The translations under genes were made by a program, and so were the position numbers. DNA of 64,000 nt. Source: Candidatus Nanopelagicales bacterium (GTDB lineage Bacteria; Actinomycetota; Actinomycetes; S36-B12; CAIYMF01). How positions within the stretch are numbered: position 1 is the stretch's first letter; the number at the start of each line of letters is the position of its first letter. The notes below the pieces were generated by a model. That model searched no databases, was not told where the DNA came from, and saw nothing but the letters and a program-made list of their open reading frames with translations. Where the stretch lies: positions 2,775 to 66,774 of the forward strand of contig JBAVKQ010000093.1 of the NCBI GenBank assembly GCA_049688395.1. The letters run 5' to 3'. Positions 1 to 64,000 of the stretch are shown here, piece after piece.

Positions 1-633
1 CTCGCGGAGCGCAAGTGGCTCCCGGCCCTGGCCGAATCGTTGGCCGGCACCGGCGCCGAGGTGCTGATGGCCCAACCGGCGGTCCTGCGGGCCATCACCG
101 GATACCGGGTGCACCGGGGCGCGCTGGCCTCGTTCGGCCGGCCGGTGCTGCCCGAACCAGGCGCGCTGCTGGCCTCGGCCAGATTCGTCGCAGTGCTCGT
201 CGACCTCGTGGACCACACCAACGTGGGCGCGATCTTCCGCAGCGCCGCTGCGCTGGGCGTCGACGCCGTCCTGGTGAGCCCCGGCTGCGCCGACCCGCTG
301 TACCGACGCTCGGTGAAGGTGTCGATGGGGGCGGTCCTCGCCGTGCCGTGGACCCGATCCGGTCGAGACCCGCTGCGCGACCTGGCCGGGTTCACCACCG
401 TGGCCCTGACCCCGGCCGTTGCTGCCACGTCGCTGCGCGACCTGCCGGCGATCGACGGGCCGCGCGCGGTCCTGCTGGGCACCGAGGGTGACGGGTTGTC
501 GACCGGGCTCCTGGCCCGCGCGGACCTGCGAGTGCGGATCCCGATGTCCGCCGGTGTCGACAGCCTCAACGTGGCCGCTGCCAGCGCCATCGCACTGCAC
601 GCCCTGGCCCCCGAGCCGGCCGCGGCGACCTGA
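1..633 (+). CDS. TrmH/SpoU-family RNA 2'-O-methyltransferase, 5' end cut by window edge
   Basis: Frame 1 is open from nt 1. C-terminal SpoU-type motifs are present (NVGAIFRSAAALGVDAVL, LLGTEGDGL, IPMSAGVDSLNVAAASAIALH). Confidence 0.8.
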   Translation, partial: LAERKWLPALAESLAGTGAEVLMAQPAVLRAITGYRVHRGALASFGRPVLPEPGALLASARFVAVLVDLVDHTNVGAIFRSAAALGVDAVLVSPGCADPLYRRSVKVSMGAVLAVPWTRSGRDPLRDLAGFTTVALTPAVAATSLRDLPAIDGPRAVLLGTEGDGLSTGLLARADLRVRIPMSAGVDSLNVAAASAIALHALAPEPAAAT

Positions 634-770
634 CCCACCCGACCTGGCGTCACGCGATCGCGGGATCGGTGTCCCTCAGGGCCGCCACGACCGACATCTG
701 CCCCATACTGTGCCGATGGATGCGCGTCGGCGCATCGACGCAAGTCCTGGCCGAGCCTGTGGGAGGGCAC

Positions 771-2924
771 GTGAACCGGCGCAGCGAGACCTGGTCGAAG
801 GCGCTCCTCGTGGTCGGGGCGCTCGGCCTGTTCCTGACCGGGATCTTCGGCTGGCTGAACTCGTCGGTCGTCAACGGCGAACACTTCGCCGACCTCGTCA
901 ACCAGGTGCGCCACGACCAGTCCGTGCGTGTGGAGGTGGGCCAGGTCGTGGCGGCCGCGGCCCTGGACGCCCAGCCCGACCTGATCGCCATCGAACCGGC
1001 GATCGCCGCTGGAGCTGCGGCCGTGGCCAGCAGTCCGGTGCTGGACCCGGTCTTCACCCAGGCGGTCCGGTCCTTCCACGATGCCCTGACAGTCCCCGGC
1101 AGCGACTCCGCGGTGCTGACCGTCGCCGACCTGGGGGCTACCGTCAGCACGGCGCTCGACCGGTTCGTCCCCGAGGTGGCCGCCGTCATCCCGGACGACC
1201 TGAACCTCACCCTGGCCGAGGTGGGTGGGCAGACGGGCGTGGCCGAGCAGATCATCCCGATCATCCAGGCCGTGGCCACCCTGGCCTGGGTCGTCCCGCT
1301 GCTGGCACTGCTGGCGATCGTCCTGGGCCTGCTGATCTCCCCGGACCGTCGGATCTCCACGGTGCGCCTGGGCTGGATGACGCTGGTGGTCTCCGGCTTC
1401 CTCGGCCTGCTGGTGATCGGCATGAACGTGGCCAGCATGCTGGTCGACGACTCCACCCTGCGGGGGGCGGTCGTCGCGGCCGGTCTGGAGGTGTTCAGCC
1501 AGCCGCTGAGTGTCCGGTTCGTCGCGATGGGTGTCATCGGTGGCTTGCTGGTCGCCTCTGCTGGTGCTCTGCTGCCCCAGGTGGACGTGACCCGGCATGC
1601 CCGCTTCGCGATGAGCCTGCTCGGGCGGCGCCCGACCTCCACCTCCTGGTCGATCGTCCGGGCGATGGCCGTCATCGGCCTGGGGCTGCTGATCGTGCTC
1701 TTCCCCACGCGCAGCGCGCAGATCATCGTGGTGATCGCCGGGCTCGCAGTGCTGCTGTACGGCATCTCCGAGCTCGATGCGCTGGCCGAGCGCGACCTGG
1801 CTGCCGACGAGAGTCGCCAGGCCGCGGCCCGGGCGGCTGCCGGGCCCGACGAGGAGCCCGAGCCGGGCCGACGTTCCCCGGCGCGTTGGCTGATCCCCGC
1901 GGCGGGAGCGGCCGCCGGGCTGCTGGTGATCGCAGCCCTGATCATCCCCAGCCAGCTGCCACAGGGCTCGGGCCTGGTCGATGCCTCCGCGGTCGACACG
2001 ACGGGCTGCAACGGCCACGACGAGCTCTGCGACGTTCCCTTCGACCAGGTCGCGATCGCCGCCACGCACAACTCCATGTCGATCGCCGACGGCACCTGGT
2101 TCCTGGCCGAGCAGCCCAAGGACATGATCGACTCCCTGGACGACGGCATCCGGGGTCTTCTGGTCGACACCTGGTACGCCCAGCCCACCGCCGACGGCGG
2201 GGCGATCATGGCCGACCGGTCGCTGGCGGGGGCCGAGGCGCAGCTGCGGGCGACCTACGGCGAGCAGGTCACCGCCTCCGTTCGCCGCACGATCGACCGG
2301 GCCCGCCGGGACGCGCCGACCGGCCCGCCCGAGCCGTACTTCTGCCACACCGTCTGCGAGATCGGATCGGACCCGATGGCCCCGATCATGAAGCGTCTGG
2401 ACACCTGGCTCGACGAGCACCCGCGCGAGGTCGTCGTGCTGTTCATCCAGGACACCGTGACGCCCGCGGACACCGACGCAGTGCTGCGCGCAGCCGGTCT
2501 GGTCGAGCGGGCCTACGTGCACCCGGACGGTGCGCAGTGGCCGACGTTGGGCCAGATGATCGACGCCGACCAGCGTCTCCTGGTCCTGATGGAGAACGAG
2601 GGCGGCGGCACCGAGTTCCCGTACCTGCATCAGGGTTTCGACCTCGTGGCGGACACCGCGTACACCTTCGACACGGCAGCGGACTTCACCTGCACGCTCG
2701 AGCGGGGCAGGCCCGACAGCCCCTTGTTCGCGATCAACCACTGGCTGGCCGGCTTCACCCGGCTGGTCTCCAACTCCGAACAGGTCAACGCCTACGACGT
2801 GCTGCGCGCGCGTGTCGACGAATGCCAGGCGGTGCGCGATCGATCCCCGGGGCTGATCGCGGTCAACTGGTACGACCGCGGAGACCTGTTCCGAGTGGTC
2901 GACGAGCTCAACGGCGTGGGCTAG
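771..2924 (+). CDS. Multi-pass membrane protein with C-terminal PLC-like phosphodiesterase (PI-PLC X-box-like) domain
   Basis: ORF 669..2924. The likely start is GTG 771, preceded by gggaggg. The N-terminal ~400 aa are hydrophobic helices. The C-terminal part has ATHNSMS...GIRGLLVDTWY, typical of PLC-like phosphodiesterases. Confidence 0.6.
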   Translation: MNRRSETWSKALLVVGALGLFLTGIFGWLNSSVVNGEHFADLVNQVRHDQSVRVEVGQVVAAAALDAQPDLIAIEPAIAAGAAAVASSPVLDPVFTQAVRSFHDALTVPGSDSAVLTVADLGATVSTALDRFVPEVAAVIPDDLNLTLAEVGGQTGVAEQIIPIIQAVATLAWVVPLLALLAIVLGLLISPDRRISTVRLGWMTLVVSGFLGLLVIGMNVASMLVDDSTLRGAVVAAGLEVFSQPLSVRFVAMGVIGGLLVASAGALLPQVDVTRHARFAMSLLGRRPTSTSWSIVRAMAVIGLGLLIVLFPTRSAQIIVVIAGLAVLLYGISELDALAERDLAADESRQAAARAAAGPDEEPEPGRRSPARWLIPAAGAAAGLLVIAALIIPSQLPQGSGLVDASAVDTTGCNGHDELCDVPFDQVAIAATHNSMSIADGTWFLAEQPKDMIDSLDDGIRGLLVDTWYAQPTADGGAIMADRSLAGAEAQLRATYGEQVTASVRRTIDRARRDAPTGPPEPYFCHTVCEIGSDPMAPIMKRLDTWLDEHPREVVVLFIQDTVTPADTDAVLRAAGLVERAYVHPDGAQWPTLGQMIDADQRLLVLMENEGGGTEFPYLHQGFDLVADTAYTFDTAADFTCTLERGRPDSPLFAINHWLAGFTRLVSNSEQVNAYDVLRARVDECQAVRDRSPGLIAVNWYDRGDLFRVVDELNGVG

Positions 2925-2959
2925 TCATCGGCGGGCGTCGACCACTTTGCCCTGACAGG

Positions 2960-5107
2960 ATGGCGCGTGTGCGTGCCCTCTACCTGACCAGCGTCGAAGC
3001 ATCCAGCGGCAAGTCCGTGATCGCCCTGGGTCTCATGGAGACCCTGACCCGCTCGATGAGCCGGGTCGGCTACTTCCGGCCGGTGATCCGTGCCGGAGGT
3101 GCTCTGGACAACCGGATCGAGTTGTTCCGCACCCGCTACAAGCTCGACCAGTCCTACGAGGAGTCCTACGGCGCCACCACCGACGACACCCGGGACTTCG
3201 GCGGCAATCATGTCGAACCCGCGCTGGTCGGCCGAACCATCGACCGATTCCAGCGCCTGGCCCGGCGGTGCGACTACGTGCTCGTCGAGGGCACCGACTA
3301 TCTCGGCGCGTCCAAGGCCTTCGAGTTCTCGCTGAACGCCGAGATCGCCTCGAACCTGGGCGCAGTCGCCCTGGTCGTCCTGACCGCCGAGAACAACGCC
3401 CCCGAGCAGGTCAACGGCGCGATGACCGCAGCCATCGACGGGCTGGGGGAACGCGGGGTGCCCACCGTCGGCGCCTTCGTCAACCGGGTGCCGGCCTCGG
3501 ACTGGGCCGCCGTGCAGAGGGCCGTACGCAGCACCCCGGTGCCGGTCTGGCTGCTGCCCGAGCTGGCTTCGCTGACCCATCCGACGATTCAGCAGGTGGC
3601 CGACGCGGCCGGGGCCCGCCTGCTGCTCGGGCCCGTGGAGGACCTGACCCGGGCAGTGCCCGACATCAAGGTCGCGGCGATGAGCGTGCCCCGACTCATG
3701 GACCACCTGTCCGAGGGGACGCTGCTGATCACCCCCGGGGACCGCTCGGACGTCCTCATGGCCGCCTACTCGTCGCGGCAGTCCGAGGCGATCCCCGCCG
3801 TCTCCGGGGTGATCCTCACCGGCGGACTGGACCCCGACCCGACTGTGCTGCGCTTCGCGCAGGGGGTCACCCCCGCAGGTGCCATGCCCGTGCTGGTCAC
3901 CGACCTCGACACGTTCGACACGGCCGCCGCGATCGCCGGCCTGCACGCCGAGATCGGGCCCGACGATTCGCGCAAGATCAACGACGCCCTGAGCCTGTTC
4001 GAGGAGCACGTCGACGAGGCGGCGCTGGAGTCGCGGGTCGACGTGGTCCGCTCCACGACGATGACCCCGATGATGTTCGAGCACAAGCTCGTGGAACGCG
4101 CCCGCTCGGACCGCAAGCACATCGTGCTGCCCGAGGGCGAGGACGACCGGATCCTGGCAGCCGCCGATCGGCTGCTGCGCCGCAACGTCGTGGACCTGAC
4201 CATCCTCGGGCGACCCGAGGCCCTGGCCGATCGTGCCCGCACGCTCGGTTTGGACATCTCCGCGGCCCGGATCATCGACCCGGAGACCGACCAGCTGCGC
4301 GACGTGTTCGCCGCCGACCTCGTCGAGTTGCGCAAGGCCAAGCACCTGGCCCTGGACGCCGCGCTGGACATGGTCGCCGACGTGTCCTACTTCGGCACGA
4401 TGATGGTCTGGAAGGGCCTGGCCGACGGGATGGTCTCCGGGGCGGCGCACACCACGGCACACACCATCCGGCCCGCGCTGCAGATCATCAAGACCAGCCC
4501 GGGGGTGTCCATCGTCTCGAGCGTGTTCTTCATGGCCCTCGAGGACCGCGTGCTGGTCTACGGCGACTGCGCGGTGAACCCCGACCCGAACGCCGAGCAG
4601 CTGGCCGACATCGCGGTCTCCTCGGCCACGACCGCCGCGGCGTTCGGAGTCGAGCCGCGGGTGGCGATGCTCAGCTACTCCACCGGCGCCTCCGGCATGG
4701 GCGTGGACGTGGAGAAGGTGCGCGCAGCCACCGAGCTGGCCCGCGAGCGCCGGCCGGACCTGCCCATCGAGGGCCCGATCCAGTACGACGCCGCGGTGGA
4801 CGTGGCGGTGGCCAAGTCGAAGTTGCCGGGCTCGGAGGTCGCCGGCCGGGCGACGGTCTTCATCTTCCCCGACCTGAACACCGGTAACAACACCTACAAG
4901 GCGGTGCAGCGCTCGGCCAACGCCGTGGCGATCGGCCCGGTGCTCCAGGGCCTGCGGCTGCCGGTCAACGACCTGTCCCGCGGCGCGCTGGTCGAGGACA
5001 TCATCAACACCGTGGTCATCACGGCCGTACAGGCCCAGCAGGCCCACACAGCCCCACAGGTCGAGCCGGTCGAGCCGGTCGCGATCCCCGCCGAGGAAGG
5101 TGCCTGA
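2960..5107 (+). CDS. pta: Phosphate acetyltransferase, long form with N-terminal regulatory domain
   Basis: ATG at 2960 lies inside the long ORF 419..5107 (MARVRALYLTSVEASSGKSVIALGLME...). The C-terminal PTA_PTB region is present (HIVLPEGEDDRIL...SGAAHTTAHTIRPALQIIKT). It sits directly upstream of ackA. Confidence 0.93.
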   Translation: MARVRALYLTSVEASSGKSVIALGLMETLTRSMSRVGYFRPVIRAGGALDNRIELFRTRYKLDQSYEESYGATTDDTRDFGGNHVEPALVGRTIDRFQRLARRCDYVLVEGTDYLGASKAFEFSLNAEIASNLGAVALVVLTAENNAPEQVNGAMTAAIDGLGERGVPTVGAFVNRVPASDWAAVQRAVRSTPVPVWLLPELASLTHPTIQQVADAAGARLLLGPVEDLTRAVPDIKVAAMSVPRLMDHLSEGTLLITPGDRSDVLMAAYSSRQSEAIPAVSGVILTGGLDPDPTVLRFAQGVTPAGAMPVLVTDLDTFDTAAAIAGLHAEIGPDDSRKINDALSLFEEHVDEAALESRVDVVRSTTMTPMMFEHKLVERARSDRKHIVLPEGEDDRILAAADRLLRRNVVDLTILGRPEALADRARTLGLDISAARIIDPETDQLRDVFAADLVELRKAKHLALDAALDMVADVSYFGTMMVWKGLADGMVSGAAHTTAHTIRPALQIIKTSPGVSIVSSVFFMALEDRVLVYGDCAVNPDPNAEQLADIAVSSATTAAAFGVEPRVAMLSYSTGASGMGVDVEKVRAATELARERRPDLPIEGPIQYDAAVDVAVAKSKLPGSEVAGRATVFIFPDLNTGNNTYKAVQRSANAVAIGPVLQGLRLPVNDLSRGALVEDIINTVVITAVQAQQAHTAPQVEPVEPVAIPAEEGA

Positions 5108-5110
5108 GCC

Positions 5111-6328
5111 ATGCTCGTGCTCGTCGTCAACGCCGGGTCGTCGTCGCTGAAGTACCAGCTGGTCGACACCGTGTCCGCCGTGGTCTGGGCCACCGGGCTG
5201 GTCGAGCGGATCGGCGAAGCCTCCTCCTCGATCACTCATCGCTCCCGGATCCGCAGCGGCGCGGACGCGGAACCGGTCACGGTCCGCTCCGAGCAGGTGG
5301 TCGCCGACCATGCGCAGGCCTTCGCGGCGCTCAGCGCCCAGTTCGCCGCGACCGGTGCGGCCCACGAGGTGGGCGAGCTCGTGGGCGTGGGCCATCGGGT
5401 GGTCCAGGGTGCCGACGTGTTCAGCGAGCCCACGGTCGTCACCCCCGAGGTGGTCCAGGTCATCCGCGAGCTGATCCCGCTGGCGCCGCTGCACAACCCC
5501 GCCAGCGTCGCCGGTCTCGAGTCGGCGATGGCGGCCTTCCCGGACGTGCCGCACGTGGCCGTCTTCGACACCGCGTTCCACTCGACCATCCCGGCCGCGG
5601 CCTACACCTACGCGATCGACCAGGAGGTGGCCCGCGCCCATCGGATCCGCCGCTACGGTTTCCACGGCACCTCGCACAAGTACGTCACCGAGGCGGCCGC
5701 CCGGGTGCTGGGCAAGCCGGTGGCGGCCGTGGACCTGGTCACCCTGCACCTGGGCAACGGCGCCTCGGCGTGCGCCGTGCGCGGTGGGCGCAGCGTGGAG
5801 ACCTCCATGGGCCTGACCCCGCTGGAGGGCCTGGTCATGGGCACCCGCTCCGGGGACGTCGACCCGGCGTTGGTCTACCACCTGATCACCACGGCGGGCA
5901 TGAGTGCGGCCGAGGTCGACGACCTGCTCAACAAGCGCAGCGGTCTGCTCGGCCTGTGCGGCCAGAACGATCTGCGCGAGGTGCACCGGTTGGCCGCCAC
6001 GGGCGACGCCGACGCCGAGCTGGCCCTGTCGGTGTACGTGCACCGAATCCGCAAGTACCTGGGGGCCTACCTGGCTGTCCTGGGCCGGGCCGACGCGATC
6101 GTGTTCACAGCCGGCGTCGGGGAGAACGACCCGGAGATCCGGCGTCGGGTGATCGCGGGCCTGGAGATGATCGGCGTGGCCATCGATGCGGGCCGCAACG
6201 CGAACCTGCGCGGCAGCACGGTGCCGGTGGACCTGTCGTTCCCCGGAGCACCGATCAAGGTGCTCGTGGTCCCGACCAACGAGGAGCTGGAGATCGCGCG
6301 GCAGACCTCGGCGGCGGTCCGCGGCTGA
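5111..6328 (+). CDS. ackA: Acetate kinase
   Basis: MLVLVVNAGSSSLKYQL..., GHRVVQG, RRYGFHGTSH, GNGAS, END motifs. It starts 4 nt after the pta stop. Confidence 0.95.
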   Translation: MLVLVVNAGSSSLKYQLVDTVSAVVWATGLVERIGEASSSITHRSRIRSGADAEPVTVRSEQVVADHAQAFAALSAQFAATGAAHEVGELVGVGHRVVQGADVFSEPTVVTPEVVQVIRELIPLAPLHNPASVAGLESAMAAFPDVPHVAVFDTAFHSTIPAAAYTYAIDQEVARAHRIRRYGFHGTSHKYVTEAAARVLGKPVAAVDLVTLHLGNGASACAVRGGRSVETSMGLTPLEGLVMGTRSGDVDPALVYHLITTAGMSAAEVDDLLNKRSGLLGLCGQNDLREVHRLAATGDADAELALSVYVHRIRKYLGAYLAVLGRADAIVFTAGVGENDPEIRRRVIAGLEMIGVAIDAGRNANLRGSTVPVDLSFPGAPIKVLVVPTNEELEIARQTSAAVRG

Positions 6329-6462
6329 CTCCGAGCACGGACCTGTGTGCTGCGTCACGACGACGGCACTGCTGCGATGCGATTGGGACAGAAGTGGGAG
6401 GCAGCGGGCTTGTTCCCTCGGGGTTCTTGGTTCACTCTTGGCGCAGAGGAGAGGAGCCCTAC

Positions 6463-6912
6463 ATGACTGCCATCACCACCGACCTCCACACCGGGATCGA
6501 CCTGCGGGTCACCGACTACACGCGGGCCCACGACCGCCTCGTCGGGCTGCTCGGCGATCGTCGTGGCGTGATCACCTGGTGGATCGACCTCACCCGCCAG
6601 CTCGACGAGCTGGCCGACGCGATCCGCACCACGGCGGGCAATCTGGTGGACCCCGACGGGTTCACCGAGCAGATCCGCGACGATGCCCCACACCTCATGG
6701 GCCGCTGGCTGCGCCTGAGTGCGGAGCGTGACGACCTCGATCGGGCCGTGACCGACGTCCGGATCCTGGCCGGGTCCAGCGCCGGTGACCCCACGGCCGT
6801 CGACACCGTGATCACGGCGGTGCGCGATGTGCTCAATCGGGCACGGCGCTACCAGGAGCGGACCACCGATGTCCTGCTCGACGCCTACGAGCGCGACCTC
6901 GGCGGCGAGTAA
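6463..6912 (+). CDS. Hypothetical protein (~149 aa, predicted helical), no family recognised
   Basis: ATG 6463 is preceded by agaggagaggag. Codon usage is consistent with neighbouring genes. No motif was recognised. Confidence 0.5.
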   Translation: MTAITTDLHTGIDLRVTDYTRAHDRLVGLLGDRRGVITWWIDLTRQLDELADAIRTTAGNLVDPDGFTEQIRDDAPHLMGRWLRLSAERDDLDRAVTDVRILAGSSAGDPTAVDTVITAVRDVLNRARRYQERTTDVLLDAYERDLGGE

Positions 6913-6998
6913 GCGAACCGATCGTCGACCCCCGGGCCGCCCCGCCGAATCCCCCCATCCGGCTGGAGCGGCCCGGTTTCTGTGGTGGCCCCCGGGGC

Positions 6999-7622
6999 TC
7001 AGCGCAGACCGTGCTCGTCGACCGCGTCGTCGATCAGTCGGGCGAATGCGCGCTGGCCGGCTGAGGTGAGGTGGATCCGGTCGGCGGCGAACCAACGGCG
7101 ATGCCCAGCGCTGTGGCCGTACCAGTCGATGATCCGGACCCGGGACGCCCTGTAGCGCCGGTCGCAGGCCCGCAGGGTCGCGAGGTTTGCCTGCTGCCAG
7201 CTGCGGGGCACCCGCGGGGTCACCAGGAACACCCGCCGGTGCGTGCCTGCCGTGCGCACGACCGCGCGGCAGTCCGCGGCCCGGACGGTCCCGTTGGTGC
7301 CCAACTCCACGACGACCTGGCGCGGCAGTGCCGCACCGTAGCTGCGCAGGACGCCGGGCGCGGTGCTGAACTGGCGGCCCACCGCGGCGTGCACCCGGAA
7401 ACCGGTGCGTCGCATCCGCGGGGTGACGCTGACCATCAGTGAATCGCCCACCGCGAGCCGGCCCCTGGGCGCCGCGGCCGCAGGCGTCCGGACCGGGAGC
7501 AGGGCCACAGCATTCGGGGCGGCCACAGCAGTCGGGCTCACGCCGGGGGAGGTGGGCAGCGCGAGGGCTATCAGCAGGGTCGCGAGCCCGGTCGTGATTC
7601 CTTTACGTAGCCATTCCGTCAC
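6999..7622 (-). CDS. Secreted SGNH/GDSL-like hydrolase
   Basis: N-terminal signal-like segment (GLATLLIALALPTSPG...AAP), a GDS block (AVGDSLM) and a C-terminal DRIHLT block. Confidence 0.65.
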   Translation of the reverse strand: MTEWLRKGITTGLATLLIALALPTSPGVSPTAVAAPNAVALLPVRTPAAAAPRGRLAVGDSLMVSVTPRMRRTGFRVHAAVGRQFSTAPGVLRSYGAALPRQVVVELGTNGTVRAADCRAVVRTAGTHRRVFLVTPRVPRSWQQANLATLRACDRRYRASRVRIIDWYGHSAGHRRWFAADRIHLTSAGQRAFARLIDDAVDEHGLR

Positions 7623-7682
7623 GCGTCGTAGTCTGCCAGTGACCGGGAGGTAAGGGAACCGGGCAGGGTGCCGGTGGGCGGG

Positions 7683-8147
7683 TCAGGCGCTGCTGCTCAG
7701 CAGGCCGTCGCACAGATCCTGGATCGCGGTGGTGGGGGTCGTCGCATGCCAGAACCGTCGCTCCACGAGGTCGAGCACGTCGATGCGGTCCAGGTCCGCA
7801 TCGCGCAGGTGCGGGTCCAGCCCGCCGTACAGCTCCCCCAGAGAGCAGCAGTCCAACGCCACTGTCCTCGCCCGCGCGCTGGTCGGCACCTGGCCGAGCA
7901 CGCGATCACCGAATGCGGCGATCGCGGCCTGCGCGCTGGTGGCCGGCACGAGGACCGTCAACCAGATGCGTCCTGAGCAGGCGATGCGCAGCAGTTCGCG
8001 CCCGGGCAGCTGCAACGACCGGGTGAGGTGCTCGACGTCGATACCCCTCGAATCGACCTCGAGCACCATGTCCACCACCATGTCCAGCACGAGATCCTCC
8101 GCGAGGTCCTCCACGAGGTCGTGCAGGGTTGCTGCGTTGCCCACCAT
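7683..8147 (-). CDS. Hypothetical acidic cytosolic protein
   Basis: ATG 8147 is preceded by gggagga. The N-terminus is Asp/Glu/Leu-rich (DLVEDLAEDLVLDMVVDMVLEVD). No family was recognised. Confidence 0.45.
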   Translation of the reverse strand: MVGNAATLHDLVEDLAEDLVLDMVVDMVLEVDSRGIDVEHLTRSLQLPGRELLRIACSGRIWLTVLVPATSAQAAIAAFGDRVLGQVPTSARARTVALDCCSLGELYGGLDPHLRDADLDRIDVLDLVERRFWHATTPTTAIQDLCDGLLSSSA

Positions 8148-8335
8148 TGGTCGTCCTCCCTCGGCTGGTCCCACGCGGACCATGCTGCCCGCGCGCGCCT
8201 CCCGATCGGGGCAGGCGCGCCGGAGCACACGCGGGCAGACGCCTCCCGCGCGCGACGGTGCGTCCCGAACTCGGGACGCAGATCGGCAGTGGGGAAGCCC
8301 TGCGCGCGGTACGGGCCGCTGTTAGGGTCGCCAGC

Positions 8336-9064
8336 ATGCACAGGCTCCTCCCGGCACCCGGGGCACCACTGACCCAGGACGATGTGGTGGCGGCCTACGA
8401 CTGGCCCGCTGCGCGCTGGGTGCGGGCCTGCTTCGCTCGCACCCTCGACGGGGCCATCACCGGTCCCGATGGACTCTCAGGCTCCATCTCCAGCCCTGCC
8501 GACCGGGTGGTCATGGCTGCCATCCGCCGGTTCGCCGACGTCTACCTGGCCGGCGCCGGCACCGTGCGCGCCGAGGGGTACTCCGCGATCCGCGCCGACC
8601 TGGACCGGGCCCGTGAGCGAGTCGCTCGCGGACTGGCTCCCTCGCCCACGCTGGCTGTCGTGACCACGACGTGCGACTTCGACTGGGAGCACGTCGACTT
8701 CGTCAACTCCCAGGCACGACCGATCATGCTCACGACGGCCTCCAGCGACCCGGCCGCCCGCAGCACGGCCGAGCGCTGGTGCGAGGTCGTCATCGCCGGC
8801 GAGCACCGGGTGGAGCCGGCGCAGGCGTTGGACGCGCTCGCCGAGCGCGGCCTGACCCGCGTCTCGTTCGAGGGTGGCGACCAGCTCCTGGCCGACATGG
8901 TGCACGCCGATGCCCTCGACGAGATGGACCTGACCATCGCCCCGGTGCTCACCGGTGCCCCACATCGCGAGCGGACCGGCGAGGCTGCCCTGACCCGGAT
9001 GCGGCTGCACCAGCTGCTCGAGGACGACGGCTACCTGTTCGCCCGCTACCTGCGGCGGCAATGA
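8336..9064 (+). CDS. RibD C-terminal-domain / dihydrofolate-reductase-like reductase
   Basis: Pattern TLDGAITGPDG.SG.ISS..DR...RFADVYLAGAGTVRAEGY ... FEGG..L ... DEMDLTIAPVL, typical of the RibD_C family. Confidence 0.7.
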   Translation: MHRLLPAPGAPLTQDDVVAAYDWPAARWVRACFARTLDGAITGPDGLSGSISSPADRVVMAAIRRFADVYLAGAGTVRAEGYSAIRADLDRARERVARGLAPSPTLAVVTTTCDFDWEHVDFVNSQARPIMLTTASSDPAARSTAERWCEVVIAGEHRVEPAQALDALAERGLTRVSFEGGDQLLADMVHADALDEMDLTIAPVLTGAPHRERTGEAALTRMRLHQLLEDDGYLFARYLRRQ

Positions 9065-9065
9065 C

Positions 9066-9956
9066 GTGCTCGACCTGACCGCGCTGGCCGCTCTGGCCGG
9101 CGAGCACGGCGATGCGCTGGGCCTTCCGGTCGCTGAGGTCCGGATCGGCGGGGCCACCCACGACCTCGACGCGGAGCCCCTGGTGATGGGCGTGGTGAAC
9201 CTCTCGCGGGACTCCACCTACCGCGACTCGGTCGCGGTGTCCACGCAGTCCGCGATCCGGCGCGCGCAGGTCATGCACGCCCAGGGTGCGGGGCTCATCG
9301 ACATCGGCGCGGAGTCCAGCACCCTGCGCGCGGCTCGGGTGGCCGACGACGACCAGTCCGCGGCGATGGTCCCGGTGATCCGGGCGCTGGCCGAGCGCGG
9401 CGTGACCACGTCGGTGGAGGCGTACAGTCCGGCGGTCCTCGAAGCCTGCTTGCAGGCCGGGGCGTCGGTGGTGAACCTGACGGGCAGCAGCGACCTCTCG
9501 CGGATCTACGAACTGGCGGCCTCGCACGAGGCCGCCGTCGTCCTGTGCTTCGTCCCCGGTGCGAACGTGCGCGAGGTGGGCGACATCCCAATGGGCTGCG
9601 ACCCGATCCCGGTCCTGCTGGACTACTTCGCCGCGCGCATCGACCAGGCCCGGGCGCACGGGGTCACCGAGGTCATCATCGACCCGGGGCTGGGGTTCTA
9701 CTACGGGAACCTGACGGTGCCCGCGGTCCGGGTTCGCCACCAGGCGCAGGTCCTGCTAAACTCGTTTCGGCTGCGCGCGCTCGGGGTGCCGATCTGCCAG
9801 GCACTGCCGCATGCCTTCGACCTGTTCGAGGAGGAGTTCCGCACCGCAGAGAGCTTCTTCGCCGTGCTCGCCGCACTTGGTCGGGTCAACATCTACCGGA
9901 CGCACGAGGTGGCCCGTGTGCGGGCAACTCTGCACGCGATGCGGGCGCTGGGCTGA
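9066..9956 (+). CDS. Dihydropteroate-synthase-like pterin-binding protein (divergent)
   Basis: GTG start lies 2 nt after the upstream stop. DHPS-fold landmarks are present: VMGVVNLSRDS..., GAGLIDIGAESS, IIDPGLGF, RTHEV. The canonical TPDSFSDGG loop is replaced. Confidence 0.7.
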   Translation: MLDLTALAALAGEHGDALGLPVAEVRIGGATHDLDAEPLVMGVVNLSRDSTYRDSVAVSTQSAIRRAQVMHAQGAGLIDIGAESSTLRAARVADDDQSAAMVPVIRALAERGVTTSVEAYSPAVLEACLQAGASVVNLTGSSDLSRIYELAASHEAAVVLCFVPGANVREVGDIPMGCDPIPVLLDYFAARIDQARAHGVTEVIIDPGLGFYYGNLTVPAVRVRHQAQVLLNSFRLRALGVPICQALPHAFDLFEEEFRTAESFFAVLAALGRVNIYRTHEVARVRATLHAMRALG

Positions 9957-9957
9957 A

Positions 9958-11442
9958 GTGACCGGATCGCTGCCCGCCCCCGAGTGGTTCGCGGCCGCAC
10001 CGACCTGGCTCGAGGACGCGCCCCTGTTCCAGGCGTGGCGGCGCTTCGTCGACGCCGACCTGGCCCCGTTCACGATCCCCGGGCACAAGCGGCGTGGGCA
10101 CCGCCTGGACCCTGACCTCGGCCGCCTGCTGGCCGCCGACGTCCCGCTCTACGGCGGCCTGGACACGATGAAGCTGACCGGGGGAGTGCTGGCCGACGCC
10201 CAGCACCGCGCGGCCGCGCTGTGGGGTGCCGACCTGTGCCGGTTCAGCACCGGCGGCTCCACGCAGGCCAACCTCGCGATCGTGCTGGCACTGGGCCGGC
10301 CCGGCGATCAGGTGCTGGTGGCCCGCAACGCCCACCGCTCGGTGCTGTCCGGACTGGTCCTGGCCGGGCTGCGTCCGGTCTGGTTGCCAGTGCGCATCGA
10401 CCCCGCGACCGGCGGTCCGTCAGGTCTCGAGGTGGCCGAGGTGCGTGACGCGCTGGCCGCCCACCCGGACGCAGTGGCGCTGCTGTGCACCGAGCCCAGC
10501 TACCAGGGCACCCTCTCGGACCTGCCGGCCCTGGTGTCGATGGCGCACCGTCGCGGCGTTCCGGTGGTCGTCGACCAGGCCTGGGGCGCCCACCTCGGGC
10601 TGGCGCCCGGCTACCCGCCGCACGCGCTGGCCATGGGAGCCGACGCCATGATCACCAGCGCGCACAAAGCACTGCCGGCGATCAGCGGCGGGTCGCTGCT
10701 GCTGGCCCGGACCGAGCGCCTCGACGCCGCCCGGATCGACCGCGCCTTCGAGGCCACCCACACCACGAGCCCGCCGGGTGCCGTCCTGGCCAGCATCGAC
10801 GCGGCCCGGGCGCTGCTGGCCAGCCCGACGGGCACGGCTGCCCTGGGCGCCCTACGCGCGCTGGTCGCCGCAGCCCGCGAGCAGCTGCGCGCGGCCGGCC
10901 TGCACGTGACCGGCCCCGACGAGCATCCCGCGGGGAGGTTCGACCCGGCCAAGGTGGTGATCCGGTTCGCCACATCGGGTCGGTCGGGACTCGTGGCCGA
11001 GCAGTGTCTGCTGGCAGCCGACGTGCCCGTGGAGATGGCCGACCGGGACACGCTGGTGGCCCAGTTCGGGCTCCTCGACGACGCGGACACAGTCGCGCGC
11101 CTGGTGGGCGGCGTGCTCGCGACCCTGACCGGGCCCAGCGGTCCGCCGCGGGCGCCGATGGCCGCCGGCCCACCGCTGCCCCCCATCGTCGTGGCTCCAC
11201 GTGCGGCCTTCTTCGCCGAGTACGAGACGGTCGCCCGGACCGCCAGCATCGGGCGGGTCGCCGCCGAGCTGGTGGCGCCCTACCCGCCCGGGGTGCCCCT
11301 GATCGTGCCCGGCGAGCTGATCACCGGCCCGACCCTGGCGGCGCTGGACGCCGCCCTGGCAGCGGGTAACCGGATCGCCTACGCGGCCGATCCCACCCTG
11401 GCCACCCTGCAGGTGATCGCCGGCGAGGTCCTCGACTGCTGA
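9958..11442 (+). CDS. Orn/Lys/Arg decarboxylase-family PLP-dependent enzyme
   Basis: GTG 9958 lies 2 nt after the upstream stop. Motifs: FTIPGHKRG, STGGSTQANLA, ARNAHRSV, and SAHKALPAISGGS (PLP lysine). Confidence 0.75.
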   Translation: MTGSLPAPEWFAAAPTWLEDAPLFQAWRRFVDADLAPFTIPGHKRRGHRLDPDLGRLLAADVPLYGGLDTMKLTGGVLADAQHRAAALWGADLCRFSTGGSTQANLAIVLALGRPGDQVLVARNAHRSVLSGLVLAGLRPVWLPVRIDPATGGPSGLEVAEVRDALAAHPDAVALLCTEPSYQGTLSDLPALVSMAHRRGVPVVVDQAWGAHLGLAPGYPPHALAMGADAMITSAHKALPAISGGSLLLARTERLDAARIDRAFEATHTTSPPGAVLASIDAARALLASPTGTAALGALRALVAAAREQLRAAGLHVTGPDEHPAGRFDPAKVVIRFATSGRSGLVAEQCLLAADVPVEMADRDTLVAQFGLLDDADTVARLVGGVLATLTGPSGPPRAPMAAGPPLPPIVVAPRAAFFAEYETVARTASIGRVAAELVAPYPPGVPLIVPGELITGPTLAALDAALAAGNRIAYAADPTLATLQVIAGEVLDC

Positions 11443-11562
11443 GCGCTGAATGCCCGGGTACAGGCGGCCGGCGCCCGTGCTCACAGCGCGTGCGGACAGC
11501 CGTCCTGGCGTAGCGTTGCCCAGGCCGGGACCTCCGGCCACTCGACGACACCCGGAGTCCAC

Positions 11563-12414
11563 GTGCCGATGCTGCGCGCCACCTGGGAACTGAGCGCGAG
11601 CCTCGCCCTGGCCCTGTTCGCCGCGTACGGGCTGCTGCGCCTGGTCGGGGTGGCCGGGCGGCCGCGCGTGACCACCCTGGCCTCGTTCTTCGTGCAGTTC
11701 GGGGTCGTCGTTGCCATCTTCGCGGTGTACCAGCGGACCTCGCTGCACCGGCTGGACCTGACCGCCGGGGCCGAGCAGCGGGCGCTGTGGGTCTGGGATG
11801 TCGAGCAGCGGCTGCGGATGGGCAGCGAGCTGGCCATCCAGCGCTGGGTGCTGCCGTTCCCCACGCTCGTGCGCGGGCTCAACGCCTACTATGCGGGCCT
11901 GCACCTGACCTCGATGACCGCATTCCTGGTCTGGATGTGGTGGCGGCACCGGGCGCACTACCTGCTGGCGTGCGTCACGGTGGCCGGGACCACCCTGATC
12001 AGCGTGCTGCTGCACAACGTCTCCGTGGCACCACCCCGCCTGCTCAGCGAGCTGGGCTTCGTGGACACCGGGCTGCTCTACGGCCAGTCGGTGTACGGTC
12101 CGGCGGGGACCGGGATCTCCAGCCAGCTCGCGGCGATGCCCTCGCTGCACGTCGCGTGGGCCGGCATCATCGCGGGCTTCGCGCTGGTGGTCAGCGCCAG
12201 CAGGTGGCGATGGCTGCTGGTCGGCCACTTCGCCATGACGTGCTTCGTGGTCGTGGCCACGGCCAACCACTGGTGGCTCGACGGCGTGGCCGGGCTGCTC
12301 ATCGCCTGGGGGGTCTACGCAGTGGCCCGGCTGCTCCTGCCCAGTCCGGGCGCGCTGACAGGCACACGGGCCGACATCGACGCCGATGCGGCGGCCGCAG
12401 TTCCCGCGCCGTGA
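11563..12414 (+). CDS. PAP2-superfamily (PAP2_3 / inositolphosphotransferase-like) membrane protein
   Basis: Polytopic membrane protein ending in AAMPSLHVAW...ATANHWWLDGVAG, as in PAP2_3 proteins. Confidence 0.65.
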   Translation: MPMLRATWELSASLALALFAAYGLLRLVGVAGRPRVTTLASFFVQFGVVVAIFAVYQRTSLHRLDLTAGAEQRALWVWDVEQRLRMGSELAIQRWVLPFPTLVRGLNAYYAGLHLTSMTAFLVWMWWRHRAHYLLACVTVAGTTLISVLLHNVSVAPPRLLSELGFVDTGLLYGQSVYGPAGTGISSQLAAMPSLHVAWAGIIAGFALVVSASRWRWLLVGHFAMTCFVVVATANHWWLDGVAGLLIAWGVYAVARLLLPSPGALTGTRADIDADAAAAVPAP

Positions 12415-12450
12415 CGCCGGGTGCGCCGTGACGTCGGCGCCGACGACATG

Positions 12451-12484
12451 CCTGAGCCCCCCACCCGTGGGCGAGGGGCTCAGG
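12451..12484. terminator. Hairpin between convergent genes (possible bidirectional terminator)
   Basis: cctgagcccc (12451-12460) pairs with ggggctcagg (12475-12484), giving a 10-bp stem and a 14-nt loop. It lies between the PAP2 stop and the SBP stop. Confidence 0.55.
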
Positions 12485-12504
12485 TCACATCCTTGCCGAA
12501 GGGA

Positions 12505-13458
12505 CTACTTCAGCCCGATCTCCTGCAGGTACTGGGAGGCCACGTCCTCGGCCTTGTCACCCTCGACGTCCACCTGCGCGTTGAGTTCGGCCATCTTCGC
12601 CTGGTCCAGCGGGGCCAGGATTGCCTCAGCCAGGCGCTGGTAGGTCTCTGCGTGCTCCTGGAACGTGTCGTCGTCCCACGTGAAGGACAGGTTGTACAGG
12701 ATGAACACGCCCGGATCGTCGACGACGGACAGGTTCAGGGCCGGGATGCGCCCGTCGGTGGTGTAGACCTCACCGAAGGTGCACGCTCCATTGGCTGTCT
12801 CGGTGTAGATCAGGCCCGTGTCCAGGATCTGGATCTGCTCGCGGGGGATCGTGAAGCCGGTGGCATCCTCGAACAGCACCAGGCCGTCGGGGCGGTCGGG
12901 GAACTCGGTCTCCAGGCACACGACCGCATCGGGATTGGCGGCCACGTAGTCGGCCATGCCCTGCAGGTCGAAACCGCCGTTGGCCTGCGCGACATCACCG
13001 TTGGCAGCGAAGCCGTAGGTGTCGTTGAACGGGGAGAGTCCCGACCACATGATGCCGTTCTCGGCCAGGTCCATCGCCGCGGTCTTGTCGAAGAGCTCCT
13101 GGGAGTCCTGGCTGGGATCCTGCTGACCCAGGTGCACCGTCCAGCCGGTCCCGTTGTAGTCCGGGTAGACGTCGATGTCGCCGGCGAGCAGCGCCGTGCG
13201 GTTGACCGAGGTGCCCCCGAGGTTGGTCTGATCGGTGACATCGGCCCCCTCGACCGCCATGGCCTGGGCCAGCATCTGCCCGAGCAGGATGTTCTCGGTG
13301 AAGTCCTTGGACCCGACCGTGACGCTGACGCCATCCAGGGACGCCGTGCCGACATCCGAGGTTCCGGCGACCTCACTGTCCCCGCCGCAGGCGGCGAGCA
13401 GGCCCAGGGACAGCAGTGCGGCAGCCGGGCCCAGGATTCGGGAACGGGCGGAAATCAT
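12505..13458 (-). CDS. Glycine betaine/choline-type ABC transporter substrate-binding lipoprotein
   Basis: ATG 13458 has a ggag RBS. Lipobox LLAACGG is present. The sequence shows OpuBC/ProX-like character (GSKDFTENILLGQ, YPDYNGTGW). Confidence 0.8.
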   Translation of the reverse strand: MISARSRILGPAAALLSLGLLAACGGDSEVAGTSDVGTASLDGVSVTVGSKDFTENILLGQMLAQAMAVEGADVTDQTNLGGTSVNRTALLAGDIDVYPDYNGTGWTVHLGQQDPSQDSQELFDKTAAMDLAENGIMWSGLSPFNDTYGFAANGDVAQANGGFDLQGMADYVAANPDAVVCLETEFPDRPDGLVLFEDATGFTIPREQIQILDTGLIYTETANGACTFGEVYTTDGRIPALNLSVVDDPGVFILYNLSFTWDDDTFQEHAETYQRLAEAILAPLDQAKMAELNAQVDVEGDKAEDVASQYLQEIGLK

Positions 13459-13592
13459 AGGCAACTCCATCATTGATTTGGCCAGGCGCATGGCCTGGCC
13501 GGGGCGGCCCACCATACCCCTGCCGGCCAGTAATCCACGTACGAATTCGGGGATTGTGACATTTCTACGACATTGCGCGCTAGTGTTTCCGG

Positions 13593-14606
13593 ATGCGTGC
13601 AGCACTGCTGACCGGGACCGGCGGACCCGAGATGATCGACCTGCGGGCCGACGTCGCGACGCCCGAACCGGGCCCTGACGAGGTCCTGATCCGGGTGCGC
13701 GCCTGCGGGGTGAACAACACCGATCTGAACACCAGGATCGGCTGGTACGGCGCAGGTGGATGGGGCGGCGGGCTCCGGTTTCCCCGGATCCAGGGCGCCG
13801 ATGTCTGCGGGCAGGTGGCCGGGGTCGGTGCGGCCGTGCAGCGCGAGCTGCTCGGGCATCGGGTGCTGGTCGACCCGTGGATCCGAGCCTGCACCGGACC
13901 CGACTGGCGCGATCACGTGTCCTATCTGGGCAGTGAGGTGGACGGCGGGTTCGCCGAGTTCTGCGTCGTGCCCGCCGTCAACGCCCATCTCGTGGCGGGC
14001 AGCTTCACCGACGCCGAGTTGGCGACCTTCCCGTGCTCCTGGTCCACGGCCCTGCACATGCTGACCCGGGTGAACCTCGCGCCCGGGCAGCGGATCGCCG
14101 TTCCGGGCGCCTCTGGAGGGGTCGGCAGCGCGTTGGTCCAGCTCGCCAAGCTGCACGGGGCGCATGTCACCGCCGTGACGACGGCCGCGAAGGTGGACCG
14201 GGTGCGGGCCCTCGGGGCCGACGTGGTCCTGGCGCGAGGGCCTGCGGACCTGGTGGAGGCGGCGAGCGCCGACGGCGGGCCGTTCGATGTCGTGGCCGAT
14301 GTGGTGGGCGGTCAGGATGCGCCGGCGTGGTGGCGGGCGCTGCGCCGCGGCGGGCGCTACGTCTGTTCCGGGGCGATCGCCGGACCCGTTGTGGAGCTCG
14401 ACCTGCCCACGATGTACCTCAACGACCTGGAGTTCTTCGGCGCCACGGCCTACCCTCCCGAGGTCTTCGCCCGGCTGATGGCCCTCATCACCAGCCGGTC
14501 GGTCCGACCCATCGTCGCAGCCACCTACCCGTTGGAGCAGATCGGTGCGGCGCAGGCCGCGTTCGCGGCCAAGGAGCATGTCGGCAGCATCGTCATCACG
14601 CTGTGA
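13593..14606 (+). CDS. Zinc-type alcohol dehydrogenase / quinone oxidoreductase family (MDR)
   Basis: PGPDEVLIRVRACGVNNTDL, and a GASGGVGSALVQLAK nucleotide-binding motif. Confidence 0.8.
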   Translation: MRAALLTGTGGPEMIDLRADVATPEPGPDEVLIRVRACGVNNTDLNTRIGWYGAGGWGGGLRFPRIQGADVCGQVAGVGAAVQRELLGHRVLVDPWIRACTGPDWRDHVSYLGSEVDGGFAEFCVVPAVNAHLVAGSFTDAELATFPCSWSTALHMLTRVNLAPGQRIAVPGASGGVGSALVQLAKLHGAHVTAVTTAAKVDRVRALGADVVLARGPADLVEAASADGGPFDVVADVVGGQDAPAWWRALRRGGRYVCSGAIAGPVVELDLPTMYLNDLEFFGATAYPPEVFARLMALITSRSVRPIVAATYPLEQIGAAQAAFAAKEHVGSIVITL

Positions 14607-14835
14607 TCCAGGGTCCGGAATCGGCGTGGCGCAGGGTCCCGATCACACCGGTGCAGGCCCGATCCAGTCCCGGATCGCGCCCGCGATCAAGCCGGGATAT
14701 CGGTCCGAGAATGGTCCGAGAATCAGTTCCGAAACCCGCTCCGACACGCCGACGGATATGCGTTCTCGGCGTGATGTGCATACTCTGGGCGCAGTTGTCG
14801 ACGTCCGTTTCGCCACGTTCCAGCCTGTGCGGTGA

Positions 14836-15537
14836 GTGTCTCGGGCACCACAGGACAGGAAGAGGTGGCTGCCGGTGGACGGCTTGACGAGCTTCTGGGA
14901 ATTCGTCGTGAAGAACTGGGACGACATCCTCGAAGCCTTCCTGCAACACGCTCGGCTGGCACTGATCGTGGTCGTGTCCGCCACTGTGTTCTCCCTGCTC
15001 CTGGGCATCGCGGTGCAGCGCAACTCGACCGCGCGAGCGGCCAGCCTGAGCATCGCCGGGATCTTCCTGACGATCCCCTCGCTGGCCCTGTTCGCGATCT
15101 TCATCCCGCTGCTGGGCATCGGCAACCCCCCGGCCATGCTGGCGCTGTTCCTCTACGCGATCCTGCCGATCCTGCGCAACACGGTCACCGGTCTGGACGA
15201 GGTCGATCCCGCGGTGGTGGAGTCGGCCAAGGGGATGGGGATGGGCGCCACCCAGCAGCTGCTGCGGGTCAAGCTCCCCCTGGCCTGGCCGGTCATCCTC
15301 GCCGGCGTCCGGGTATCCAGCCTGCTCGTGGTCGGCATCGCAGCCATCGCGGTACTGGTCGGCGGGGACGGGCTGGGCAGCTTCATCCAGGGCGGCCTGA
15401 CCCGCCTGGGCCTGCCCGGCAGTGTCGAGTCCGTGTGGGTCGGCACCGTCTTCACAGTCGTGCTCGGGTTGACGCTCGACCTGATGTTCGCCCTCATCCA
15501 GCGCCTGACGACCTCATCGGGCCTGCGGAACCAGTAG
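14836..15537 (+). CDS. Osmoprotectant ABC transporter permease
   Basis: BPD-type permease (ILRNTVTGLDEVDPAVVESAKGMGM). The start is uncertain: GTG 14836 or GTG 14875. Confidence 0.8.
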   Translation: MSRAPQDRKRWLPVDGLTSFWEFVVKNWDDILEAFLQHARLALIVVVSATVFSLLLGIAVQRNSTARAASLSIAGIFLTIPSLALFAIFIPLLGIGNPPAMLALFLYAILPILRNTVTGLDEVDPAVVESAKGMGMGATQQLLRVKLPLAWPVILAGVRVSSLLVVGIAAIAVLVGGDGLGSFIQGGLTRLGLPGSVESVWVGTVFTVVLGLTLDLMFALIQRLTTSSGLRNQ

Positions 15538-15546
15538 GAGAAGTCA

Positions 15547-16719
15547 ATGACCAGCCAACCCATGATCAGGCTCGACCGCGTGACCAAGGTCTATCCGGGC
15601 ACGCAGGCCCCCGCCGTCGAGGAGCTCACCCTGGACATCCGCAAGGGCGAGATCCTGGTGCTCGTCGGCCCCTCGGGGTGTGGCAAGAGCACCACCCTAC
15701 GGCTGATCAACCGCATGATCGAGCCCTCCGGTGGGCACATCTACTTCGAGGGCGAGGACGTCACGAACGTCGACGCCGACCGGCTGCGCCGCCGGATCGG
15801 CTATGTCATCCAGCAGATCGGGCTGTTCCCGCACCAGACCATCGCGCAGAACATCGCCACCGTGCCCAGGATGCTCGGCTGGGACAAGACGAAGATCAAC
15901 GAACGGGTCGATGAGCTGCTCGACACGGTGGGCCTCGAGCCCAGCGAGTACCGGGGGCGCTACCCCAAGGAGCTCTCCGGCGGCCAGGCCCAGCGCGTCG
16001 GCGTGGCCCGGGCGCTCGGGGCCGACCCGGCCGTCATGCTCATGGACGAGCCCTTCGGGGCCATCGACCCGATCACCCGCGACCGGTTGCAGAACGAGTT
16101 CCTGCGCCTGCAGGGCGAGATCGGCAAGACGATCGTGTTCGTCACCCACGACATCGACGAGGCGATCAAGATGGGTGACCGGATCGCGATCCTGGGCGAG
16201 CGCAGCACGGTCCGGCAGATCGACACTCCCGAGCGGATCCTGGCCCTGCCCGCCGACGAGTTCGTCGACGACTTCATCGGAGCCGGCTCCACCCTCAAGG
16301 GCCTGCACTTCGAGCGGGTCAGCGGTCTGGACCTCACGCCCTACCCCACGATGACCGTTGCTGATTCGGTCGAGGTCGGCCGCAGGGCCCTGGCGGATTC
16401 GGGGCGCGAGTGGCTGCTCATGCTCGACGTGGCGGGGCGCCCGAGTCGGTGGTTGCGCGCGTCCGACCTGAGTCGGGGCCAGGTGGGTCGCGACATCGAG
16501 CCACCGCTGGGCCAGCAGGTACGCAGTTTCGTCGAGCAGAACGCGACCCTGCACGACACCCTGGAGGAGATGCTCAAGTCGTCCACCGGGATGGCGTGCG
16601 TGATCGATCCGCGTGGCCGCTTCCAGGGCATCGTCGAGATCGGCCAGCTCACCGCCGTCATCCGGACACTGCGTGCTGAGGCCCAGGCACACTACGACGA
16701 GATGGCGGCGTCGTCGTGA
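15547..16719 (+). CDS. Osmoprotectant ABC transporter ATP-binding protein with C-terminal CBS pair
   Basis: Walker A GPSGCGKST, signature LSGGQAQRV, Walker B LLMDEPFGAID. A ~140-aa C-terminal tail resembles OpuCA/ProV. Confidence 0.9.
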   Translation: MTSQPMIRLDRVTKVYPGTQAPAVEELTLDIRKGEILVLVGPSGCGKSTTLRLINRMIEPSGGHIYFEGEDVTNVDADRLRRRIGYVIQQIGLFPHQTIAQNIATVPRMLGWDKTKINERVDELLDTVGLEPSEYRGRYPKELSGGQAQRVGVARALGADPAVMLMDEPFGAIDPITRDRLQNEFLRLQGEIGKTIVFVTHDIDEAIKMGDRIAILGERSTVRQIDTPERILALPADEFVDDFIGAGSTLKGLHFERVSGLDLTPYPTMTVADSVEVGRRALADSGREWLLMLDVAGRPSRWLRASDLSRGQVGRDIEPPLGQQVRSFVEQNATLHDTLEEMLKSSTGMACVIDPRGRFQGIVEIGQLTAVIRTLRAEAQAHYDEMAASS

Positions 16720-17561
16720 GCACGGTCGAGTCGCCCGGGCACAGCCAGAGCGCGCAGGCTGCGCCGCAGAGCACCGCCGACGACGCGAACACCGACTTCG
16801 GGTCCACCCGCACCGCCAAGGGCCGAGGCGTCCCCTGGGGGCTGATCATCGCCCCGATGGGCATCCTCATCCTGACGCTGCTGCTGGTGCGCTACTACGC
16901 GAGCCTGGACCTGGGTTCCGGCGCCAGCTTCCAGCAGTCCAGCGCGCTGGACTGGAGCACCAAGCTCTGGCCGCAGACGGTCGAGATGATCACGATCGCC
17001 TTCTGGTCCACCGCGCTGGTCATGGCCATCAGCATCCCGTTGGGCATCGCCCTGACCCGCCCGTCGCTGCGCCGGTTCGCCCCCGGGGTGCTGGGTGTGG
17101 CCAACACCGGGCAGGCGCTGCCCGCCTACGGTCTGCTGATCATCTTCCTGATCATCTTCGGCCAGGGCACCGACACCGCGATCTACGCCCTTGTGCTCTT
17201 CGCGTTGCTCCCGGTGCTGCGCAACACGATCGTGGGCATCGACGGGGTCGACCAGGCCATCATCGAGGCCGGCCGGGGGATGGGGATGACCAAGCGGCAG
17301 GCGCTGTTGCGCATCGAGCTCCCGCTGGCTGTGCCCATCATCATCGCCGGGGTGCGCACCGCGGTGATCATCAACATCGGCATGGCCACACTGGCGTTCC
17401 TGATCGGGGGCGGCGGATTGGGGATCACCATCAACTCCGGCCTGAAGCTCCAGCAGGACCCGGTGCTGATCGTCGGCGCGGGGATGGTGGCCATCGTGGC
17501 GCTGACCTTCGACTGGCTCGGTGCAGTGGCCGAGCGGTACCTCAAGCCCCGTGGCCTCTGA
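16716..17561 (+). CDS. Osmoprotectant ABC transporter permease
   Basis: Overlaps the ATPase stop by 4 nt. Permease motif LRNTIVGIDGVDQAIIEAGRGMGM. Confidence 0.85.
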   Translation: MSTVESPGHSQSAQAAPQSTADDANTDFGSTRTAKGRGVPWGLIIAPMGILILTLLLVRYYASLDLGSGASFQQSSALDWSTKLWPQTVEMITIAFWSTALVMAISIPLGIALTRPSLRRFAPGVLGVANTGQALPAYGLLIIFLIIFGQGTDTAIYALVLFALLPVLRNTIVGIDGVDQAIIEAGRGMGMTKRQALLRIELPLAVPIIIAGVRTAVIINIGMATLAFLIGGGGLGITINSGLKLQQDPVLIVGAGMVAIVALTFDWLGAVAERYLKPRGL

Positions 17562-17583
17562 GGGTGGCCGGCCCCCGAACCGG

Positions 17584-17637
17584 GAGCTGGCGCAGAACCC
17601 AGAGCCGGCGCAGAACCCGGAGCCGGCGCAGAACGAC
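17584..17637. repeat. 18-nt tandem repeat, three copies
   Basis: Three adjacent units: gagctggcgcagaaccca / gagccggcgcagaacccg / gagccggcgcagaacgac. Confidence 0.85.
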
Positions 17638-17669
17638 CCCTGCCTGCATCGGCGCAGTTCAGGGGTCGT
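17633..17669. terminator. Hairpin between permease gene and tRNA-Leu
   Basis: acgacccctg (17633-17642) pairs with caggggtcgt (17660-17669), giving a 10-bp stem and a 17-nt loop. No U-tract follows. Confidence 0.4.
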
Positions 17670-17673
17670 CGTG

Positions 17674-17762
17674 TGGTGTCCGAGGGGGGACTTGAACCCC
17701 CATGCCCGGTAAAGGGCACTAGCACCTCAAGCTAGCGCGTCTGCCTATTCCGCCACCCGGAC
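17674..17762 (-). tRNA. tRNA-Leu (anticodon GAG), class II with long variable arm, CCA encoded
   Basis: Manual fold: acceptor GTCCGGG/CTCGGAC (one G-U pair), D arm, anticodon stem CTAGC/GCTAG with loop TTGAGGT, long variable arm, T arm GGGGG-TTCAAGT-CCCCC, discriminator A plus CCA. Confidence 0.9.
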
Positions 17763-17875
17763 GAGGTGTCCCCGTCACGCTGGAGCAGCGCTCAGGAGGC
17801 CCGCACAGAGTAGCAACCCGGCGACCGTTCCGACCAATCGCTCGAGCGCGCCAGGCCTGCTGGCGCCTGCGGCGA

Positions 17876-18412
17876 TCAGGGCAGCCGGCCGCCGAAGGCC
17901 ATCGCCAGGCGGATCAACCGGTCCTGCCCTCCGGAGAACTCCGCCAGGACCGCCTCGGACGTGGCCTCATCGGGGGTCAGCCAGGCCAGGTCGATCGCCG
18001 ACTGGCTGGGCGCGCAGTCCCCGTCGACCGGCACCACGTAGGCCAGGGCGACCGCGTGCTGGCGCGGGTCGTGGAACCCCGACACCGTCGGGTCCGGGAA
18101 GTACTCGACGACCGTGAACGGCGACAGCGAGATCGGTAGCCGGGGCAGCGCGACCGTGCCGAGGTCCTTCTCCAGGTGGCGGATCAGCGCGTCGCGGATC
18201 CGCTCCCTGTAGAGCACGCGGCCGGCCACCACGGCCCGCGACAACGTCCCGTCCGGGCGGGCCCGCAGCAGAAGCCCGACCGCGGTGATCCGCCCCGCGG
18301 CGTCCACCCGCACCGGCACCGCCTCGACGTAGAGGATCGGCAGGGTCTCGCGCGCCGCGGACAGGTCGTCGTGGGTCAGCCAGCCGGTCGCGGTCTCCAG
18401 GGTCTCGCTCAT
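17876..18412 (-). CDS. NUDIX-like (DUF4916-type) protein
   Basis: ATG 18412 (MSETLETATGWLTHDDL...). Resembles the actinobacterial NUDIX-like family by recall only. Confidence 0.5.
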   Translation of the reverse strand: MSETLETATGWLTHDDLSAARETLPILYVEAVPVRVDAAGRITAVGLLLRARPDGTLSRAVVAGRVLYRERIRDALIRHLEKDLGTVALPRLPISLSPFTVVEYFPDPTVSGFHDPRQHAVALAYVVPVDGDCAPSQSAIDLAWLTPDEATSEAVLAEFSGGQDRLIRLAMAFGGRLP

Positions 18413-18470
18413 GGGGTGATTCTGCCCCGGCCGGACGCCGCGCGCGGCCCGGACGCGGCAGGATGGGTCC

Positions 18471-19886
18471 GTGACCGATCGCACGGAACACCCCGCGCCC
18501 GAGGACCCCGCCGCGCCCGGGTCGACATCGACCGCAGATCCCGCCCTCGAGGCACTTCCCGGCGCCGAGGCCGACGCCGTGGAACTCCTGCGCGACCTGA
18601 TCCGCATCGACACCACCAACGCCGGCCCGAGCCCCGACACGGTCGGCGAGATCGAGGCCGCCGAGTACGCCGAGGCCGCCCTGCGCGAGGCCGGCTACGA
18701 CCCGCAGCCCTTCCACACCACCTCCGCGCGCCGCGCCGGGCTCGTGATGCGCATCCCGGGCACCGAACCGGACGCCGCCCGGCGCGCGCTGCTGCTGCAC
18801 GGTCACCTCGACGTGGTCCCCGCCGCGGCCGCGGACTGGACGCACCCACCTTTCGCAGCCGAGATCGCCACCGACCCCGACTCCGGCCTGGACATGGTCT
18901 GGGGCCGCGGGGCGGTCGACATGAAGGACATGGTCGCGATGATCCTGGCGGTGGCCCGGCACTGGGGCCGCACCGGCACCCGACCCCGGCGCGACGTCGT
19001 CCTCCTGCTGCTGCCCGACGAGGAGGCCGGCGGGCTGCACGGCTCGCACTGGCTCGTCGAGCACCGCCCGGAGATCTTCACCGGCGTCACCGAGGCGGTC
19101 GGCGAGGTCGGCGGCTTCTCGATGACCATCCGCGACGACCTGCGCCTCTACCTGGTGCAGACCGCCGAGAAGGGCATCGGCTGGTTGCGCCTGACCGCCG
19201 CCGGCCGCGCCGGCCACGGCTCGATGCTCAACGACGACAACGCGGTGACCAACCTGTGCGCGGCCGTGACCAGGCTGGGCGAGCACCGCTTCCCGGTGCG
19301 GGTCACGCCCACGACCCGGGCCTTCGTCGCCGAGCTGTCCGACGCGCTGGGCGTGGACCTGGACCCCTACGACCTCGAGGGACTGCGACGAGTCCTCGGA
19401 CCTCTCGCGAGGATCGTCGGGGCCACCCTGAGCAACACGGTCAATCCGACCATGCTCGAGGCCGGGGCCAAGGTGAACGTGATCCCCGGCCAGGCCGTGG
19501 CCCACGTCGACGCCCGGTTCCTGCCCGGACTCGAGGACGAGATGCTCACCACCATCGACGACCTGCTCGGCGACCGGGTGACCCGCGAGTTCCTCGTGCG
19601 CGACATCGCCCTGGAGACCAGCTTCGACGGCCCGTCCATCGACGCGATGGGCGCAGCGCTGCGGGCCGAGGACCCCGGAGCCCGGCCCGTGCCCTACACG
19701 CTGTCCGGTGGGACCGATGCCAAGGCATTCTCGCTGCTGGGCATCCGTTGCTATGGGTTCGCCCCCCTGCGGCTGCCCCCGACCCTGGACTTCGGCGCAC
19801 TGTTCCACGGAGTCGACGAGCGGGTCCCGGTCGACGGGCTGCAGTTCGGCGTGCGGGTGCTGGACCGCTTCCTGCGCGCCTGCTGA
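18471..19886 (+). CDS. M20/M25/M40-family metallopeptidase (dipeptidase-like)
   Basis: LLLHGHLDVVPA, GRGAVDMKDM, DEEAGG, GGTDAK motifs. Confidence 0.85.
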   Translation: MTDRTEHPAPEDPAAPGSTSTADPALEALPGAEADAVELLRDLIRIDTTNAGPSPDTVGEIEAAEYAEAALREAGYDPQPFHTTSARRAGLVMRIPGTEPDAARRALLLHGHLDVVPAAAADWTHPPFAAEIATDPDSGLDMVWGRGAVDMKDMVAMILAVARHWGRTGTRPRRDVVLLLLPDEEAGGLHGSHWLVEHRPEIFTGVTEAVGEVGGFSMTIRDDLRLYLVQTAEKGIGWLRLTAAGRAGHGSMLNDDNAVTNLCAAVTRLGEHRFPVRVTPTTRAFVAELSDALGVDLDPYDLEGLRRVLGPLARIVGATLSNTVNPTMLEAGAKVNVIPGQAVAHVDARFLPGLEDEMLTTIDDLLGDRVTREFLVRDIALETSFDGPSIDAMGAALRAEDPGARPVPYTLSGGTDAKAFSLLGIRCYGFAPLRLPPTLDFGALFHGVDERVPVDGLQFGVRVLDRFLRAC

Positions 19887-19897
19887 GCCGCGCGAGC

Positions 19898-20842
19898 TCA
19901 GATCCCCGCGGACACCTCGTCGAGAGCCGCCCGGATCTCGACGGGCAGCACCAGGTCGTCCGAGCGCAGCGCCCCGCGCAACTGCGCCGCGGTGCGCGAC
20001 CCGAGCAGGACCGAGGCCACCCCTGACCGGTCGCGCACCCACGTGACCGCCACCTCGACGGGTGCCACGCCGAGCCCCTCGGCTGCGGTGCACACCGCGT
20101 CCACGATCCGCCGGTGCGCCAGGTCGAGGTACTCGCGCACGAAGCCGCCCAGGTGCGGGGATGCGCCGCGGGAGTCCGCCGGCGTGCCGTGCCGGTACTT
20201 GCCGGTCAGCACGCCGCGCCCGATCGGCGACCAGGCCAGGACCCCGGAGCCCACCGCGGCCGCGGCCGCCAACGCGTCGAGCTCCCCGTCGCGGGCCAGC
20301 AGCGAGTACTCCACCTCGTTGGCCACCAGCGCCAGGCCGTGCCGGTGCTGCGCGGTCGTGGCCGCCAGCGCCAACTGCCACGGCGCGAAGTTCGAGACCC
20401 CCACGTACCTGGCCCGCCCGGACTCCTGGGCGGCAGCCAGCGCGGAGAGCGTCTCCTCGATCGGGGTGACCCCGTCCCAGCCGTGCACCAGCCACAGGTC
20501 CACGTAGTCGGTGCCCAGCCGGGCCAGCGATCCGTCGAGCGCCCGTAGCAGGTGCCGGCGCGAGGTGTCGAAGCGCCGGTCCGGGGTCCGCCGGCCGCCG
20601 GCCTTCGTGGCGATCACGACCTCCTCGCGCACGCCGGCCTCGGACACCAGCGTCCCGAGCAGCTCCTCGGCCGCACCGGAGGCATACACGTCGGCGGTGT
20701 CGAACAGCGTTCCACCGGCTCCCAGGAACAGCTCGAACTGGTCGCGCGCCTCGTACTCGTCGGTGTCCCGGCCCCAGGTCATCGTCCCCAGACCGACGCG
20801 GCTGACGTGCAGACCGCTGCGTCCCACTGCCCTGCTCTCCAT
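19898..20842 (-). CDS. Aldo/keto reductase
   Basis: VSRVGLGTMTWG, FDTADVYASG, and a C-terminal region typical of AKR11/12 proteins. Confidence 0.85.
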   Translation of the reverse strand: MESRAVGRSGLHVSRVGLGTMTWGRDTDEYEARDQFELFLGAGGTLFDTADVYASGAAEELLGTLVSEAGVREEVVIATKAGGRRTPDRRFDTSRRHLLRALDGSLARLGTDYVDLWLVHGWDGVTPIEETLSALAAAQESGRARYVGVSNFAPWQLALAATTAQHRHGLALVANEVEYSLLARDGELDALAAAAAVGSGVLAWSPIGRGVLTGKYRHGTPADSRGASPHLGGFVREYLDLAHRRIVDAVCTAAEGLGVAPVEVAVTWVRDRSGVASVLLGSRTAAQLRGALRSDDLVLPVEIRAALDEVSAGI

Positions 20843-20958
20843 GGCGCGTCACGCTATCGGCTGCGCGGGCCCGCGACCGACAGCCACTAGGCTCGGCGCG
20901 GCGCCGGCTTCGGCGATCCGCCCGCGTGGCGAGGGCTTGGGTGCAGGAGGTAAGTGCG

Positions 20959-21828
20959 GTGCAGATGCTCGCGGTGATCCAGGACGCCGCCGCCACCCCG
21001 GAGCCGGTCACCTGGTTCCAAGCGGTGATCCTGGGAATCCTGCAGGGGCTGACCGAGTTCCTGCCCGTGTCCAGCAGCGCCCATCTGTTCGTGTTCTCGC
21101 AGTTCTTCGGATGGAGCGACCCCGGTGCGGCGTTCACCGCCGTGACCCAGATCGGCACCGAGACCGCCGTCCTGCTCTATTTCGCCAAGGACATCGCGCG
21201 GATCATCCGTGCCTGGCTGGGCCAGTTCACGCACCCGGAGGCGCGCAAGGACCCGGACGTGCGGATGGGCTGGCTGGTCATCGTCGGCACCCTGCCGATC
21301 GGCGTTCTGGGGTTCGTGTTCTCCGACCAGATCGAGACCGTGGCGCGCAACCTGTACCTGGTGGCATTCACCCTCATCGCCTTCGGCATCCTGCTGGGGA
21401 TCGCCGACCGGGTCGGTCGGCAGACCAAGGAGCTCGCGGACCTCTCGGTGCCCGACGGCCTGATCTACGGGCTGTGCCAGGCCCTGGCCCTGGTGCCGGG
21501 TGTCTCGCGATCGGGGGCCAGCATCACCGGCGGCCTGTTCCTGGGCTACACGCGAGAGGCGGCCACCAGGTACGCGTTCCTGTTGGCGATTCCCGCCGTG
21601 CTGGCCTCCGGGCTGTACCAGGCGCTGGATATCGGCAGCGACCCGGCCGTGTCCTGGGGCCCGACCATCCTGGCCACGCTGATCGCGTTCGTGATCGGGT
21701 ACGCGGTCATCGCCTGGCTGATCCGCTACGTGTCCACCAACTCCTACCTGCCGTTCGTGATCTACCGGATCGGACTGGGCGCCCTGGTGCTGGTCCTGCT
21801 CGGCACCGGCGTGCTCACCAGCGCCTGA
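20959..21828 (+). CDS. uppP: Undecaprenyl-diphosphate phosphatase
   Basis: GILQGLTEFLPVSSSAHL and PGVSRSGASITGGL motifs. GTG 20959 lies 8 nt after ggagg; the ORF is open from 20926. Confidence 0.9.
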   Translation: MQMLAVIQDAAATPEPVTWFQAVILGILQGLTEFLPVSSSAHLFVFSQFFGWSDPGAAFTAVTQIGTETAVLLYFAKDIARIIRAWLGQFTHPEARKDPDVRMGWLVIVGTLPIGVLGFVFSDQIETVARNLYLVAFTLIAFGILLGIADRVGRQTKELADLSVPDGLIYGLCQALALVPGVSRSGASITGGLFLGYTREAATRYAFLLAIPAVLASGLYQALDIGSDPAVSWGPTILATLIAFVIGYAVIAWLIRYVSTNSYLPFVIYRIGLGALVLVLLGTGVLTSA

Positions 21829-21844
21829 CCGGGCTCATCGGCGT

Positions 21845-22014
21845 GGTTCGCCGACTTGTGGTCGCAAGGGGACCAGTCGTCAGATAGGTCTTGCTGATTC
21901 GCGCTTCGCGTGGTCGAAAGACCCGAGCGCCCGGGCGTTCTTCCAACCACAACTCCGCGAACGCGCACCGAGCCGATCGATCCACGGCCCGGTTGGACCA
22001 GAACTCGGCGAACC
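21845..22014 (+). repeat. Composite four-box intergenic repeat, copy A
   Basis: Four ~20-28-nt boxes, two forward and two inverted. They match the reverse complement of 38594..38763 box by box (24/25, 26/28, 17/18 identities for the first three) with similar spacing. The spacers between boxes differ. Confidence 0.85.
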
Positions 22015-22052
22015 AGGTGCGGGCCGCACCGACCGAGCAGTCGGCCGCAGCC

Positions 22053-23066
22053 TCACAACCACTTGGAGCGTTTGAACGCCCGGAACATGACCACGAGGAT
22101 GCCGGCCATCACCAGCAGGACGGCCGGGTACCCGAACTGCCAGCTGAGCTCGGGCATGGTGGTGAAGTTCATGCCGTAGATGCCGGCGATCGCGGTGGGC
22201 ACCGCCAGAAGTGCTGCGTAGGCCGCCATCTTGCGCATGTCGGTGTTCTGCTGCAGCGACTGCCGGGAGTTCGACGCCTGCAGGATGGTCATGAGCAGGC
22301 TCTCGTAGGACTCGGCCGCGTCGTTGGCGCGCAGCAGGTGGTCGCCCAGGTCGTGGAAGTAGGTGCCCATCGCCTCCGGAACGCCGGGCATGCGCGCCTC
22401 TACGAGGCTCTGCGCGTGCGGGACCAGCGGGGAGATGGCCCGGCGCAGCTCCAGGTTCTCGCGCTTGAGCAGGTAGATCGTCTCGGAGTCGTCGGTGACG
22501 CGAGGGGAGAACACGTGCTCCTCGATGACGTCGAGGTCCTTGCCGATCTCGTCAGCGGCCACCAGGTAGCCATCGACGATCGCGTCGGTGATCGCATGCA
22601 GGGCAGCCATCGGGCCATGGTCGAGGAACTCCTGGCGGGCCACCGTGTCCCGGCGCACCTGCCCCAGCTGGCCGACCGGCCCCAGGCGCACCGTCAGCAC
22701 ATACGACTGCCCGACGAGCACCGCGATCTGCCCGGTCTCGATCGCCGAGGTCGGCTCGTCGTAGATGACGACCTTGAACACGATCAGCGCCCGACCGTGC
22801 GGGGAGATCTCCACCTTGGCCCGCTGCCGTGGGTTCAGCGCATCATCGACCCACAGTGCCGGGATGTCGAACACCTCGGCCAGCGCGGTCAGTTCCGGGC
22901 GTTCCGGGGAGGCCAGCGCGACCCAGATGAAGTCCGAGGGGTCGCCACCGGCCCGCCCGTACATCGCGCGCACCAGGAAGACCGCGTCGTCGGTCATCGT
23001 GCCCGCGGAGCGGACCAGCCGGGATTGCGCCTCATCGACCTCGACGCCGTGGCAGTAGCGTCCCAT
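22053..23066 (-). CDS. corA: CorA-family magnesium/cobalt transporter
   Basis: C-terminal YGMNF motif followed by two TM helices and KRSKWL. The start is ATG 23066, or alternatively ATG 22997. Confidence 0.88.
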   Translation of the reverse strand: MGRYCHGVEVDEAQSRLVRSAGTMTDDAVFLVRAMYGRAGGDPSDFIWVALASPERPELTALAEVFDIPALWVDDALNPRQRAKVEISPHGRALIVFKVVIYDEPTSAIETGQIAVLVGQSYVLTVRLGPVGQLGQVRRDTVARQEFLDHGPMAALHAITDAIVDGYLVAADEIGKDLDVIEEHVFSPRVTDDSETIYLLKRENLELRRAISPLVPHAQSLVEARMPGVPEAMGTYFHDLGDHLLRANDAAESYESLLMTILQASNSRQSLQQNTDMRKMAAYAALLAVPTAIAGIYGMNFTTMPELSWQFGYPAVLLVMAGILVVMFRAFKRSKWL

Positions 23067-23180
23067 TCCCACGATCACCGGGCCATGGTCGCACCGCGGG
23101 TGCGCACGTGTCCGGCTACCCTTCGTTCGATGTACCGGATGAAGCGATGACCCGGATGTCACGATGACCCCGATCACCCG

Positions 23181-23834
23181 ATGACCACTGTGCTGCTGGT
23201 CCGTCATGGTCGGACCCCGGCCAACGCCACGGGCATCCTGGCCGGCCGGGCGCCCGGGGTGCCCCTGGACGCCCACGGCCGCCGGCAGGCTCGCAGCCTG
23301 GGCAACCGACTGCGCGGCGTGCCGCTGGCCGCCGTGGTGCACTCCCCACTCGAGCGGTGCGTGCAGACCACCGACGGACTGCTGCGTGAGCGCACCGACG
23401 TGAACCGGCACGTCGACGACCGGCTGATCGAGTGCGACTACGGGCAGTGGACCGGCTGCGCCCTGGCCGAGCTGGCCGAGGAGCCGCTGTGGCCGGTCAT
23501 CCAGGCGCAGCCCTCGGCAGTGACGTTCCCCGGCGGGGAGTCCCTGCCGGCGATGGCCGAGCGTGCGGTCGCGGCGGTGCGCGGCTGGGTGGGCGCCTAC
23601 CCGGAGGCCACGATCGCGGTGGTCTCGCACGGGGACGTCGTCAAGGCGATCCTCTCCGAGGCGCTGGGCCAGCCCTTCGACGAGTTCCAGCGCATCGTGG
23701 TCGGCCCCGGCTCGCTGAGCATCGTCCAGTACGGCACGACCCGACCAATGGTGCTGCGGATGAACGACACCGGCCGCGGGCTGCCGGGGCACTCCGCCGC
23801 GGCCCGACCCACTGTCGGGGGCGGCAGCGGCTGA
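23181..23834 (+). CDS. Histidine-phosphatase (phosphoglycerate mutase) superfamily protein, MSMEG_4193-like
   Basis: LVRHGRT N-terminal catalytic motif and SHGD later. Positioned upstream of the DUF3090 / SCO1664 pair. Confidence 0.8.
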   Translation: MTTVLLVRHGRTPANATGILAGRAPGVPLDAHGRRQARSLGNRLRGVPLAAVVHSPLERCVQTTDGLLRERTDVNRHVDDRLIECDYGQWTGCALAELAEEPLWPVIQAQPSAVTFPGGESLPAMAERAVAAVRGWVGAYPEATIAVVSHGDVVKAILSEALGQPFDEFQRIVVGPGSLSIVQYGTTRPMVLRMNDTGRGLPGHSAAARPTVGGGSG

Positions 23835-23931
23835 CCAGGCGGACCACGGCTGCCGGCTGATCCGGCCCGATGCGCGCCAGTGTGCTCCGGACGTCCGGCA
23901 GATCGCTGGAACGCCGACTACGATTCTGCCC

Positions 23932-24477
23932 ATGCCGCGTCTGATCCACCTGCACGATCCTGTGGAGCGGTTCGTCGTGGGCACCGTCGGGATGCCCGGT
24001 GAGCGCACATTTTTCGTGCAGGCCCGCTCCGGTGGTCGCATCAACACGGCTGCCATGGAGAAGGAGCAGGTCTCGATGCTCGCCGATCGGCTCGAGGAGC
24101 TGGTCGCCAACGTCGCCACGCGCTTCGAGTTCGAGGTGCCCGAACCGGGCCCCACGGATGTGGACCCGTTGGAGGTCCCCCTGGTCGAGGAGTTCCGGGT
24201 GGCGGCCATCGCCTTCGGCTGGGATCCGGCCAATGACCAGATGCTCTTCGAACTGCACGGTCCCAGCGGGGACGAGGACATCGACCCCACCGAGATCGAC
24301 GACGCGGACGAGGGCCCGCCGATCCTGCGGGTGCGCAGCACCCTGAACCAGGCCGTGGACTTCGTCGTCCGGGCCCGCAAGGTCGTGGCTGCCGGGCGCC
24401 CGCCGTGCCCGTTCTGCCAGCAGCCGCTGGACCCGGCCGGGCACATCTGCCCGCGGGCCAACGGCTACCGGCGGTGA
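23932..24477 (+). CDS. DUF3090-family protein
   Basis: FVVGTVGMPGERTFFVQA... and a C-terminal CPFCQQPLDPAGHICPRANG zinc-ribbon-like end, as recalled for DUF3090. Confidence 0.7.
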   Translation: MPRLIHLHDPVERFVVGTVGMPGERTFFVQARSGGRINTAAMEKEQVSMLADRLEELVANVATRFEFEVPEPGPTDVDPLEVPLVEEFRVAAIAFGWDPANDQMLFELHGPSGDEDIDPTEIDDADEGPPILRVRSTLNQAVDFVVRARKVVAAGRPPCPFCQQPLDPAGHICPRANGYRR

Positions 24478-25316
24478 GGTTGCCGGAGCTCGCCACCGGC
24501 GACCTGCACGTGCTCGGCCGGCTGGCCGATGCCTCCAACCTCGCGCTGCTGGCGCAGGTGTCCACCGACGCCGGAGCGATCCGGTGCATCTACAAGCCGG
24601 TCCGGGGCGAGCGCCCGCTCTGGGACTTCCCGGACACGGCACTGGCCGCACGCGAGGTGCTCTGCGCCCAGGTGGCCGCCGGCCTGGGTTGGGACCTGAT
24701 CCCGGCGACGCACTGGCGTACCGACGGACCGCTGGGGCCGGGGATGTGCCAGGAGTGGATCGAGGCGGTGGACGATCCGCCGGTCGGATTGTTCGACCGG
24801 GACCAGGTGCCCGACCGGTGGCGACAGATCGCCGAGGGGCGCACCAGCGAGGGCGGGATCGTGGTCCTGGCCCACGAGGACTCGCCAGCGCTGCAACGCC
24901 TGGCCGTCCTCGACGCCCTGGTGAACAACGCCGACCGCAAGGGCGGGCACGTGCTGCGGCGGGCCGACGGCGGGCTGGCCGGGATCGACCACGGGGTGAG
25001 CTTCCACGTGGAGAACAAGTTGCGCACGGTGCTCTGGGGCTGGGCCGGCGAGCGGCTGCCCGACGCGTTGGCTGAGGAGCTCGACGCCGGGGCGACGTCG
25101 TTCCGCAGCCTGGTGACCCAATGGGGTGGCGCGACGGACGGTGGCGCGGCTGACGGGGGCGCGGCTGACGGGGCCGTCGCGGCCGCGGCAGGCCGGGGCC
25201 ACCTGTCCACCGACGAGGTGGCCGCAGCGCACGCACGACTCGACGAGCTGCTGCGCACCAGGAGGTTCCCGATGCCCGGGGCGCAGTGGCCCACCCTTCC
25301 CTGGCCCCCGATGTAG
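24474..25316 (+). CDS. SCO1664-family (PI3/4-kinase-like fold) protein
   Basis: GTG 24474 overlaps the upstream stop. Motifs: GRLADASNLALL...IYKPVRGERPLWDF and NNADRKGGHVL...IDHGVSF. Confidence 0.7.
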   Translation: MRLPELATGDLHVLGRLADASNLALLAQVSTDAGAIRCIYKPVRGERPLWDFPDTALAAREVLCAQVAAGLGWDLIPATHWRTDGPLGPGMCQEWIEAVDDPPVGLFDRDQVPDRWRQIAEGRTSEGGIVVLAHEDSPALQRLAVLDALVNNADRKGGHVLRRADGGLAGIDHGVSFHVENKLRTVLWGWAGERLPDALAEELDAGATSFRSLVTQWGGATDGGAADGGAADGAVAAAAGRGHLSTDEVAAAHARLDELLRTRRFPMPGAQWPTLPWPPM

Positions 25317-25340
25317 CACGGCCCACGGCGGGTGTCCGGG

Positions 25341-25916
25341 TCAGTCGAGGAGCCGGCCGGTGCGACCGTCGACCCGAACGTCGGCCGCCGCACGTGTCCC
25401 GTCGGCCGCGAAGTGGGCGGCCTCGTGGGCCTGCCAGGCCCGCCAGTGCTCGGCCATCGCGTCCCCGTCGCGAGCCAGCCCCCGTTGCAGGGCCAGATCC
25501 GCCGGTGCCTGCACCCACACGACCAGGCTGGCCCGCTCGCGCACCCGCGCCGACGCGCTCGCGCAGCCCTCGAGGATCACCACCGGAGCGGGCGGAACCG
25601 ACATCCACTGCCCGAACCGCCCGGCCACCCAGTCGTAGCGCGGATGCATGCCTGGCAGCCCGTCGCGCCACCCCACGAGCAGCCACGCCTCGATGCGGTC
25701 GGCCAGCGGATCGCCCAACTGCTGGCCCCAGCCCTCATAGAGGTCGTCCATGTGCACGACGGGCGCGCCTGCGCAGGCGCCGGCCAGTGCAGCAGCCATC
25801 GTCGTCTTGCCCGAGCCCGCTGGACCGTCGATGCAGACCAGTCGGGTCGCACCACAGCGGGGGTCCGCGGCCAGGGCTGCCTGCGCGATCACGGTCACGG
25901 CGTCGGCGATGGGCAC
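25341..25916 (-). CDS. P-loop NTPase, uridine-kinase-like
   Basis: Walker A IDGPAGSGKTT. The start is uncertain: GTG 25916 or 25979. The rest of the 717-aa ORF is an antisense shadow of the antiporter gene. Confidence 0.6.
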   Translation of the reverse strand: MPIADAVTVIAQAALAADPRCGATRLVCIDGPAGSGKTTMAAALAGACAGAPVVHMDDLYEGWGQQLGDPLADRIEAWLLVGWRDGLPGMHPRYDWVAGRFGQWMSVPPAPVVILEGCASASARVRERASLVVWVQAPADLALQRGLARDGDAMAEHWRAWQAHEAAHFAADGTRAAADVRVDGRTGRLLD

Positions 25917-26015
25917 GCACCCATCATGGCGGCCCGGCGGCTGCGACGGGGCCAGTGTCCTGGCCGCAGGATGCTCCACCCACCCTATCGACCGGTCGGT
26001 GCCTAGTATCCGAGC

Positions 26016-27284
26016 ATGTTCGGCGAAGCGATCACCGTGGTGACCGGCCTGGTGCTGGCCTACGCGCTGGTTGCCCACCGCCTGACCGCGGCCAACATCA
26101 GCGCCCCCATGCTCAGCCTCCTGGCCGGCGCCGCCGTGTTCGCGGGCACCGCGCTGGACGTCGACACCGAACTGGTGCACGTCACCGCTGAGGTGACGCT
26201 CGTGATGATCCTGTTCCACGACGCCTCCACAGTGATGCTCACCCGGCTGCGCCACGATGCCGGGCTGTCGCTGCGGCTGCTGCTGATCGGCTTCCCCCTG
26301 GCCATCGTCGCGACCTTCCTGGTGACCCACGCCCTGTTCCCCGCGCTGGGGATCGCCGGCGCCTGGCTGCTGGCCGCGGCGATCACCCCCACCGATGCCG
26401 GCCTCGGCGCCCCGACCGTGCTGAACCCGGTGGTGCCGATGCGCGTTCGTCGCGGGCTGAACGTGGAGAGCGGCCTCAACGACGGACTGGCCACCCCGAT
26501 CGTCCTGCTGGCCCTGTCCGCCCTGGCCAGCGGTGCCGGCGAGCAGACCCCCGGCGTGCTGCAGGTCGGCCTGATCCCGGTGGCGCTGGCCGTTGCCCTG
26601 GCGGTGGCGGTCGGCCTGGCTGCGGCCTGGAGCATGGATCGCTCTCGCGCGCGGCACCTGAGCGGGCGACGGGGTCGACAGGTCGCCACCTTCGCGATCC
26701 CGCTGCTCCTCTTCGGCCTCGCTGATCAGGTCGGGGCGAACGCGTTCATCGCGGCCTTCGTCGGCGGGGTCGTCTTCGGCGCCGCGAGCATCACCCTGGA
26801 CGACGAGCACGAGACCTCGGACCTGCTCGAGGTGTCGGCGGACCTGCTGAGCTTCGTCGTGTGGTTCCTCGCCGGTGGCATCCTGCTGCTGGTCCTGGAC
26901 GCCGGGTTCCGTTGGCAGTGGGCGATCCTGGCCGTTCTGGCCCTGACCGTCCTGCGCATCCTGCCGGTCGCCCTGAGCCTGATCGGCACCGGCCTGCGGG
27001 TGCCGACGGTGCTGTTCATCGGTTGGTTCGGGCCCCGTGGCCTGGCCACGATCGTCTTCGGTCTGCTCGCCGTGGAGGAGTTGGGCTCCGGTTCCGCGCT
27101 GATGACCGATGTGGGCGGCGTCATCGGCATCACGGTGGTGCTCAGCGCATTCGCCCATGGGATCAGTGCCGGGCCGCTGTCGGGCCGCTACGGGCGCTGG
27201 GCCGAGCGCACCGATCCCGTGGCCGAGGGCTCGAGCTCGGTCGAGCCCCGGCGCACACGCGGCACGATGCACCATCACCGGTAG
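26016..27284 (+). CDS. Cation:proton antiporter (CPA1 / NhaP-type Na+/H+ exchanger)
   Basis: About 11 predicted TM helices. Motifs: AAITPTDA, LNVESGLNDGLA, GWFGPRGLA. Confidence 0.85.
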   Translation: MFGEAITVVTGLVLAYALVAHRLTAANISAPMLSLLAGAAVFAGTALDVDTELVHVTAEVTLVMILFHDASTVMLTRLRHDAGLSLRLLLIGFPLAIVATFLVTHALFPALGIAGAWLLAAAITPTDAGLGAPTVLNPVVPMRVRRGLNVESGLNDGLATPIVLLALSALASGAGEQTPGVLQVGLIPVALAVALAVAVGLAAAWSMDRSRARHLSGRRGRQVATFAIPLLLFGLADQVGANAFIAAFVGGVVFGAASITLDDEHETSDLLEVSADLLSFVVWFLAGGILLLVLDAGFRWQWAILAVLALTVLRILPVALSLIGTGLRVPTVLFIGWFGPRGLATIVFGLLAVEELGSGSALMTDVGGVIGITVVLSAFAHGISAGPLSGRYGRWAERTDPVAEGSSSVEPRRTRGTMHHHR

Positions 27285-27321
27285 CGGCAGGTGCGCGCGC
27301 GTGGCCACCGACGAGGGCAGG

Positions 27322-28062
27322 ATGGGCCGCATGCAGACACCCACGGATCTCGCCGATCTCTGGCGCAGCGCGCCCACGGTGGCCGTGCTCACCGGGGCGG
27401 GCATCTCCACGGACTCCGGGATCGCGGACTTCCGTGGCCCCAACGGACTGTGGACCCGCAACCCCGGCGCGCAGGCCATGTTCGACATCACCACCTACCT
27501 GGCCGACCCCGAGGTACGGCGCACGGCCTGGGCCAACCGTCGGCAGAACGCCACCTGGTCGGCCGAACCGAACCGCGGGCACCATGCCCTGGCCGAACTC
27601 CAGCGCGCCAGGCGCCTGACCACGCTCATGACCCAGAACATCGACGGCCTGCACCAGCGATCCGGGGCCACCGACGTCCTCGAACTGCACGGCACCATCT
27701 GGCAGATCGTGTGCATGTCCTGCGGCATGCGCTGGCCGACCCCCGAGATCCTGGCCCGACCGGAGCCCGACCCGCCCTGCGTTCTGTGCGGAGGCATCCT
27801 CAAGACGGCGACGATCTCGTTCGGCCAGGCCCTGGACCGGGCAGTACTCGAGGCAGCGTTCGACGCGGCCGCCGAGGCTGACCTGCTGGTGGCCATCGGC
27901 ACGTCCCTGCAGGTCAACCCCGTCGCCGGCCTGGCCGGGGTCGCCGAATGCCTGGCGATCGTGAACGCCGAACCGACGCCCTACGACCACGACGCTCAGG
28001 TCGTGGTGCGCGCGCCGATCTCCGAGGTCCTGGATGAGGTCCACGGACTGCTCTCGGGCTGA
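27322..28062 (+). CDS. cobB: NAD-dependent protein deacylase, Sir2 family
   Basis: GAGISTDSGIADFRG, TQNIDGLH, HG, and a Zn ribbon CMSCG...CVLCGG. Confidence 0.85.
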   Translation: MGRMQTPTDLADLWRSAPTVAVLTGAGISTDSGIADFRGPNGLWTRNPGAQAMFDITTYLADPEVRRTAWANRRQNATWSAEPNRGHHALAELQRARRLTTLMTQNIDGLHQRSGATDVLELHGTIWQIVCMSCGMRWPTPEILARPEPDPPCVLCGGILKTATISFGQALDRAVLEAAFDAAAEADLLVAIGTSLQVNPVAGLAGVAECLAIVNAEPTPYDHDAQVVVRAPISEVLDEVHGLLSG

Positions 28063-28114
28063 GGACCCGCAGTCCGCCGACCCACAGCGGGCACGGGTGC
28101 GGCAGGATCGGGGC

Positions 28115-28975
28115 ATGCCCACCCTGCATACCGCCCGCGGTGACTTCGAGGCGATCATCGACGGCCCGGCGCACGGGCCGGTGGTGATCCTGCTGCACGG
28201 CTTCCCCGAGCTCAACATCTCGTGGCGCCACCAGATCCCGGCCCTGGTCGCAGCCGGCTACCGGGTGATCGCGCCAAACCAGCGCGGGTACGCCGGCTCC
28301 GTGCGCGCAGGGTCGTATGCGACCGGGGATCTGGCCGCCGATGTCATCGCCATGCTCGATGCCGCCGGGGCCCAGCAGGCGGTCGTCGTCGGCCACGACT
28401 GGGGCGGTGCAGTGGCTTGGACCGTGGCCCACCTGTTCCCCGAGCGGGTCTGCGGCCTGGTGGCGATGAACTGCCCACCACCACGGGTACTGATGGCGCA
28501 CTTGACCCACAGCCCGGCGCAGATCCGCAAGTCCTGGTACATGTTCTTCTTCCAGCTGCCGTGGCTGCCCGAACGCTTCCTGGTCCGCACGATGCCCAAG
28601 ACCCTGGTGGCGGGTTCGTACAACCGCTCGGTGTGGAACCGCGAGACGCTGACCCCGTACGCGGAGGCATTCGCCACCGAGGCCGACGCCCGCGGCCCGG
28701 TCAACTGGTACCGGGGCGCGTTCCGCTCCGGGCTGCGCACGGCGCGCCGGCACCTGCGTCCGATCAGCGCACCGGTGCTGATCATCTGGGGCGTCCAGGA
28801 CCGGTTCCTCGGTGCGGAGATGATCAGCGCCCAGGCCCTGCGCGGGTCGATCGCATTCCCCAACGAGGCACAGGTCGTCCGGATCGAGTCCGCCGGGCAC
28901 TTCGTGCAGAACGAGGCCCCCGACGAGGTCACGGCAGCCCTGCTGGGCTGGTTGACCGAGAATGCTCCCTTCTGA
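28115..28975 (+). CDS. Alpha/beta hydrolase (epoxide-hydrolase-like)
   Basis: LLHGFPE..SWRHQ, nucleophile elbow GHDWGG, and a C-terminal GHFVQ. Confidence 0.8.
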   Translation: MPTLHTARGDFEAIIDGPAHGPVVILLHGFPELNISWRHQIPALVAAGYRVIAPNQRGYAGSVRAGSYATGDLAADVIAMLDAAGAQQAVVVGHDWGGAVAWTVAHLFPERVCGLVAMNCPPPRVLMAHLTHSPAQIRKSWYMFFFQLPWLPERFLVRTMPKTLVAGSYNRSVWNRETLTPYAEAFATEADARGPVNWYRGAFRSGLRTARRHLRPISAPVLIIWGVQDRFLGAEMISAQALRGSIAFPNEAQVVRIESAGHFVQNEAPDEVTAALLGWLTENAPF

Positions 28976-29094
28976 CCAGCCGTCGCGGCAGCGCGCACTT
29001 GCGGACTGGCGTTGTTGGGAATACTTTGCAGGAGTACTGGGCCGAGCACCCGGTGTGTCGGGACTCAGTCCGAACCTGATCGAGGAGCATCGCC

Positions 29095-29787
29095 ATGCAC
29101 ATGCCCGACGGATTCGTCTCGGCACCCCTGTCCGCGGCTGTCGGGGTCGTTGCCATCGCGGGGATCGGGATCGCGCTCAAGGGCGCCTCCAAGGAACTCG
29201 ACGACCGCACCGCACCGATGGCCGGCCTGGTCGCGGTGTTCGTGTTCGCCGCGCAGATGCTCAACTTCCCGGTGGCGGCCGGGACCAGCGGGCACCTGCT
29301 CGGAGGAGCACTGGCCGCGATCCTGATCGGGCCCTATACCGGGGTGCTGGCGGTATCGATCGTCCTGATGGTCCAGGCGCTGCTGTTCGCCGACGGCGGG
29401 TTGACCGCCCTGGGTCTGAACATCGTGAACATGGCGTTCGTGACCGTGCTCGTGGCCTGGCCGACGTTCCGGCTGCTGGCTCGGGTGCTGCCCAAGACCC
29501 GACGCAGTTGGACCGTCGCGGCCTTCATCGCCGCGTTCCTCTCGGTGCCGGCCTCAGCTGCGGCCTTCACCCTCGAGTACGCGATCGCCGGAGCGGGAAC
29601 GTACTCGGTGAGCACGGTACTGGCAGCCATGGTCAGCACCCACGTGCTGATCGGCATCGGCGAGGGCCTGATCACGGCGCTGACCGTCGGAGCAGTCCTC
29701 GCCGCACGGCCGGACCTGGTCCGCGGGGTCCGTGACCTGCTGCCCAAGCCCGAACTTCGTCCCGCGGTGGAGGTGGCCTCCAGATGA
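29095..29787 (+). CDS. cbiM: ECF-type cobalt/nickel transporter substrate component CbiM
   Basis: N-terminal MHMPDGF metal-binding start, GTSGHLLGG, and seven TM helices. Confidence 0.9.
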   Translation: MHMPDGFVSAPLSAAVGVVAIAGIGIALKGASKELDDRTAPMAGLVAVFVFAAQMLNFPVAAGTSGHLLGGALAAILIGPYTGVLAVSIVLMVQALLFADGGLTALGLNIVNMAFVTVLVAWPTFRLLARVLPKTRRSWTVAAFIAAFLSVPASAAAFTLEYAIAGAGTYSVSTVLAAMVSTHVLIGIGEGLITALTVGAVLAARPDLVRGVRDLLPKPELRPAVEVASR

Positions 29788-30146
29788 CGAGCGCGAGCAG
29801 CAGGCGCGGCCTGTGGATCGTCGTCGGGGCTGGGCTCGTGATCAGCCTGTTCCTGGCCGGCATCGTCAGCTTCTACGCCAGCAGTTCCCCCGACGGGCTG
29901 GAGAAGGTGGCCGAGGATGTCGGCTTCATCGATGCCGCGCAGGACTCCGCGGTCGCCGGGTCGCCGTTGTCCGACTACGGCGTGGCGGGGGTGTCCGATG
30001 AGCGGCTCAGTGTCGGACTGGCCGGTGTGGTGGGCCTGATCGCCACCGGGGTGCTGGCCTTCGGGCTGTTCGTGTGGCTGGGGCGGCGCAACCGCAACGC
30101 AGCCGCTGAGCCCACGGCGGACGCCGTCCCCGCGTCCGGCGGCTGA
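29784..30146 (+). CDS. PDGLE-domain membrane protein (CbiN-position accessory component)
   Basis: Overlaps the cbiM stop. Two TM helices flank the motif SSSPDGLEKVAED. Confidence 0.75.
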   Translation: MTSASSRRGLWIVVGAGLVISLFLAGIVSFYASSSPDGLEKVAEDVGFIDAAQDSAVAGSPLSDYGVAGVSDERLSVGLAGVVGLIATGVLAFGLFVWLGRRNRNAAAEPTADAVPASGG

Positions 30147-30928
30147 TGGGCGCCGGCCACCAGCACGGCCACGACGTCGGCGAGGCCCTGTACGTTCACC
30201 GGCACACGACCATCCACCTGCTGGCGCCCGAGGTGAAGATCGTCGCACTGGTGCTGTTCATGTTCGTCGTGGTCGCCACACCCGCCGAGCAGTTCTGGGC
30301 GTTCGGTCTGTACGCGGCCATGCTGATCGGGATCGCGGCGATCGCTGGGCTCAACGCCCGCATCGTGGCGCCGCGGATGCTGGTGGAGATCCCGTTCGTG
30401 CTGTTCGCGGTGCTGATGCCGTTCTTCGGCCCGGACCCCAGCGTCCGCGTGCTCGGGGTCTGGCTGTCGGTGGCCGGGCTGTGGGCGGCGTGGGGGATCC
30501 TGGCCAAGGCCACCCTGGGCGTCCTGGCCGCGGTCATCCTGGCCGCGAGCACCCGATCCCGCGACATCATCGCCGGCCTGGCGGCCCTGCGCCTGCCCGC
30601 GGTGATGGTGTCGATCACGATGTTCATGCTGCGCTACATGCACGTCGTCGCCGACGAGATGCACCGGATGGGCGTGGCGCGTGAGTCCCGCGGTTTCCAG
30701 GCCACCGGCGTGCGTTCGTGGCCGGTCCTCGGGCAGTCGGCCGGGGCCCTGTTCATCCGCTCCTACGAGCGGGGCGAACGGGTGCACCTGGCCATGCTCA
30801 GCCGTGGCTACACCGGCACGATGCCGGTGCTCGATGCGCCCGTGACGAGCCGCTCGCAGTGGCTGCTGGGCCTGACCCTGCCCGGACTCGCCCTGATCGT
30901 CTGCCTGATCGCATGGGCGACCCGATGA
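30146..30928 (+). CDS. cbiQ: ECF transporter T component CbiQ
   Basis: Membrane protein with ARESRGF and RSYERGERVHLAMLSRGY motifs. Confidence 0.85.
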   Translation: MGAGHQHGHDVGEALYVHRHTTIHLLAPEVKIVALVLFMFVVVATPAEQFWAFGLYAAMLIGIAAIAGLNARIVAPRMLVEIPFVLFAVLMPFFGPDPSVRVLGVWLSVAGLWAAWGILAKATLGVLAAVILAASTRSRDIIAGLAALRLPAVMVSITMFMLRYMHVVADEMHRMGVARESRGFQATGVRSWPVLGQSAGALFIRSYERGERVHLAMLSRGYTGTMPVLDAPVTSRSQWLLGLTLPGLALIVCLIAWATR

Positions 30929-30956
30929 ATTGTCACCTGACTGCGTGGCCGACCCG

Positions 30957-31784
<828 letters not shown>

Positions 31785-31993
31785 TCGGCGGGCGTCGGGC
31801 GCAGACGGGCTGCTTCGCGGCGTTGCCGTGGTACCTTTGGGTGCGCTGCAAAGCAGGGTTCGCCGTGATTGGGGACGCCCGCGGGATTGTCCGTCGGGCG
31901 TCATCTGTTGAGGGGAGCGATGCCGCAGCCCAGGGATCGGCACACGCGTTGGCCCTGCACACATGAAAGAGCAATCGCAAAGGATCAAGAAAC

Positions 31994-32197
31994 ATGGCAC
32001 AAGGTACGGTCAAGTGGTTCAACGCCGAGAAGGGCTTCGGCTTCATCGCTCAGGACGGCGGCGGCCCGGACGTCTTCGTCCACTTCTCGGCCATCGCGGC
32101 CGACGGCTACCGTTCGCTCGATGAGAACCAGCGCGTCGAGTTCGACATCACGCAGGGCCAGAAGGGCCCGCAGGCGGAGAACGTGCGCGCCGTCTGA
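31994..32197 (+). CDS. cspA: Cold-shock protein (CspA family)
   Basis: [18 protein letters not shown]...VFVHFSAI (RNP1/RNP2 motifs). Confidence 0.97.
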
Positions 32198-32214
32198 CGC
32201 TGCACAGTCTTCGA

Positions 32215-32246
32215 GGAGGCCTCCACCGTTCGCGGTGGAGGCCTCC
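32215..32246 (+). terminator. Strong hairpin terminator after cspA
   Basis: ggaggcctccaccg-ttcg-cggtggaggcctcc forms a perfect 14-bp stem, followed by ttcgtcatt. Confidence 0.8.
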
Positions 32247-32301
32247 TTCGTCATTGCGGTGTGGGCCAACGCCCGGAATCGGGTAATCTGCGCCCAGACC
32301 C

Positions 32302-33843
32302 ATGACGAATCCCCACCAGACCGACGCCGCCGCACCGGAGGCGTCGCAGCGCGGATGGCTCAGCCTCCTGCTGCGCAGTGCGGGGATCCTGGGCATGGCC
32401 CTGACGGGTCTGCTGGCCGCGCTGGCCCTGACACCCGCGGCGTCGGTGACTGTGTTCGGCCAGCAGGTCGAGGTCGGCGCAGTCGCGCCCAGTTCGCTGC
32501 AGGGCTGGGCAGGCCCCGGTCAGGCGGAACTGTTCGGTGCCGGGGCGGTCGAGACGATCCAGACCTTCGAGGGCCCGATCCGGCCACGGATCGTGTGGCA
32601 GGAGTTCAATCGCGACGCCGCTGCGAGCGCCTTCCTGCAGCCCAACGCCGATGACGGCAGGCGCGTCATCAGCACCGACACCAGCGCGATCGGCGAGGCG
32701 CTGGCCCGTGGGTGGATCCAGTTCTTCCTCGACCTCGTGCTGGCCTCGATCCTGTTCGCCGCGTTGGCCTACCTGGTCGTGATCGCGGCGGAGGGCATCG
32801 TGCGTGGCCCCCGCGCGACGCATCCACGCGCACGCCATCGGATCTGGCCGCTGGCAGCCACCTGCGTGGTCGCCGCGGTGCTCACCACTGCCTCGGCAGC
32901 CCTGACGGTCTCCTCGGCACGCGACCAGCTCGCTGGAGTCGCCAGCCTGGCCGACCTCACCGGATCGGCTCCACTGGTCCCGGCCCCGAGCGCCGCCGGG
33001 CCGCCGCGTGCCGACGTGGAGATCGCGGTCATCGGCGACTCGACGGCCGCCGGGGTCGGCAATGATCCGATGCGCGATCCCACCGACGCCGATATCGCGT
33101 GCCAGCGGTCGCAGGACGCCTACGCCGAGGTACTTCAGGCGGCGACAGGTCGCACGGTGGAGAACCTCGGCTGCGCGTCGGCGACCATCTCCGACGGGCT
33201 GCTCACCGCGCAGAGCGGGCGTCGCCCGGTCACCCCGCCACCGCAGGTCGGGGTGCTCAAGACCCTGACATCACTGCGGATGGTGATCGTGAGCATCGGT
33301 GCCAACGACATCGGCTGGGCCGACTTCCTGAAGTACTGCTACGGGCTGCCCCGCTGCGACGACCAGGTCAGTCAGAGCCTGATCCGCAGCCGGCTGGACA
33401 CCTTCGGCCTGCAGTACGCACAGCTGCTCCAGCAGCTCAGCACCCTGCCGACCCAGCCCACGGTGATCGTCACCGGATACTACGATCCGTTCGGCGACGA
33501 GTTCGGCTGCTCGGCGTTGGCCGATCCGCTGGCGCCGGTACCGCCCGCACCCGGGTACGGGTTCGGCCCGGACCCGGGTGAAGACGATCCCGCCGCGAAG
33601 GTTGCCACGAAGATCGACCCGATGCGCTCGGTGCTCGCCCAGCTCAACCTCGTCCTCGAACTGGGTGCGGACGCGTTCGGCTTCAGCCGCGTGCAGCCCA
33701 CCTTCGAGGGTCACACCCTGTGCAGCACCCAGCCCTGGGTTCAGGGCCTGTCCGATCCGCACCCCTTCCACCCGAACGCCGCCGGGGAGTTGGCCATCGC
33801 CGCGACCCTGTTGCCGCAGGTCGTCTCGGTCCTGCCGAGCTGA
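32302..33843 (+). CDS. Membrane-anchored SGNH/GDSL hydrolase
   Basis: N-terminal TM segments, then IAVIGDSTAAGVGN (block I) and SIGANDIGW (block III). A C-terminal HPN may correspond to the catalytic His. Confidence 0.7.
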   Translation: MTNPHQTDAAAPEASQRGWLSLLLRSAGILGMALTGLLAALALTPAASVTVFGQQVEVGAVAPSSLQGWAGPGQAELFGAGAVETIQTFEGPIRPRIVWQEFNRDAAASAFLQPNADDGRRVISTDTSAIGEALARGWIQFFLDLVLASILFAALAYLVVIAAEGIVRGPRATHPRARHRIWPLAATCVVAAVLTTASAALTVSSARDQLAGVASLADLTGSAPLVPAPSAAGPPRADVEIAVIGDSTAAGVGNDPMRDPTDADIACQRSQDAYAEVLQAATGRTVENLGCASATISDGLLTAQSGRRPVTPPPQVGVLKTLTSLRMVIVSIGANDIGWADFLKYCYGLPRCDDQVSQSLIRSRLDTFGLQYAQLLQQLSTLPTQPTVIVTGYYDPFGDEFGCSALADPLAPVPPAPGYGFGPDPGEDDPAAKVATKIDPMRSVLAQLNLVLELGADAFGFSRVQPTFEGHTLCSTQPWVQGLSDPHPFHPNAAGELAIAATLLPQVVSVLPS

Positions 33844-33853
33844 GCTGACCCTG

Positions 33854-33883
33854 CGCCTCGGACCGACGCCGATGTCCGAGGCG
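33854..33883. terminator. Hairpin between convergent genes
   Basis: cgcctcggac (33854-33863) pairs with gtccgaggcg (33874-33883), giving a 10-bp stem and a 10-nt loop. Confidence 0.55.
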
Positions 33884-33898
33884 GGCAGCCGCCACTGC

Positions 33899-34708
33899 TC
33901 AGGCGAGCCCGGACACCCGGCGCTCCACGGCGACGGCCAGCCGCGACAGGGTGAGGTTGACGATCAGGTAGATGGCGATGACCACCACGAACAGCGGGAA
34001 CCGGTAGCGATCACCGAAGAAGCTGTAGTTGAGCTGCATGGTGCGCAGCAGTTCGGGGTAGCCCACGATGAAGCCCAGCGAGGAGTCCTTGAGCAGCACC
34101 ACGAACTGGCTTATCAGGCTGGGCAGCATCAGGCGAATCACCTGCGGGAACTGGATGATGCGCAGGGTCTGCCACCGGGACAGCCCGATCGCGGTCCCGG
34201 CCTCCACCTGGCCCTTGGGCAGGGCCGCCAGCCCCGCGCGCAGGATCTCGGCGAACACGGCGGCGTTGTAGAGCACCAGGCCGAACACGACCGCCGAGAA
34301 CGCCGAGAGGCCCAGGGCGAGCAGGCCGAAGAACATCATCAACAGCACGGGCATCCCGCGCAGGAACTCGATGAGCACCACGACCGGCCGGCCCAACCAG
34401 CGCGACCCGGAGGCACGCACCGTGGTCAACGCGAAGGCGATCACCAGCGCCACCGGGGCCGCCACAGCAGCTGCCTCGAGGGTGGCCCGCAGGCCGCGCA
34501 GCAGCGCGGTCCACACGTCGATGGCGTCCTGGCCCTTGGGCGGGTCGACGAAGATCAGCCAGCGATCGTCGAACAGCCCTCGGTCGATCATGCCCCGCAG
34601 CAGGTACAGCGCACCGGCCAGCAGCAGCACCCCGACCACGATCGACGCGATCCGCTCCCGGCGCAGGGTCTTGGGCCCGGGGACGTCGTACAGGACGCTG
34701 CGACTCAT
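33899..34708 (-). CDS. gluD: Amino-acid (glutamate-type) ABC transporter permease
   Basis: His/Glu/Gln/Arg-family permease (EILRAGLAALPKGQVEAGTAIGLS). Fourth gene in the gluABCD order. Confidence 0.8.
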   Translation of the reverse strand: MSRSVLYDVPGPKTLRRERIASIVVGVLLLAGALYLLRGMIDRGLFDDRWLIFVDPPKGQDAIDVWTALLRGLRATLEAAAVAAPVALVIAFALTTVRASGSRWLGRPVVVLIEFLRGMPVLLMMFFGLLALGLSAFSAVVFGLVLYNAAVFAEILRAGLAALPKGQVEAGTAIGLSRWQTLRIIQFPQVIRLMLPSLISQFVVLLKDSSLGFIVGYPELLRTMQLNYSFFGDRYRFPLFVVVIAIYLIVNLTLSRLAVAVERRVSGLA

Positions 34709-35355
34709 CGGACGAACGCCACCTTCCGCTCGACCTTGCCTGCGATCGCCCCGGCCGGAACCGTGATCAGCAGGTAGAAGGCGGCCACGCCGAGCAGCAT
34801 CCAGATCACGTCGGCGGGGTAGTCACGGGCCAGGCCTCGTCCGGTCGCAGTCAGTTCGACGACGGCGAACCCGGCGGCCACCGAGGTGTTCTTGGTCAGG
34901 GCGATGAGCACGTTGATCAGCGGGGGCACCACGGTGCGCATCGCTTGGGGCAGCACGATCAGGCGCATGACCCCGATGCTGCCCAGGCCGATCGCGCGGG
35001 CGGCCTCCGCCTGCCCGATCCCCACGGAGTTGATCCCGGAGCGGACCGCCTCGCACACGAAGGCCGACGTGTAGACGGTCAGGGCGATGATCGCCGGGAT
35101 CCGGCCCAGGGGCAGGATGATCCCGATCCCGGGCAGGATGAACACGAAGAACACGAACACCAGGGTCAGGGGAGTGTTGCGCCCGATCTCGACCAGCACC
35201 CCGGACACCGTCCGCAGCGAGCGCAGCGGCGAGACCCGGGCGGCGGCCAGGATGGTGCCCAGCACGATCGACAGGGCGCCGGAGATGACCGTGAGGTAGA
35301 GGGTCATCCAGAAGCCGGCGAGGTAGTCGGGCAGTGACTCGATGACCGCGGCCAC
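34705..35355 (-). CDS. gluC: Amino-acid (glutamate-type) ABC transporter permease
   Basis: GTG 35355 is preceded by aggagg. Motif: CEAVRSGINSVGIGQAEAARAIGL. Overlaps gluD by 4 nt. Confidence 0.8.
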   Translation of the reverse strand: MAAVIESLPDYLAGFWMTLYLTVISGALSIVLGTILAAARVSPLRSLRTVSGVLVEIGRNTPLTLVFVFFVFILPGIGIILPLGRIPAIIALTVYTSAFVCEAVRSGINSVGIGQAEAARAIGLGSIGVMRLIVLPQAMRTVVPPLINVLIALTKNTSVAAGFAVVELTATGRGLARDYPADVIWMLLGVAAFYLLITVPAGAIAGKVERKVAFVR

Positions 35356-35496
35356 GCGTCCTCCTGGTCTCCGATGGGCCTGTTCGAGCTGATGGGTCCC
35401 GGGTGCGGGTGATGCCCGGGGGAGCAGGGCGCCAGACCCTGCCTCCCGCGGGCACCACACCGCGTCGTCCAGCCATCGCGGCCGGACTCCGTTGGA

Positions 35497-36369
35497 TCAG
35501 TAGCGGTCGACCGTCGGAGGCTCGGGGGTCGGCAGCACCTCGCCGGCCGTGGCCGCCCACGCCGCCTCCCAGCGACCGTCGGTGAACGACGCCTCGAGGG
35601 TGTCGTTGATCCACGTGCGGAACGCGTCATCGCCCTTGGCCATGCCGATGCCGTAGGGCTCGACGGTGAACGGCTCGCCGGCGATCTTGAAGTCCTCCGG
35701 GCTCGCGGACACGTACCCGCCGAGGATCACGTTGTCGGTGGTCAGGGCGTCGACCTGCCCGTTGCGCAGCGGGTCCAGGCAGTCGGTGTAGGCCGCGAAC
35801 GCGACCAGCTTCGTGTCCGGGAAGTTGTCCTTGATGTTACCGGCCGGGGTGGAGCCGTCGACCGAGCAGACCGTCTTGCCGGCGAGGTCGGCCTCGCTGG
35901 TGATGGAGTCGTCGTCGATGCGGACCATCAGCGACTGACCGGCCTCGTAGTAGGGACCGGCGAAGTCCACGACCTTCTTGCGCTCGTCGTTGATCGTGTA
36001 GGTGGCCACGACCATGTCGACCCGGCCGTCCTGGATGAACGGCTCGCGGTTGGCCGAGACCGTCTCGGTCCACGTGATCCCGGATTCGGGGATGCCCAGC
36101 TCCGCGGCCAGCATCTTGGCGATCTCGACGTCGAAGCCGACCGGGACGCCGTCGGGGCCGACGAGGCCGAACAGCGGCTGGTCGAACTTGGTGCCGATCG
36201 TGATGGCCTGGGCGTCAGCCAGCTTGGCCATCGTCGTACCCGCCTCGAACGCCATGGGCGAGGGGGTCGTGGCGGCGCCGTCGTCGGCACTGTTGGAGCT
36301 GCAGGCGGACAGGGCCAGGATCGAGGCGGCTGCCAGAGCCGCCCATCGGGTGCGTCGGGTGTCCATCAT
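35497..36369 (-). CDS. gluB: Glutamate-type ABC transporter substrate-binding lipoprotein
   Basis: Lipobox LALSACSS. Family-3 SBP pattern (GTKFDQPLFG, GFDVEIAK, DMVVATYTIN). Confidence 0.8.
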   Translation of the reverse strand: MMDTRRTRWAALAAASILALSACSSNSADDGAATTPSPMAFEAGTTMAKLADAQAITIGTKFDQPLFGLVGPDGVPVGFDVEIAKMLAAELGIPESGITWTETVSANREPFIQDGRVDMVVATYTINDERKKVVDFAGPYYEAGQSLMVRIDDDSITSEADLAGKTVCSVDGSTPAGNIKDNFPDTKLVAFAAYTDCLDPLRNGQVDALTTDNVILGGYVSASPEDFKIAGEPFTVEPYGIGMAKGDDAFRTWINDTLEASFTDGRWEAAWAATAGEVLPTPEPPTVDRY

Positions 36370-36386
36370 GTGTTCCTCCTGGGTCG

Positions 36387-36414
36387 TCGGTCGGGGGTGG
36401 TCGGTCGGGGGTGG
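36387..36414. repeat. 14-nt tandem repeat (tcggtcgggggtgg x2) inside a GGTC-rich spacer
   Basis: Two exact adjacent copies, flanked by degenerate ggtcggt units across 36381..36440. It lies between the gluA stop and the gluB start. Confidence 0.8.
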
Positions 36415-36442
36415 TCGGTCGGTGTCGTCGGTCGGTGGGTCG

Positions 36443-37195
36443 TCAGTGGCTCAGGACCTTGGACAGGAAGTCCTTGGCCCGGTCGGTGCGCGGGTCGGTG
36501 AAGAACTGCTCCGGGGTCGCCTCCTCGACGATCGACCCCTCGGACATGAAGATGACCCGGTCGGCGGCCTTGCGTGCGAACCCCATCTCGTGGGTGACCA
36601 CCAGCATCGTCATGCCTTCGCGGGCCAGGGCCACCATCACGTCGAGGACCTCGTTGATCATCTCCGGGTCCAGCGCGGAGGTCGGCTCGTCGAAGAGCAT
36701 CACGATCGGATTCATGGCCAACGCGCGTGCGATGGCCACGCGCTGCTGCTGGCCACCGGACAGCTGTGCGGGCAGCTTCTCGGCCTGGTCGGCGACACCG
36801 ACGCGCTCCAGGAGCTTCATCGCCTCCTCGCGCGCGATGGCCGGCTTGACCCCGCGCACCTTGATCGGCCCGAGCGTGATGTTGTCCAGGATCGTCTTGT
36901 GCGCGAACAGGTTGAACGACTGGAAGACCATGCCCACGTCGGAGCGCAGCTTGGCCAGCGCTCGGCCCTCGGCCGGCAGCGGTTGACCGGCCAGGGAGAT
37001 GGTGCCCGAATCGATGGTCTCCAGGCGGTTGATCGCCCTGCAGAGCGTGGACTTGCCCGAGCCCGAGGGGCCGATGATCACCACGACCTCGCCGGCCTGC
37101 ACCGACATCGTGATGTCGCGCAGCACGTGCAGCTCACCGAAGTGCTTGTTGACCTGACTCAACTCGACCAGGGGAGTGCTCGTCGAGCTGCTCAC
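36443..37195 (-). CDS. gluA: Glutamate-type ABC transporter ATP-binding protein
   Basis: Walker [36 protein letters not shown]. The probable start is GTG 37195; the ORF is open to 37285. Confidence 0.88.
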
Positions 37196-37373
37196 GTCCA
37201 ACCGCTCCCGCCCGGGACAGGCGATCCGTTCCGCTGTCCGCATCCGCCTCGTTGTGACCGTGGCCTCAACGTCCCAGAGGATCACAGTCGAGTCAACAGG
37301 GGGCCAACGACCGGCTCGTAACTATTCGGTGACGATCGACGTCCGTGGTTGTGCTCGCGAGGACTGCGCCCGG

Positions 37374-38429
37374 TCAGGGATGCACGAGGATCTTGACCGC
37401 TGTCTCGTTGCGATGGATCAACGTGTCGAAGCCGTCGGCCACCAGGCGGTCCAGCGGGAGCTTCGCCGTGATGAAGGGCGCCAGGTCGACCCGTCCCTGC
37501 CGCACGAGCTCGATGGAGGCCGGGTGGTCGTTGGCGTAGGCGATCGTGCCGCGCAGGTCGATCTCCTTGAGCACGACAGCCTGCATGTCGATCGTCGCGC
37601 GTGTGCCCCAGATCGACACGTTGACCACCACCCCGCCCGGCTTCACCGAGACGAGCAGCTGGTCGAGCACCGCGTTGACGCTGGAGCACTCGAAGCAGAC
37701 GTCGGCGCCGATCCCATTCGTGAGTTCCAGGACGCGGGCGGTGATGTCGTCCTGGCTCGGGTCCAACACGTGGTCGGCGACCTCGGTCGAGAGCGCCTTG
37801 GCCTTCCGCGCTTGGCTCAACTCCGAGATGATCACCGTGAGGCCCTCGGCCTTCAGGACCGCGGCAAGCAGCAGACCGATGGGGCCCGCGCCTCCCACGA
37901 ACGCGACGTCACCGGCTTTCGCGCCGCTGCGCACGAACGCGTGGTGCCCGACCGCGAGTGGCTCGATCAGGGCGGCCTCGTCCAGGGGGATGTCGCCGAC
38001 CGGATGCACCCATCGCCGGTCGACGACGATCTTCTCGCTCAACCCGCCCCCACCACCGGCCAGGCCGATGAACCCCATCTTCGTGCAGAGGTTGTACCGG
38101 CCGGTCGTGCACGATGTGCATTGACCGCACACGATGTAGGGCTCGACCACGACGTGCTCGCCCACGGTGAGGTCCGTGACGCCCTCGCCGAGGGCGGAGA
38201 TCGTCCCGGAGAATTCGTGACCCATGGTGACCGGCGCCTGCTCGTGGGTCAGGGGGTGCGGGTGCCCCGGCGCGGGGATGAAGATCGGCCCTTCGAGGAA
38301 CTCGTGCAGGTCGGTGCCGCAGATCCCGCACCAGGCGATGTCGATCAGCACCGCTCCCGGGCGCAGCTCCGGCACGGGGATGTCCTGGATCTGGATGTCC
38401 TGCGGTCCGTGGAACCGTGCTGCCTTCAT
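37374..38429 (-). CDS. Zinc-dependent 2,3-butanediol/sorbitol-type dehydrogenase (MDR)
   Basis: CGICGTDLHE, GHEFSG, and structural-zinc cysteines CGQCTSCTTGRYNLC. Confidence 0.85.
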   Translation of the reverse strand: MKAARFHGPQDIQIQDIPVPELRPGAVLIDIAWCGICGTDLHEFLEGPIFIPAPGHPHPLTHEQAPVTMGHEFSGTISALGEGVTDLTVGEHVVVEPYIVCGQCTSCTTGRYNLCTKMGFIGLAGGGGGLSEKIVVDRRWVHPVGDIPLDEAALIEPLAVGHHAFVRSGAKAGDVAFVGGAGPIGLLLAAVLKAEGLTVIISELSQARKAKALSTEVADHVLDPSQDDITARVLELTNGIGADVCFECSSVNAVLDQLLVSVKPGGVVVNVSIWGTRATIDMQAVVLKEIDLRGTIAYANDHPASIELVRQGRVDLAPFITAKLPLDRLVADGFDTLIHRNETAVKILVHP

Positions 38430-38593
38430 CGCGGCCTTCTCTCGGACTGTGATCGCCAGCGGGGCCGCACGAACAGGCCCAGCGGCTTCGGGTCGTGTTG
38501 TCGAGGAAGCTCGCCCGCCTCGTCATCGGTGCGTGTCCATGCAAGTTGGCATCGCCGCGCCTGACCGAAGCGAATTCGGGCCCGTCTCGGCCC

Positions 38594-38763
38594 GAATCGC
38601 CGAGTTGTGGTGGGAAGCGGCCCCGGCCGGCGCCCCGCAACCGCGAAGCGCCGAGTTGTGGTTGCACCCGCCCGATGCTGTTGCGGTCTTTCGACCACGC
38701 GGAGCGCGAACCAGCAGCGCCAGGCTGGCCACGACCAGCCTTTCGACCACAAGTCGGCGAACC
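38594..38763 (-). repeat. Composite four-box intergenic repeat, copy B (inverted relative to copy A)
   Basis: The reverse complement aligns box by box with 21845..22014. It lies in a 553-nt gap with no credible CDS. Confidence 0.85.
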
Positions 38764-38982
38764 GCTGATCGGGCCGCTCAGATGGGACCTCGTCCTCCGT
38801 ATCGCGCAGTGCCTGCGATACCGGGTGATCTGACGCGGCAACGCGTCCGACGTGCGCATTCGTCCTGTCCGCAGCGGTGCCCTCACCTGCCCAGGGCAGC
38901 GCGTCGTCCGAGTGATCCTCAGCACCTGACCCGAGCCCCACGCGCCGTGATCGATCCCGGCGACCCCGTCTTGGACGCGTAG

Positions 38983-40155
38983 TCAGCCTTCGGCCAGGCT
39001 GGCGCCCAGCGCGCGCAGTCCGTCGAGGTCGTGGACGTCGGTCGCCTGGGCTGTGGCTCGGGCGACGGGCACGTGTGGGAAGCCGGCGCTGAAGTGCCCG
39101 ATCAGGTGGGTCTCCCGGCTGATGCGCGCCATGCGTTCGGCGTGCACCCGCAGGATCCGCTCGGTCAGGCCGTGCTCGGGGAGGTCGGCCAGGTCCTGGG
39201 CCCCCAGCCGGCTGCGCTCGAGGGTGAGGGTCGGGGCATCAGTGCTGTGGATCCGGTTGAGCACGAGCCCGGCCAGGGCCATCTGATCCTGTTCCAGTCT
39301 CTGGGTGAAGTAGGCCGCTTCGCGCAACGCGTCGGGCTCCGGGGTGGCCACGACCAGGAAGCTGGTCCCGGGCGCCTGGAGTTGGGCGTAGGTCAGTTCG
39401 GCGCGCTCGCGGAAGCCGCCGAAGATGGTGTCCAGGGCGGCGATCAGGCTCTGGACGTTGGTGAGGATCTGCGCCCCGAAGACCCGGTTCATGACCCCGG
39501 ACATGGCCCAGACCCCGGCGTTGAACACGGTGAGATAGGTCCGGCCACCGAGGCGCGCCGGTGCCAGGAAGAGCTTGATCGTGCGGCCGTCGAGGAAGGA
39601 ACCCAACCGCTGGGGGGCATCGAGGAAGTCCAGGGCCGAGCGCGAGGGTGGCGTGTCCACGACGATCAGGTCCCAGCGCCCGTCTTCATCGGCCTGGGCA
39701 CGCAGTTGGCCCAGCTTCTCCATGGCCATGTACTCCTGGGTGCCGGTGAACGAGGTGGACATGGATTGGTAGAACGGGTTGGCGAAGATCGCCCGGGCCT
39801 GGTCGGGGGCTGCGTGGGTCGCCACCGTCTCGTCGAAGGTGCGCTTCATGTCCAGCATCATCGCCTCGAGCAGGCCGCCGGCTGCCAGGTCCACATCAGG
39901 TACCACGCGCGGGACGTTGTCCAGGTGTTCCAGGCCCATCGACTGGGCGAGCCTGCGCGCGGGGTCGATGGTCAGCACGCACACCCGTCGCCCCTGCTCG
40001 GCCGCCCGCAGGGCCAGCGCTGCTGCCGTGGTGGTCTTGCCGACCCCGCCCGAGCCGCAGCACACGATGATCCGGGTGCCCCGGTCGGCGAGCAGCCCGT
40101 CCACGTCCAGGCGTGGGGCAGCAGTGGCAGACGCGTGCGTTCCCCTCGAGGTCAC
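38983..40155 (-). CDS. ArsA/Get3-like P-loop ATPase
   Basis: Deviant Walker A CGSGGVGKTT, then LTIDPARRL and DLIVVDTPP. Confidence 0.8.
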   Translation of the reverse strand: MTSRGTHASATAAPRLDVDGLLADRGTRIIVCCGSGGVGKTTTAAALALRAAEQGRRVCVLTIDPARRLAQSMGLEHLDNVPRVVPDVDLAAGGLLEAMMLDMKRTFDETVATHAAPDQARAIFANPFYQSMSTSFTGTQEYMAMEKLGQLRAQADEDGRWDLIVVDTPPSRSALDFLDAPQRLGSFLDGRTIKLFLAPARLGGRTYLTVFNAGVWAMSGVMNRVFGAQILTNVQSLIAALDTIFGGFRERAELTYAQLQAPGTSFLVVATPEPDALREAAYFTQRLEQDQMALAGLVLNRIHSTDAPTLTLERSRLGAQDLADLPEHGLTERILRVHAERMARISRETHLIGHFSAGFPHVPVARATAQATDVHDLDGLRALGASLAEG

Positions 40156-41162
40156 GACCCACCCACCCCGAAGCCCTGCTCGGTCAGGGCTGCGGCGAGC
40201 TCGTACAGCCCGCCGAGGTCGATGCCCGCTGCCAACCAGGCAAGCTCGTAGGTGGGCCGGCCCAGCGACGCCAGGGCGGCCCGCTCGGTCGCCTCCAGGT
40301 CGAACCGGTCCGTGGCGTCGAGCGCCTCCCCGGTCAGCGCGTCGACGACCGCGCCGCTGGTGGGCAGACCCACGGCCGCCAGCCCGGCGGCGATCTCGGC
40401 CCGGGGCAACTGCCCGCTGCGGGCCTGGGTGAGGTCACCGGCGGTGAGGACGGGCTGGCGCACCATGTTGATCAGAACGCCACCGACCGGCAGGCCGATC
40501 CCGCCCAACTCCGCCACCACGTCCACGGTCTCCTGCGTGGGCATCTCCTCGAGCAGGGTCACGACGTGCACCGCGGTCTGTGCCGAGCGGAGCACCTCCA
40601 TGATCGATTCGGCCTGGTTGCGCACGGGCCCGACCCGAGCCAGGCCGGCGACCTGCTCGTTGACGTTGAGGAAGCGCGCGACCCGCCCGGTGGGCGGGGC
40701 GTCCACCACGACGGCGTCGTACCGGACGCCGTCGGGCCGGGATGCATCCAGGGTCTGGCAGATCTTGCCGGTCAGGAACACGTCGCGTAGTCCTGGGGCG
40801 ATCGTGGTGACGAAGTCCAGGACCCCCAGCCTGTCCAGCGCCCACCTCGCCCGACCGAGGTGGTAGACGGTCTGCAGGTACTCCAGCAGCGCGTCCTGGA
40901 CATCGACCGCCAGGGCGTACACCTCGCCACCGCCCCGGGCCACGGCGACGCGACGCTCGGCGTAGGGCAGCGGCGGGCAGTCGAACAGCTGCGCGATGCC
41001 TTGACGGCCCTCCACCTCGATGAGCAGTGTGCGCCGGCCCCCCGCAGCCAGCGCGAGCGCGAGCGCAGCCGCCAGGGTCGTCTTGCCCGTACCCCCCTTG
41101 CCGGTCACCACGTGCAGCCGGACATCGGTCCAGTCCGGGGGGCGCGCAGGGTCGACGGGCAC
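40152..41162 (-). CDS. ArsA/Get3-like P-loop ATPase (second paralogue)
   Basis: Walker A GKGGTGKTT and DAVVVDAPPTG. Overlaps the downstream paralogue by 4 nt. Confidence 0.8.
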   Translation of the reverse strand: MPVDPARPPDWTDVRLHVVTGKGGTGKTTLAAALALALAAGGRRTLLIEVEGRQGIAQLFDCPPLPYAERRVAVARGGGEVYALAVDVQDALLEYLQTVYHLGRARWALDRLGVLDFVTTIAPGLRDVFLTGKICQTLDASRPDGVRYDAVVVDAPPTGRVARFLNVNEQVAGLARVGPVRNQAESIMEVLRSAQTAVHVVTLLEEMPTQETVDVVAELGGIGLPVGGVLINMVRQPVLTAGDLTQARSGQLPRAEIAAGLAAVGLPTSGAVVDALTGEALDATDRFDLEATERAALASLGRPTYELAWLAAGIDLGGLYELAAALTEQGFGVGGS

Positions 41163-41207
41163 GTCCTCGACCTTAGGCCTGATCTCGCGACCCGGCCCGC
41201 CGCCGGA

Positions 41208-42041
41208 TCACCCGCCGGCGATGATGCCGGCGTTCAGGCTGAGCAGGAGGGAATCGATCAGCGCGAGCAGCATCACGATCCTGAACAGGTGCCGGCCACC
41301 GGATGCGGTGGCGGCCAGGACCGAGACCGCGGTCAACCCTGCCAGGATGGCGACCGCGGTGGGCAGGTGCAGGTCGAGGTTCCCCACGAGCAGACCGGTG
41401 GCCGCCAGTAGCGCGACGACGGCCAGCTGCGCCGACAGCCGCCCCCCCAGGCGCCCGACCAGTCCCTGGCTGTCGGTTGCCCGGTCGGTGTCGATGTCGG
41501 GGATGCCGTTGGCCAGATGCGCGCCCACCCCGAGCAGCGACAGGGTCGCCACCGCCCACCCGGCCGGCGGCTGCGGCGGGGTCAGCCCGTAGGTCAGGAA
41601 CGGGGCGAACAGCCCGAAGGACACCAGGTAGGGCACGAACGACCAGATCGTCGTCTTCAGCCACAGGTCATAGGCCCAGGCAGACGCGACGGCGACGATG
41701 TGGGCGGCGCCACCGATGACCCCACCGGCCAGGAGCGACAGCGGGATGCACGCGAGGGCAGCGGTGCTCGCGGCCACCCACAGGCGGCGTTCGCTTACCA
41801 CACCGCGCACGGTGGGCTTGTCCCACCGCTGCGCGTGCCGGTCGCGCTGCGCGTCATGGGCGTCGTTGGCCCAGCCGACGGACAGCTGCCCGGACAGGAC
41901 GGCCAGGAACACGGCGAGGCCCCCGATCGGTCCTCGGCCCAAGGACAGCGCCAAGGCGGTGATGGCGACGGTGACCACGAGGGTGGGCCCGGGGTGACAG
42001 GCCGCCACCAGTCCGCGTACCTGCGCGTGGCGAGCAACCAT
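41208..42041 (-). CDS. UbiA-superfamily prenyltransferase
   Basis: About 8 TM helices. First Asp-rich motif NDAHDAQRD, and a second acidic patch IPDIDTDR. Confidence 0.75.
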   Translation of the reverse strand: MVARHAQVRGLVAACHPGPTLVVTVAITALALSLGRGPIGGLAVFLAVLSGQLSVGWANDAHDAQRDRHAQRWDKPTVRGVVSERRLWVAASTAALACIPLSLLAGGVIGGAAHIVAVASAWAYDLWLKTTIWSFVPYLVSFGLFAPFLTYGLTPPQPPAGWAVATLSLLGVGAHLANGIPDIDTDRATDSQGLVGRLGGRLSAQLAVVALLAATGLLVGNLDLHLPTAVAILAGLTAVSVLAATASGGRHLFRIVMLLALIDSLLLSLNAGIIAGG

Positions 42042-42047
42042 CGTCGG

Positions 42048-43067
42048 CTACCCGGCGATCCGGTCGACGATGCGGGTGAACGTACGCGGCAGCGCCTGCG
42101 CGGTGGGCACGATCATCGGGCGCAGGCGGGGCCTCGCGCCGACCCAGAGCAGGGTGTTGGTCAGGTTCCGGTAGGAGCGGGTGATCCGCGTCCACGCCGC
42201 TTCGTAGCGCTGGGGCTGGTCGGTCACGATCGCCTCGACGGCTGCCTGCGCCTCGGCGAAGCCGACCCGCAGCCCTTCCCCGGTCAGGGCGTCGACGTAG
42301 CCGGCCGCGTCGCCGACCAGCAGCACCCGGCCCGCCACCCGCGCGGTGCTGGACTGCCGCAACGGCCCGGCCCCCCGCAGCGCACTGGCCTGCGCGGCCC
42401 CGGACAGGTGGTCGGCCAGGCTCGGCAGGCTGGCGATGGCCGCCGCTAGGTCCAGCGGCCTGGGTCCCAGCACCGCCACCCCGACCGTGTCCGGGCTCAC
42501 CGGCGTGACGTACACCTCCTGCCCGGGCAGCCAGTGCACCTCGACCAGGTCCGACCAGGGGGCAACCCTGAAGTGCTGGCGCAGGCCGAACCGGCGCGCC
42601 CCAGCAGGACGGGCTGCCAGACCCGTTGCCCGGCGCACAGTGGAGTGCAGCCCATCGGCTCCGACCAGGTAGCGGGCGTCCATTCCTGCAACATGCACCC
42701 CCGCGGCGGTCTGCGTCACCCCGGACACTGCGCCCGGGTGGATGCGGACCCCGACCTGGCGGGCCCGGTCCAGCATGGCTTCGTGCAGGGTCGTCCGCCG
42801 CACCCCGCGCCCGGGCCCGGCGCTGAACGTGGCCTGAGCCGCCCGCGCGCCCGACAGGTAGCGGATCCCCGTGAGGTCCACTCCCTGCGGGTCGATGCCC
42901 AGGGTGTTCAGCCGGGCCAGGGCCTGGGGCATCAGGCCCTCCCCGCACGCCTTGTCGATGGCCCCCGGCCGCGGTTCCACGACGACCACCTCCAGGTCGG
43001 CCATGGCGGCGTCGATCGCCGTGGCCAGCCCCACCGGCCCGCCCCCGGCCACGACCAGGTCGATCAT
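42048..43067 (-). CDS. FAD-dependent oxidoreductase (geranylgeranyl-reductase / SrsC-like hydroxylase family)
   Basis: ATG 43067 (MIDLVVAGGGPVGLATA, a GxGxxG motif) and a later GDAAGYVDALTGEG. Confidence 0.8.
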   Translation of the reverse strand: MIDLVVAGGGPVGLATAIDAAMADLEVVVVEPRPGAIDKACGEGLMPQALARLNTLGIDPQGVDLTGIRYLSGARAAQATFSAGPGRGVRRTTLHEAMLDRARQVGVRIHPGAVSGVTQTAAGVHVAGMDARYLVGADGLHSTVRRATGLAARPAGARRFGLRQHFRVAPWSDLVEVHWLPGQEVYVTPVSPDTVGVAVLGPRPLDLAAAIASLPSLADHLSGAAQASALRGAGPLRQSSTARVAGRVLLVGDAAGYVDALTGEGLRVGFAEAQAAVEAIVTDQPQRYEAAWTRITRSYRNLTNTLLWVGARPRLRPMIVPTAQALPRTFTRIVDRIAG

Positions 43068-43594
43068 CGAGACCCGGCCGGCAGCAGCTTCAGTGCGGCG
43101 TCCTCGGTGCGGATCCGGACCGCCATCAGGGCAGCGTTCAGCGTGGTGAACACCAGGGCGGTGACCCATGCCGAGCCGACCAGCGGCAGCGCGAACCCCT
43201 CGATCACGACCGCCACGTAGTTGGGGTGGGACAGTCGGGCGTAGGGACCGCGAGTCACCCTCGGCAGGCCGGGGACGATCACCACCCGGGTGTTCCACCG
43301 TGGCCCCAGCGAGGCGATGCACCACCAGCGCAGCGCCTGGGCGCCCAGCACCAGTATCAGCATCGGCACCGCCAGGGCGGCGATCATCTGCCGACCTGCC
43401 AGATGGACCTCGACCAAGGCCCCCACCAGCAGGCCCAGGTGCAGCACGACCATCGCCGGATAGTGCCCCCGGCCGTGCTCCTGCCCGCCGCGCTCGGCGC
43501 TCCAGCGCAGGTTGCGCTGGGAGACGATCAGCTCGGCGACCCGCTCCAGGCCCACGAGGACGATAAGCACCGTGAATACGGTGGTGCCGCTCAC
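43064..43594 (-). CDS. Isoprenylcysteine carboxyl methyltransferase (ICMT)-family membrane methyltransferase (SrsB-like)
   Basis: Membrane protein with LVTRGPYARLSHPNYVAVVIEG. GTG 43594 lies 4 nt after the PKS stop. Confidence 0.78.
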   Translation of the reverse strand: MSGTTVFTVLIVLVGLERVAELIVSQRNLRWSAERGGQEHGRGHYPAMVVLHLGLLVGALVEVHLAGRQMIAALAVPMLILVLGAQALRWWCIASLGPRWNTRVVIVPGLPRVTRGPYARLSHPNYVAVVIEGFALPLVGSAWVTALVFTTLNAALMAVRIRTEDAALKLLPAGSR

Positions 43595-43598
43595 CGGG

Positions 43599-44675
43599 TC
43601 ACCAGCGCAGCAGGACGAGTTCGGCACAGAACCCCGGGCCCAGGGCGATCAGCAGCCCGGGTGTCCCCGAATCGGGAGTCGGGGCGCCGTCACGGCCCTC
43701 GAGGGTGTCGGCGAGCACATGCAGGACCGAGGCCGAGGACAGGTTCCCGATGCGTGCCAACGACCGCCAAGTGACCCCCAGCTCGTCGTCGGTCAGACCC
43801 AGGGAGGACTCCATGGCCTCCAGCACCTTCGGGCCGCCCGGGTGACAGACCCAGTTCGCGATGTCGGGAACCTTCAGATCCTGATCGGAGAGGAAACCGA
43901 CGACGTCGTCCTCGAGGTACTGGGTCACGACCGTCGGCACGTCGGCCGACAGCACGAGCCGGAACCCGCTGCCGCCGACGTCCCAGCCCATGGTGTGCTG
44001 GGTGTCGGGATACATCCGGCTGCGCGAGGCGAGCACGCGAGGCCCGGTGATGCCCATCCGCCGCGCGCGGTCGGCTCCCACCATCACGACCGCGGCCGCA
44101 CCGTCACCGAACAATCCGCTGGCCACCACGTTGGGCATCGACACGTCCGCGTGCTGCAACGTCAGCGAGCACAACTCGATCGAGAGCAGCACGGCCACCC
44201 CGTCGGGATCGCCCAGCAGGTAGTCGCGGACCCGGGCGATCCCCGCCACCCCGGCCACGCACCCGAGGCCGAAGATCGGCAGGCGTTTGACGTCGGGACG
44301 CAGCCCCAACGCCGGCACGAGCCGGGCCTCCAACGACGGTGCCGCGATCCCCGTCACCGAGGTGGACACCACCAGGTCGACGTCCTCGGGCCTCAGGCCG
44401 GCCTTGGCCAGGGCGCCCCGGATGGCCTGCTCGCCCAGGTCCAGGCCCACCCGGATGAACACATCGTTGGCCGCCCCGAAGTCGTCGAGGTCGGGGTAAT
44501 CCGCCAGGTCGAGGGCCAGGTTCCGGCTGCGCACACCTGTGGCGGCATGGATCTTCTCGACCAGCGCGACGTGGCCACCATCGGGGGACACCATCGTTCC
44601 GAACGCCTTGGTGATCTCCTGCTGCGGGTAGGCGAACGGGGCCAACACTCCATGAACTCCGGCAATAACCACCAT
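43599..44675 (-). CDS. Type III polyketide synthase (chalcone/stilbene synthase family, SrsA-like)
   Basis: Catalytic Cys in FGLGCVAGV, His in VCHPGGPKV, Asn in IGNLSSASV. Confidence 0.9.
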   Translation of the reverse strand: MVVIAGVHGVLAPFAYPQQEITKAFGTMVSPDGGHVALVEKIHAATGVRSRNLALDLADYPDLDDFGAANDVFIRVGLDLGEQAIRGALAKAGLRPEDVDLVVSTSVTGIAAPSLEARLVPALGLRPDVKRLPIFGLGCVAGVAGIARVRDYLLGDPDGVAVLLSIELCSLTLQHADVSMPNVVASGLFGDGAAAVVMVGADRARRMGITGPRVLASRSRMYPDTQHTMGWDVGGSGFRLVLSADVPTVVTQYLEDDVVGFLSDQDLKVPDIANWVCHPGGPKVLEAMESSLGLTDDELGVTWRSLARIGNLSSASVLHVLADTLEGRDGAPTPDSGTPGLLIALGPGFCAELVLLRW

Positions 44676-44765
44676 CCGGGCAGCATAGGTGCCAAACCCC
44701 GCTTGCGCCGCCGACGCAGTTCGGGGGATCGCTCTCCGACGGGGTGTGGCCCGGGTGCGGACCGG

Positions 44766-45941
44766 TCACGGGGGAGCGTCGAACGCGCGCGCGACGACCA
44801 CGTCGGTCGACGCGTGGGCGATGATCGACAGGGTGATGGTCAACGCGGTCAGGTGGAACAGCGCGTCGGCCGCGTCGATGCCCGATTCCAGGATCAACAG
44901 GCCGTAGACGACCGAGGCGAAGCCCTTCGGCCCGAACCACATGGCGGCGGCCTTCTCCCGCATGTCCAACGGCGAGCGGGCCAGGGAGATCAGCAGTGCC
45001 AGGGGCCGTGCCACCACGAGGGCCAGCACCGCGAACACCCACCCGGGCCACGGGATCTCGCGCAGGAACGGGATCGAGATGAGCAGGCCGAAGACCAGCA
45101 GGGCGCCGAGCTTGAGCAGTTCGGCCAGCACTTCGCCCAGCTCGCGGAAGGCCTGCACCTCGCGCTGGCCCAGGGTGGCCACGGTCATGCCGGCGGTGAA
45201 TGCGGCCAGGAACAGGTTGGCGGTGGTGAGCAGGCACAGCCCCACGACCAGCAGGGCGATGCCCACGGCGGTGATGGCGATGTACTCACCGCTCGAGGCG
45301 AACACCCGGCTGCGTTCCAGACGCAGCACCGCCCAGGGCACGACCACGCCGATCCCGACCCCGAGCAGCAGTTCGAAGAGCACCGTGCCGATCTGGGGCT
45401 CCTCCTTGGAGGCGATCTCCAGCAGGATGATGACCACGGGCAGCGCAAGCCCGTCGTTGAGGCCCGACTCGACGTTGAGCATCTGGCGCAGGCGGTGGGG
45501 GACCCGCAGGTTGCCGACCAGCGCCGCGGCGAAGACCGGATCGGTCGGGGCCAGGGCGGCACCGAGCAGCAGACACTCCAACATACTCAGATCCGTCAGC
45601 CAGTAGGCGAGGCCTGCGGTGATGGCCATGGTCAGGGGCATCCCGAACAGCAGCGCGCGACTGGGCAGTCGCCAGGCCGCCCGCAGGTCGGGCCAGCCCA
45701 GACGCATCCCGTCGGTGAACAGGACCGCGAACAGCGCGGCCTCGGCCAACCAGAGGACGATCGGGTCGTCGGGCTGCAGGTCGACGATGCCCAATGAACC
45801 GTCGCCGGCCACGATCCCCACGACCAGGAACAGCACCGCCGTGGACAGGACCGTCCTGTGCGCCCGCGCGGAGATGAGCACCGCGACCAGCAGGGCCACG
45901 GCGTAGAGCAGCAGCAGGACGGTGTTCTGGTCCACGGCCAT
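44766..45941 (-). CDS. Cation:proton antiporter (CPA1 family), second copy
   Basis: Polytopic membrane protein with LAPTDPVF, LNVESGLNDGLA and WFGPKGFAS. Confidence 0.85.
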   Translation of the reverse strand: MAVDQNTVLLLLYAVALLVAVLISARAHRTVLSTAVLFLVVGIVAGDGSLGIVDLQPDDPIVLWLAEAALFAVLFTDGMRLGWPDLRAAWRLPSRALLFGMPLTMAITAGLAYWLTDLSMLECLLLGAALAPTDPVFAAALVGNLRVPHRLRQMLNVESGLNDGLALPVVIILLEIASKEEPQIGTVLFELLLGVGIGVVVPWAVLRLERSRVFASSGEYIAITAVGIALLVVGLCLLTTANLFLAAFTAGMTVATLGQREVQAFRELGEVLAELLKLGALLVFGLLISIPFLREIPWPGWVFAVLALVVARPLALLISLARSPLDMREKAAAMWFGPKGFASVVYGLLILESGIDAADALFHLTALTITLSIIAHASTDVVVARAFDAPP

Positions 45942-46101
45942 GGGCGCTGACGGTACTCGGACCGCTGCCCGACCGCCCCGGAGGCCGGCTAGGACACCTG
46001 CCTACGCCTGGCTACGCGGCGACCTCGGCGGTCGGGTGGTGTCCGGGATCAGGTGGTGTCCAGGGGTCAACCGGCGGGCCGTGGGAGCCGATCACAGGAG
46101 T

Positions 46102-46860
46102 GTGTCTGCTGGTGTCCGCCGATTTGCGTTCTCGGTCAACGGGCAGCCCGTGGGCTGGCATGTGTACGGGCCCGATGCCGGCCGCCCGCTGCTGTTCCTG
46201 CACGGGTGGGGGATGCTGGTCAACGGGTACTGGAGGGCCATCGAGGGCCTGGCCGCTGCCGGCTGGACCATCCACGCGATCGACTTGCCCGGGTTCGGTG
46301 GTAGCGCGCCGCTGCCGGTGACCCGCTCGTCGCTGACCGGGTACGCCGACTTCCTGGGCGCGGCCCTGGCGGTCAGCCCGTTGGCGGGTGCGCAGGTCCC
46401 CGTCGTCGGGCACTCGTTCGGAGCGGGCATCGCGGCCCGGGTCGCGGTGAGCCAGGAGGACCTGTTCCAGGCGTTGCTGCTGGTCTGCCCCGTTGGCGGG
46501 GCCGGGTCCTCGGTGCGCTCCTGGGTGGCGATGACCAGTGCCCTGGTCACCGAGTTCAGCCAGGAGTTGGCGATCCGGGCCACTGATTCGGTCACGGCCG
46601 TGATCCGGCACCCGTTGCCGTTGGTCCGCTCCGCGTACGCGGCGAAGACAGCGGACCTGACCGGAGAGCTCATCACGCTGCACTCCGGGCAGGTGCCGGT
46701 GCATCTGGTTCTCGCCGATCGTGACTCGATCGTTCCGGCGGGGCAGCTGGTCAGCGCGCCGTCCACGTCGACCACCGTGGTGCGTGGCAACCACGGCTGG
46801 ATGCTGACCCGGCCGGCGGAGTTCGCCGACGCTGCGTGCCGAACCCTCCCCGCGGCCTGA
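46102..46860 (+). CDS. Alpha/beta hydrolase
   Basis: GTG 46102 follows acaggag. Motifs: LFLHGWG, nucleophile elbow GHSFGAG, and a C-terminal GNHGW. Confidence 0.75.
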   Translation: MSAGVRRFAFSVNGQPVGWHVYGPDAGRPLLFLHGWGMLVNGYWRAIEGLAAAGWTIHAIDLPGFGGSAPLPVTRSSLTGYADFLGAALAVSPLAGAQVPVVGHSFGAGIAARVAVSQEDLFQALLLVCPVGGAGSSVRSWVAMTSALVTEFSQELAIRATDSVTAVIRHPLPLVRSAYAAKTADLTGELITLHSGQVPVHLVLADRDSIVPAGQLVSAPSTSTTVVRGNHGWMLTRPAEFADAACRTLPAA

Positions 46861-47129
46861 GGGTCGATCCTCCTGAGGCTCGGTCGTATTGCCCAGCGTC
46901 GAGGCACGCGTCAGCGCCGGGGCGCTGCCGTCATCGCGCCAGATCCTGCGCTCCGTCATGCCCCGACCCGATGGCCCACTGTGCAGTAGCCTCGGGTCCA
47001 GCAGTCGAGGTTTCGGCAAGTGGGGTTCGTGCCGACCCGCGAGCGCTCCACGCCAGGTCGGCGGGTCGTCACCTCCAGGCCCAGCACGAAGCAATCATCG
47101 ACGACGAGTACGTGCACAAGGAGAGGGCG

Positions 47130-47261
47130 ATGGACGCACGAGGCTGGATAGTCCTGATAGCACTGATCGTGATCCTGGGGTCGGCCTTGTTCGTCTGGTT
47201 CCGAAAGCGGCAACGGTCGGGTTCCATCCGAGCTGCCGATCGGAAGCGGGACCAGACATGA
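47130..47261 (+). CDS. Small single-pass membrane protein (43 aa)
   Basis: ATG 47130 follows aaggagaggg. One TM helix (WIVLIALIVILGSALFVWF) and a basic tail. The stop overlaps the next start (ATGA). Confidence 0.55.
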   Translation: MDARGWIVLIALIVILGSALFVWFRKRQRSGSIRAADRKRDQT

Positions 47262-47866
47262 CGACTTCGTCGATGCGGCTGATCCGCGCTGTCGAGATCA
47301 TCGGGATGCCGGTCGTGACGATCGATGGCGGTGAAGATGTTGCCGAGGTGAAGGATGTCGTCTACGACGGCACCAATCACCAACTCGTGGGCTTCACGCT
47401 CAACAAGCGGGGCTGGTTCCGGGGGACGCTGAGCGAGGTGCTCGATGCGGCGCAGATCGCGGCCATCGGCCGGGACGCGGTGATGGTCGGCTCCGCGGCC
47501 GACGTTTCGGCGCCGGTCGCCGCTCCTGATGCGGCGGCCCTGCGGGACCGGGGCCGTGACGTGCTCGGCAACAGCGTGATCACGACCGATGGCACCGCCT
47601 TGGGCACAGTCTCCGGTGTCCTCCTGAGCGCCGGGAAGCGACCCGCCGCAGTCGGCTACGAGTTGACCGACAAAGGTGGCGCTTCGGTCCTGATCCCGAT
47701 CTCGGCGCAGCTGTCGCTGTCCGGTGACAACTTGGTCGTCCCCACGGATGTGCGGTCCTTCGATCCTGCGGACCTGGCCGGCTTCGGCGCCTTCGCCAGC
47801 GCGGCGCGCCACGTCGTGGCCGACGATGCGACACCCAACGACCAGGAGGCAGCGGCAGATGAATGA
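47258..47866 (+). CDS. PRC-barrel domain protein (two PRC-like repeats)
   Basis: IIGMPVVTIDGGEDVAEVKDVVYD... and LGNSVITTDGTALGTVSGVLL... resemble PRC-barrel repeats. Confidence 0.65.
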   Translation: MTTSSMRLIRAVEIIGMPVVTIDGGEDVAEVKDVVYDGTNHQLVGFTLNKRGWFRGTLSEVLDAAQIAAIGRDAVMVGSAADVSAPVAAPDAAALRDRGRDVLGNSVITTDGTALGTVSGVLLSAGKRPAAVGYELTDKGGASVLIPISAQLSLSGDNLVVPTDVRSFDPADLAGFGAFASAARHVVADDATPNDQEAAADE

Positions 47867-48308
47867 GCTCATGAGTGCTGCGTTGGGCCGCCGGGTGGTG
47901 GCGGTCGACACCGCCGAGGACGTCGGTGAGGTCAAGGCCTTCGTTCTCGAAGGCTCGGGCCGGAGAATCACGCAGCTGCACGTCGCCGGCCGGAAACGCT
48001 CCGCCGAACTCGTCAACTGGTCGGACCTGGCCGGTTTCGGCCCCGATGCGGTGATGGTGGCATCGCAGGGTGCCGTCACCGACTCGGTCGAGGAGCGAGC
48101 CGATGAAATGGTGCGTGGCCACGTCTCGGCGATCGGGGCTCGGGTCCTGGACACAGACGGGTTCGAGCACGGACGGGTGACCGACATCGAGTTCGATTCC
48201 GCCGATGGCACCATCCTGGCCGCCGTCTGCGAGGACGCACGTTGGCCGGGCGACACCATCCGTGGGTTGGGAAGCTACGCACTCATCATCGACGCACCGT
48301 CGCGCTGA
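47859..48308 (+). CDS. PRC-barrel domain protein (two PRC-like repeats)
   Basis: ALGRRVVAVDTAEDVGEVKAFVLE... and IGARVLDTDGFEHGRVTDIEFD.... Overlaps the upstream gene by 8 nt. Confidence 0.65.
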   Translation: MNELMSAALGRRVVAVDTAEDVGEVKAFVLEGSGRRITQLHVAGRKRSAELVNWSDLAGFGPDAVMVASQGAVTDSVEERADEMVRGHVSAIGARVLDTDGFEHGRVTDIEFDSADGTILAAVCEDARWPGDTIRGLGSYALIIDAPSR

Positions 48309-48344
48309 TGCTCACTGACATCGGTCTGCGGGGATGGCGGCAAC

Positions 48345-48526
48345 GAACCTTGCCGCCGATGTGGTCGCAATCGGCCTCGGCACGCCAGCCGGAGCCGAAC
48401 CTTGCCGCCCACATGGTCGTTTCACGTCCCTGGAGCCGGCCCATCAACGACCAGATCTAGCGCAAGGTTGCCTCTCGAGGCCGAGCGACCAGCCCCGAAC
48501 GACCAAGTCGACGGCAAGGATTGCCA
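48345..48526. repeat. Degenerate box-repeat cluster related to copies A/B
   Basis: Two forward boxes (cgaaccttgccgccgatgtggtcgcaa, cgaaccttgccgcccacatggtcgttt) are followed by inverted boxes (gcgcaaggttgcc..., cgaacgaccaagtcgacggcaagg). These boxes share the GCCG..TGGTCG core with A/B boxes. Further caaccac-type fragments, which lack that core, run to ~48640. Confidence 0.6.
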
Positions 48527-48669
48527 GGAGACACAAGTGCAGGGTCCAGCGCCGGGCGGGCAACCACGAGATCAGGTTCGCGTGCGGGCCAGGTCCCGGT
48601 CTCGCCGACGCCCGGGCGCAACCACCCGACGCGGCGCCCTGGCACCGAGGCCCGCGACATTGCCCGAGC

Positions 48670-49035
48670 TCAGCGTCCGGGCTCGGGGTCGGCGCCCCGC
48701 GCACGTTCGCGACGGCTCCTCGGCTCGTCGATGACTGTGACCGGTGGCCGCGCGGTGCCGGAGCGGTAGGCGGCCCGACCCAACGCCATGCCCGAAAGTG
48801 GGACGGTCGCGATGTGGGCCACCAGCACCAGCGCGACGAGGACGGCGTTGCGCGGGCTGGGCGCCATCGCCAAGGTTCCCAACAGAACCAGGATCACACC
48901 GAGGGAGGCCGCCTTCGACACGGCGGTGGCCCGGGTCAGCGGGTCCGGCAGCCGAAGCAGGCCGACCCCAGCCAACGTGACCAGACTGGCGCCGACGAGG
49001 ATCGCGGCAGCCCCGAGCCCCGCCCAGCCGCTCAC
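48670..49035 (-). CDS. mrpG: Mrp/Mnh monovalent cation:H+ antiporter subunit G
   Basis: VGLLRLPD...R.....K..SLG pattern, in the last operon position. Confidence 0.85.
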   Translation of the reverse strand: MSGWAGLGAAAILVGASLVTLAGVGLLRLPDPLTRATAVSKAASLGVILVLLGTLAMAPSPRNAVLVALVLVAHIATVPLSGMALGRAAYRSGTARPPVTVIDEPRSRRERARGADPEPGR

Positions 49036-49295
49036 TGGTCCTCCTCGGATCGATCGACGAGGCGCGCGAGGCCGATCGTGGCCAGGAACCCGATCAGCAC
49101 CGTGACAAGGGCGACGTCCAGCAGGGTCGGGGCCTCCAGGACGACCGACAGGATCGCGATCGCCGCCACCGCGGCGACGAACACCAGCTCCGCGGCGACC
49201 GCGCGGTCGGCCCCGCTGGGTCCCCGAGCGGCGCGCGTGACCGCGGCCAGGACACCGAGGGCCACCAGTGCCAGGGACAGGATCGGGATCAGCAT
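49032..49295 (-). CDS. mrpF: Mrp antiporter subunit F
   Basis: 87 aa with three TM helices. GPS..DR motif (ARGPSGADRAVA). Overlapping start/stop codons on both sides. Confidence 0.8.
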   Translation of the reverse strand: MLIPILSLALVALGVLAAVTRAARGPSGADRAVAAELVFVAAVAAIAILSVVLEAPTLLDVALVTVLIGFLATIGLARLVDRSEEDQ

Positions 49296-49660
49296 CAGCG
49301 ATCCGCCGATCCGGCGCTGCGCAGGACGCCGAGCACCCGGTCCTCCACGGCCACGAGCCCGGCGCGCAGTTCCTCGGGTTCCCGGGCGTACATGCTGTGC
49401 ACCCACAGTTCGGCCAGGTCGGGATCGACCGTGACGGTCAGCGTCCCCGGTGTCAGGGTGATCAGGGCCGACAGGGTGGCCACCTCCATCGGGGTGCGGC
49501 AGCGCAGGGGCAGGATCACGATCCCCGGGACCAGCCTCGGGGACGGCACGATGATGTCGCGGCCCACCTGGATCGAGGAGACCACGATCGCCCGCACCGT
49601 CCATGCCAGCAGCCCGACCAGGGCGCCGGCTCTGCGCACGCTCTCGACCACCCAGGTCAT
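49295..49660 (-). CDS. mrpE: Mrp antiporter subunit E (short form)
   Basis: Assigned from its position between D and F. LITLTPGTL motif. Confidence 0.75.
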   Translation of the reverse strand: MTWVVESVRRAGALVGLLAWTVRAIVVSSIQVGRDIIVPSPRLVPGIVILPLRCRTPMEVATLSALITLTPGTLTVTVDPDLAELWVHSMYAREPEELRAGLVAVEDRVLGVLRSAGSADR

Positions 49661-51249
49661 CGTCCCAACACCGCCTCGACGTAGGCGCTGGGATCGCCCA
49701 GGGTGGCGCCGGCCTGCTCGGTCAGGGCCAGCAGCGGCTCCGGGTACAGGCCCACCGCCAGGCTCAGGCAGGCCAGGATCAGCCCGGGGGCGACCAGGCC
49801 GGCCGACCAGCGCCGCTCGTGCGGCTCGGGGTCCGGCTCGGTGTCCGAATCCAGGGCCACCGGGGCCACGGTAGCCACGGCGGCACCTTCGGTCGCCGGC
49901 TCCGATTCGAAGCCCGGGGCGGGTTCATCGGGGGAACCCAGCGGCGGGCCCGCCTGCACCGCCTGCCTCGGGGCCTCGCCCCAGAACACCCCGGTCCCGA
50001 GCTTGAGCATCGACATCAGGGTGCCCACGCTGACCAGCAGGGCCGCGGCGAACACCAGCGGGCTGTCCGCCGCCAGAGCCGCGGAGAGGACCCCGAACTT
50101 GGCCCAGAACCCGGAGAACGGCGGGATGCCGGTCAGCGACAGGGCGCCGAACAGGAACGCCAGCGCCACCCAGCGGTGCTCGGCGGCGACCGCACCGAGG
50201 CTGCCGATCCGCCCCGTCCCGCGGCGGACCTCGACGGCTCCCACGCTCAGGAACAGCGAGGTCTTCACCACCGTGTGGTGCACGAGGTAGAACACGACGG
50301 CCGCCAGGCCGACCGGCCCGGCCAGCGCCAGCCCGACCAGGATGTAGCCGACCTGGCTGACCATGTGGAACGCCAGCACCCCGCGCACCGTGCCCTCGCC
50401 CAGGGCGCCGAGCACACCGACCACCATGCTCACCACGGTCAGGACGATGATGGTGTTCTCGACCACCGGCCCCGGGTCGTAGACCACGGTGACGACCCGG
50501 ATCAGGGCGTACACCCCGATCTTGGTCAGCAGGCCTGAGAACAGGGCGGTGATCGCGGGGGTGGCCTGGGGGTAGGTGGCCGGCAGCCAGGTGTGGGTGG
50601 GCACCAGCCCGCCCTTCATGCTCAGCGCCACCAGCACGACCGCCACGGCGACCCCGATCGCCGGGGTGGCCCCCGCCCCCGCGAGCGCGGCGAGGTTGAC
50701 CGTGCCCGCGGTGCCGTAGACGGCCCCCAGGCCGATCAGGAACAGGGTCGAGGCGGTCAGGTTCACCGTCAGGTACAGCCGCGCGGCCCGGATCGCCCCC
50801 GGGGTGCCGCGCCAGGCCAGCAGCACGTAGGAGGGCAGCAGGGCCACCTCGATCATGACGAACAGGTTGAACAGGTCCGCGGTCAGGTAGGCGCCGTAGA
50901 CCCCCGAGGTCATCATCAGCACCAGCGGGGCGAACAGCCGGTCCTGGCCGTGGCCGGTACGCAGCGCGAAGCTCACGCTGGCCAGCACGAGCATGCCGGA
51001 GACCACCAGCATCAGGGCGCTGAGCAGGTCGGCGACGAACGGGATCGCGATCCCGGCCGGCCACCCGGCCACCTGGGCGGCGATCACCGTGCCGTCGCTG
51101 GTGGCGGCCACCAGGGCACCTCCCCCGAGGATGACCAGCGCGGGGGTCAGCAGCACCAGGGCGCGGCCCACCGCCGGGGGTCGCACCACCAACGAGAGGA
51201 CCGCGGCCAGCAGCGGCCCGGCGACGAAGAGTGGGAGCCACGCGCTCAC
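49657..51249 (-). CDS. mrpD: Mrp antiporter subunit D (NuoN/ND2-like)
   Basis: Proton-conducting membrane transporter family (THTWLPATYP..., GIPPFSGFWAKF), with an acidic Pro-rich insertion near the C-terminus. Confidence 0.9.
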   Translation of the reverse strand: MSAWLPLFVAGPLLAAVLSLVVRPPAVGRALVLLTPALVILGGGALVAATSDGTVIAAQVAGWPAGIAIPFVADLLSALMLVVSGMLVLASVSFALRTGHGQDRLFAPLVLMMTSGVYGAYLTADLFNLFVMIEVALLPSYVLLAWRGTPGAIRAARLYLTVNLTASTLFLIGLGAVYGTAGTVNLAALAGAGATPAIGVAVAVVLVALSMKGGLVPTHTWLPATYPQATPAITALFSGLLTKIGVYALIRVVTVVYDPGPVVENTIIVLTVVSMVVGVLGALGEGTVRGVLAFHMVSQVGYILVGLALAGPVGLAAVVFYLVHHTVVKTSLFLSVGAVEVRRGTGRIGSLGAVAAEHRWVALAFLFGALSLTGIPPFSGFWAKFGVLSAALAADSPLVFAAALLVSVGTLMSMLKLGTGVFWGEAPRQAVQAGPPLGSPDEPAPGFESEPATEGAAVATVAPVALDSDTEPDPEPHERRWSAGLVAPGLILACLSLAVGLYPEPLLALTEQAGATLGDPSAYVEAVLGR

Positions 51250-51662
51250 GGGCCGACCTCCGGCTCGGGCCTCGGCTGCTCGTCCCTCGGTAGTTCTGGC
51301 CTCGGCAGGACAGTGGCCCCGGCACCGCCACCGGCACTGGCACCGGCATCGGCTTCGGCACCGGCAGGTTCGGGCTCCGCGCCCCGGGACACCAGGGACA
51401 GCAGGTAGATCGTCACGCCGAACGTGATCACGATGGCTGTGAGCACGAACGCCTGCGGCAGGGGATCCGCGGCGGTGCCGGGGTCGAGTCCGGGGCCGGT
51501 GATGGGTGCCGAACGCCGGTCGGTGACCCCGGCGGAGATGATCACGAGGTTCGCGGCGTGTCCGAGCAGGATGAAGCCCAGGATGAGCCGGATCGCGCCG
51601 CCACGCAGGACCAGCCAGGCCCCCACGGCGGCCAGCAGCCCCGCAGCGATCGCCAGGGTCAT
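51246..51662 (-). CDS. mrpC: Mrp antiporter subunit C (NuoK-like) with low-complexity C-terminal tail
   Basis: NuoK-like core (ILGFILLGHAANL..., PLPQAFVLTAIVI) plus an Ala/Glu/Pro-rich tail. Confidence 0.85.
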   Translation of the reverse strand: MTLAIAAGLLAAVGAWLVLRGGAIRLILGFILLGHAANLVIISAGVTDRRSAPITGPGLDPGTAADPLPQAFVLTAIVITFGVTIYLLSLVSRGAEPEPAGAEADAGASAGGGAGATVLPRPELPRDEQPRPEPEVGP

Positions 51663-54439
51663 GGCGTCACCTCGCTGCGCGCAGTGCTGCCGGCCTCGCT
51701 GCGTGCCCCGCCGAGGGCGTCGCTGCGGGCTTCGCGGTGCAGCCCGAGGTTGTCCAGGGCCGACTGGACCAGTCCGAGGACCACGAGGACCACGCCGAGG
51801 TCGAAGACCAGCGCGGAGGTCAGGTACCCCTCGGCCCCCGGCAGCGCGATTTTCATGGGCTGGCCGAACGCACCCGCCACGACCAGGCCCATCAGCCCGG
51901 TCCCCACGGCCAGCAGCAGTCCCGCCCCGACGATCAGGGGCACACCGGGCAGTCGGACTCGGATCCCGCAGGCGCGGGCCACTGCCAGGGCGGCTCCGGC
52001 CACCAGCCCGGCGATGAACCCGCCACCCGGCTCGTCGTGACCGCGCCAGAACAGCACCACCCCGGTGAGCATCAGCAGGGGCAGGACCACGATCGCCCCG
52101 ACCCGCAGGACCGCCTCCTCGCCGGGGCCGAGGGCGCCACTGCGGACCGCCCGGGTCGCCCCGGCGCCCCGCACCGCAACGACCAGACCGAGGGCTGCCG
52201 CGGCCAGGACGACGATCTCACCGAGGGTGTCCAGCCCGCGGAAGTCGACCAGGATCGTGTTGACGACGTTGCTGCCGCCCGTGGCCCGCTCGGCCTCGGC
52301 CAGGAAGTACTCGGAGACCGCCGATCGTTCCCGGCGCCCGGTGAACACCACCACGAGCAGGGCCGTGAGCACCCCGACGGCCCCGGCACCCAACGCGTGG
52401 GCCGGGCCGACGCGCCGAGCGGCCCGATCAGGCAGGCCCGCCAGGACCGGGGCGGCCACGACCACGGTCAGGATCTCCACGAGCAGCAGGGTGAGTGCCA
52501 CGTCGGGGGCGCCCAGCAGCATCAACCAGGCCGACAGGGTCACTCCGATCACCCCGGCCAGGACCAGGGCGGCCAGCCCGTCGCGCACCCGGGCCATCGC
52601 CAGCACGGCCGGGACGAGCACGGCCAGCACCAGCCAGTCACCGGGCTGAGCAATGCCGGGCACCACCGGGCCGAGGTCCGAGATCACCAGCCAGCCGACC
52701 CCCGTCAGGCCGAGCAGGAGCACGAGGACGCCGGCCAGATGCGTGCCCGCGGTGTCCACGCGGCTGGTGCGCGCGACCCGGGCACCGAACCGCAGTGCCG
52801 CGTCCCACCCGCGGTCGAAGACACCGGGGCCGCGCAGGTCCGGGGCCTCCCAGTGCGCCATCTCGGCCAGTCGGTTGCGCCGCAGGTGCCCCACGATACC
52901 CAGACCGATCGCGGTGGCCGATAGCCCGAGGGCCAGCGAGAAGCCGTGCCACAGGGCCAGGTCCGCCTCGGTCCCGGCGAACCCGGTGTCGACCACCGCC
53001 CGGGTCACCAGGTCGTTGAGCAGGAACGGCGCCAGACCGAGGACCAGTCCGAGGATGGCCGGGACAGCTGCCGGTGCCAGGAAGAGCGCGGACGGCTCGT
53101 ACAGGTTGCTCTGGCGCAGGGGGCCGGCGAACGTCCCGGCGATGATCCGCGCGCTGTAGGCGAAGGTCAGCGCCGCGCCGATCACCGCCACGCCCACGGC
53201 CAGGTTCCCCGACCATGCCGCGCCCTGCGCCCAGCGCGCCTCCCCGGTGCCAAGGAAGGCGTAGAACGCCTCCTCCTTGGCCACGAAGCCGACCATCGGC
53301 GGCAGCCCGGCCATCGACATCGCAGCCAGGGCGGTCAGCCCGGCGGTCACCGGCATGACCCGCCACAGGCCGGACAGCTGGCGGATGTCGCGGCTGCCGG
53401 CCTCCTTGTCGATGATGCCCACCAGCATGAACAGCGTCGCCTTGAACAGGGCGTGTGCCGCGGCGAGCACCGTGGCCGCGGCCAGGGAGGCCGCCGTCCC
53501 CACCCCGACGAGGGCGACCATGAGACCCAGCTGGCTGACGGTGGAGTAGGCCAGCAGCGCCTTGAGGTCGTTCTGCTTGAGAGCCTGGTAGGCGCCGAAC
53601 ACGGCCGTGGACAGGCCCACGCCCATCAGGGTCAGGTGCCAGGCGGGGGCGTCGGCGAACAGTGGGGAGAACAGCAGCAGAAGGTAGATGCCGGCCTTGA
53701 CCAGCGATGCGGCGTGCAGGTAGGCGCTGACCGGAGTGATCGCCACCATTGCCCCGGGCAGCCAGAAGTGGAACGGCAGCTGGGCGGACTTCGTGAACGC
53801 GGCCAGCACCACGAGCCCCCCGACCACGCCGAGCTCGGAGCCGGTCAGCGCCTCCGGCGCCACGGCCAGGACGGTGGCGATGTCGCTGCTCCCAGTACGC
53901 ACGACCAGCAGCACCACCGCCCCCAGCAGGGCCAGTCCACCGCCCGCCGTCACGAACAGCGCTCGGGTCGCCGGCCGGGAGCCGGTAGTGCCCTGGCCCG
54001 CGATGAGCAGGAAGCTGCTCAGGGTCGTGAGCTCCCAGAAGACCACGAGCACGACGAGGTCACCGGCCAGGACCAGGCCCAGCATCGCCGTCGCGAAGAC
54101 CGCCAGGATCCCGTACAGGCGCCCGTGGTCCTGGCCGGGCGAGAGGTACTGCGGGGCGTAGCTCAGCACCAGGGCCCCCACCCCGAGCACGAGCATGGCG
54201 AACAGCAGGGCGAGTCCGTTGAGGCGCAGCGTGAGGTCCACTGCGAACGACGGAACCCAGCTCCACGACTGGGTGACCGTTTGGCCGGCAAGCACCTCGG
54301 GGGCATCGACGAGCAGCAGCCCCGCCGCCGCCAGGAATGCGCCGGCCAGCGGGTACCCGGTCGCCCGGCCCAACAATCTGCTCAGCAGCGGCACCAGGGC
54401 AGCAGCACCCGCCATGAGCACGAGCGCCGCGATCAACAC
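51659..54439 (-). CDS. mrpA: Mrp antiporter fused subunit A/B (NuoL-like)
   Basis: 926 aa, GTG start. NuoL-like N-terminal two thirds (FTKSAQLPFHFWLPGAM) and an MnhB-like C-terminal region (GGSNVVNTILVDFRGLDTLGE). Confidence 0.92.
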   Translation of the reverse strand: MLIAALVLMAGAAALVPLLSRLLGRATGYPLAGAFLAAAGLLLVDAPEVLAGQTVTQSWSWVPSFAVDLTLRLNGLALLFAMLVLGVGALVLSYAPQYLSPGQDHGRLYGILAVFATAMLGLVLAGDLVVLVVFWELTTLSSFLLIAGQGTTGSRPATRALFVTAGGGLALLGAVVLLVVRTGSSDIATVLAVAPEALTGSELGVVGGLVVLAAFTKSAQLPFHFWLPGAMVAITPVSAYLHAASLVKAGIYLLLLFSPLFADAPAWHLTLMGVGLSTAVFGAYQALKQNDLKALLAYSTVSQLGLMVALVGVGTAASLAAATVLAAAHALFKATLFMLVGIIDKEAGSRDIRQLSGLWRVMPVTAGLTALAAMSMAGLPPMVGFVAKEEAFYAFLGTGEARWAQGAAWSGNLAVGVAVIGAALTFAYSARIIAGTFAGPLRQSNLYEPSALFLAPAAVPAILGLVLGLAPFLLNDLVTRAVVDTGFAGTEADLALWHGFSLALGLSATAIGLGIVGHLRRNRLAEMAHWEAPDLRGPGVFDRGWDAALRFGARVARTSRVDTAGTHLAGVLVLLLGLTGVGWLVISDLGPVVPGIAQPGDWLVLAVLVPAVLAMARVRDGLAALVLAGVIGVTLSAWLMLLGAPDVALTLLLVEILTVVVAAPVLAGLPDRAARRVGPAHALGAGAVGVLTALLVVVFTGRRERSAVSEYFLAEAERATGGSNVVNTILVDFRGLDTLGEIVVLAAAALGLVVAVRGAGATRAVRSGALGPGEEAVLRVGAIVVLPLLMLTGVVLFWRGHDEPGGGFIAGLVAGAALAVARACGIRVRLPGVPLIVGAGLLLAVGTGLMGLVVAGAFGQPMKIALPGAEGYLTSALVFDLGVVLVVLGLVQSALDNLGLHREARSDALGGARSEAGSTARSEVTP

Positions 54440-54521
54440 GCGCCCACTCTAACGAGTCGAGGCCGAGTCGATGATCGGGCGAAGCCGACAGCAATCGACG
54501 ATCCGCCGCCCACGGCGTGGA

Positions 54522-55307
54522 TCATCCCGGGCGCACCGCGACCATCCGGTGCAGCGACACCGGCACCACCCGCCCGGGCCCGGCGAGGCGGGCCAGGCGC
54601 GCCGCGGCGAGCTCGCGGCGAGCGTGTGACACATGGGGCAGGTAGAGCGCCTCGACAGCCAGGCGCGCGTCGGCGGAGGTGGCCAGCGGGTGGGCGAACC
54701 GCGCCGCACCCGTGCTGAGGACACGCATCCCAGCGCCGGTGATCACCTGGCCGAGTCCCCGCCCGGTGACGCGTTGGGGCAGCTCGGGCAGGTGCCGCAG
54801 GGCCAGCAGGAGCGGGGCGACGACGCGCAGGTCGCCTGCGAGCAGGGGGCCGCTGACGGGGCGGATCGCGGCGAACGTGCCCCCGGGTCGAAGGACCCGG
54901 GCGACCTCGGCCATCGCCGCGCCGATCGGTCGCAGCAGCATGATGGCCATCGAGCAGACCACGACGTCCAGCGACCCGGACGGCACGGGTAGGGCCAGGG
55001 CGTCAGCAGTGAGCACGTGGCCCCGACCCCGTTGCGCGGCCACCCCGAGCTCAGCGGGGGAGAGGTCGATGCCGAGGTAGTCCGAATCGGCGAACAGCGG
55101 CTGCATCGGGGCGCTGCCGCACGCGATGTCCAGCACCCGGGCCGGACGGATCGGGACCGCGTCGCGCAGCCACCGGTAGGGGTCCCCGAACTCGGGGTGC
55201 CGTGACCCGGACAGGAGTTCCTCGGTGATCCCCGGATGTTCGGCGTGGAACCGAGCCAGGTAGCTGGTCCACGGGTCTGCGGCTCGCTGGTCTGCGGGCC
55301 TGATCAC
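54522..55307 (-). CDS. Class I SAM-dependent methyltransferase
   Basis: Motif I VLDIACGSA. Post-I region LGIDLS. VARVLRPGG also present. Confidence 0.8.
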   Translation of the reverse strand: MIRPADQRAADPWTSYLARFHAEHPGITEELLSGSRHPEFGDPYRWLRDAVPIRPARVLDIACGSAPMQPLFADSDYLGIDLSPAELGVAAQRGRGHVLTADALALPVPSGSLDVVVCSMAIMLLRPIGAAMAEVARVLRPGGTFAAIRPVSGPLLAGDLRVVAPLLLALRHLPELPQRVTGRGLGQVITGAGMRVLSTGAARFAHPLATSADARLAVEALYLPHVSHARRELAAARLARLAGPGRVVPVSLHRMVAVRPG

Positions 55308-55355
55308 GTGGGCCCAGGTGCGGGGGCCCGAGCGCCTGGCGCCATCGGGCGGGGA

Positions 55356-56171
55356 CTATCCGGCCAGGGTGCCGGCGAAGACCTGCCAGGCCAGCAGGGA
55401 CTTGGCCACCAGGCTCAGGGTGATGTAGGCCCGTTCCCCGACCAGGTAGTCCGCCCAGCGCCCCACCTGCTTGTACTGCAGGTACTGGGTGACGGCGAAC
55501 ACGTTGAAGAACAGGAACAGCGACACGATGATGCCGTACACGAACGCCGGCGGCTCGGCCGAGGACGTCGACCCCGGGGCCACCACGAAGAACGCGATGA
55601 TCAACCACGGCACGATGCCGGTCATGGACCCGAAGATGAACGGCAGGAACCCGCCGCCGGGCTGCTCGTAGACCTCCTGCAGCCACCCGAAGAGGATCAT
55701 CGCCGCGTTCACCGCGAAGATCGCCGCGAGGGCCGCGACGTCGGTCAGGCCGGTGATCTGGGCGATCAGCACGATCATCATCGACGAGGTCAACGCGTAC
55801 TCGACCCACCGGGCCCGATTGCGCTGCTCGGCCAGGTCCGCGGCATATCCCCGGGACCACACCGTGGCCACGATCAGCAGCGCCAGGCCCGACAGGGCCA
55901 GGAAGCTGGCGACAGCCAGCCCGATCGGGGTGTTCAGCAGCGTCACCGGATCACCGGGCGCGGTCCCTGGCGGGCCCTCGAGGTAGGCCGCGGTGACCGG
56001 CAGGGTGAAGCCGTTGGACAGCGCGACCACGGCCACCGCCTGCGCGAGCAGGATCAGTCCCACGATGATGTTGTACCGGCGCAGTCCGGCGAGGCGACCC
56101 GGCTCGATCGGCACGGTCGCGGTGGGGGAGTCCGGCATTGGGCTGCCGGCAGGTGAGGGGTTCATGTCCAT
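55356..56171 (-). CDS. Heliorhodopsin
   Basis: Seven TM helices with family-diagnostic blocks: RWVEYALTSSMMIVLIAQI, ILFGWLQE, GIVPW, APGS, FVYGIIVSLFLFFNVFAVTQYLQYK, GERAYITLSLVAKSLLAWQVF. The Lys codon is at 55401..55403 and the Glu codon at 55800..55802. The start is ATG 56171 or 56165. Confidence 0.88.
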   Translation of the reverse strand: MDMNPSPAGSPMPDSPTATVPIEPGRLAGLRRYNIIVGLILLAQAVAVVALSNGFTLPVTAAYLEGPPGTAPGDPVTLLNTPIGLAVASFLALSGLALLIVATVWSRGYAADLAEQRNRARWVEYALTSSMMIVLIAQITGLTDVAALAAIFAVNAAMILFGWLQEVYEQPGGGFLPFIFGSMTGIVPWLIIAFFVVAPGSTSSAEPPAFVYGIIVSLFLFFNVFAVTQYLQYKQVGRWADYLVGERAYITLSLVAKSLLAWQVFAGTLAG

Positions 56172-56252
56172 TACGCTAGCCCAACGCTGGCCCCGGCACC
56201 CCCGCACCGCGGACCCGGCGGTGCGGGGGTGCGCAGATCTGCGCCGTGCCGG

Positions 56253-56468
56253 TCAGCCCTGCTGGGGCAGCGGGCGAGTGGAGATCCCGAGCACGGAGTA
56301 CAGGGGGCAGTAGCCCGAGACGGCGGTCCAGCCCGCCATCCCGGCCACCCCGAACAGGCCGACGCCCAGCGGGTTGAACACCCCGCCGAGCGCAAGACCC
56401 GTGCCCAGCGCGGTCACAGCGATCCCGCCGCGGATGACGCGGTCGAGGTTTCCTTCGTTCTTGGTCAT
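56253..56468 (-). CDS. DUF2892 (YgaP-like) small membrane protein
   Basis: ATG 56468 follows aaggag. NLDRVIRGGIA... has two TM helices and ends ...SGYCPLYSVLGIST, typical of DUF2892. Confidence 0.7.
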   Translation of the reverse strand: MTKNEGNLDRVIRGGIAVTALGTGLALGGVFNPLGVGLFGVAGMAGWTAVSGYCPLYSVLGISTRPLPQQG

Positions 56469-56519
56469 GGCAGCTCCTTGGTTTTCGTGCCCGGCAATGG
56501 TGTATCCGCTCACCACAAC

Positions 56520-56543
56520 TGGAATACCCCCCTGGGTATTCCA
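56520..56543. promoter_or_regulatory. Perfect 10-bp inverted repeat with 4-nt spacer (operator-like, or terminator hairpin)
   Basis: tggaataccc-ccct-gggtattcca. It lies 52 nt upstream of the DUF2892 start and 22 nt downstream of the epimerase stop. Confidence 0.5.
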
Positions 56544-56564
56544 TCAGTGCGGCGAGATGGCGCG

Positions 56565-57533
56565 TCAGGACCAGTCGAACACCGAGTGACGCCACCTGAA
56601 CGCCACCGCCGCGTCGAGGGTGGCGGGGATTCCGGTGCGGACGCTGGGATAGGTGGGCTCGATCCCCAGCTCCCGCCACAGCCGAGTCCCGTTCACCGGC
56701 AGATCGAGATTCCAGCCCCGGACGGTGTCGGCGCTCACGAGGGTCGGGCCCAACCGGCCCAGTGGCACACCGCCCACGGCTGCGGCACCGGCGGCGAGGT
56801 GCTCCGGGACTCGCACGACGCGCACGCGCGGTGCGAACGAGGCGAGGACGTCGAAGAACGTGTTCCACGTGGCGTTGTCGTTGTCGCCGCACGGTGCGGT
56901 GCCCGTCCAGCCCTGCAGGGCCGCGGCCACGAGAATCCGCGCAGCGTCCTCCACGTGGAGTTGGGCGAAACGGTTGTCCCCGATGCCGGGGAAGACGACG
57001 ACCCGGCGTCGGATCAGCCCGAAGAGCAGGCTCTGCGGCCCGTACACGTGGGGGAGTCGTACCGCGGCCACGGTGGGGCCGCCCGCTGCCGCGACCTCGG
57101 CGAGCGCAGCCTCGGCCGCCACCTTCGCGCGTCCGTAGTCCAGCCGTGGACTGGCGGGCGTGTCGTCGTCCACCGGCGTGGAGCCGTCGTGCACGAACGT
57201 GCTCGATCCGAACACGAAGTGGCCGACCCCGGCCGCCGCTGCCGCGCGGGCCAGGGCTGCGGTGCCCTCGACCAGCGTGGGGCTGAGCCGGTCGTAGGAC
57301 TCGAACGTGGCTCGCCCGGCGAGGTGGATGATGGTGTCCACTCCTTCGACGGCCCGTCGCAGCGCGGGCGCCGACAGCAGGTCGCCGTGCACAGGTTCGA
57401 CGTCGAGCGGCGAGAGCAACGATGCCCGCGCCACGCGGCGCACCATGACGCGGGGGCGCACGCCCTCCAGGTTCAGGCGGCGCACCACCTCGATGCCGAT
57501 GAAGCCGGTCGCGCCCGTTACGAGGATCGTCAC
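56565..57533 (-). CDS. NAD-dependent epimerase/dehydratase family protein
   Basis: GTG 57533 (VTILVTGATGFIG). YGRAK catalytic motif. Confidence 0.8.
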   Translation of the reverse strand: MTILVTGATGFIGIEVVRRLNLEGVRPRVMVRRVARASLLSPLDVEPVHGDLLSAPALRRAVEGVDTIIHLAGRATFESYDRLSPTLVEGTAALARAAAAAGVGHFVFGSSTFVHDGSTPVDDDTPASPRLDYGRAKVAAEAALAEVAAAGGPTVAAVRLPHVYGPQSLLFGLIRRRVVVFPGIGDNRFAQLHVEDAARILVAAALQGWTGTAPCGDNDNATWNTFFDVLASFAPRVRVVRVPEHLAAGAAAVGGVPLGRLGPTLVSADTVRGWNLDLPVNGTRLWRELGIEPTYPSVRTGIPATLDAAVAFRWRHSVFDWS

Positions 57534-57630
57534 CTGCTCAGGGTTGCACAGGGCCGCGCACTTGGCGCCCGAGCGAGGAGCCGACGACCCCGAATCGCGC
57601 CATCCGTCGGCGCTGTGGGTCCCAGGCCGC

Positions 57631-60108
57631 TCAGAGTCGTGGGTCGACCGGCTCGGACTCCAGGGCGAGCACCGCGAAGACCGACTGGTGCACCGTCCAG
57701 AGCGGCTCGTGGTCGACGAACGCGCTGAGGGCTTCGAGACCCAGGCCGTGCTCACTCAGGGCGAGGTGGCGCTTCCTGCCCAGATGCCGGTCGCGCAGCA
57801 CGTCCAGCGAGTCGGTGTAGTCAGGTCCGTAGATGATTCTCAGGTACTCCCGGCCACGCACCTCGATGCCGGGTTGGATGCGTCCCTGGGTCAGGTGCGC
57901 GGGCTTGACGACCATCCATTCGCCGCCGGCGGCAGTCAGGTCGAGCCACCACTGCGTCGCCGCGTCGCGTTGCGCGCGCGAGGCGAGATCGACGAAGCGG
58001 TGGCGCGTGGGGGTGATCAGGTCGCCGGTCACCGCGGCCAGCGCGGCGAGGTGCCACTCGTGGGGCTCGGTGAGCGCCAGCGCGCGGCCCTCGGCCGCCA
58101 GGATCTGGAACGGCGCCAGAGTCACCCCCTCGAGCCCGTCGGTCGGCCCGACGTACGCCGCGTAGGCGGCACGGAACGCCTGGGCGTTGGCGAGCCTGCC
58201 CTGCGTCCTGGCGGCCAGGTGCCCCACGTCCAGGCCGCGGGCCGCGGCCTGCTCGAGGACCGCCAGCGCTTCGGGAAGGGCATGACGGGCGGCGGCCCCG
58301 ACCGAGGCGTACTGCGACGTGATCACATCGACCGCCTTGGCCGACCACGGCAGCAGCTCGCAGTCCAGAGCCAGCCAGTCGGTGTCCAGCGACTCGAACA
58401 GCGCAGCCGTCGTGACGCGGAGCTGATCGACCAGCGCCGCCATGTCAGCGAAGAACGGGCGACCGGTGCGGGTGTAGACCACGCCGGTCGTACCGTCGCC
58501 GACCCCGAAGCGACGCTCGGCAGCGGCCTGGTCCCTGGCGAGGACGGCGATGGCTCGGGAGCCCATGTGCTTCTCCTCGCACACGACGCGCGTGGCACCC
58601 CAGCCGGCGTACTCGTCGAAGGCCTGCTCCGGGTGTTCCAGGAATCCATGGACCTGGGAGGTCGCGACCGGCGACATCGTCGGGGGCAGGTAGATCAGCC
58701 AGCGCGGGTCGACCGCGAACCGACTCATCACCTCCAGGGCCGCCGCAGCGTTCTCCTCGGGGATCTTCACCCTGCCTGCGTGGGCCGTGTCGAGCCAGCG
58801 GGTGCCGGCGACGTCGTCGATCTCGAGTACTGATGGCTCGCGGTCCCCGCCGGCGGCGGCCAGGGGGCGGATCGGCTCCTACCCCTCGCGCTGCGCCGGG
58901 ACCGAGACGAGATCGCGTTCGGGGTAGCGCAGCGCTGTCAACGAGCCACCGAAGACGACCCCGGTGTCCAGGCAGATCGTGTTGTTGACCCACTGGGCCT
59001 CGGGCACGGGGGTGTGCCCGTAGACGACGGTCGCCCGGCCCCGATACTCCTGGGCCCAGGGGTAGCGGACCGGCAGGCCGTACTCATCGGTCTCCCCGGA
59101 GGTGTCGCCGTAGAGCGCGAAGGATCGCACCCGACCAGAGGATCGACCGTGGTAGGACTCCTCGAGCCCGGCGTGCGCCACGACGAGCCTTCCCTCGTCG
59201 AGGACGTAGTGGCTGATCAGCCCGTTCATGAAATCGAGCGCGCGCACGCGGAACTCGCCCGGTTCGCCGCTCAGCTGGGTGAGCGACTCGGCCAGCCCGT
59301 GCGAGACGGTCACCTTCGATCCCCGCAGTGCACGCACGAGCTTCGCCTCGTGGTTGCCCGAGACGCAGAGCGCGGTGCCCGACTCGACCATGCCCATCAC
59401 CAGCCGGAGCACCCCGGGCGTGTCCGGGCCACGGTCCACGAGGTCGCTGACGAACAAGGCCTGGCGTCGGTCGGGGTGCGTGGCGCCCACTGCGAGGTCC
59501 CCGTCGTAGCGGATCGCCCACCCGAGCGCGGTGAGCAGGGTGCGCAGCTCGGCCGCGCAGCCGTGGATGTCGCCGACGATGTCGAAGGGACCAAGGAGGT
59601 CGGTGCGGTCGTTCCACGGGCGCTCGCGAACGATCTCGGCCGACTCGATCTGCTCGATTCCGCGCAGGACGCGCACACGACGGAAGCCCTCCTTGCCGAG
59701 TCTCCCGAGCGAGCGTCTCAGATCGCGCGCCTGGCGCGACACGACATGACTGCCGAAGTCGCGATCGGGTCGCGTCCGGTTGCGCTCGACGGCCACCGAC
59801 TCCGCGACGTCGATCACGATGGCGTCGACGAGCGAATCGTGGCTGCGGGCCAGGTCGATCAGCGCGGATCGGGCCGCTCTCTGGAGGTTGGTGGCATCGA
59901 CCACGGTCAGCAGTCCCCGGCGCAGCCGGGTGCCGTCGATGTAGTGCAGGACGTCGAAGGCATCCGCGGTGGCCGACTGATCGTTCTCGTCGTCGGCCAC
60001 CAGGCCCCGGCAGAAGTCGCTGGACACGACCTCGGTCGAGGCGAAGTGGGCGCGCGCGAAGGTCGACTTGCCGCTGCCGGACACCCCGACCAGAACGATC
60101 AGGCCCAT
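57631..60108 (-). pseudogene. pnkp: Polynucleotide kinase-phosphatase/ligase Pnkp, interrupted by one in-frame TAG (58879..58881)
   Basis: 58879..60108 encodes the kinase (GVSGSGKST) and calcineurin-type phosphatase (GDIHGC, DLVDRGPD, GNHE). The same frame continues after the TAG into the ligase domain (EEKHMGSR, through 57631). The frame is open across 58771..58878. Confidence 0.85.
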
Positions 60109-60142
60109 CGCGGGAACGGTGACTCGAGACGTGCGCAGTGCC

Positions 60143-61551
60143 TCAGATATCGTCGCCGCCGGCCCTGGTGAAGATCGCCATCACGGTGGGCGTACCACGC
60201 CGCTCGTCGAGGTCCCCGATGCCGCGTCGCTGGACCGAGTAGCCATAGGACGCGGCAACACGGTCAGACCATCGACCGAACTGCGCACGGGTCCACTCGA
60301 AGCGGTGGTCCGGGTGCCGCAGGCCCACCAGTCCCTCGTAGAGCGCGTTGTACTCGCGGTTCGGGGTCGTCACGATCACTGATCCCGGTCGCGCGGCGCC
60401 GAACACGATGTGCTCCAGCGCTGCCAACCGCGAGGGATCGACGTGCTCGATCACCTCCATGAGAACGGCAGCCTCGAAGCCGGCGTAGCGCTGGTCCTGA
60501 TAGGTGAGCGCGCCCTGGAACAGGTCGATACGTTCGGACTGCCGCTCACTCATCCGGTCGACGTGCAGCCGCCGGGCCGCATGCTGAAGCGATCGCATGG
60601 AGACATCGCTGCCCGCGACCCTGGTGAACGACGGGTCCTTCACCAGGCGTTCGAGGAACTGACCGGACCCGCAGCCGAGGTCGATGACCGACCGGGCCCC
60701 GAGCTCGCGCAGCACCCCATGGACGGCCTCGTGACGCTGGGTGTTGAGCGGGATCCGCTGCTCCGCGGAGCGCAGGACCTCCTCGTCGTCAGCAGGCTCG
60801 ATGGTGACCTGGACCTCGTCGCCGAGCTCGGCCAGTCGCGCGAGCGCCACCCGAGTCAGACCACCGGCCCGGGCCAGGTAGCGGCGGGTGATCAGGCCTT
60901 GTCGGGATGGCTGGCCAGCCAACCCGCACCGGAGCGCAGCAGCTGGTCGGCCTCGTCGGACCCTGCCAGTAGTGCTTGGACTCGTCCAGGACGGGCAGCA
61001 GCACGTGCAACTGGCTCAGCGCATCCGCGAGCCGGACGACGCCGGTGAAGCGAAGCCGGATGTAGCGCGAGTCGCCCCAGTCGGCGAACGCCTCGTCGAG
61101 CGCGATCGGCTCGGCGTCCACGGTCAGCCCAGCGGCTCGAAGACGCGATGCGCGATGACGGCGCCACCGCGGCACGGCAGCACCGGGATCACGATCTCCA
61201 GGGCGATGGCCGAGTCGGCCAACACCTGCCTTGCGGTGCAGCGGCCACTGCGCGGTCCGGAACACGTCGGCCAGCGCAACGCCCAGCAACGACGACGCGG
61301 AGTACGGGCGGTCGTTGACGTACTGGGCGAGGCTGAAGTCCGGAGCGTTGCGCGCCCGCGATCGCGCCAGCCGGACCGGATCCACGTCCAGCATCAGCGC
61401 GACGGTGCACCGCTGCGCACTGGCCTCGGGATAGACGACCGTGGCCGTGCCGAACGCCTGCGGGAACTCCGGCCCTCCGGTCGGGGTGCTTGTGCAGGAG
61501 GTAGCCCAGGTCGGTCGCCGGCTGGTGGGTGGTCGTCACGATCAGGAGCAC
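60143..61551 (-). pseudogene. hen1: RNA 3'-terminal 2'-O-methyltransferase Hen1; N-terminal half disrupted by about five frameshifts, methyltransferase half intact
   Basis: Hen1-like segments are read in three frames: VLLIVTTTHQPATDLGYLLHKHPDR / EFPQAFGTATVVYPEA...QYVNDRPYSASSLLGVALADVFRTA / SGRCTARQVLADSAIALEIVIPVLPCRGGAVIAHRVFEPLG / TVDAEPIALDE...LPVLDESKHYW / SDEADQLLRSGAGWLASHPDKA / LITRRYL...VIDLGCGSG...EVIEH. Confidence 0.8.
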
Positions 61552-61678
61552 GTGCTCAGTGTGCCCGAGAGCGCAGCGGGGGACCGGCGTCGGTCCGTCG
61601 GGTGGTCGGGCGGCGTCGGGCGGTCGGGCGGTCGGCGCGTGGACAGTCGCAGTGCCACGCGGATCGTAGGCTGGGGGC

Positions 61679-63397
61679 ATGTCGCCACGCCCCTATGAGG
61701 TTCTGCCCGGCCACCACGGGGGCAGGATCAAGGTCTCGGTGAGCGGCAGCGTGCTCCTGCGCATCCCGCGCCTGAACCGCGGCACCGCCTTCACCCTCGA
61801 GGAGCGGGAGCGGTTCGGCCTGATCGGGCACCTGCCCTCGGGGGTGACCCCGTTGGAGGCCCAACTGCACCGGTCCTACAACCAGTTCCTGCGCGCGGAG
61901 ACCGACCTGGACAAGTTCGCCTTCCTCTCGGCGCTGCGCGATCGCAACACCGTGCTGTTCTACCGGCTGCTCAGCGAGCACCTCGAGGAGATGATGCCGA
62001 TCGTCTACACCCCCACGATCGGGGCGGCGATCATGGAGTTCAGCCAGTCCTACCAACGCCTGCACGGGGTGTTCCTGACGATCGACACCCCGGAGCAGAT
62101 CGAGCGCTCACTGCAGGGCCAGGGCCGCAACCCCGAGGACGTCGACCTGCTCATCGTCACCGACTCCGAGGGCATCCTCGGCATCGGCGACCAGGGGGTG
62201 GGCGGCATCCAGATCGCCCTGGGCAAGAAGTCCCTGTACACCGCTGCTGCGGGCATCGACCCGAACCGGGCCATCGCGATCGTCCTGGACGTGGGCACCG
62301 ACAATCTGGCCCTGTTGTCCGATCCGCTCTACATGGGCCTGCGGCACAGCCGCATCCGCGGAGCGCGCTACGACGACTTCCTCGAGGCGTTCGTCACCGC
62401 GGTGACCACCGTGTTCCCGCACGCGATGATCCACTGGGAGGACTTCGGCGCCGCCAACGCCCATCGCGTGCTCGACAGGTATCGTGACCGGGTCTGCACC
62501 TTCAACGACGACGTGCAGGGCACCGCGGCCGTGGTCGCTGCTGCGGCCCTGGCCGCCGTCGGCTCCCAGGGCGGGCGCCTGCGCGACCAGCGCATCGTCA
62601 TCCACGGCGCAGGGACCGCCGGCGTCGGAGTCGCGGACCTGATGCGCGACATGATGATCAACGAGGGCGCCACAGCCCAGCAGGCCACTGCCGCCTTCTG
62701 GGGGCTGGGCAGTCGTGGGCTGCTCACCACCGCGCTGGGGGACCGGATCCGGCCCTTCCAGCGGCCGTACGCGCGCCAGGCCTCGGAGACCGACGCCTGG
62801 GCGCTGGACGTCGAGGGGCACATCGGCCTGGCCGACGTGATGCGCAACGTCAGGCCCACCATCCTCATCGGGACCTCGGGCCAGCCCGGGGCCTTCACCG
62901 AGCAGATCGTTCGCGAGATGGCCGCGCACGTGGACCATCCGGTGATCATGCCGCTGTCGAACCCCACCGCCCTGGTCGAGGCCACCCCAGCGGACCTGCT
63001 GACCTGGACCGAGGGTCGGGCGCTGATCGCCACCGGGTCGCCGTTCCCCGCGGTCCAACTCGCCGAGCGCGAGTACCGGATCGCCCAGGCCAACAACGCA
63101 TTCGTGTTCCCCGGCCTGGGCCTGGGCGTGGCTGTCTGCCAGGCCACCCGCGTGACCGACGCGATGATCGCCGCGGCCGCGGAGGCGGTCGCCGGGCTCG
63201 CCCACGTGGATCGGCCGGGGGCCTCGCTGCTGCCCCAGGTCTCCGAGTTGCGGATGGTGTCGGCAACGGTCGCGATCGCGGTCGCGCAGGCCGCCGAACG
63301 CGACGGTGTGGCCACGCGTGCGCTGGACAACCCCGTGCAGCAGGTGTTCGACGCCATGTGGACGCCGGTCTACCCGGAGCTCATCCTCGACCGGTGA
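61679..63397 (+). CDS. maeA: NAD(P)-dependent malic enzyme
   Basis: LNRGTAFT, VYTPT, ITDSEGILGIGDQG, and GAGTAGVG, the NAD-binding motif. Confidence 0.92.
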   Translation: MSPRPYEVLPGHHGGRIKVSVSGSVLLRIPRLNRGTAFTLEERERFGLIGHLPSGVTPLEAQLHRSYNQFLRAETDLDKFAFLSALRDRNTVLFYRLLSEHLEEMMPIVYTPTIGAAIMEFSQSYQRLHGVFLTIDTPEQIERSLQGQGRNPEDVDLLIVTDSEGILGIGDQGVGGIQIALGKKSLYTAAAGIDPNRAIAIVLDVGTDNLALLSDPLYMGLRHSRIRGARYDDFLEAFVTAVTTVFPHAMIHWEDFGAANAHRVLDRYRDRVCTFNDDVQGTAAVVAAAALAAVGSQGGRLRDQRIVIHGAGTAGVGVADLMRDMMINEGATAQQATAAFWGLGSRGLLTTALGDRIRPFQRPYARQASETDAWALDVEGHIGLADVMRNVRPTILIGTSGQPGAFTEQIVREMAAHVDHPVIMPLSNPTALVEATPADLLTWTEGRALIATGSPFPAVQLAEREYRIAQANNAFVFPGLGLGVAVCQATRVTDAMIAAAAEAVAGLAHVDRPGASLLPQVSELRMVSATVAIAVAQAAERDGVATRALDNPVQQVFDAMWTPVYPELILDR

Positions 63398-63455
63398 GGG
63401 TGCACCTGCGTCCGCCCGGGGGAATGCCACCCGCACGCGGACAGTTGGGGCAGGC

Positions 63456-64000
63456 ATGAGAGCCATCACCTACGCCCAGTACGGGGACCCCTCGGTCCTG
63501 ACCCTGACCGACCAGCCCGAGCCCCGGGTCGGGCCCGATGAGGTGCTCGTGCGGGTCCGCAGCGCCAGCGTGAACCCCGTGGACTGGAAGGTCATGGCCG
63601 GGCACCTCGACGGGTTGATGACCGTGCACTTCCCGGTCATCGCGGGCTGGGATGTGTCGGGGGTGGTCGAGCGGGTCGGGCTGGATGCCCCGGAATTCGC
63701 GGTCGGCGACGAGGTCATCGCCTACGCCCGCAAGGACTGGGTTCAGGCCGGCACCTTCGCCGAGCTGGTCAGCGTCTCGGTGCGCGCACTGGCGCGCAAG
63801 CCCCGCACCCTGGACTGGGATCAGGCCGCGGGCCTGCCGCTGGCGGGCCTCACCGCCCACCAGTTGCTCACCAGGCTGGGGGCGGGGGAGGGCGACACCG
63901 TGCTGGTGCATGCGGCTTCCGGTGGTGTGGGCAGCATGGCGGTGCAGCTCGCGGTGGCGCGCGGTGCTCGGGTGATCGGGACGGCGTCGCAGGTCAACCA
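63456..64000 (+). CDS. NADPH:quinone oxidoreductase / zinc-type ADH family, 3' end cut by window edge
   Basis: ATG 63456 (MRAITYAQYGDPSVL...VRVRSASVNPVDWK...AASGGVGSMAVQLA). The frame is open to the window end. Confidence 0.8.
   Translation, partial: MRAITYAQYGDPSVLTLTDQPEPRVGPDEVLVRVRSASVNPVDWKVMAGHLDGLMTVHFPVIAGWDVSGVVERVGLDAPEFAVGDEVIAYARKDWVQAGTFAELVSVSVRALARKPRTLDWDQAAGLPLAGLTAHQLLTRLGAGEGDTVLVHAASGGVGSMAVQLAVARGARVIGTASQVN

Follow-up and report, generated by a model that had tools for sequence, protein, structure and literature searches.

The heliorhodopsin locus

The window, that is the whole stretch of 64,000 nucleotides that was analysed, has a GC content of 70.8% and carries on its minus strand a heliorhodopsin (HeR) gene in a co-directional series with a DUF2892 gene, a class I SAM methyltransferase gene and the mrp genes, an arrangement that the earlier note had described correctly. 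The genes considered here are the following:

48670..54439, minus strand: mrp operon (mrpA/B fusion, C, D, E, F and G), assigned from profile matches
54522..55307, minus strand: generic class I SAM-dependent methyltransferase (Methyltransf_11/25)
55356..56165, minus strand: HeR coding sequence with its most likely start, 269 amino acids plus stop (PF18761, NF038020, identity to 48C12, AF2 model against 6su3, homologue lengths, dN/dS)
56253..56468, minus strand: DUF2892 (YgaP-like_TM, PF11127), a two-helix membrane protein of 71 amino acids (Pfam, E = 1e-12)

The methyltransferase scored under all NCBIfam equivalog cutoffs. In the adjoining region, two genes are disrupted, Pnkp by an in-frame TAG and Hen1 by a frameshift. 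Neither a compositional island nor a tRNA was found near the HeR locus, so that recent horizontal insertion of the gene is not supported.

The open reading frame at 55356..56171 (minus strand) is present and stop-free in translation, as previously claimed. The start at position 56171, however, is probably not the true one, the ATG at 56165, two codons downstream, being likelier. Close homologues are mostly 269 amino acids long and start at this second ATG, and in the alignment of the upstream regions ATG 56165 is conserved and ATG 56171 is not. On the basis of the homologue lengths and of the conservation of the second ATG, the coding sequence most likely spans 55356..56165, and ATG 56165 is probably the HeR start. 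Searches for exact matches to the protein, with three different starts, returned no record.

All the motif blocks on which the identification had been based are contained in the translation (RWVEYALTSSMMIVLIAQI, LFGWLQE, GIVPW, APGS, FVYGIIVSLFLFFNVFAVTQYLQYK and GERAYITLSLVAKSLLAWQVF). The profile searches carried out here confirm it: the product matched the Pfam heliorhodopsin model PF18761 with E = 3.3e-94 and 315 bits, as compared to a cutoff of 26.7, over model positions 1-242 of 242, and the NCBIfam HeR equivalog NF038020 with 321 bits against a cutoff of 100. The Lys and the Glu are in place with respect to 48C12, a HeR from an actinobacterial fosmid of Lake Kinneret whose structures are available (PDB 6su3, 6su4 and 6uh3). 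Identity to 48C12 is 58% across the entire 7TM core, and phmmer comparison with the 48C12 structures 6su3, 6uh3 and 9ljj gave E values of about 1e-87.

The AF2 model of the protein (pLDDT 76) consists of seven long helices and of strands at residues 55-59 and 74-79. Both the seven-helix fold and the long beta-hairpin of the AB loop are therefore present, and the model can be superposed on HeR structures that have been solved, Foldseek giving TM scores of 0.80-0.84 to 6su3 and 6uh3 and of 0.72-0.79 to TaHeR. Seven hydrophobic segments were found. On the side of the N-terminus, to which the BC and FG loops also belong, there are ten Lys/Arg residues, as compared to none on the opposite side, which according to the positive-inside rule agrees, computationally, with the N-terminus-in orientation that had been expected. 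With type-1 rhodopsins such as actinorhodopsin and xanthorhodopsin, the protein has the seven-helix retinal scaffold in common, although this likeness is a distant one (TM 0.5-0.65). Identity is only 11-17%, and type-1 rhodopsins have a DxxxK motif instead of SxxxK, an Asp instead of a Glu counterion and the opposite topology. In the window HeR, the type-1 microbial rhodopsin profile PF01036 gave no match, and neither DxxxK nor an N-out orientation was found.

With respect to close relatives, dN/dS is 0.15-0.22, and the HeR gene is under purifying selection. The nearest HeR-bearing genomes are all Actinomycetota MAGs or isolates, which points to a monoderm host. Family membership, key residues, fold, topology and selection, like the promoter conservation and the lack of conserved synteny described below, were all computed here. 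The ORF is a genuine, ordinary heliorhodopsin of a soil or freshwater actinobacterium, a further member of a known family.

The retinal pocket and the missing histidine pair

The residues of the pocket that are relevant to the function of the protein were located by alignment:

55401..55403, minus strand: AAG, Schiff-base Lys (K255 in the 269-residue protein, K257 in the earlier numbering, 48C12 K241)
55413-55415, minus strand: Ser of the SxxxK motif (Ser251, 48C12 S237)
55800..55802, minus strand: GAG, counterion Glu (Glu122, 48C12 E107)
55878..55880, minus strand: CTG, Leu at the position of 48C12 His80
56049..56051, minus strand: CTG, Leu at the position of 48C12 His23
56061-56063, minus strand: Val at the position of 48C12 Ala19

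The codons that the earlier note had proposed for the TM7 retinal Lys and the TM3 counterion Glu aligned exactly, in the phmmer comparison, with K241 and E107 of 48C12, respectively. The SxxxK motif is present as S251-L-V-A-K255, aligned to S237...K241, and the helix 3 motif RWxEY occurs as RWVEY, with the Glu encoded at 55800-55802. The window HeR and 48C12 share the same Lys/Glu/Ser (SxxxK) triad as well as the same fold (TM 0.80-0.84). The check covered 30 positions, namely the retinal Lys and those given as conserved by Kovalev et al. (2020; PMC7049168), and 27 of them are identical. Shared with 48C12 are N16, Q26, P40, F72, S76, Y92, N101, R104, W105, Y108, S112, S113, M115, N138, E149, P172, W173, F206, Q213, Q216, Y226, E230, S242 and W246.

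Unlike 48C12, the window HeR has Leu in place of both His23 and His80, Val in place of Ala19 and Thr in place of Ser111. A further difference is a Pro- and Ser-rich cytoplasmic extension at the N-terminus, about 20 residues long, which was modelled with low confidence. The Leu/Leu replacement is the sole unusual feature of this protein, and was absent from the earlier note. The cavity-lining pair His23 and His80, which the window HeR lacks, is highly conserved in heliorhodopsins, not strictly defining, and is kept in 56 of about 82 cluster representatives. Among 189 relatives, 95 have Leu/Leu and 90 have His/His at these positions, and one has A/H. The two histidines were thus swapped jointly, with essentially no mixed pairs. 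The Leu/Leu state marks a coherent actinobacterial clade that includes the window HeR, and has a separate origin in Thermoleophilia. A19V accompanies Leu/Leu in both the Actinomycetes and the Thermoleophilia clades, and Thr at position 111 is an additional feature of the Actinomycetes clade.

Among published natural HeRs, Leu in place of both histidines is found only in HULAa30F3, from a Chloroflexi of Lake Hula (Chazan et al., 2022), which has a red-shifted absorption maximum at 562 nm, a low accumulation of M and a long-lived O state. Since this natural Leu/Leu HeR forms a pigment, family membership is not affected by the loss of the histidines. On the basis of its published description, HULAa30F3 can be taken as a functional model for the minority subtype to which the window HeR belongs. 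However, the clade of the window HeR arose within Actinomycetes, apart from the Thermoleophilia Leu/Leu clade, and has Thr111. The joint replacement of the histidines, the presence of A19V in two lineages and the third, published case in Chloroflexi make it conceivable that the His-less state (A19V, H23L and H80L) represents a convergently evolved and functionally distinct class of heliorhodopsins, a proposal that we put forward tentatively.

A relay for protons or hydrogen bonds has been proposed that runs from Glu107 through His80, His23 and Gln26 to Trp246 (PMC9726877). The combination of A19V, H23L, H80L and S111T would remove this relay and increase the hydrophobicity of the Schiff-base cavity. 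The analogy with HULAa30F3 and with the H23F/H82F mutant of TaHeR predicts a weak accumulation of the deprotonated M intermediate and possibly a red-shifted absorption maximum.

The same residues bear on whether the window HeR might harvest energy or transport ions, either as a proton transporter like V2HeR3 or as a two-antenna harvester that recruits external xanthophylls. Position 202 of 48C12, in the extracellular half of helix F, is occupied by Glu in many proteins of HeR subfamily 2, most of which are viral (PMC7049168). In the window HeR it is Leu (codon 55518-55520), and Asn138 and Pro172 are kept. The traits of V2HeR3-like proteins and of subfamily 2 of Kovalev et al., i.e. Glu202, a divergent pocket and lack of Asn138 and Pro172, were therefore not found, and the protein is placed in the 48C12 group. 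Moreover, 48C12 and an actinomycete HeR do not pump, and the substitution of both cavity histidines with Leu takes away polar groups and adds no conduction path. Although the viral V2HeR3 does transport protons (PMC9448325), and a 2025 preprint describes a carotenoid site as common among HeRs and argues that they are two-antenna light harvesters, we consider a role of this kind unlikely for the window HeR.

Transcription and genomic context

Two elements lie upstream of the HeR gene:

56173..56178, minus strand: TAGCGT, a -10-like hexamer (TAnnnT) 7 nt upstream of ATG 56165, from comparative alignment
56196..56232, minus strand: perfect 15-bp inverted repeat with a 7-nt loop, between the DUF2892 stop and the HeR -10 box, from repeat search and folding

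No Shine-Dalgarno sequence precedes the HeR start. A scan with the sigma-70 consensus did not find the promoter, and the terminator matches were all within coding sequence, so that the evidence for a HeR promoter is the comparative alignment and not the scan. The TAGCGT box is kept across 15 genomes in which the upstream genes differ. Furthermore, the arrangement TAnnnT-N6-8-in-frame start was observed at 42 of 80 HeR loci, as compared to 0.66 expected in shuffles. These observations suggest that HeR has its own promoter and is translated from a leaderless mRNA beginning at ATG 56165.

The hairpin region upstream folds moderately better than shuffled sequences (z = -2.2), its significance residing in the perfect 15-bp repeat and not in the folding z. 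It resembles a terminator that lacks a U tract, and might alternatively be an operator. The DUF2892 gene, which lies beyond this hairpin, has an AAGGAG ribosome-binding site before its ATG and is probably a transcription unit separate from HeR. On the other side, 48 nt separate the HeR stop from the methyltransferase start, and the folding of this spacer is not above that of shuffled sequence (z = 0.24). There is thus no evidence of a terminator between the two genes, and transcriptional read-through from HeR into the methyltransferase is possible. A TAGAGT hexamer (54446-54451) located 6 nt before the GTG start of mrpA suggests that the mrp operon has a leaderless promoter of its own. As a whole, HeR looks monocistronic, or at most bicistronic with the generic methyltransferase.

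The weight that the earlier note gave to this gene context was not upheld by comparison with other genomes, because its neighbours recur near HeR in essentially none of 80. The sample comprised 80 genomes whose HeRs are related to that of the window (48-92% identity), at least 16 of which have HeRs that are 82-92% identical, and was searched by tblastn within 10 kb of HeR. Homologues of the methyltransferase, MrpA, MrpC, MrpD and the epimerase were found within this distance in 0 of the 80 genomes. The lone MrpD match, with 24% identity (genome L006), is a different protein of the antiporter/Nuo superfamily, outside any mrp operon. DUF2892 was near HeR in a single genome (L003), on the opposite side of HeR and in a different order. 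The DUF2892 proteins of L003 and of the window are orthologues, 72-77% identical, and each gene has its own upstream palindrome. For these reasons the weak DUF2892-HeR association was regarded as a remnant of shared ancestry. The neighbours that do recur in the clade of the window HeR are TerC, SOUL, an alpha/beta hydrolase and a beta-lactamase-like protein. The methyltransferase, Mrp and DUF2892 families are not listed in three published surveys of HeR neighbours, and a full-text literature search for a link between HeR and antiporters returned only incidental co-mentions. The HeR context carries little information.

These results weigh on the hypothesis that HeR is co-transcribed with the methyltransferase and Mrp, and perhaps DUF2892, and acts as a light-dependent regulator of cation/proton antiport, in the way OcHeR acts with an ABC transporter. 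The shared orientation of these genes, the 48-nt gap lacking a significant hairpin and the known cases of HeRs that bind membrane transporters and modulate them would all fit such a coupling. Nevertheless, it is very unlikely in view of the absence of these neighbours from the related genomes, of the conserved promoter of HeR itself and the hairpin that separates it from DUF2892, of the separate TAGAGT-N6-GTG arrangement of mrpA, and of the lack, in the surveys and in the full-text search, of any link between HeR and Mrp, the methyltransferase or DUF2892.

A further possibility, speculatively advanced by Chazan et al., is a light-dependent enzymatic or lipid-remodelling role. DegV and DUF2177, whose enrichment near HeRs is one of its grounds, are absent both from the window and from the recurrent neighbours of the window's clade, and Chazan et al. 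themselves call their association with HeRs non-universal. Even considering the fatty acids seen in crystal structures and the lipid bound in the lateral fenestration, which these authors also cite, we hold this role to be quite improbable here.

With regard to the chromophore, the absence of crt and blh genes from the window noted earlier was borne out by scans of about 58 window ORFs with Pfam or NCBIfam, none of which matched polyprenyl synthase, CrtB, CrtI, cyclase, Blh or type-1 rhodopsin. A UbiA prenyltransferase and a FAD protein at 41-43 kb were evaluated as CrtEb-like and CrtI-like carotenoid genes. This reading was rejected, because they match geranylgeranyl-reductase and generic prenyltransferase families, with no CrtB or CrtI, and adjoin a type III polyketide synthase and an isoprenylcysteine-methyltransferase-like gene. 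HeR loci typically do not contain retinal-synthesis genes (Chazan et al.), and the apoprotein would rely on imported retinal or on synthesis encoded in another part of the genome.

The missing retinal genes could also be taken, together with the disrupted Pnkp and Hen1 nearby and the frameshifts present in some Geodermatophilaceae HeR genes, as a sign that the HeR gene is a decaying, non-functional opsin deprived of retinal. This is extremely unlikely, given that the ORF is intact, every retinal-pocket residue is kept, dN/dS is low, the promoter is conserved and a missing blh near HeR is the rule.

Proposed function

Most likely, the window HeR is a slow-cycling, non-pumping photosensor. In full, with a probability of roughly 0.7, we regard it as a bona fide heliorhodopsin that is autonomous, leaderless, His-less and retinal-binding, and that works as a non-pumping sensor with a slow photocycle acting on a partner protein. 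Retinal would form a protonated Schiff base with Lys255 (48C12 K241), and Glu122 (E107) and Ser251 (S237) would stabilise it. From the similarity to characterised HeRs we infer the sensor or regulator function, the lack of pumping and the properties of the photocycle. Ion pumping is not expected, by analogy with 48C12 and TaHeR, with which the residue set is otherwise shared. In the slow photocycle, a long-lived state would alter the conformation of the cytoplasmic face and in this way modulate the partner, which is probably not encoded next door. Regulation through protein-protein contact has precedents in AbHeR with glutamine synthetase, TfHeR with photolyase and OcHeR with the OmrDE ABC transporter. 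These HeRs belong to the same family and presumably share with the window HeR the light-dependent modulation of proteins at the cytoplasmic face. Their partner genes, though, share an operon with HeR and are found paired with it repeatedly in different genomes, whereas the window HeR has no recurring neighbour, and has its own promoter and an upstream hairpin. TerC and SDR genes also count among the partners in HeR operons.

As HeR function is only partly understood, a new partner gene conserved across genomes would have been of value. Instead, the comparison removes a false lead, the pairing of HeR with Mrp or with the methyltransferase. In many actinobacteria, the HeR gene seems to form a self-contained, leaderless unit along with which the conserved -10 box travels, and the movement of this box with the gene would explain the variety of HeR neighbourhoods.

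The His23/His80 pair is central to current models of signal propagation, and a sizeable actinobacterial clade that lacks it offers a natural control. If the water-filled Schiff-base cavity and the His80-His23-Gln26-Trp246 relay are the canonical signalling path, His-less HeRs must signal along another route or respond to a different stimulus, such as redder light with no deprotonation of the Schiff base. Should this be true, the abundant His-less clade of soil actinobacteria would be a natural test of the models of HeR signalling.

Identity, fold and family of the heliorhodopsin

The reading frame at 55356..56171 (minus strand), which the earlier note assigned to a heliorhodopsin (HeR), is open, and its translation contains all the motif blocks quoted there. 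The protein matched PF18761 end to end, as the proposed Pfam check anticipated (positions 1-242 of 242, E=3.3e-94, 315 bits; gathering score 26.7 bits). With NF038020, the NCBI HeR equivalog model, it scored 321 bits (cutoff 100), so that a standard annotation pipeline would already call it "heliorhodopsin HeR". The top solved relatives are three depositions of 48C12, used here for residue numbering (E~1e-87, 58% identity), followed by the archaeal TaHeR. Direct re-checking of the codons confirmed the two retinal-site residues: the glutamate (GAG, 55800-55802) aligns with E107 of 48C12 and the lysine (AAG, 55401-55403) with K241, with a serine four residues ahead of it (SxxxK motif). The AlphaFold2 model (36 homologues; pLDDT 76, pTM 0.71) predicts seven long helices and a beta-hairpin AB loop, and superposes on 6su3 and 6uh3 with TM values of 0.80-0.84, whereas type-1 rhodopsins reach only 0.5-0.65, with 11-17% identity. 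Seven hydropathy segments were found; the loops on the side of the N-terminus contain 10 Lys/Arg and those on the opposite side 0. The topology predicted in this way is inverted, N-in, as expected for HeRs. Membership in the heliorhodopsin family is practically certain.

The family is very large and known, and the window HeR is a new member of it: 6864 homologues in the scored candidate set reach E<=1e-20, clustering at 50% identity gives 2975 clusters (E<=0.001), and near relatives are already named HeR in NCBI records. With respect to five close relatives dN/dS was 0.15-0.22, which indicates purifying selection; that the gene is decaying is very unlikely.

A histidine-less subtype

Kovalev et al. 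listed polar residues that are strongly conserved throughout the HeR family. When these and the retinal lysine were mapped on the window HeR, 27 of the 30 checked positions were identical. The exceptions are Ser111, replaced by Thr, and two histidines (48C12 numbering), whose replacement the earlier note overlooked:

56049-56051, minus strand: codon of Leu in place of His23
55878-55880, minus strand: codon of Leu in place of His80

Positions 23 and 80 co-vary cleanly in 189 relatives (Leu/Leu in 95, His/His in 90, Ala/His in 1). Leu/Leu together with Thr111 marks a coherent clade with at least 74% identity to the window protein, from metagenome-assembled genomes labelled Actinomycetes, Candidatus Nanopelagicales or Dermatophilaceae. 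A second Leu/Leu group, from Thermoleophilia and with Met213, lies elsewhere in the neighbour-joining tree, and each of the groups is nested among His/His lineages. Both carry Val for Ala19, one helical turn from position 23 (100% in one group and 9/9 in the other, as compared to 0% in His/His), and in both position 175 moves towards Ile/Val. Among the approximately 82 representatives of 50%-identity clusters covering both sites, 56 are His/His and only a handful Leu/Leu. The histidine-less subtype apparently arose convergently.

The Thermoleophilia Leu/Leu loci (L057, L061, L063, L064, L069, L075 and L076; HeR at about 10001 in most) share a neighbourhood that is missing in the window: a co-directional MarR-family regulator immediately upstream in most, a NUDIX hydrolase immediately downstream in all, and usually an unknown protein and a GNAT acetyltransferase after the latter.

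The variant is not new in principle, since HULAa30F3, a Chloroflexi HeR with Leu likewise replacing both histidines, has already been characterised: its absorption at 562 nm was at the time the furthest to the red among known HeRs, and it accumulates little M intermediate, resembling the TaHeR H23F/H82F double mutant (Chazan et al.). It is still the sole example named in a later preprint. In a QM/MM proposal, the proton goes from Glu107 to His80 after Schiff-base deprotonation, and the signal branches through His23, water, Gln26 and Trp246 and through Asn16, Tyr92, Glu230, Arg104 and Glu149 (PMC9726877). The His80/His23 relay so proposed cannot operate in the window HeR.

Putative promoter and gene neighbourhood

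Near homologues of the window HeR are mostly 269 residues long and begin with MNP or MTP. When the 70 nt 5' of HeR were aligned from 15 genomes with differing upstream genes, hardly anything was conserved except GGCTAGCGT, followed after 7 nt by an ATG that corresponds to window position 56165. The frame of the earlier note stands, and its start most likely does not: ATG 56171, itself not conserved, falls in the spacer between GGCTAGCGT and the conserved ATG. No Shine-Dalgarno sequence is present before the window HeR. Leaderless mRNAs of actinobacteria typically have a TAnnnT hexamer placed 6-8 nt ahead of an in-frame start codon. Such a hexamer was present in 42 of 80 related HeR loci, against 0.66 expected from shuffled sequence (200 shuffles, maximum 3 loci); within the clade to which the window HeR belongs, 18 of 20 loci have it. 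This enrichment and the conservation of the GGCTAGCGT-N7-ATG arrangement place the coding sequence at 55356..56165 and lead us to infer a separate promoter for HeR, which would move along with the gene. Three further elements were found in this region:

56521-56542, minus strand: palindrome GGAATACCC-AGGG-GGGTATTCC, intergenic, upstream of DUF2892
56196-56232: inverted repeat whose 15-bp arms match perfectly around a 7-nt loop, located past the DUF2892 stop codon (56253) and ahead of the HeR -10 box
54446-54451, minus strand: TAGAGT hexamer 6 nt before the mrpA GTG (54439), without ribosome-binding site

The inverted repeat looks like a terminator without U tract. In the 48-nt spacer between HeR and the methyltransferase, folding is not significant (z=0.24), which leaves room for read-through; the hexamer suggests that the mrp operon may have its own leaderless promoter. 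In the 64-kb window the core of the palindrome, ATACCC-N4-GGGTAT, is unique; related loci totalling 1.35 Mb contain it twice, and it also lies upstream of the orthologous DUF2892 in L003 (11000-11020). With one base less in the spacer, it is similar to the CsoR type-2 operator of streptomycetes, ATATACCCCTNAGGGGTATAT (PMC3902906). This points to DUF2892 as a unit with its own regulation, responsive to copper or persulfide.

The neighbours are as described earlier: DUF2892 (YgaP-like_TM), a class I SAM methyltransferase, generic and under every NCBIfam equivalog cutoff, and a complete mrp operon (mrpA/B-C-D-E-F-G). The importance given to this context did not hold in the 80 loci encoding related HeRs (48-92% identity; flanks mostly up to 10 kb per side, contig permitting), where the co-directional neighbours are not conserved. 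By tblastn, homologues of the methyltransferase, MrpA, MrpC, epimerase, Pnkp and Hen1 were found in 0 of 80, and using all 60 window ORFs as queries did not change this picture. The single MrpD match (L006, 24% identity) was rejected as an mrp operon, being a different member of the antiporter/Nuo superfamily. Six-frame phmmer detected DUF2892 near HeR in one genome only (L003), downstream and not upstream. Clustering of flanking ORFs showed at least 16 genomes with 82-92% identical HeR, each with a different neighbourhood. Recurrent neighbours are TerC, a SOUL haem-binding protein, an alpha/beta hydrolase and a beta-lactamase-like protein in the window's clade, and SDR, or MarR and NUDIX, in others; several agree with published neighbour groups, which include glutaredoxin, glutathione peroxidase and histidine kinases (PMC8612252), and DegV and DUF2177 (Chazan et al.). 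Mrp, DUF2892 and the methyltransferase are absent from the neighbour lists of three published surveys, and a full-text search for heliorhodopsin and antiporter returned incidental co-mentions only. Since these neighbours do not recur, the co-directional run is most plausibly a coincidence confined to one lineage; that HeR exerts light control over Mrp or the methyltransferase, which the shared strand and possible read-through would allow, is very unlikely.

The sole window gene kept near HeR in the closest genomes is malic enzyme (61679-63397, plus strand), 91-92% identical in L006 (4496-6214) and L007 (8187-9905); in L007 it directly adjoins HeR, divergently. In the window the two are separated by about 5.5 kb (Hen1, Pnkp, epimerase, DUF2892), consistent with an insertion in this lineage. 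At 10955-17156 of L059, whose HeR is 80% identical, an OpuA-type glycine-betaine ABC transporter operon directly follows HeR, with a zinc alcohol dehydrogenase nearby; the window orthologues (12505-17561, 69-81% identical) lie about 40 kb from HeR, which shows that the HeR unit is freely repositioned.

Other genes of the window were also noted:

57631-61394, minus strand: bacterial Pnkp/Hen1 RNA-repair cassette just upstream of epimerase, DUF2892 and HeR, both genes apparently disrupted
58879-60108 and 57631-58770: kinase-phosphatase part and ligase domain (PNKP_ligase E=1e-156) of Pnkp, divided by an in-frame TAG (58879-58881)
60789-61394 and 60143-60922: Hen1_L region and methyltransferase domain of Hen1, in different frames, with a 134-nt overlap
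44766-45941, minus strand: second, single-subunit Na+/H+ exchanger (PF00999), about 3 kb past the mrp operon end
669-2924 (plus) and 2921-6358 (minus): ORFs of 751 and 1145 aa with coding-like GC3 and no Pfam or NCBIfam match at E<=0.001
22053-24461, minus strand: 802-aa ORF with a CorA Mg2+/Co2+ transporter domain confined to residues 509-802 and no family match in the N-terminal ~500 residues

Pseudogenisation, errors of assembly or truly split genes could each account for the Pnkp/Hen1 disruptions.

Retinal supply and proposed function

The reported lack of crt and blh genes was borne out over the 64-kb window. Such absence is usual according to the literature: blh seldom occurs near HeRs, whose genomes often do without it unless another rhodopsin is present (Chazan et al.). 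A co-directional cluster at 38983-44675 (minus strand) encodes a type III polyketide synthase, an isoprenylcysteine-methyltransferase-like protein, a geranylgeranyl-reductase-family flavoprotein, a UbiA prenyltransferase and then two ArsA/ParA-like ATPases; the cluster resembles a pathway to prenylated phenolic lipids and not one to carotenoids.

The analysis establishes a heliorhodopsin with intact retinal site, HeR fold and N-in topology, under purifying selection and with what we infer to be its own promoter. By analogy with the family, it would bind all-trans-retinal supplied from elsewhere and would not pump ions. The extracellular-half interior retains the residues of 48C12, position 202 is Leu, where many mostly viral subfamily 2 members have Glu, and pumping was not observed in an actinomycete HeR; a role as ion transporter or antenna-based light harvester is unlikely. 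The family also suggests a slow-cycling photosensor whose cytoplasmic face modulates a partner protein, as demonstrated in other HeRs for glutamine synthetase, photolyase and an ABC transporter. Participation in lipid remodelling is unlikely. In the histidine-less subtype the Schiff-base cavity would be more hydrophobic, with weak M accumulation and possibly a red shift. To the whole reading, a retinal-binding, non-pumping, slow-cycling photosensor of the histidine-less subtype with its own promoter, we assign a probability of roughly 0.7. Two modest points, each of them testable, are still of interest: the histidine-less subtype, which is apparently convergent, and a leaderless promoter that would travel with its gene.

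What the first reader, a model, noticed from the sequence alone, without database searches (positions are those of the whole stretch)
58771..58881. Single in-frame amber codon splits Pnkp exactly at the phosphatase/ligase domain junction
The kinase-phosphatase ORF (58879..60108) and the ligase ORF (57631..58770) are in the same reading frame. The only interruption is a TAG at 58879..58881 (...LRYPERDLVSVPAQREG*EPIRPLAAAGG...VKIPEENAAA...). The 108 nt after the stop stay open and read like a linker. All catalytic motifs I can recognise are intact: P-loop, GDIHGC/GNHE, and the KHMGS ligase lysine motif. So this is one of three things: a very recent nonsense mutation (possibly a Tyr TAC/TAT to TAG change, though the original codon cannot be told from this window alone), a sequencing error, or a genuine split into a healing enzyme plus a separately initiated sealing enzyme (GTG 58770).
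Basis: seen in the sequence. Interest (0 to 1): 0.65.

Follow-up and report, generated by a model that had tools for sequence, protein, structure and literature searches.

The report
Decaying Hen1–Pnkp RNA-repair operon (pseudogenes)
The amber stop inside Pnkp is real, but it is one of at least seven disabling lesions in an RNA-repair operon (hen1–pnkp) that this actinobacterial lineage is losing, so it is an ordinary pseudogene and not a designed split into two enzymes.

Summary
A single in-frame TAG (window 58881..58879, minus strand) interrupts a Pnkp gene, two or three residues before the experimentally defined end of the kinase-phosphatase half.

The TAG replaces a near-invariant Tyr: 118 of 120 homologues have Tyr, and the codon is TAC in 29 of 32 genomes. 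All 120 closest proteins and all 80 genome loci encode one uninterrupted ~839-aa Pnkp.

The stop is not an isolated or very recent lesion:
- The ancestral pnkp start ATG is ATA, and its Shine-Dalgarno sequence is gone.
- The Trp codon next to the stop is Gly.
- Residues conserved as far as Clostridium are changed (GDLVDRG to SD.., EGMVVKP to EW.., VKCRG to IEVRG).
- The upstream hen1 gene carries five frameshifts in the domain that must activate the Pnkp ligase.

A relative-rate test against the closest intact relative gives 111 vs 37 lineage-specific changes at codon positions 1+2, but 74 vs 74 at position 3. The excess appears in every domain. The neighbouring malic-enzyme gene shows no such excess, and about 40 other ORFs in the window are intact.

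An independently built Logan contig is 100% identical over 4,053 nt.

Verdict: a decaying pseudogene operon. Sequencing error, a functional split and stop-codon recoding are all unlikely. Interest is low.

The parts
60143..61551 (-). hen1 pseudogene. It starts at a GTG as in relatives and ends at TGA 60145..60143. It is readable only by switching frames five times.
   Evidence: Pfam Hen1_L fragments lie in two different ORFs and the methyltransferase domain in a third. tblastn with the intact Hen1 of L001 gives pieces in frames 0,1,2,1,0,2. DNA alignment to 5 relatives and to L084.
61470..61480 (-). hen1 frameshift 1: +1 nt (complex change; GACCGG-GTGCAGGAG in relatives, GACCGGAGGGCCGGAG in the window).
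61248..61256 (-). hen1 frameshift 2: -2 nt.
61121..61129 (-). hen1 frameshift 3: -1 nt (GGGCTGG to GGGCTG).
60955..60963 (-). hen1 frameshift 4: -1 nt (GGTCCCGAC to GGTCCGAC).
60892..60900 (-). hen1 frameshift 5: -1 nt. It puts the methyltransferase domain out of frame with the N-terminal start.
60143..60922 (-). Residual ORF covering the Hen1 methyltransferase domain (259 aa from TTG). It has no indel but shows relaxed-selection substitutions.
   Evidence: Pfam Methyltransf_23/12/25. Relative-rate result of 21 vs 10 at positions 1+2 and 11 vs 20 at position 3.
60148..60150 (-). The ancestral pnkp start codon, now ATA. Relatives have ATG or GTG here, overlapping the hen1 stop, and the closest relatives have a GGAGG-like SD just upstream. 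The SD is absent in the window.
58879..60108 (-). Pnkp kinase-phosphatase fragment (409 aa from the internal conserved Met), ending at the TAG.
   Evidence: Pfam AAA_33 plus Metallophos. PDB hits 4GP6 (kinase) and 4J6O (phosphatase 171-424).
59446..59448 (-). AGC: Gly to Ser in the metallophosphoesterase motif GDLVDRG, next to the position that aligns with metal ligand Asp233 of CthPnkp. Gly is invariant in 120 homologues and in CthPnkp.
   Evidence: PMC3675462 for Asp233
59161..59163 (-). GAG: Lys to Glu in AHAGxKE. Lys is invariant in 120 homologues and in CthPnkp.
58882..58884 (-). GGG: the Trp (TGG) that is invariant in 120 of 120 homologues is replaced by Gly, in the codon immediately before the stop.
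58879..58881 (-). The in-frame amber codon TAG. The ancestral codon was TAC (Tyr), about Tyr422 of CthPnkp.
58771..58878 (-). 36 open codons after the stop: a conserved inter-domain segment and the beginning of the crystallised ligase construct.
57631..58770 (-). Ligase (adenylyltransferase) remnant, 379 aa if read from GTG 58770.
   Evidence: PF16542 full length. PDB hits 4DRF, 3TY5, 3TY8 and 3TY9.
57916..57918 (-). TGG: Gly to Trp in GGEGMVVKP (nucleotidyltransferase motif IV by my assignment). Gly is invariant in 120 homologues and in CthPnkp.
57862..57864 (-). GAG: Lys to Glu in (V/I)K(C/V)RGREY (motif V lysine by my assignment). Lys is invariant in 120 homologues and in CthPnkp.
   Evidence: the role of the motif V Lys in RNA ligases is described in PMC4797309

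Best explanation
Window 57631..61551 (minus strand) holds a hen1–pnkp RNA-repair cassette that is no longer under selection in this lineage and is decaying as a set of pseudogenes. The TAG at 58879..58881 is a TAC(Tyr) to TAG point mutation. It is one lesion among several:
- five frameshifts in the Hen1 N-terminal, ligase-activating domain;
- loss of the pnkp start codon (ATG to ATA) and of its Shine-Dalgarno sequence;
- replacement of several residues that are otherwise invariant, inside conserved motifs.

No working repair complex can be made. The Pnkp ligase cannot seal RNA without Hen1-N, and full-length Pnkp cannot be translated.

Shown here: the lesions, their absence from all relatives, the operon-wide relaxation of purifying selection, and the integrity of neighbouring genes.

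Inferred: that the residual ORFs are not expressed as useful proteins, and that hen1 may have been inactivated first.
For: (1) The TAG replaces Tyr, which is present in 118 of 120 homologues. The codon is TAC in 29 of 32 loci where a strict motif search found it.

(2) All 120 best protein hits are single polypeptides of 824-845 aa carrying the kinase, phosphatase and ligase domains. All 80 species-representative genome loci give one stop-free HSP across the junction.

(3) hen1 has five indels (+1, -2, -1, -1, -1) relative to six relatives. By contrast, 68 of 78 loci give a single full-length stop-free Hen1 HSP.

(4) Relatives start pnkp with ATG or GTG overlapping the hen1 stop, and the closest ones have a GGAGG-like SD. 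The window has ATA and no SD.

(5) The window has 7 unique substitutions at the 271 columns invariant in 120 homologues. The leave-one-out mean is 0.76 and the maximum is 5. Three of the seven are also conserved in Clostridium thermocellum Pnkp.

(6) Relative-rate test of the window against its closest relative L084, with outgroups L001, L002 and L004: positions 1+2 give 111 vs 37 (binomial p = 9e-10), and position 3 gives 74 vs 74. The excess is present in Hen1-N (23 vs 7), the MTase (21 vs 10), the kinase (20 vs 1), the phosphatase (18 vs 7) and linker plus ligase (29 vs 12).

(7) Controls. L001 vs L002 give 57 vs 58 and 83 vs 86. The window's adjacent malic-enzyme gene gives 10, 8, 52 by codon position, against 16, 11, 60 for its relative, so it shows no relaxation.

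(8) About 40 other ORFs across the window have full-length Pfam domains within a single ORF.

(9) Logan contig SRR28002599_92725 is 100% identical to window 57929..61981.

Against: - The residues that align with the known essential kinase and phosphatase residues of CthPnkp are all still present (P-loop, Asp38, Asp187/His189, Asp233/Arg237, Asn263/His264, His323, His376, Asp392 equivalents), as is the ligase lysine motif KHMGS. The 409-aa fragment ends only about 3 residues short of a fragment (CthPnkp 1-425) that is active in vitro.
- There is no indel in 3.2 kb of MTase plus pnkp, while five fall within 675 nt of Hen1-N. That is about 1.5e-4 under uniform placement and remains unexplained.
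- The third-position bias on the window branch has not fully vanished: (pos1+2):pos3 is 1.5, against about 2 expected if neutral.
- The Logan contig may derive from the same reads as the deposited assembly, so it excludes assembler and polishing artefacts but not systematic read errors.
Confidence: 0.88

Rival explanations
1. Residual function or a functional split. The 409-aa kinase-phosphatase fragment (from ATG 60108), possibly the 259-aa Hen1 methyltransferase ORF, and/or a GTG-58770-initiated ligase are still expressed. They would work as separate end-healing, methylating or adenylyltransferase enzymes, by analogy with naturally separate healing and sealing proteins.
For: - The TAG falls about 3 residues before the end of the in-vitro-active CthPnkp(1-425) fragment (PMC3675462).
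- The residues that align with the known essential kinase and phosphatase residues are retained.
- GTG 58770 lies upstream of the minimal adenylyltransferase construct 3TY9.
- There are no indels in these three ORFs.
- A naturally three-protein system, Pnkp1-Rnl-Hen1, exists (PMC4411300).
Against: - Each fragment shows the excess of position-1+2 substitutions: kinase 20 vs 1, phosphatase 18 vs 7, MTase 21 vs 10, ligase 29 vs 12.
- Invariant residues are hit in GDxxDRG and in the positions I assign to ligase motifs IV and V.
- pnkp has lost its native start and SD. No SD precedes ATG 60108, and only an abutting AGG precedes GTG 58770.
- The ligase cannot seal without Hen1-N, which is destroyed (PMC3675462).
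- None of 120 proteins or 80 loci is split here.
- No promoter-like site was found in the region, which is weak evidence.
Confidence: 0.06
2. Sequencing or assembly artefact. The TAG and/or the hen1 frameshifts are consensus errors in a metagenome-assembled contig, and the real genes are intact.
For: - The contig appears to come from an uncultured organism. Its best neighbours are MAGs, and the window's own proteins are seen only on one 71-kb NCBI contig and one Logan contig.
- Two of the five indels are contractions of 2-3-nt homopolymers.
- The closest relative, L084, comes from an assembly whose contig naming (contig_NNNNN) looks like a long-read assembler's, which is my guess only, and also has one hen1 frameshift.
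Against: - The Logan assembly is 100% identical over 4,053 nt.
- No fragmented gene was found among about 40 other ORFs.
- The TAG is a substitution, not an indel.
- Three of the five indels are not in homopolymers.
- The 111 vs 37 excess of position-1+2 substitutions, with 74 vs 74 at position 3, is absent from the adjacent malic-enzyme gene. Read errors cannot produce this.
Confidence: 0.04
3. Recoding: the UAG is read through or decoded as an amino acid, giving full-length Pnkp.
For: None specific. The frame stays open across the stop.
Against: - TAG terminates at least 4 other intact genes in the window.
- The window contains no suppressor tRNA.
- No relative has a stop at this position.
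- The start codon and the partner gene hen1 are both destroyed.
Confidence: 0.01

Closest known systems
[quoted passage not shown]
   Same: - Gene order is hen1 then pnkp, co-oriented.
- Pnkp has P-loop kinase, calcineurin-type phosphatase and PNKP_ligase domains.
- Hen1 has Hen1_L plus a methyltransferase domain.
- The window's Pnkp is 79-85% identical in amino acids to intact actinobacterial Pnkp.
- It matches PDB 4GP6, 4J6O and 4DRF.
   Different: - Here pnkp is cut by a TAG and has lost its start codon and SD.
- hen1 has five frameshifts.
- Invariant motif residues are substituted.
- The whole operon evolves with relaxed constraint.
It is a dead copy, not a working member.
Pnkp1–Rnl–Hen1 system of Capnocytophaga gingivalis (PMC4411300)
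   Same: It is a natural precedent for healing (kinase-phosphatase) and sealing (ligase) functions residing on separate polypeptides that assemble with Hen1.
   Different: - Pnkp1 is a T4-Pnkp-like protein, and its phosphatase belongs to a different superfamily from that of Pnkp.
- Rnl is only about 20% identical to the Pnkp ligase domain.
[quoted passage not shown]
- All three proteins are needed and intact.
- In the window, the two halves are 80-85% identical to a fused Pnkp and were separated by a single point mutation, and Hen1 is broken.
Ordinary bacterial pseudogenes in accessory or mobile loci
   Same: - Multiple independent lesions: nonsense, frameshifts and start loss.
- Relaxed selection confined to the locus, with intact flanking genes.
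- The locus is absent from the nearest relatives (L082 and L083 lack it).
- The closest intact copy, L084, sits among integrases and a transposase.
   Different: Nothing substantive. The one oddity is that all five indels cluster in Hen1-N.

Membership tests
Functional Pnkp–Hen1 RNA repair cassette | Adjacent, co-oriented hen1 and pnkp genes | tested here: met
   hen1 remnant at 60143..61551 and pnkp at 57631..60150, both on the minus strand. The hen1 stop lies 2 nt from the ancestral pnkp start.
Functional Pnkp–Hen1 RNA repair cassette | Pnkp as one polypeptide with kinase, phosphatase and ligase domains | tested here: not met
   An in-frame TAG sits at 58879..58881 and the start codon is ATA. 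All 120 protein homologues and all 80 genome loci are uninterrupted.
Functional Pnkp–Hen1 RNA repair cassette | Intact Hen1 with an N-terminal ligase-activating domain fused to the 2'-O-methyltransferase | tested here: not met
   Five frameshifts lie within the Hen1_L domain.
Functional Pnkp–Hen1 RNA repair cassette | Conserved catalytic and motif residues retained | tested here: inconclusive
   The residues aligning with essential kinase and phosphatase residues, and the KHMGS lysine motif, are present. However, Gly to Ser in GDxxDRG, Gly to Trp in EGMVVKP and Lys to Glu in VKxRG occur at invariant positions. Their biochemical effect was not measured.
Functional Pnkp–Hen1 RNA repair cassette | Purifying selection on the coding sequence | tested here: not met
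   Lineage-specific changes are 111 vs 37 at positions 1+2 and 74 vs 74 at position 3, against the closest relative. Controls are symmetric.
Pnkp1–Rnl–Hen1 three-protein system | T4-Pnkp-like Pnkp1 whose phosphatase belongs to a different superfamily from that of Pnkp | tested here: not met
   The phosphatase here is PF00149 Metallophos, and its best PDB hit is the CthPnkp phosphatase 4J6O. PMC4411300 states that the phosphatase domains of the two systems belong to different superfamilies.
Pnkp1–Rnl–Hen1 three-protein system | Stand-alone Rnl gene co-translated with pnkp1 (Rnl first), with hen1 elsewhere in the genome | tested here: not met
   The order here is hen1, then kinase-phosphatase, then ligase, all in one frame. 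It is identical in layout to fused Pnkp.
Pseudogene (decaying gene cluster) | ORF-disrupting lesions relative to intact orthologues | tested here: met
   One nonsense mutation, five frameshifts and one start-codon loss.
Pseudogene (decaying gene cluster) | Relaxed selection specific to the locus, with intact neighbouring genes | tested here: met
   malic-enzyme control; about 40 intact ORFs
Pseudogene (decaying gene cluster) | No functional protein product | not testable with these tools
   This needs transcriptomics, proteomics or enzyme assays.
Programmed stop-codon recoding | The stop codon is conserved at the site in relatives, or TAG is reassigned genome-wide | tested here: not met
   No relative has a stop there. 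TAG ends 4 other genes in the window.

The most novel reading that the evidence does not exclude
After Hen1-N and the ligase were lost, the surviving 409-aa kinase-phosphatase ORF, and perhaps the stand-alone Hen1 methyltransferase ORF, are retained as a ligase-independent RNA end-healing or end-capping module. This would explain why no indel has hit these ORFs while five hit Hen1-N.
Probability: 0.04. Interest if true: 0.4.

Novelty: already known. Interest (0 to 1): 0.1.

Why it matters
The finding matters little beyond annotation. The public record of this contig appears to list the 409-aa Pnkp fragment and the 259-aa Hen1 methyltransferase fragment as ordinary proteins. They should be flagged as pseudogene fragments of one dead hen1–pnkp cassette.

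It is also a small example of how an accessory RNA-repair cassette is lost. The cassette is absent from the nearest relatives and is mobile-element-associated in the closest intact copy. Finally, it is a caution that a 'clean' domain-boundary stop codon should be read together with the partner gene next door.

Tried and rejected
- **Closer relatives, DNA search.** I looked for relatives carrying either TAG or TAC with two DNA-pattern scans of metagenome contigs. Both found nothing.
- **Exact-protein look-ups.** Look-ups of the malic enzyme and of the 379-aa ligase ORF found nothing on record.
- **Synteny with nearest relatives.** I fetched contigs of the two closest malic-enzyme relatives (90-92% identity) to compare the locus. 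They share only the malic gene with the window and have no hen1 or pnkp remnant in the 10-kb flanks. So the same stop could not be checked in a sister strain.
- **Genome collection.** The genome-contig scan did not return the window's own genome, and the best hit was 83%.
- **Ligase literature.** I tried to read the primary papers on the ligase domain and Hen1 activation (PMC3289333, PMC1370810, PMC3421191). None is held. The motif IV and V assignments therefore rest on the alignment to 4DRF plus my own knowledge of nucleotidyltransferase motifs.
- **Hen1 invariant-column test.** It gave only 2 of 88 unique changes against a mean of 0.43, which is weak on its own. The relative-rate test was more informative.
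- **Rejected: TAG reassignment or a suppressor tRNA**.
- **Rejected: a generally error-prone assembly**.
- **Promoter and terminator scan.** It found no sites, which says little for a high-GC actinobacterium.
Full report
**1. The observation**

On the minus strand, the codon at window 58881..58879 is TAG. Translating 60108..57631 in one frame gives 826 codons, with this as the only internal stop.

The part before the stop (409 aa) matches AAA_33 (a P-loop kinase family) and Metallophos. The part after it matches PF16542 PNKP_ligase over the whole profile, with E = 1.4e-156.

Against solved structures, the TAG aligns with the second Tyr of '..TYYEP' at the C-terminal end of the C. thermocellum phosphatase construct 171-424 (PDB 4J6O). 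This places it at about Tyr422. PMC3675462 states that CthPnkp 1-425 is an active kinase-phosphatase and that 171-424 is an autonomous phosphatase. 'At the domain junction' is therefore accurate.

**2. What the TAG replaces, and whether the junction is ever split**

A search of 5.8 billion proteins returned, as its best 120 hits, only single polypeptides of 824-845 aa. All carry the kinase, phosphatase and ligase domains and are 78-85% identical to the window.

In their alignment the stop column is Tyr in 118 of 120. The column before it is Trp in 120 of 120, but Gly in the window. The 36 codons after the stop are highly conserved rather than linker-like.

In 80 species-representative genomes, the window's read-through protein aligns as one stop-free HSP in every case. 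A strict motif search located the codon in 32 of these loci. It is TAC in 29, TAT in 2 and TTC in 1. The event was therefore TAC to TAG.

GTG 58770, the proposed ligase start, encodes the invariant Val of G-K-V-K-I-P-E-E. It lies 20 codons inside the 4DRF ligase construct, although it is upstream of the minimal adenylyltransferase construct 3TY9.

**3. The stop is not alone**

(a) *Start codon.* Homologues begin 'MTEAL..VTVPAMGL', while the window reads 'ISEAL..VTVPAMGL'. At the DNA level, relatives have ATG or GTG overlapping the hen1 stop (for example GATGCCTGA), and the closest relatives have a GGAGG-like Shine-Dalgarno just upstream. The window has ATA (60150..60148) and GGGCCGGCGGCG where the SD should be. 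ATG 60108 is an internal conserved Met with no SD.

(b) *hen1.* Immediately upstream, hen1 can be read only by switching frame five times. The indels are +1 near 61476, -2 near 61252, -1 near 61125, -1 near 60959 and -1 near 60896. All lie in the N-terminal Hen1_L domain. Hen1 gives a single full-length stop-free HSP in 68 of 78 other loci, and most of the exceptions are linker insertions or contig ends.

(c) *Invariant residues.* At the 271 alignment columns invariant in 120 Pnkp homologues, the window has 7 unique substitutions. The leave-one-out mean for the other sequences is 0.76 and the maximum is 5. Three of the seven are also conserved in the distant Clostridium enzyme:
- Gly to Ser in GDLVDRG, next to the position that aligns with metal ligand Asp233;
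- Gly to Trp in GGEGMVVKP;
- Lys to Glu in VK(C)RGREY.

I read the last two as nucleotidyltransferase motifs IV and V. That assignment rests on my own knowledge. The essential role of a motif V Lys in ATP-dependent RNA ligases is described, for example, in PMC4797309.

**4. Relaxed selection over the whole operon**

The closest relative is L084. Its Pnkp (P0001) is 85% identical in amino acids, and the operon is 84% identical in nucleotides over 3,946 nt. The only gaps are the window's five indels plus one in L084's own hen1.

Using L001, L002 and L004 as outgroups, I counted sites where only the window, or only L084, differs from the outgroups.

| Segment | Window vs L084, codon positions 1+2 |
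|---|---|
| Hen1-N | 23 vs 7 |
| Hen1 MTase | 21 vs 10 |
| Pnkp kinase | 20 vs 1 |
| Pnkp phosphatase | 18 vs 7 |
| Pnkp linker + ligase | 29 vs 12 |
| Whole operon | 111 vs 37 (binomial p = 9e-10) |

At codon position 3, the whole-operon counts are equal, 74 vs 74.

The controls behave as expected:
- L001 vs L002 give 57 vs 58 at positions 1+2 and 83 vs 86 at position 3.
- The malic-enzyme gene that abuts hen1 in the window gives 10, 8, 52 by codon position on the window branch. Its relative gives 16, 11, 60.

So the loss of constraint is specific to hen1–pnkp and covers all five domains. On the window branch, (pos1+2):pos3 is 1.5. The baseline is about 0.5-0.7, and about 2 is expected under neutrality. 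A sizeable part of the branch was therefore spent without selection, and the lesion is not 'very recent'. The ratio is higher in hen1 (44:20) than in pnkp (67:54). This hints that hen1 died first, but I did not test the difference formally and the counts are small.

**5. Sequencing error**

The 409-aa product is on record on one NCBI contig of 71,096 nt and on a Logan contig assembled from run SRR28002599. That 4,053-nt contig is 100% identical to window 57929..61981, so it includes the TAG, the ATA and all five indels. This rules out an assembler or polishing artefact. It may not be an independent sample.

About 40 other ORFs spread over the window each contain full-length Pfam domains within a single ORF. 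The assembly is therefore not generally prone to frameshift errors. Only two of the five indels lie in 2-3-nt homopolymers. Errors cannot create the codon-position signal described in section 4.

**6. Recoding and functional split**

TAG ends four other intact genes in the window and TGA ends 41. The only tRNA in the window is Leu(gag). Recoding is therefore not supported.

A functional split has a precedent in kind. In the Pnkp1–Rnl–Hen1 system, healing and sealing reside on separate proteins (PMC4411300). But that system differs in several ways:
- It uses a T4-like Pnkp1 whose phosphatase belongs to a different superfamily.
- Its Rnl is only about 20% identical to the Pnkp ligase domain.
- Its gene layout is different, and it needs an intact Hen1.

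In the window, the ligase could not seal even if it were made. Sealing requires the N-terminal half of Hen1 (PMC3675462), and that half is destroyed. Every fragment, including the kinase-phosphatase and the methyltransferase ORFs, also shows relaxed selection.

**7. Context**

The nearest malic-enzyme relatives (90-92% identity; unnamed contigs of 455 and 537 kb) share only that one gene with the window. They have no hen1 or pnkp in their 10-kb flanks. Named relatives of the malic enzyme are a Candidatus Nanopelagicales MAG (86%) and Propionibacteriaceae (about 64-72%). The Pnkp is closest to Nocardioides, Marmoricola and Nocardioidaceae sequences.

The closest intact Pnkp copy, on L084, lies between integrases, an SMC-like ATPase and a transposase. 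The cassette therefore looks like an accessory element, probably acquired horizontally, that is being lost here.

**8. Verdict**

It is neither a recent isolated hit nor a designed split. This is an ordinary pseudogene cluster of a known system, and its interest is low.

One oddity remains. All five indels fall in Hen1-N, and none falls in the other 3.2 kb. That is about 1.5e-4 under uniform placement. This keeps open a small probability that the residual kinase-phosphatase and methyltransferase ORFs were retained for some time.

Noticed in passing
window 55359..56252 (-), with 56256..56543 (-) and 54525..55355 (-): A full-length heliorhodopsin gene (PF18761 1-242/242, E 4.6e-94) lies about 1.4 kb downstream of pnkp. 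It is flanked by a YgaP-like membrane protein and a SAM-dependent methyltransferase, all on the same strand.
   Followed up: no
window 60892..61480 (-): All five indels of the dead operon lie in the 675-nt Hen1 N-terminal domain. None lies in the methyltransferase domain or in the 2.5-kb pnkp, although every segment shows relaxed selection. That is about 1.5e-4 if indels fell uniformly. The first indel is a complex multi-base change.
   Followed up: partly
L084 8565..10008 (ERZ25039498 contig_84521): The closest relative has an intact 839-aa Pnkp, but its hen1 is also split by one frameshift near position 9230. The cassette sits among two phage-type integrases, an SMC/AAA_23 ATPase and an rve transposase. 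Whether that frameshift is real or an assembly error is unknown.
   Followed up: partly
L072 2843..4206 (Amycolatopsis sp. NPDC026612): Hen1 aligns as two overlapping HSPs in different frames, which suggests another frameshifted hen1 next to an intact pnkp.
   Followed up: no
window 58879..60108 and 60143..60922 (-): The collection shows the 409-aa Pnkp fragment and the 259-aa Hen1 methyltransferase fragment as proteins from an NCBI record of a 71,096-nt contig. They appear to be annotated as ordinary CDSs rather than pseudogene fragments.
   Followed up: no
window 419..6358: Very long overlapping ORFs lie on opposite strands (1562 aa on + at 419..5107; 1145 aa on - at 2921..6358). The two ORFs scanned there, 669..2921 (+) and 2924..6358 (-), gave no Pfam hit. 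Third-position GC periodicity is strong throughout, so one of them is probably a large uncharacterised gene.
   Followed up: no
window 38986..41207 (-), 43602..44765 (-), 49660..54448 (-): Other genes noted: a tandem pair of ArsA-family ATPase genes, a type III polyketide synthase, and MrpA/MrpD-type cation/proton antiporter genes. All appear intact.
   Followed up: no

Follow-up and report, generated by a model that had tools for sequence, protein, structure and literature searches.

The hen1-pnkp cassette placed, hen1 first, on the minus strand (61551..57631) of the analysed window, a 64-kb stretch of DNA from a soil-type actinobacterium with a G+C content of 70.8%, was found to be orthologous to the canonical Pnkp-Hen1 system but decayed, with five small indels disrupting the N-terminal half of hen1 and an in-frame amber codon interrupting pnkp. 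This RNA-repair cassette was probably caught in the course of natural decay, in which Hen1_L, the N-terminal domain of Hen1, would have died first, and pnkp would have been held under constraint until the amber codon arose. It would thus represent a known system in ordinary decay, with a modest hint that its unbroken parts were useful for longer.

The hen1 pseudogene (60143..61551, minus strand) extended from its native GTG start at 61551 to its native stop at 60145-60143, and its frame-corrected sequence encoded 470 aa, with no internal stops. When the joined Hen1-like pieces (470 aa) were searched against 5.8 billion proteins, the best match showed 84% identity over 100% of the query, and the top matches, named "3' terminal RNA ribose 2'-O-methyltransferase Hen1", came mostly from Nocardioides and other Nocardioidaceae, most of them being exactly 470 aa long. 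Two intact Hen1 proteins, one of 470 aa (P0014) and the closest one (P0001, ~84-85% identity), were used as queries for ungapped tblastn against the window, which covered all 470 residues of hen1 by six colinear segments lying, in order, in frames 2, 0, 1, 0, 2, and 1. On the minus strand, these segments corresponded to 61551-61477 (residues 1-25), 61469-61251 (28-100), 61249-61127 (102-142), 61124-60960 (144-198), 60957-60898 (200-219), and 60895-60146 (221-470). The junctions between them (61476-61470, 61250, 61126-61125, 60959-60958, and 60897-60896) agreed with all five frame switches that the initial annotation had proposed, and all of them fell inside Hen1_L. The alignment of intact Hen1 to the window, which had been suggested as a check, showed the N-terminal similarity to be colinear, and the Pnkp-ligase-associating Hen1_L profile (PF12623) was matched end to end (profile 1-242/242, 367.7 bits) by corrected residues 1-242, with the homology spread over five frames. 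Pfam matches to Methyltransf_12/23/25/11 followed at corrected residues 287-428. The ORF beginning at the native hen1 start stopped at 61189, and no single two-domain ORF of ~470 aa was present, while 78/78 orthologous hen1 genes from the fetched loci consisted of an intact single ORF. Judged from its sequence, the gene is a bacterial Hen1 homologue in which both domains are recognisable after frame correction, and full-length Hen1 would no longer be made by standard translation.

The lesions were resolved by DNA alignment of the window hen1 with eight intact orthologues. At the first one (61470..61476, minus strand, as for the following), seven bases replaced the six found in the orthologues (+1), accompanied by private substitutions at 61474 and 61471. 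The second (61249..61252) was a 2-nt deletion, in which the window read ACCG--CGCAGT and the orthologue ACCGCnCGnAGC, leading to the complete or partial loss of an Arg codon. The third (61124..61127) deleted a single G in a TGG (Trp) codon that is otherwise invariant, so that an in-frame TGA arose in the old frame. The remaining two were 1-nt deletions, converting GGTCCCGAC to GGTCCGAC at 60957..60960 and GACAAGGACCTG to GACAAGGCCTG at 60895..60898. In order, the shifts were therefore +1, -2, -1, -1, and -1, and no slippery motif was common to the five sites, whose contexts were short and G/C-rich, none of them lying in a long homopolymer. The positions given previously were accurate, although the second site turned out to be a 2-nt deletion and the first one a complex lesion.

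The methyltransferase half of hen1 was confirmed to be undisrupted, since it was contained in one open frame with 78-82% identity to intact proteins and kept both the SAM-binding and the metal-binding motifs. The open ORF (60143..60922, minus strand) comprised 259 aa counted from TTG 60922 and contained the sequences DLGCGSG, EVIEH, and HPDHRFEW. The internal start at 60922 had been described as an ATG, but the codon is TTG. On an assembled contig from the Logan collection, considered below, Prodigal called a methyltransferase-only gene of 235 aa from GTG 60850. In a genome this rich in GC, Shine-Dalgarno duplex energies calculated for the internal starts did not set true starts apart from the background. 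When the 259-aa TTG-start ORF and the malic enzyme were looked up as exact proteins, no match was returned, probably because their start codons differ from those of the gene calls on record. In a library of representative proteins at 50% identity, the methyltransferase-half query retrieved many matches shorter than 300 aa, which may be either fragments or true stand-alone methyltransferases, the two being indistinguishable in a library that carries no genomic context. No indels were found in the 750 nt of this half, against ~5.7 expected at the rate of the N-terminal half (P(0) = 0.003, conditional p = 0.022). The clean methyltransferase half may possibly yield a functional methyltransferase-only product; the ORF may also have been kept open to allow translational coupling into pnkp, or have remained clean by chance, at the 2-9% level.

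The pnkp gene was divided into two parts in the same frame. The 5' part (58879..60108, minus strand) encoded 409 aa, including the kinase (AAA_33, residues 3-135) and phosphatase (Metallophos, residues 174-369) domains, and the 3' part (57631..58878, minus strand) encoded the PNKP_ligase domain, the first start after the amber codon being GTG 58770. The resulting 379-aa ligase ORF matched PF16542 over its full length (profile 1-377/377, 522 bits). The kinase, phosphatase, and ligase domains occurred in the order of bacterial Pnkp and were colinear with intact orthologues (84.6%), yet the three modules were not encoded on one polypeptide because of the in-frame TAG. This stop (58881..58879, codon 410) was in frame with the downstream ligase ORF, and the proposal that an amber codon uncouples the ligase domain of pnkp was thereby borne out. 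The position was occupied by Tyr in 71/72 homologues from the fetched loci (TAC to TAG), and the preceding codon (58884-58882) specified Gly in the window against a conserved Trp in the homologues shown (W409G). At the DNA level, GAG TGG TAC GAG had become GAG GGG TAG GAG, through two private substitutions 5 nt apart. No suppressor tRNA was found in the 64-kb window. The pnkp ATG was placed 35 nt past the hen1 stop and presented a weak Shine-Dalgarno match (-2.5 kcal/mol). No indels were observed in pnkp, against ~19 expected if its drift had lasted as long as that of the Hen1 N-terminal half (conditional p = 4e-4).

It was then considered whether these lesions are carried by the genome itself. 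An exact-protein look-up of the 409-aa truncated Pnkp led to the Logan contig SRR28002599_92725 (4,053 bp), which corresponded to window positions 57929..61981 with 100% identity and no gaps, and therefore included all five indels and the amber codon. The same run yielded another Logan contig, 100% identical to 24320..27962. Logan builds its contigs out of k-mers of the reads and does not depend on the pipeline of the submitter. Since the contigs were 100% identical to the window, the lesions would be carried by accurate reads and not made by one assembler or polisher, even though both assemblies stem from one run, the sole public run with the organism, and are not independent samples. On the strength of the independence of Logan, and for contigs of this single run, the lesions are likely to be real mutations of non-assembler origin, and the earlier view that random assembly error is an unlikely explanation was reinforced by the recovery of all six lesions. 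The two Logan contigs were short (3.6-4.1 kb), although the window held no repeated 31-mers, which we take to indicate that coverage was low or uneven, or that the source was metagenomic. No publication was retrieved when the literature was searched for the run accession. In the collections searched, no same-species sequence was found beyond that run, the best result of the genome-contig scan being an 82%-identical MAG. A DNA-pattern scan of metagenomes across lesion 3, made for either allele, returned only a chance match and a 69%-identical hen1, and no second population of the species was found by it.

Concerning the distribution of frame disruptions, a codon-usage model was trained on the confident ORFs of the window and used to segment the full 64 kb into frames by the Viterbi algorithm. 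All five hen1 shifts were recovered in this way, even where a segment spanned only 70-74 nt, and no other frameshift was found in the 64 kb, every further same-strand frame switch being a normal stop-and-start gene boundary. Moreover, a Pfam check of neighbouring ORFs in the same frame revealed different families or none, and no pair resembled a split gene. Both analyses thus sustained the previous observation that no other frame disruption occurs across the window. The chance of five events falling within 576 nt was ~3e-8 within the 64 kb and 0.002 within the 3.9-kb cassette. However, the contrast between broken and clean parts inside hen1 reached only p = 0.022 for an a priori split and p = 0.09 for a scan statistic, so that the opposition between a broken N-terminal half and a clean methyltransferase half, stressed in the initial annotation, is real in its location but statistically modest. 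No compositional anomaly was detected across the operon.

Some other genes of the window deserve mention in this context. The 716-aa gene that had been cited among the undisrupted ones is probably the 717-aa ORF at 25341..27494 (minus strand). Most of this ORF runs antisense to a genuine plus-strand gene for a Na+/H+ exchanger (26016..27284), and only 25344-25916 scored as minus-strand coding. The 926-aa protein is an MnhA/MnhB-type subunit encoded in an operon for an mrp/mnh-type multisubunit cation/proton antiporter (48670..54439, minus strand). The small subunits of this antiporter lie in alternating frames, which look like frameshifts in a frame plot, yet they are normal overlapping genes. 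In another frame-switching gene pair of the window, the products, judged by eye, are presumably PRC-barrel proteins.

The evolutionary rates within the cassette were compared by relative-rate tests, in which lineage-specific amino-acid changes were counted in the window versus a sister genome, either L001 or L002, using outgroups more distant than the sister pair. For the Hen1 N-terminal half, the counts were 12 vs 4 against L001 (p = 0.08) and 17 vs 5 against L002 (p = 0.017), corresponding to ~3x the amino-acid change of the sister lineage, in small counts. The methyltransferase half displayed a weak, non-significant trend to acceleration (6 vs 3 and 9 vs 3, respectively), and none was seen in the Pnkp kinase (6 vs 6 and 8 vs 6), phosphatase (11 vs 10 and 13 vs 7), or ligase (10 vs 11 and 13 vs 13). 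Averaged Tajima-type tests agreed with these counts. Within the cassette, therefore, the comparative check pointed to the Hen1 N-terminal half as the only faster part, with the excess of amino-acid change that relaxed constraint in a decaying stretch would produce. The acceleration is modest, because the amino-acid counts are small and the substitutions at the DNA level are fairly even: the private substitutions of the window (51/1,882 invariant columns) were distributed fairly evenly along the cassette, similarly to those of other lineages, and were not clearly denser in the frameshifted stretch (9/303) than elsewhere (42/1,579). A first lineage count of nonsynonymous and synonymous changes, which suggested an operon-wide relaxation, was rejected, since several "outgroups" were closer to L001 than the window is. 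Private changes at conserved columns were also counted against the top 120 matches, but the isolated position of the window in that set confounded this count, which served as a lead only.

These results altogether bear on the statement that the sealing half of the repair system was selectively decayed. This holds for Hen1_L, which is broken, but it was overstated for the ligase domain of Pnkp, which matched PF16542 in full length, with no indel and no acceleration; this domain is itself intact and constrained, and is uncoupled only by one nonsense codon.

The nearest intact relatives were 82-85% identical to the window, and several of them were closer to each other than to it. At such a distance of the closest intact relative (~82-85%), the timing and order of the mutations are not directly reconstructable. 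In mutation accumulation lines of wild-type Mycobacterium smegmatis, 61 base substitutions and 19 indels were recorded, with rates of 5.78e-10 and 1.80e-10 per site per generation, respectively, and the NucS mismatch repair of actinobacteria leaves indels uncorrected (PMC7015689). In a rough calculation of our own with these rates, five indels in 660 nt corresponded to ~4e7 generations, and 9-18 excess nonsynonymous changes to ~3-7e7 generations. The agreement of the two clocks means that ordinary neutral drift explains the N-terminal half with no need for a special mechanism; with ~1 indel per 3 substitutions in the actinobacterial neutral spectrum, five indels alongside ~9-18 extra substitutions are in line with neutrality. 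If the M. smegmatis rates apply, the decay would have taken on the order of 1e7 generations.

A sequence of events can be proposed from these observations. Hen1_L, through which Hen1 contacts and activates the Pnkp ligase domain, would have lost its function first. It would then have drifted neutrally, gathering its five small indels together with some 9-18 additional nonsynonymous substitutions, and pnkp, ligase domain included, would meanwhile have been held by purifying selection. The change of Tyr410 to amber, together with the adjacent change of Trp409 to Gly, would finally have split the kinase-phosphatase from the ligase, an event that may be either recent or tolerated. As a result, neither Hen1 nor Pnkp would be made in full length, and Hen1-dependent sealing with 2'-O-methylation would be lost. 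The role of the Hen1 N-terminal domain as activator of the Pnkp ligase, on which the initial annotation also relied, is present in the literature, where this domain is described to lock the insertion domain of the ligase (PMC4411300), and Hen1-dependent sealing should therefore be lost. We infer both the order of events and the loss of repair function, the latter from published biochemistry.

Other explanations for this configuration were weighed against gradual decay. Tentatively, in a refinement of the idea put forward in the initial annotation, it could be supposed that, after the loss of Hen1_L, the Hen1-C methyltransferase (predicted to start at TTG 60922 or GTG 60850), the Pnkp kinase-phosphatase, and possibly a lone ligase are made as separate useful products; in a weaker variant, the 3' ORF of hen1 would be open only so that ribosomes ending at 60143 couple into pnkp. 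Such a retention of modules is consistent with the absence of indels in the methyltransferase half, but the hen1-only scan statistic was just p = 0.09. Likewise, the excess of amino-acid change was smaller in this half than in the N-terminal half, and the catalytic motifs were kept intact, although this half also trended to acceleration. The 235-aa methyltransferase-only gene called by Prodigal agrees with a separate product, whereas the internal starts are non-ATG and present no distinctive ribosome-binding signal, and the short Hen1-methyltransferase-like proteins of the library may be mere fragments. On the side of pnkp, neither acceleration nor indels were seen, and its weak Shine-Dalgarno match is compatible with a dependence on coupling. 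The natural Pnkp1-Rnl-Hen1 system has healing and sealing on separate polypeptides, which makes such an arrangement conceivable, but the Pnkp ligase has been reported to need the Hen1 N-terminal domain (PMC4411300), so that a ligase domain on its own would have no sealing activity. It is rather doubtful that the cassette persisted under selection as uncoupled modules, as a natural intermediate of domain fission; if it did, RNA end-healing and 3'-end methylation would be selectable independently of Hen1-activated sealing.

An origin of all five indels at once, in a recent and localised event such as an error-prone repair patch or the import of ~600 nt by recombination from a decayed allele, is unlikely, and such an event would carry no information on selection elsewhere in the cassette. 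The tight clustering of the indels (576 nt in a 3.9-kb cassette, p = 0.002), the complexity of site 1, where an insertion and two substitutions occur within 6 nt, and the location of the amber codon 5 nt from a second private substitution would all fit it, as would the otherwise uniform private substitutions along the cassette at the DNA level. Mycobacterial DinB and DnaE2 polymerases are reported to promote frameshifts, which also counts in its favour. However, the scan for a multi-nucleotide mutation signature was negative, closely spaced pairs of private substitutions being no commoner in the lineage of the window than in 11 relatives; neither a donor allele nor a templating repeat was found; and ordinary actinobacterial drift already accounts for the number of indels per extra substitution. 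A single clustered mutational event would nevertheless leave an identical present-day sequence, which counts against gradual decay. A sequencing artefact, in which locally poor reads gave false indels and a false stop, is very improbable. The lesions do lie in short G/C-rich contexts, which some platforms miscall, and the organism is represented in one run only, with short Logan contigs of ~4 kb; against this, the independent k-mer-based assembly repeated all six lesions, with 100% identity over two ~4-kb stretches, no further frame error occurred in ~60 kb of the same assembly, one lesion is a 2-nt deletion and none lies in a long homopolymer, and the excess of amino-acid substitutions affects the same half of hen1. 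Finally, a programmed recoding, in which full-length proteins would be restored by ribosomal frameshifting or transcriptional slippage at each of the five sites and by read-through of the amber codon, has a negligible probability. Nothing further than the absence of internal stops in the reconstructed frames speaks for it, and it would demand mixed shifts (+1, -2, -1, -1, -1) with no common slippery motif, in a gene that is a single ORF in 78/78 orthologues, and a window with no suppressor tRNA.

On the preferred reading of gradual decay, the appropriate annotation for the locus is a hen1 pseudogene followed by a nonsense-interrupted pnkp, and not a methyltransferase gene followed by two unrelated genes. 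It offers a single natural case in which the ligase-activating domain of Hen1 decayed and pnkp gave no sign of relaxed constraint. If confirmed in related strains, this would suggest a selectable function of Pnkp apart from Hen1-dependent sealing, the in vivo substrates of Pnkp-Hen1 being still unknown (PMC4411300). With one genome alone, it is a lead and not a discovery.

The genomic surroundings of the cassette were also compared. DNA homology to the five closest genomes, L001 and L002 among them, was confined to 61569..57630, that is, from 18 nt upstream of the hen1 start to the pnkp stop, and the flanks were unrelated, which indicates that the genomic context of the hen1-pnkp cassette changes from one genome to the next. 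Downstream of the cassette, at a distance of about 1.4 kb, a heliorhodopsin gene (55356..56207, minus strand) matched PF18761 in full length (1-242/242, E = 3.8e-94), and its neighbours encoded a YgaP-like membrane protein (56253..56516) and a class I methyltransferase (54522..55307). Farther away, the region 41208..44675 (minus strand) encoded a type III polyketide synthase with chalcone/stilbene synthase domains, a UbiA prenyltransferase, and an FAD-dependent monooxygenase, and may be a small secondary-metabolite locus.

In comparison with ordinary bacterial pseudogenes, the cassette shares multiple frameshifts, a raised amino-acid rate in the dead part, and a neutral ratio of indels to substitutions. 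It differs from them in that the decay is limited to a domain-sized stretch of the 3.9-kb cassette (p = 0.002) and that the partner gene pnkp presents no sign of relaxed constraint. The Pnkp1-Rnl-Hen1 system (PMC4411300) also has healing and ligase functions in separate reading frames, a split that the amber codon of the window mimics. However, the split is ancestral in that system, whereas in the window it results from a lineage-specific nonsense mutation, the orthologues being fused and carrying Tyr at the position. Moreover, the phosphatase of Pnkp1-Rnl-Hen1 belongs to another superfamily, and that of the window is a Metallophos domain, as in Pnkp; its Hen1 is intact, with an N-terminal ligase-activating domain, and that of the window is broken. 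The resemblance is thus superficial, and the locus does not belong to that system. With the canonical Pnkp-Hen1 system, in turn, the cassette shares the hen1-then-pnkp order and recognisable Hen1_L, methyltransferase, P-loop kinase, Metallophos, and PNKP_ligase domains, colinear with those of intact Nocardioidaceae orthologues at 82-85% protein identity, and it differs in the five indels of Hen1_L and the TAG at codon 410 of pnkp. It is to this system that the locus belongs, as a decayed orthologue.
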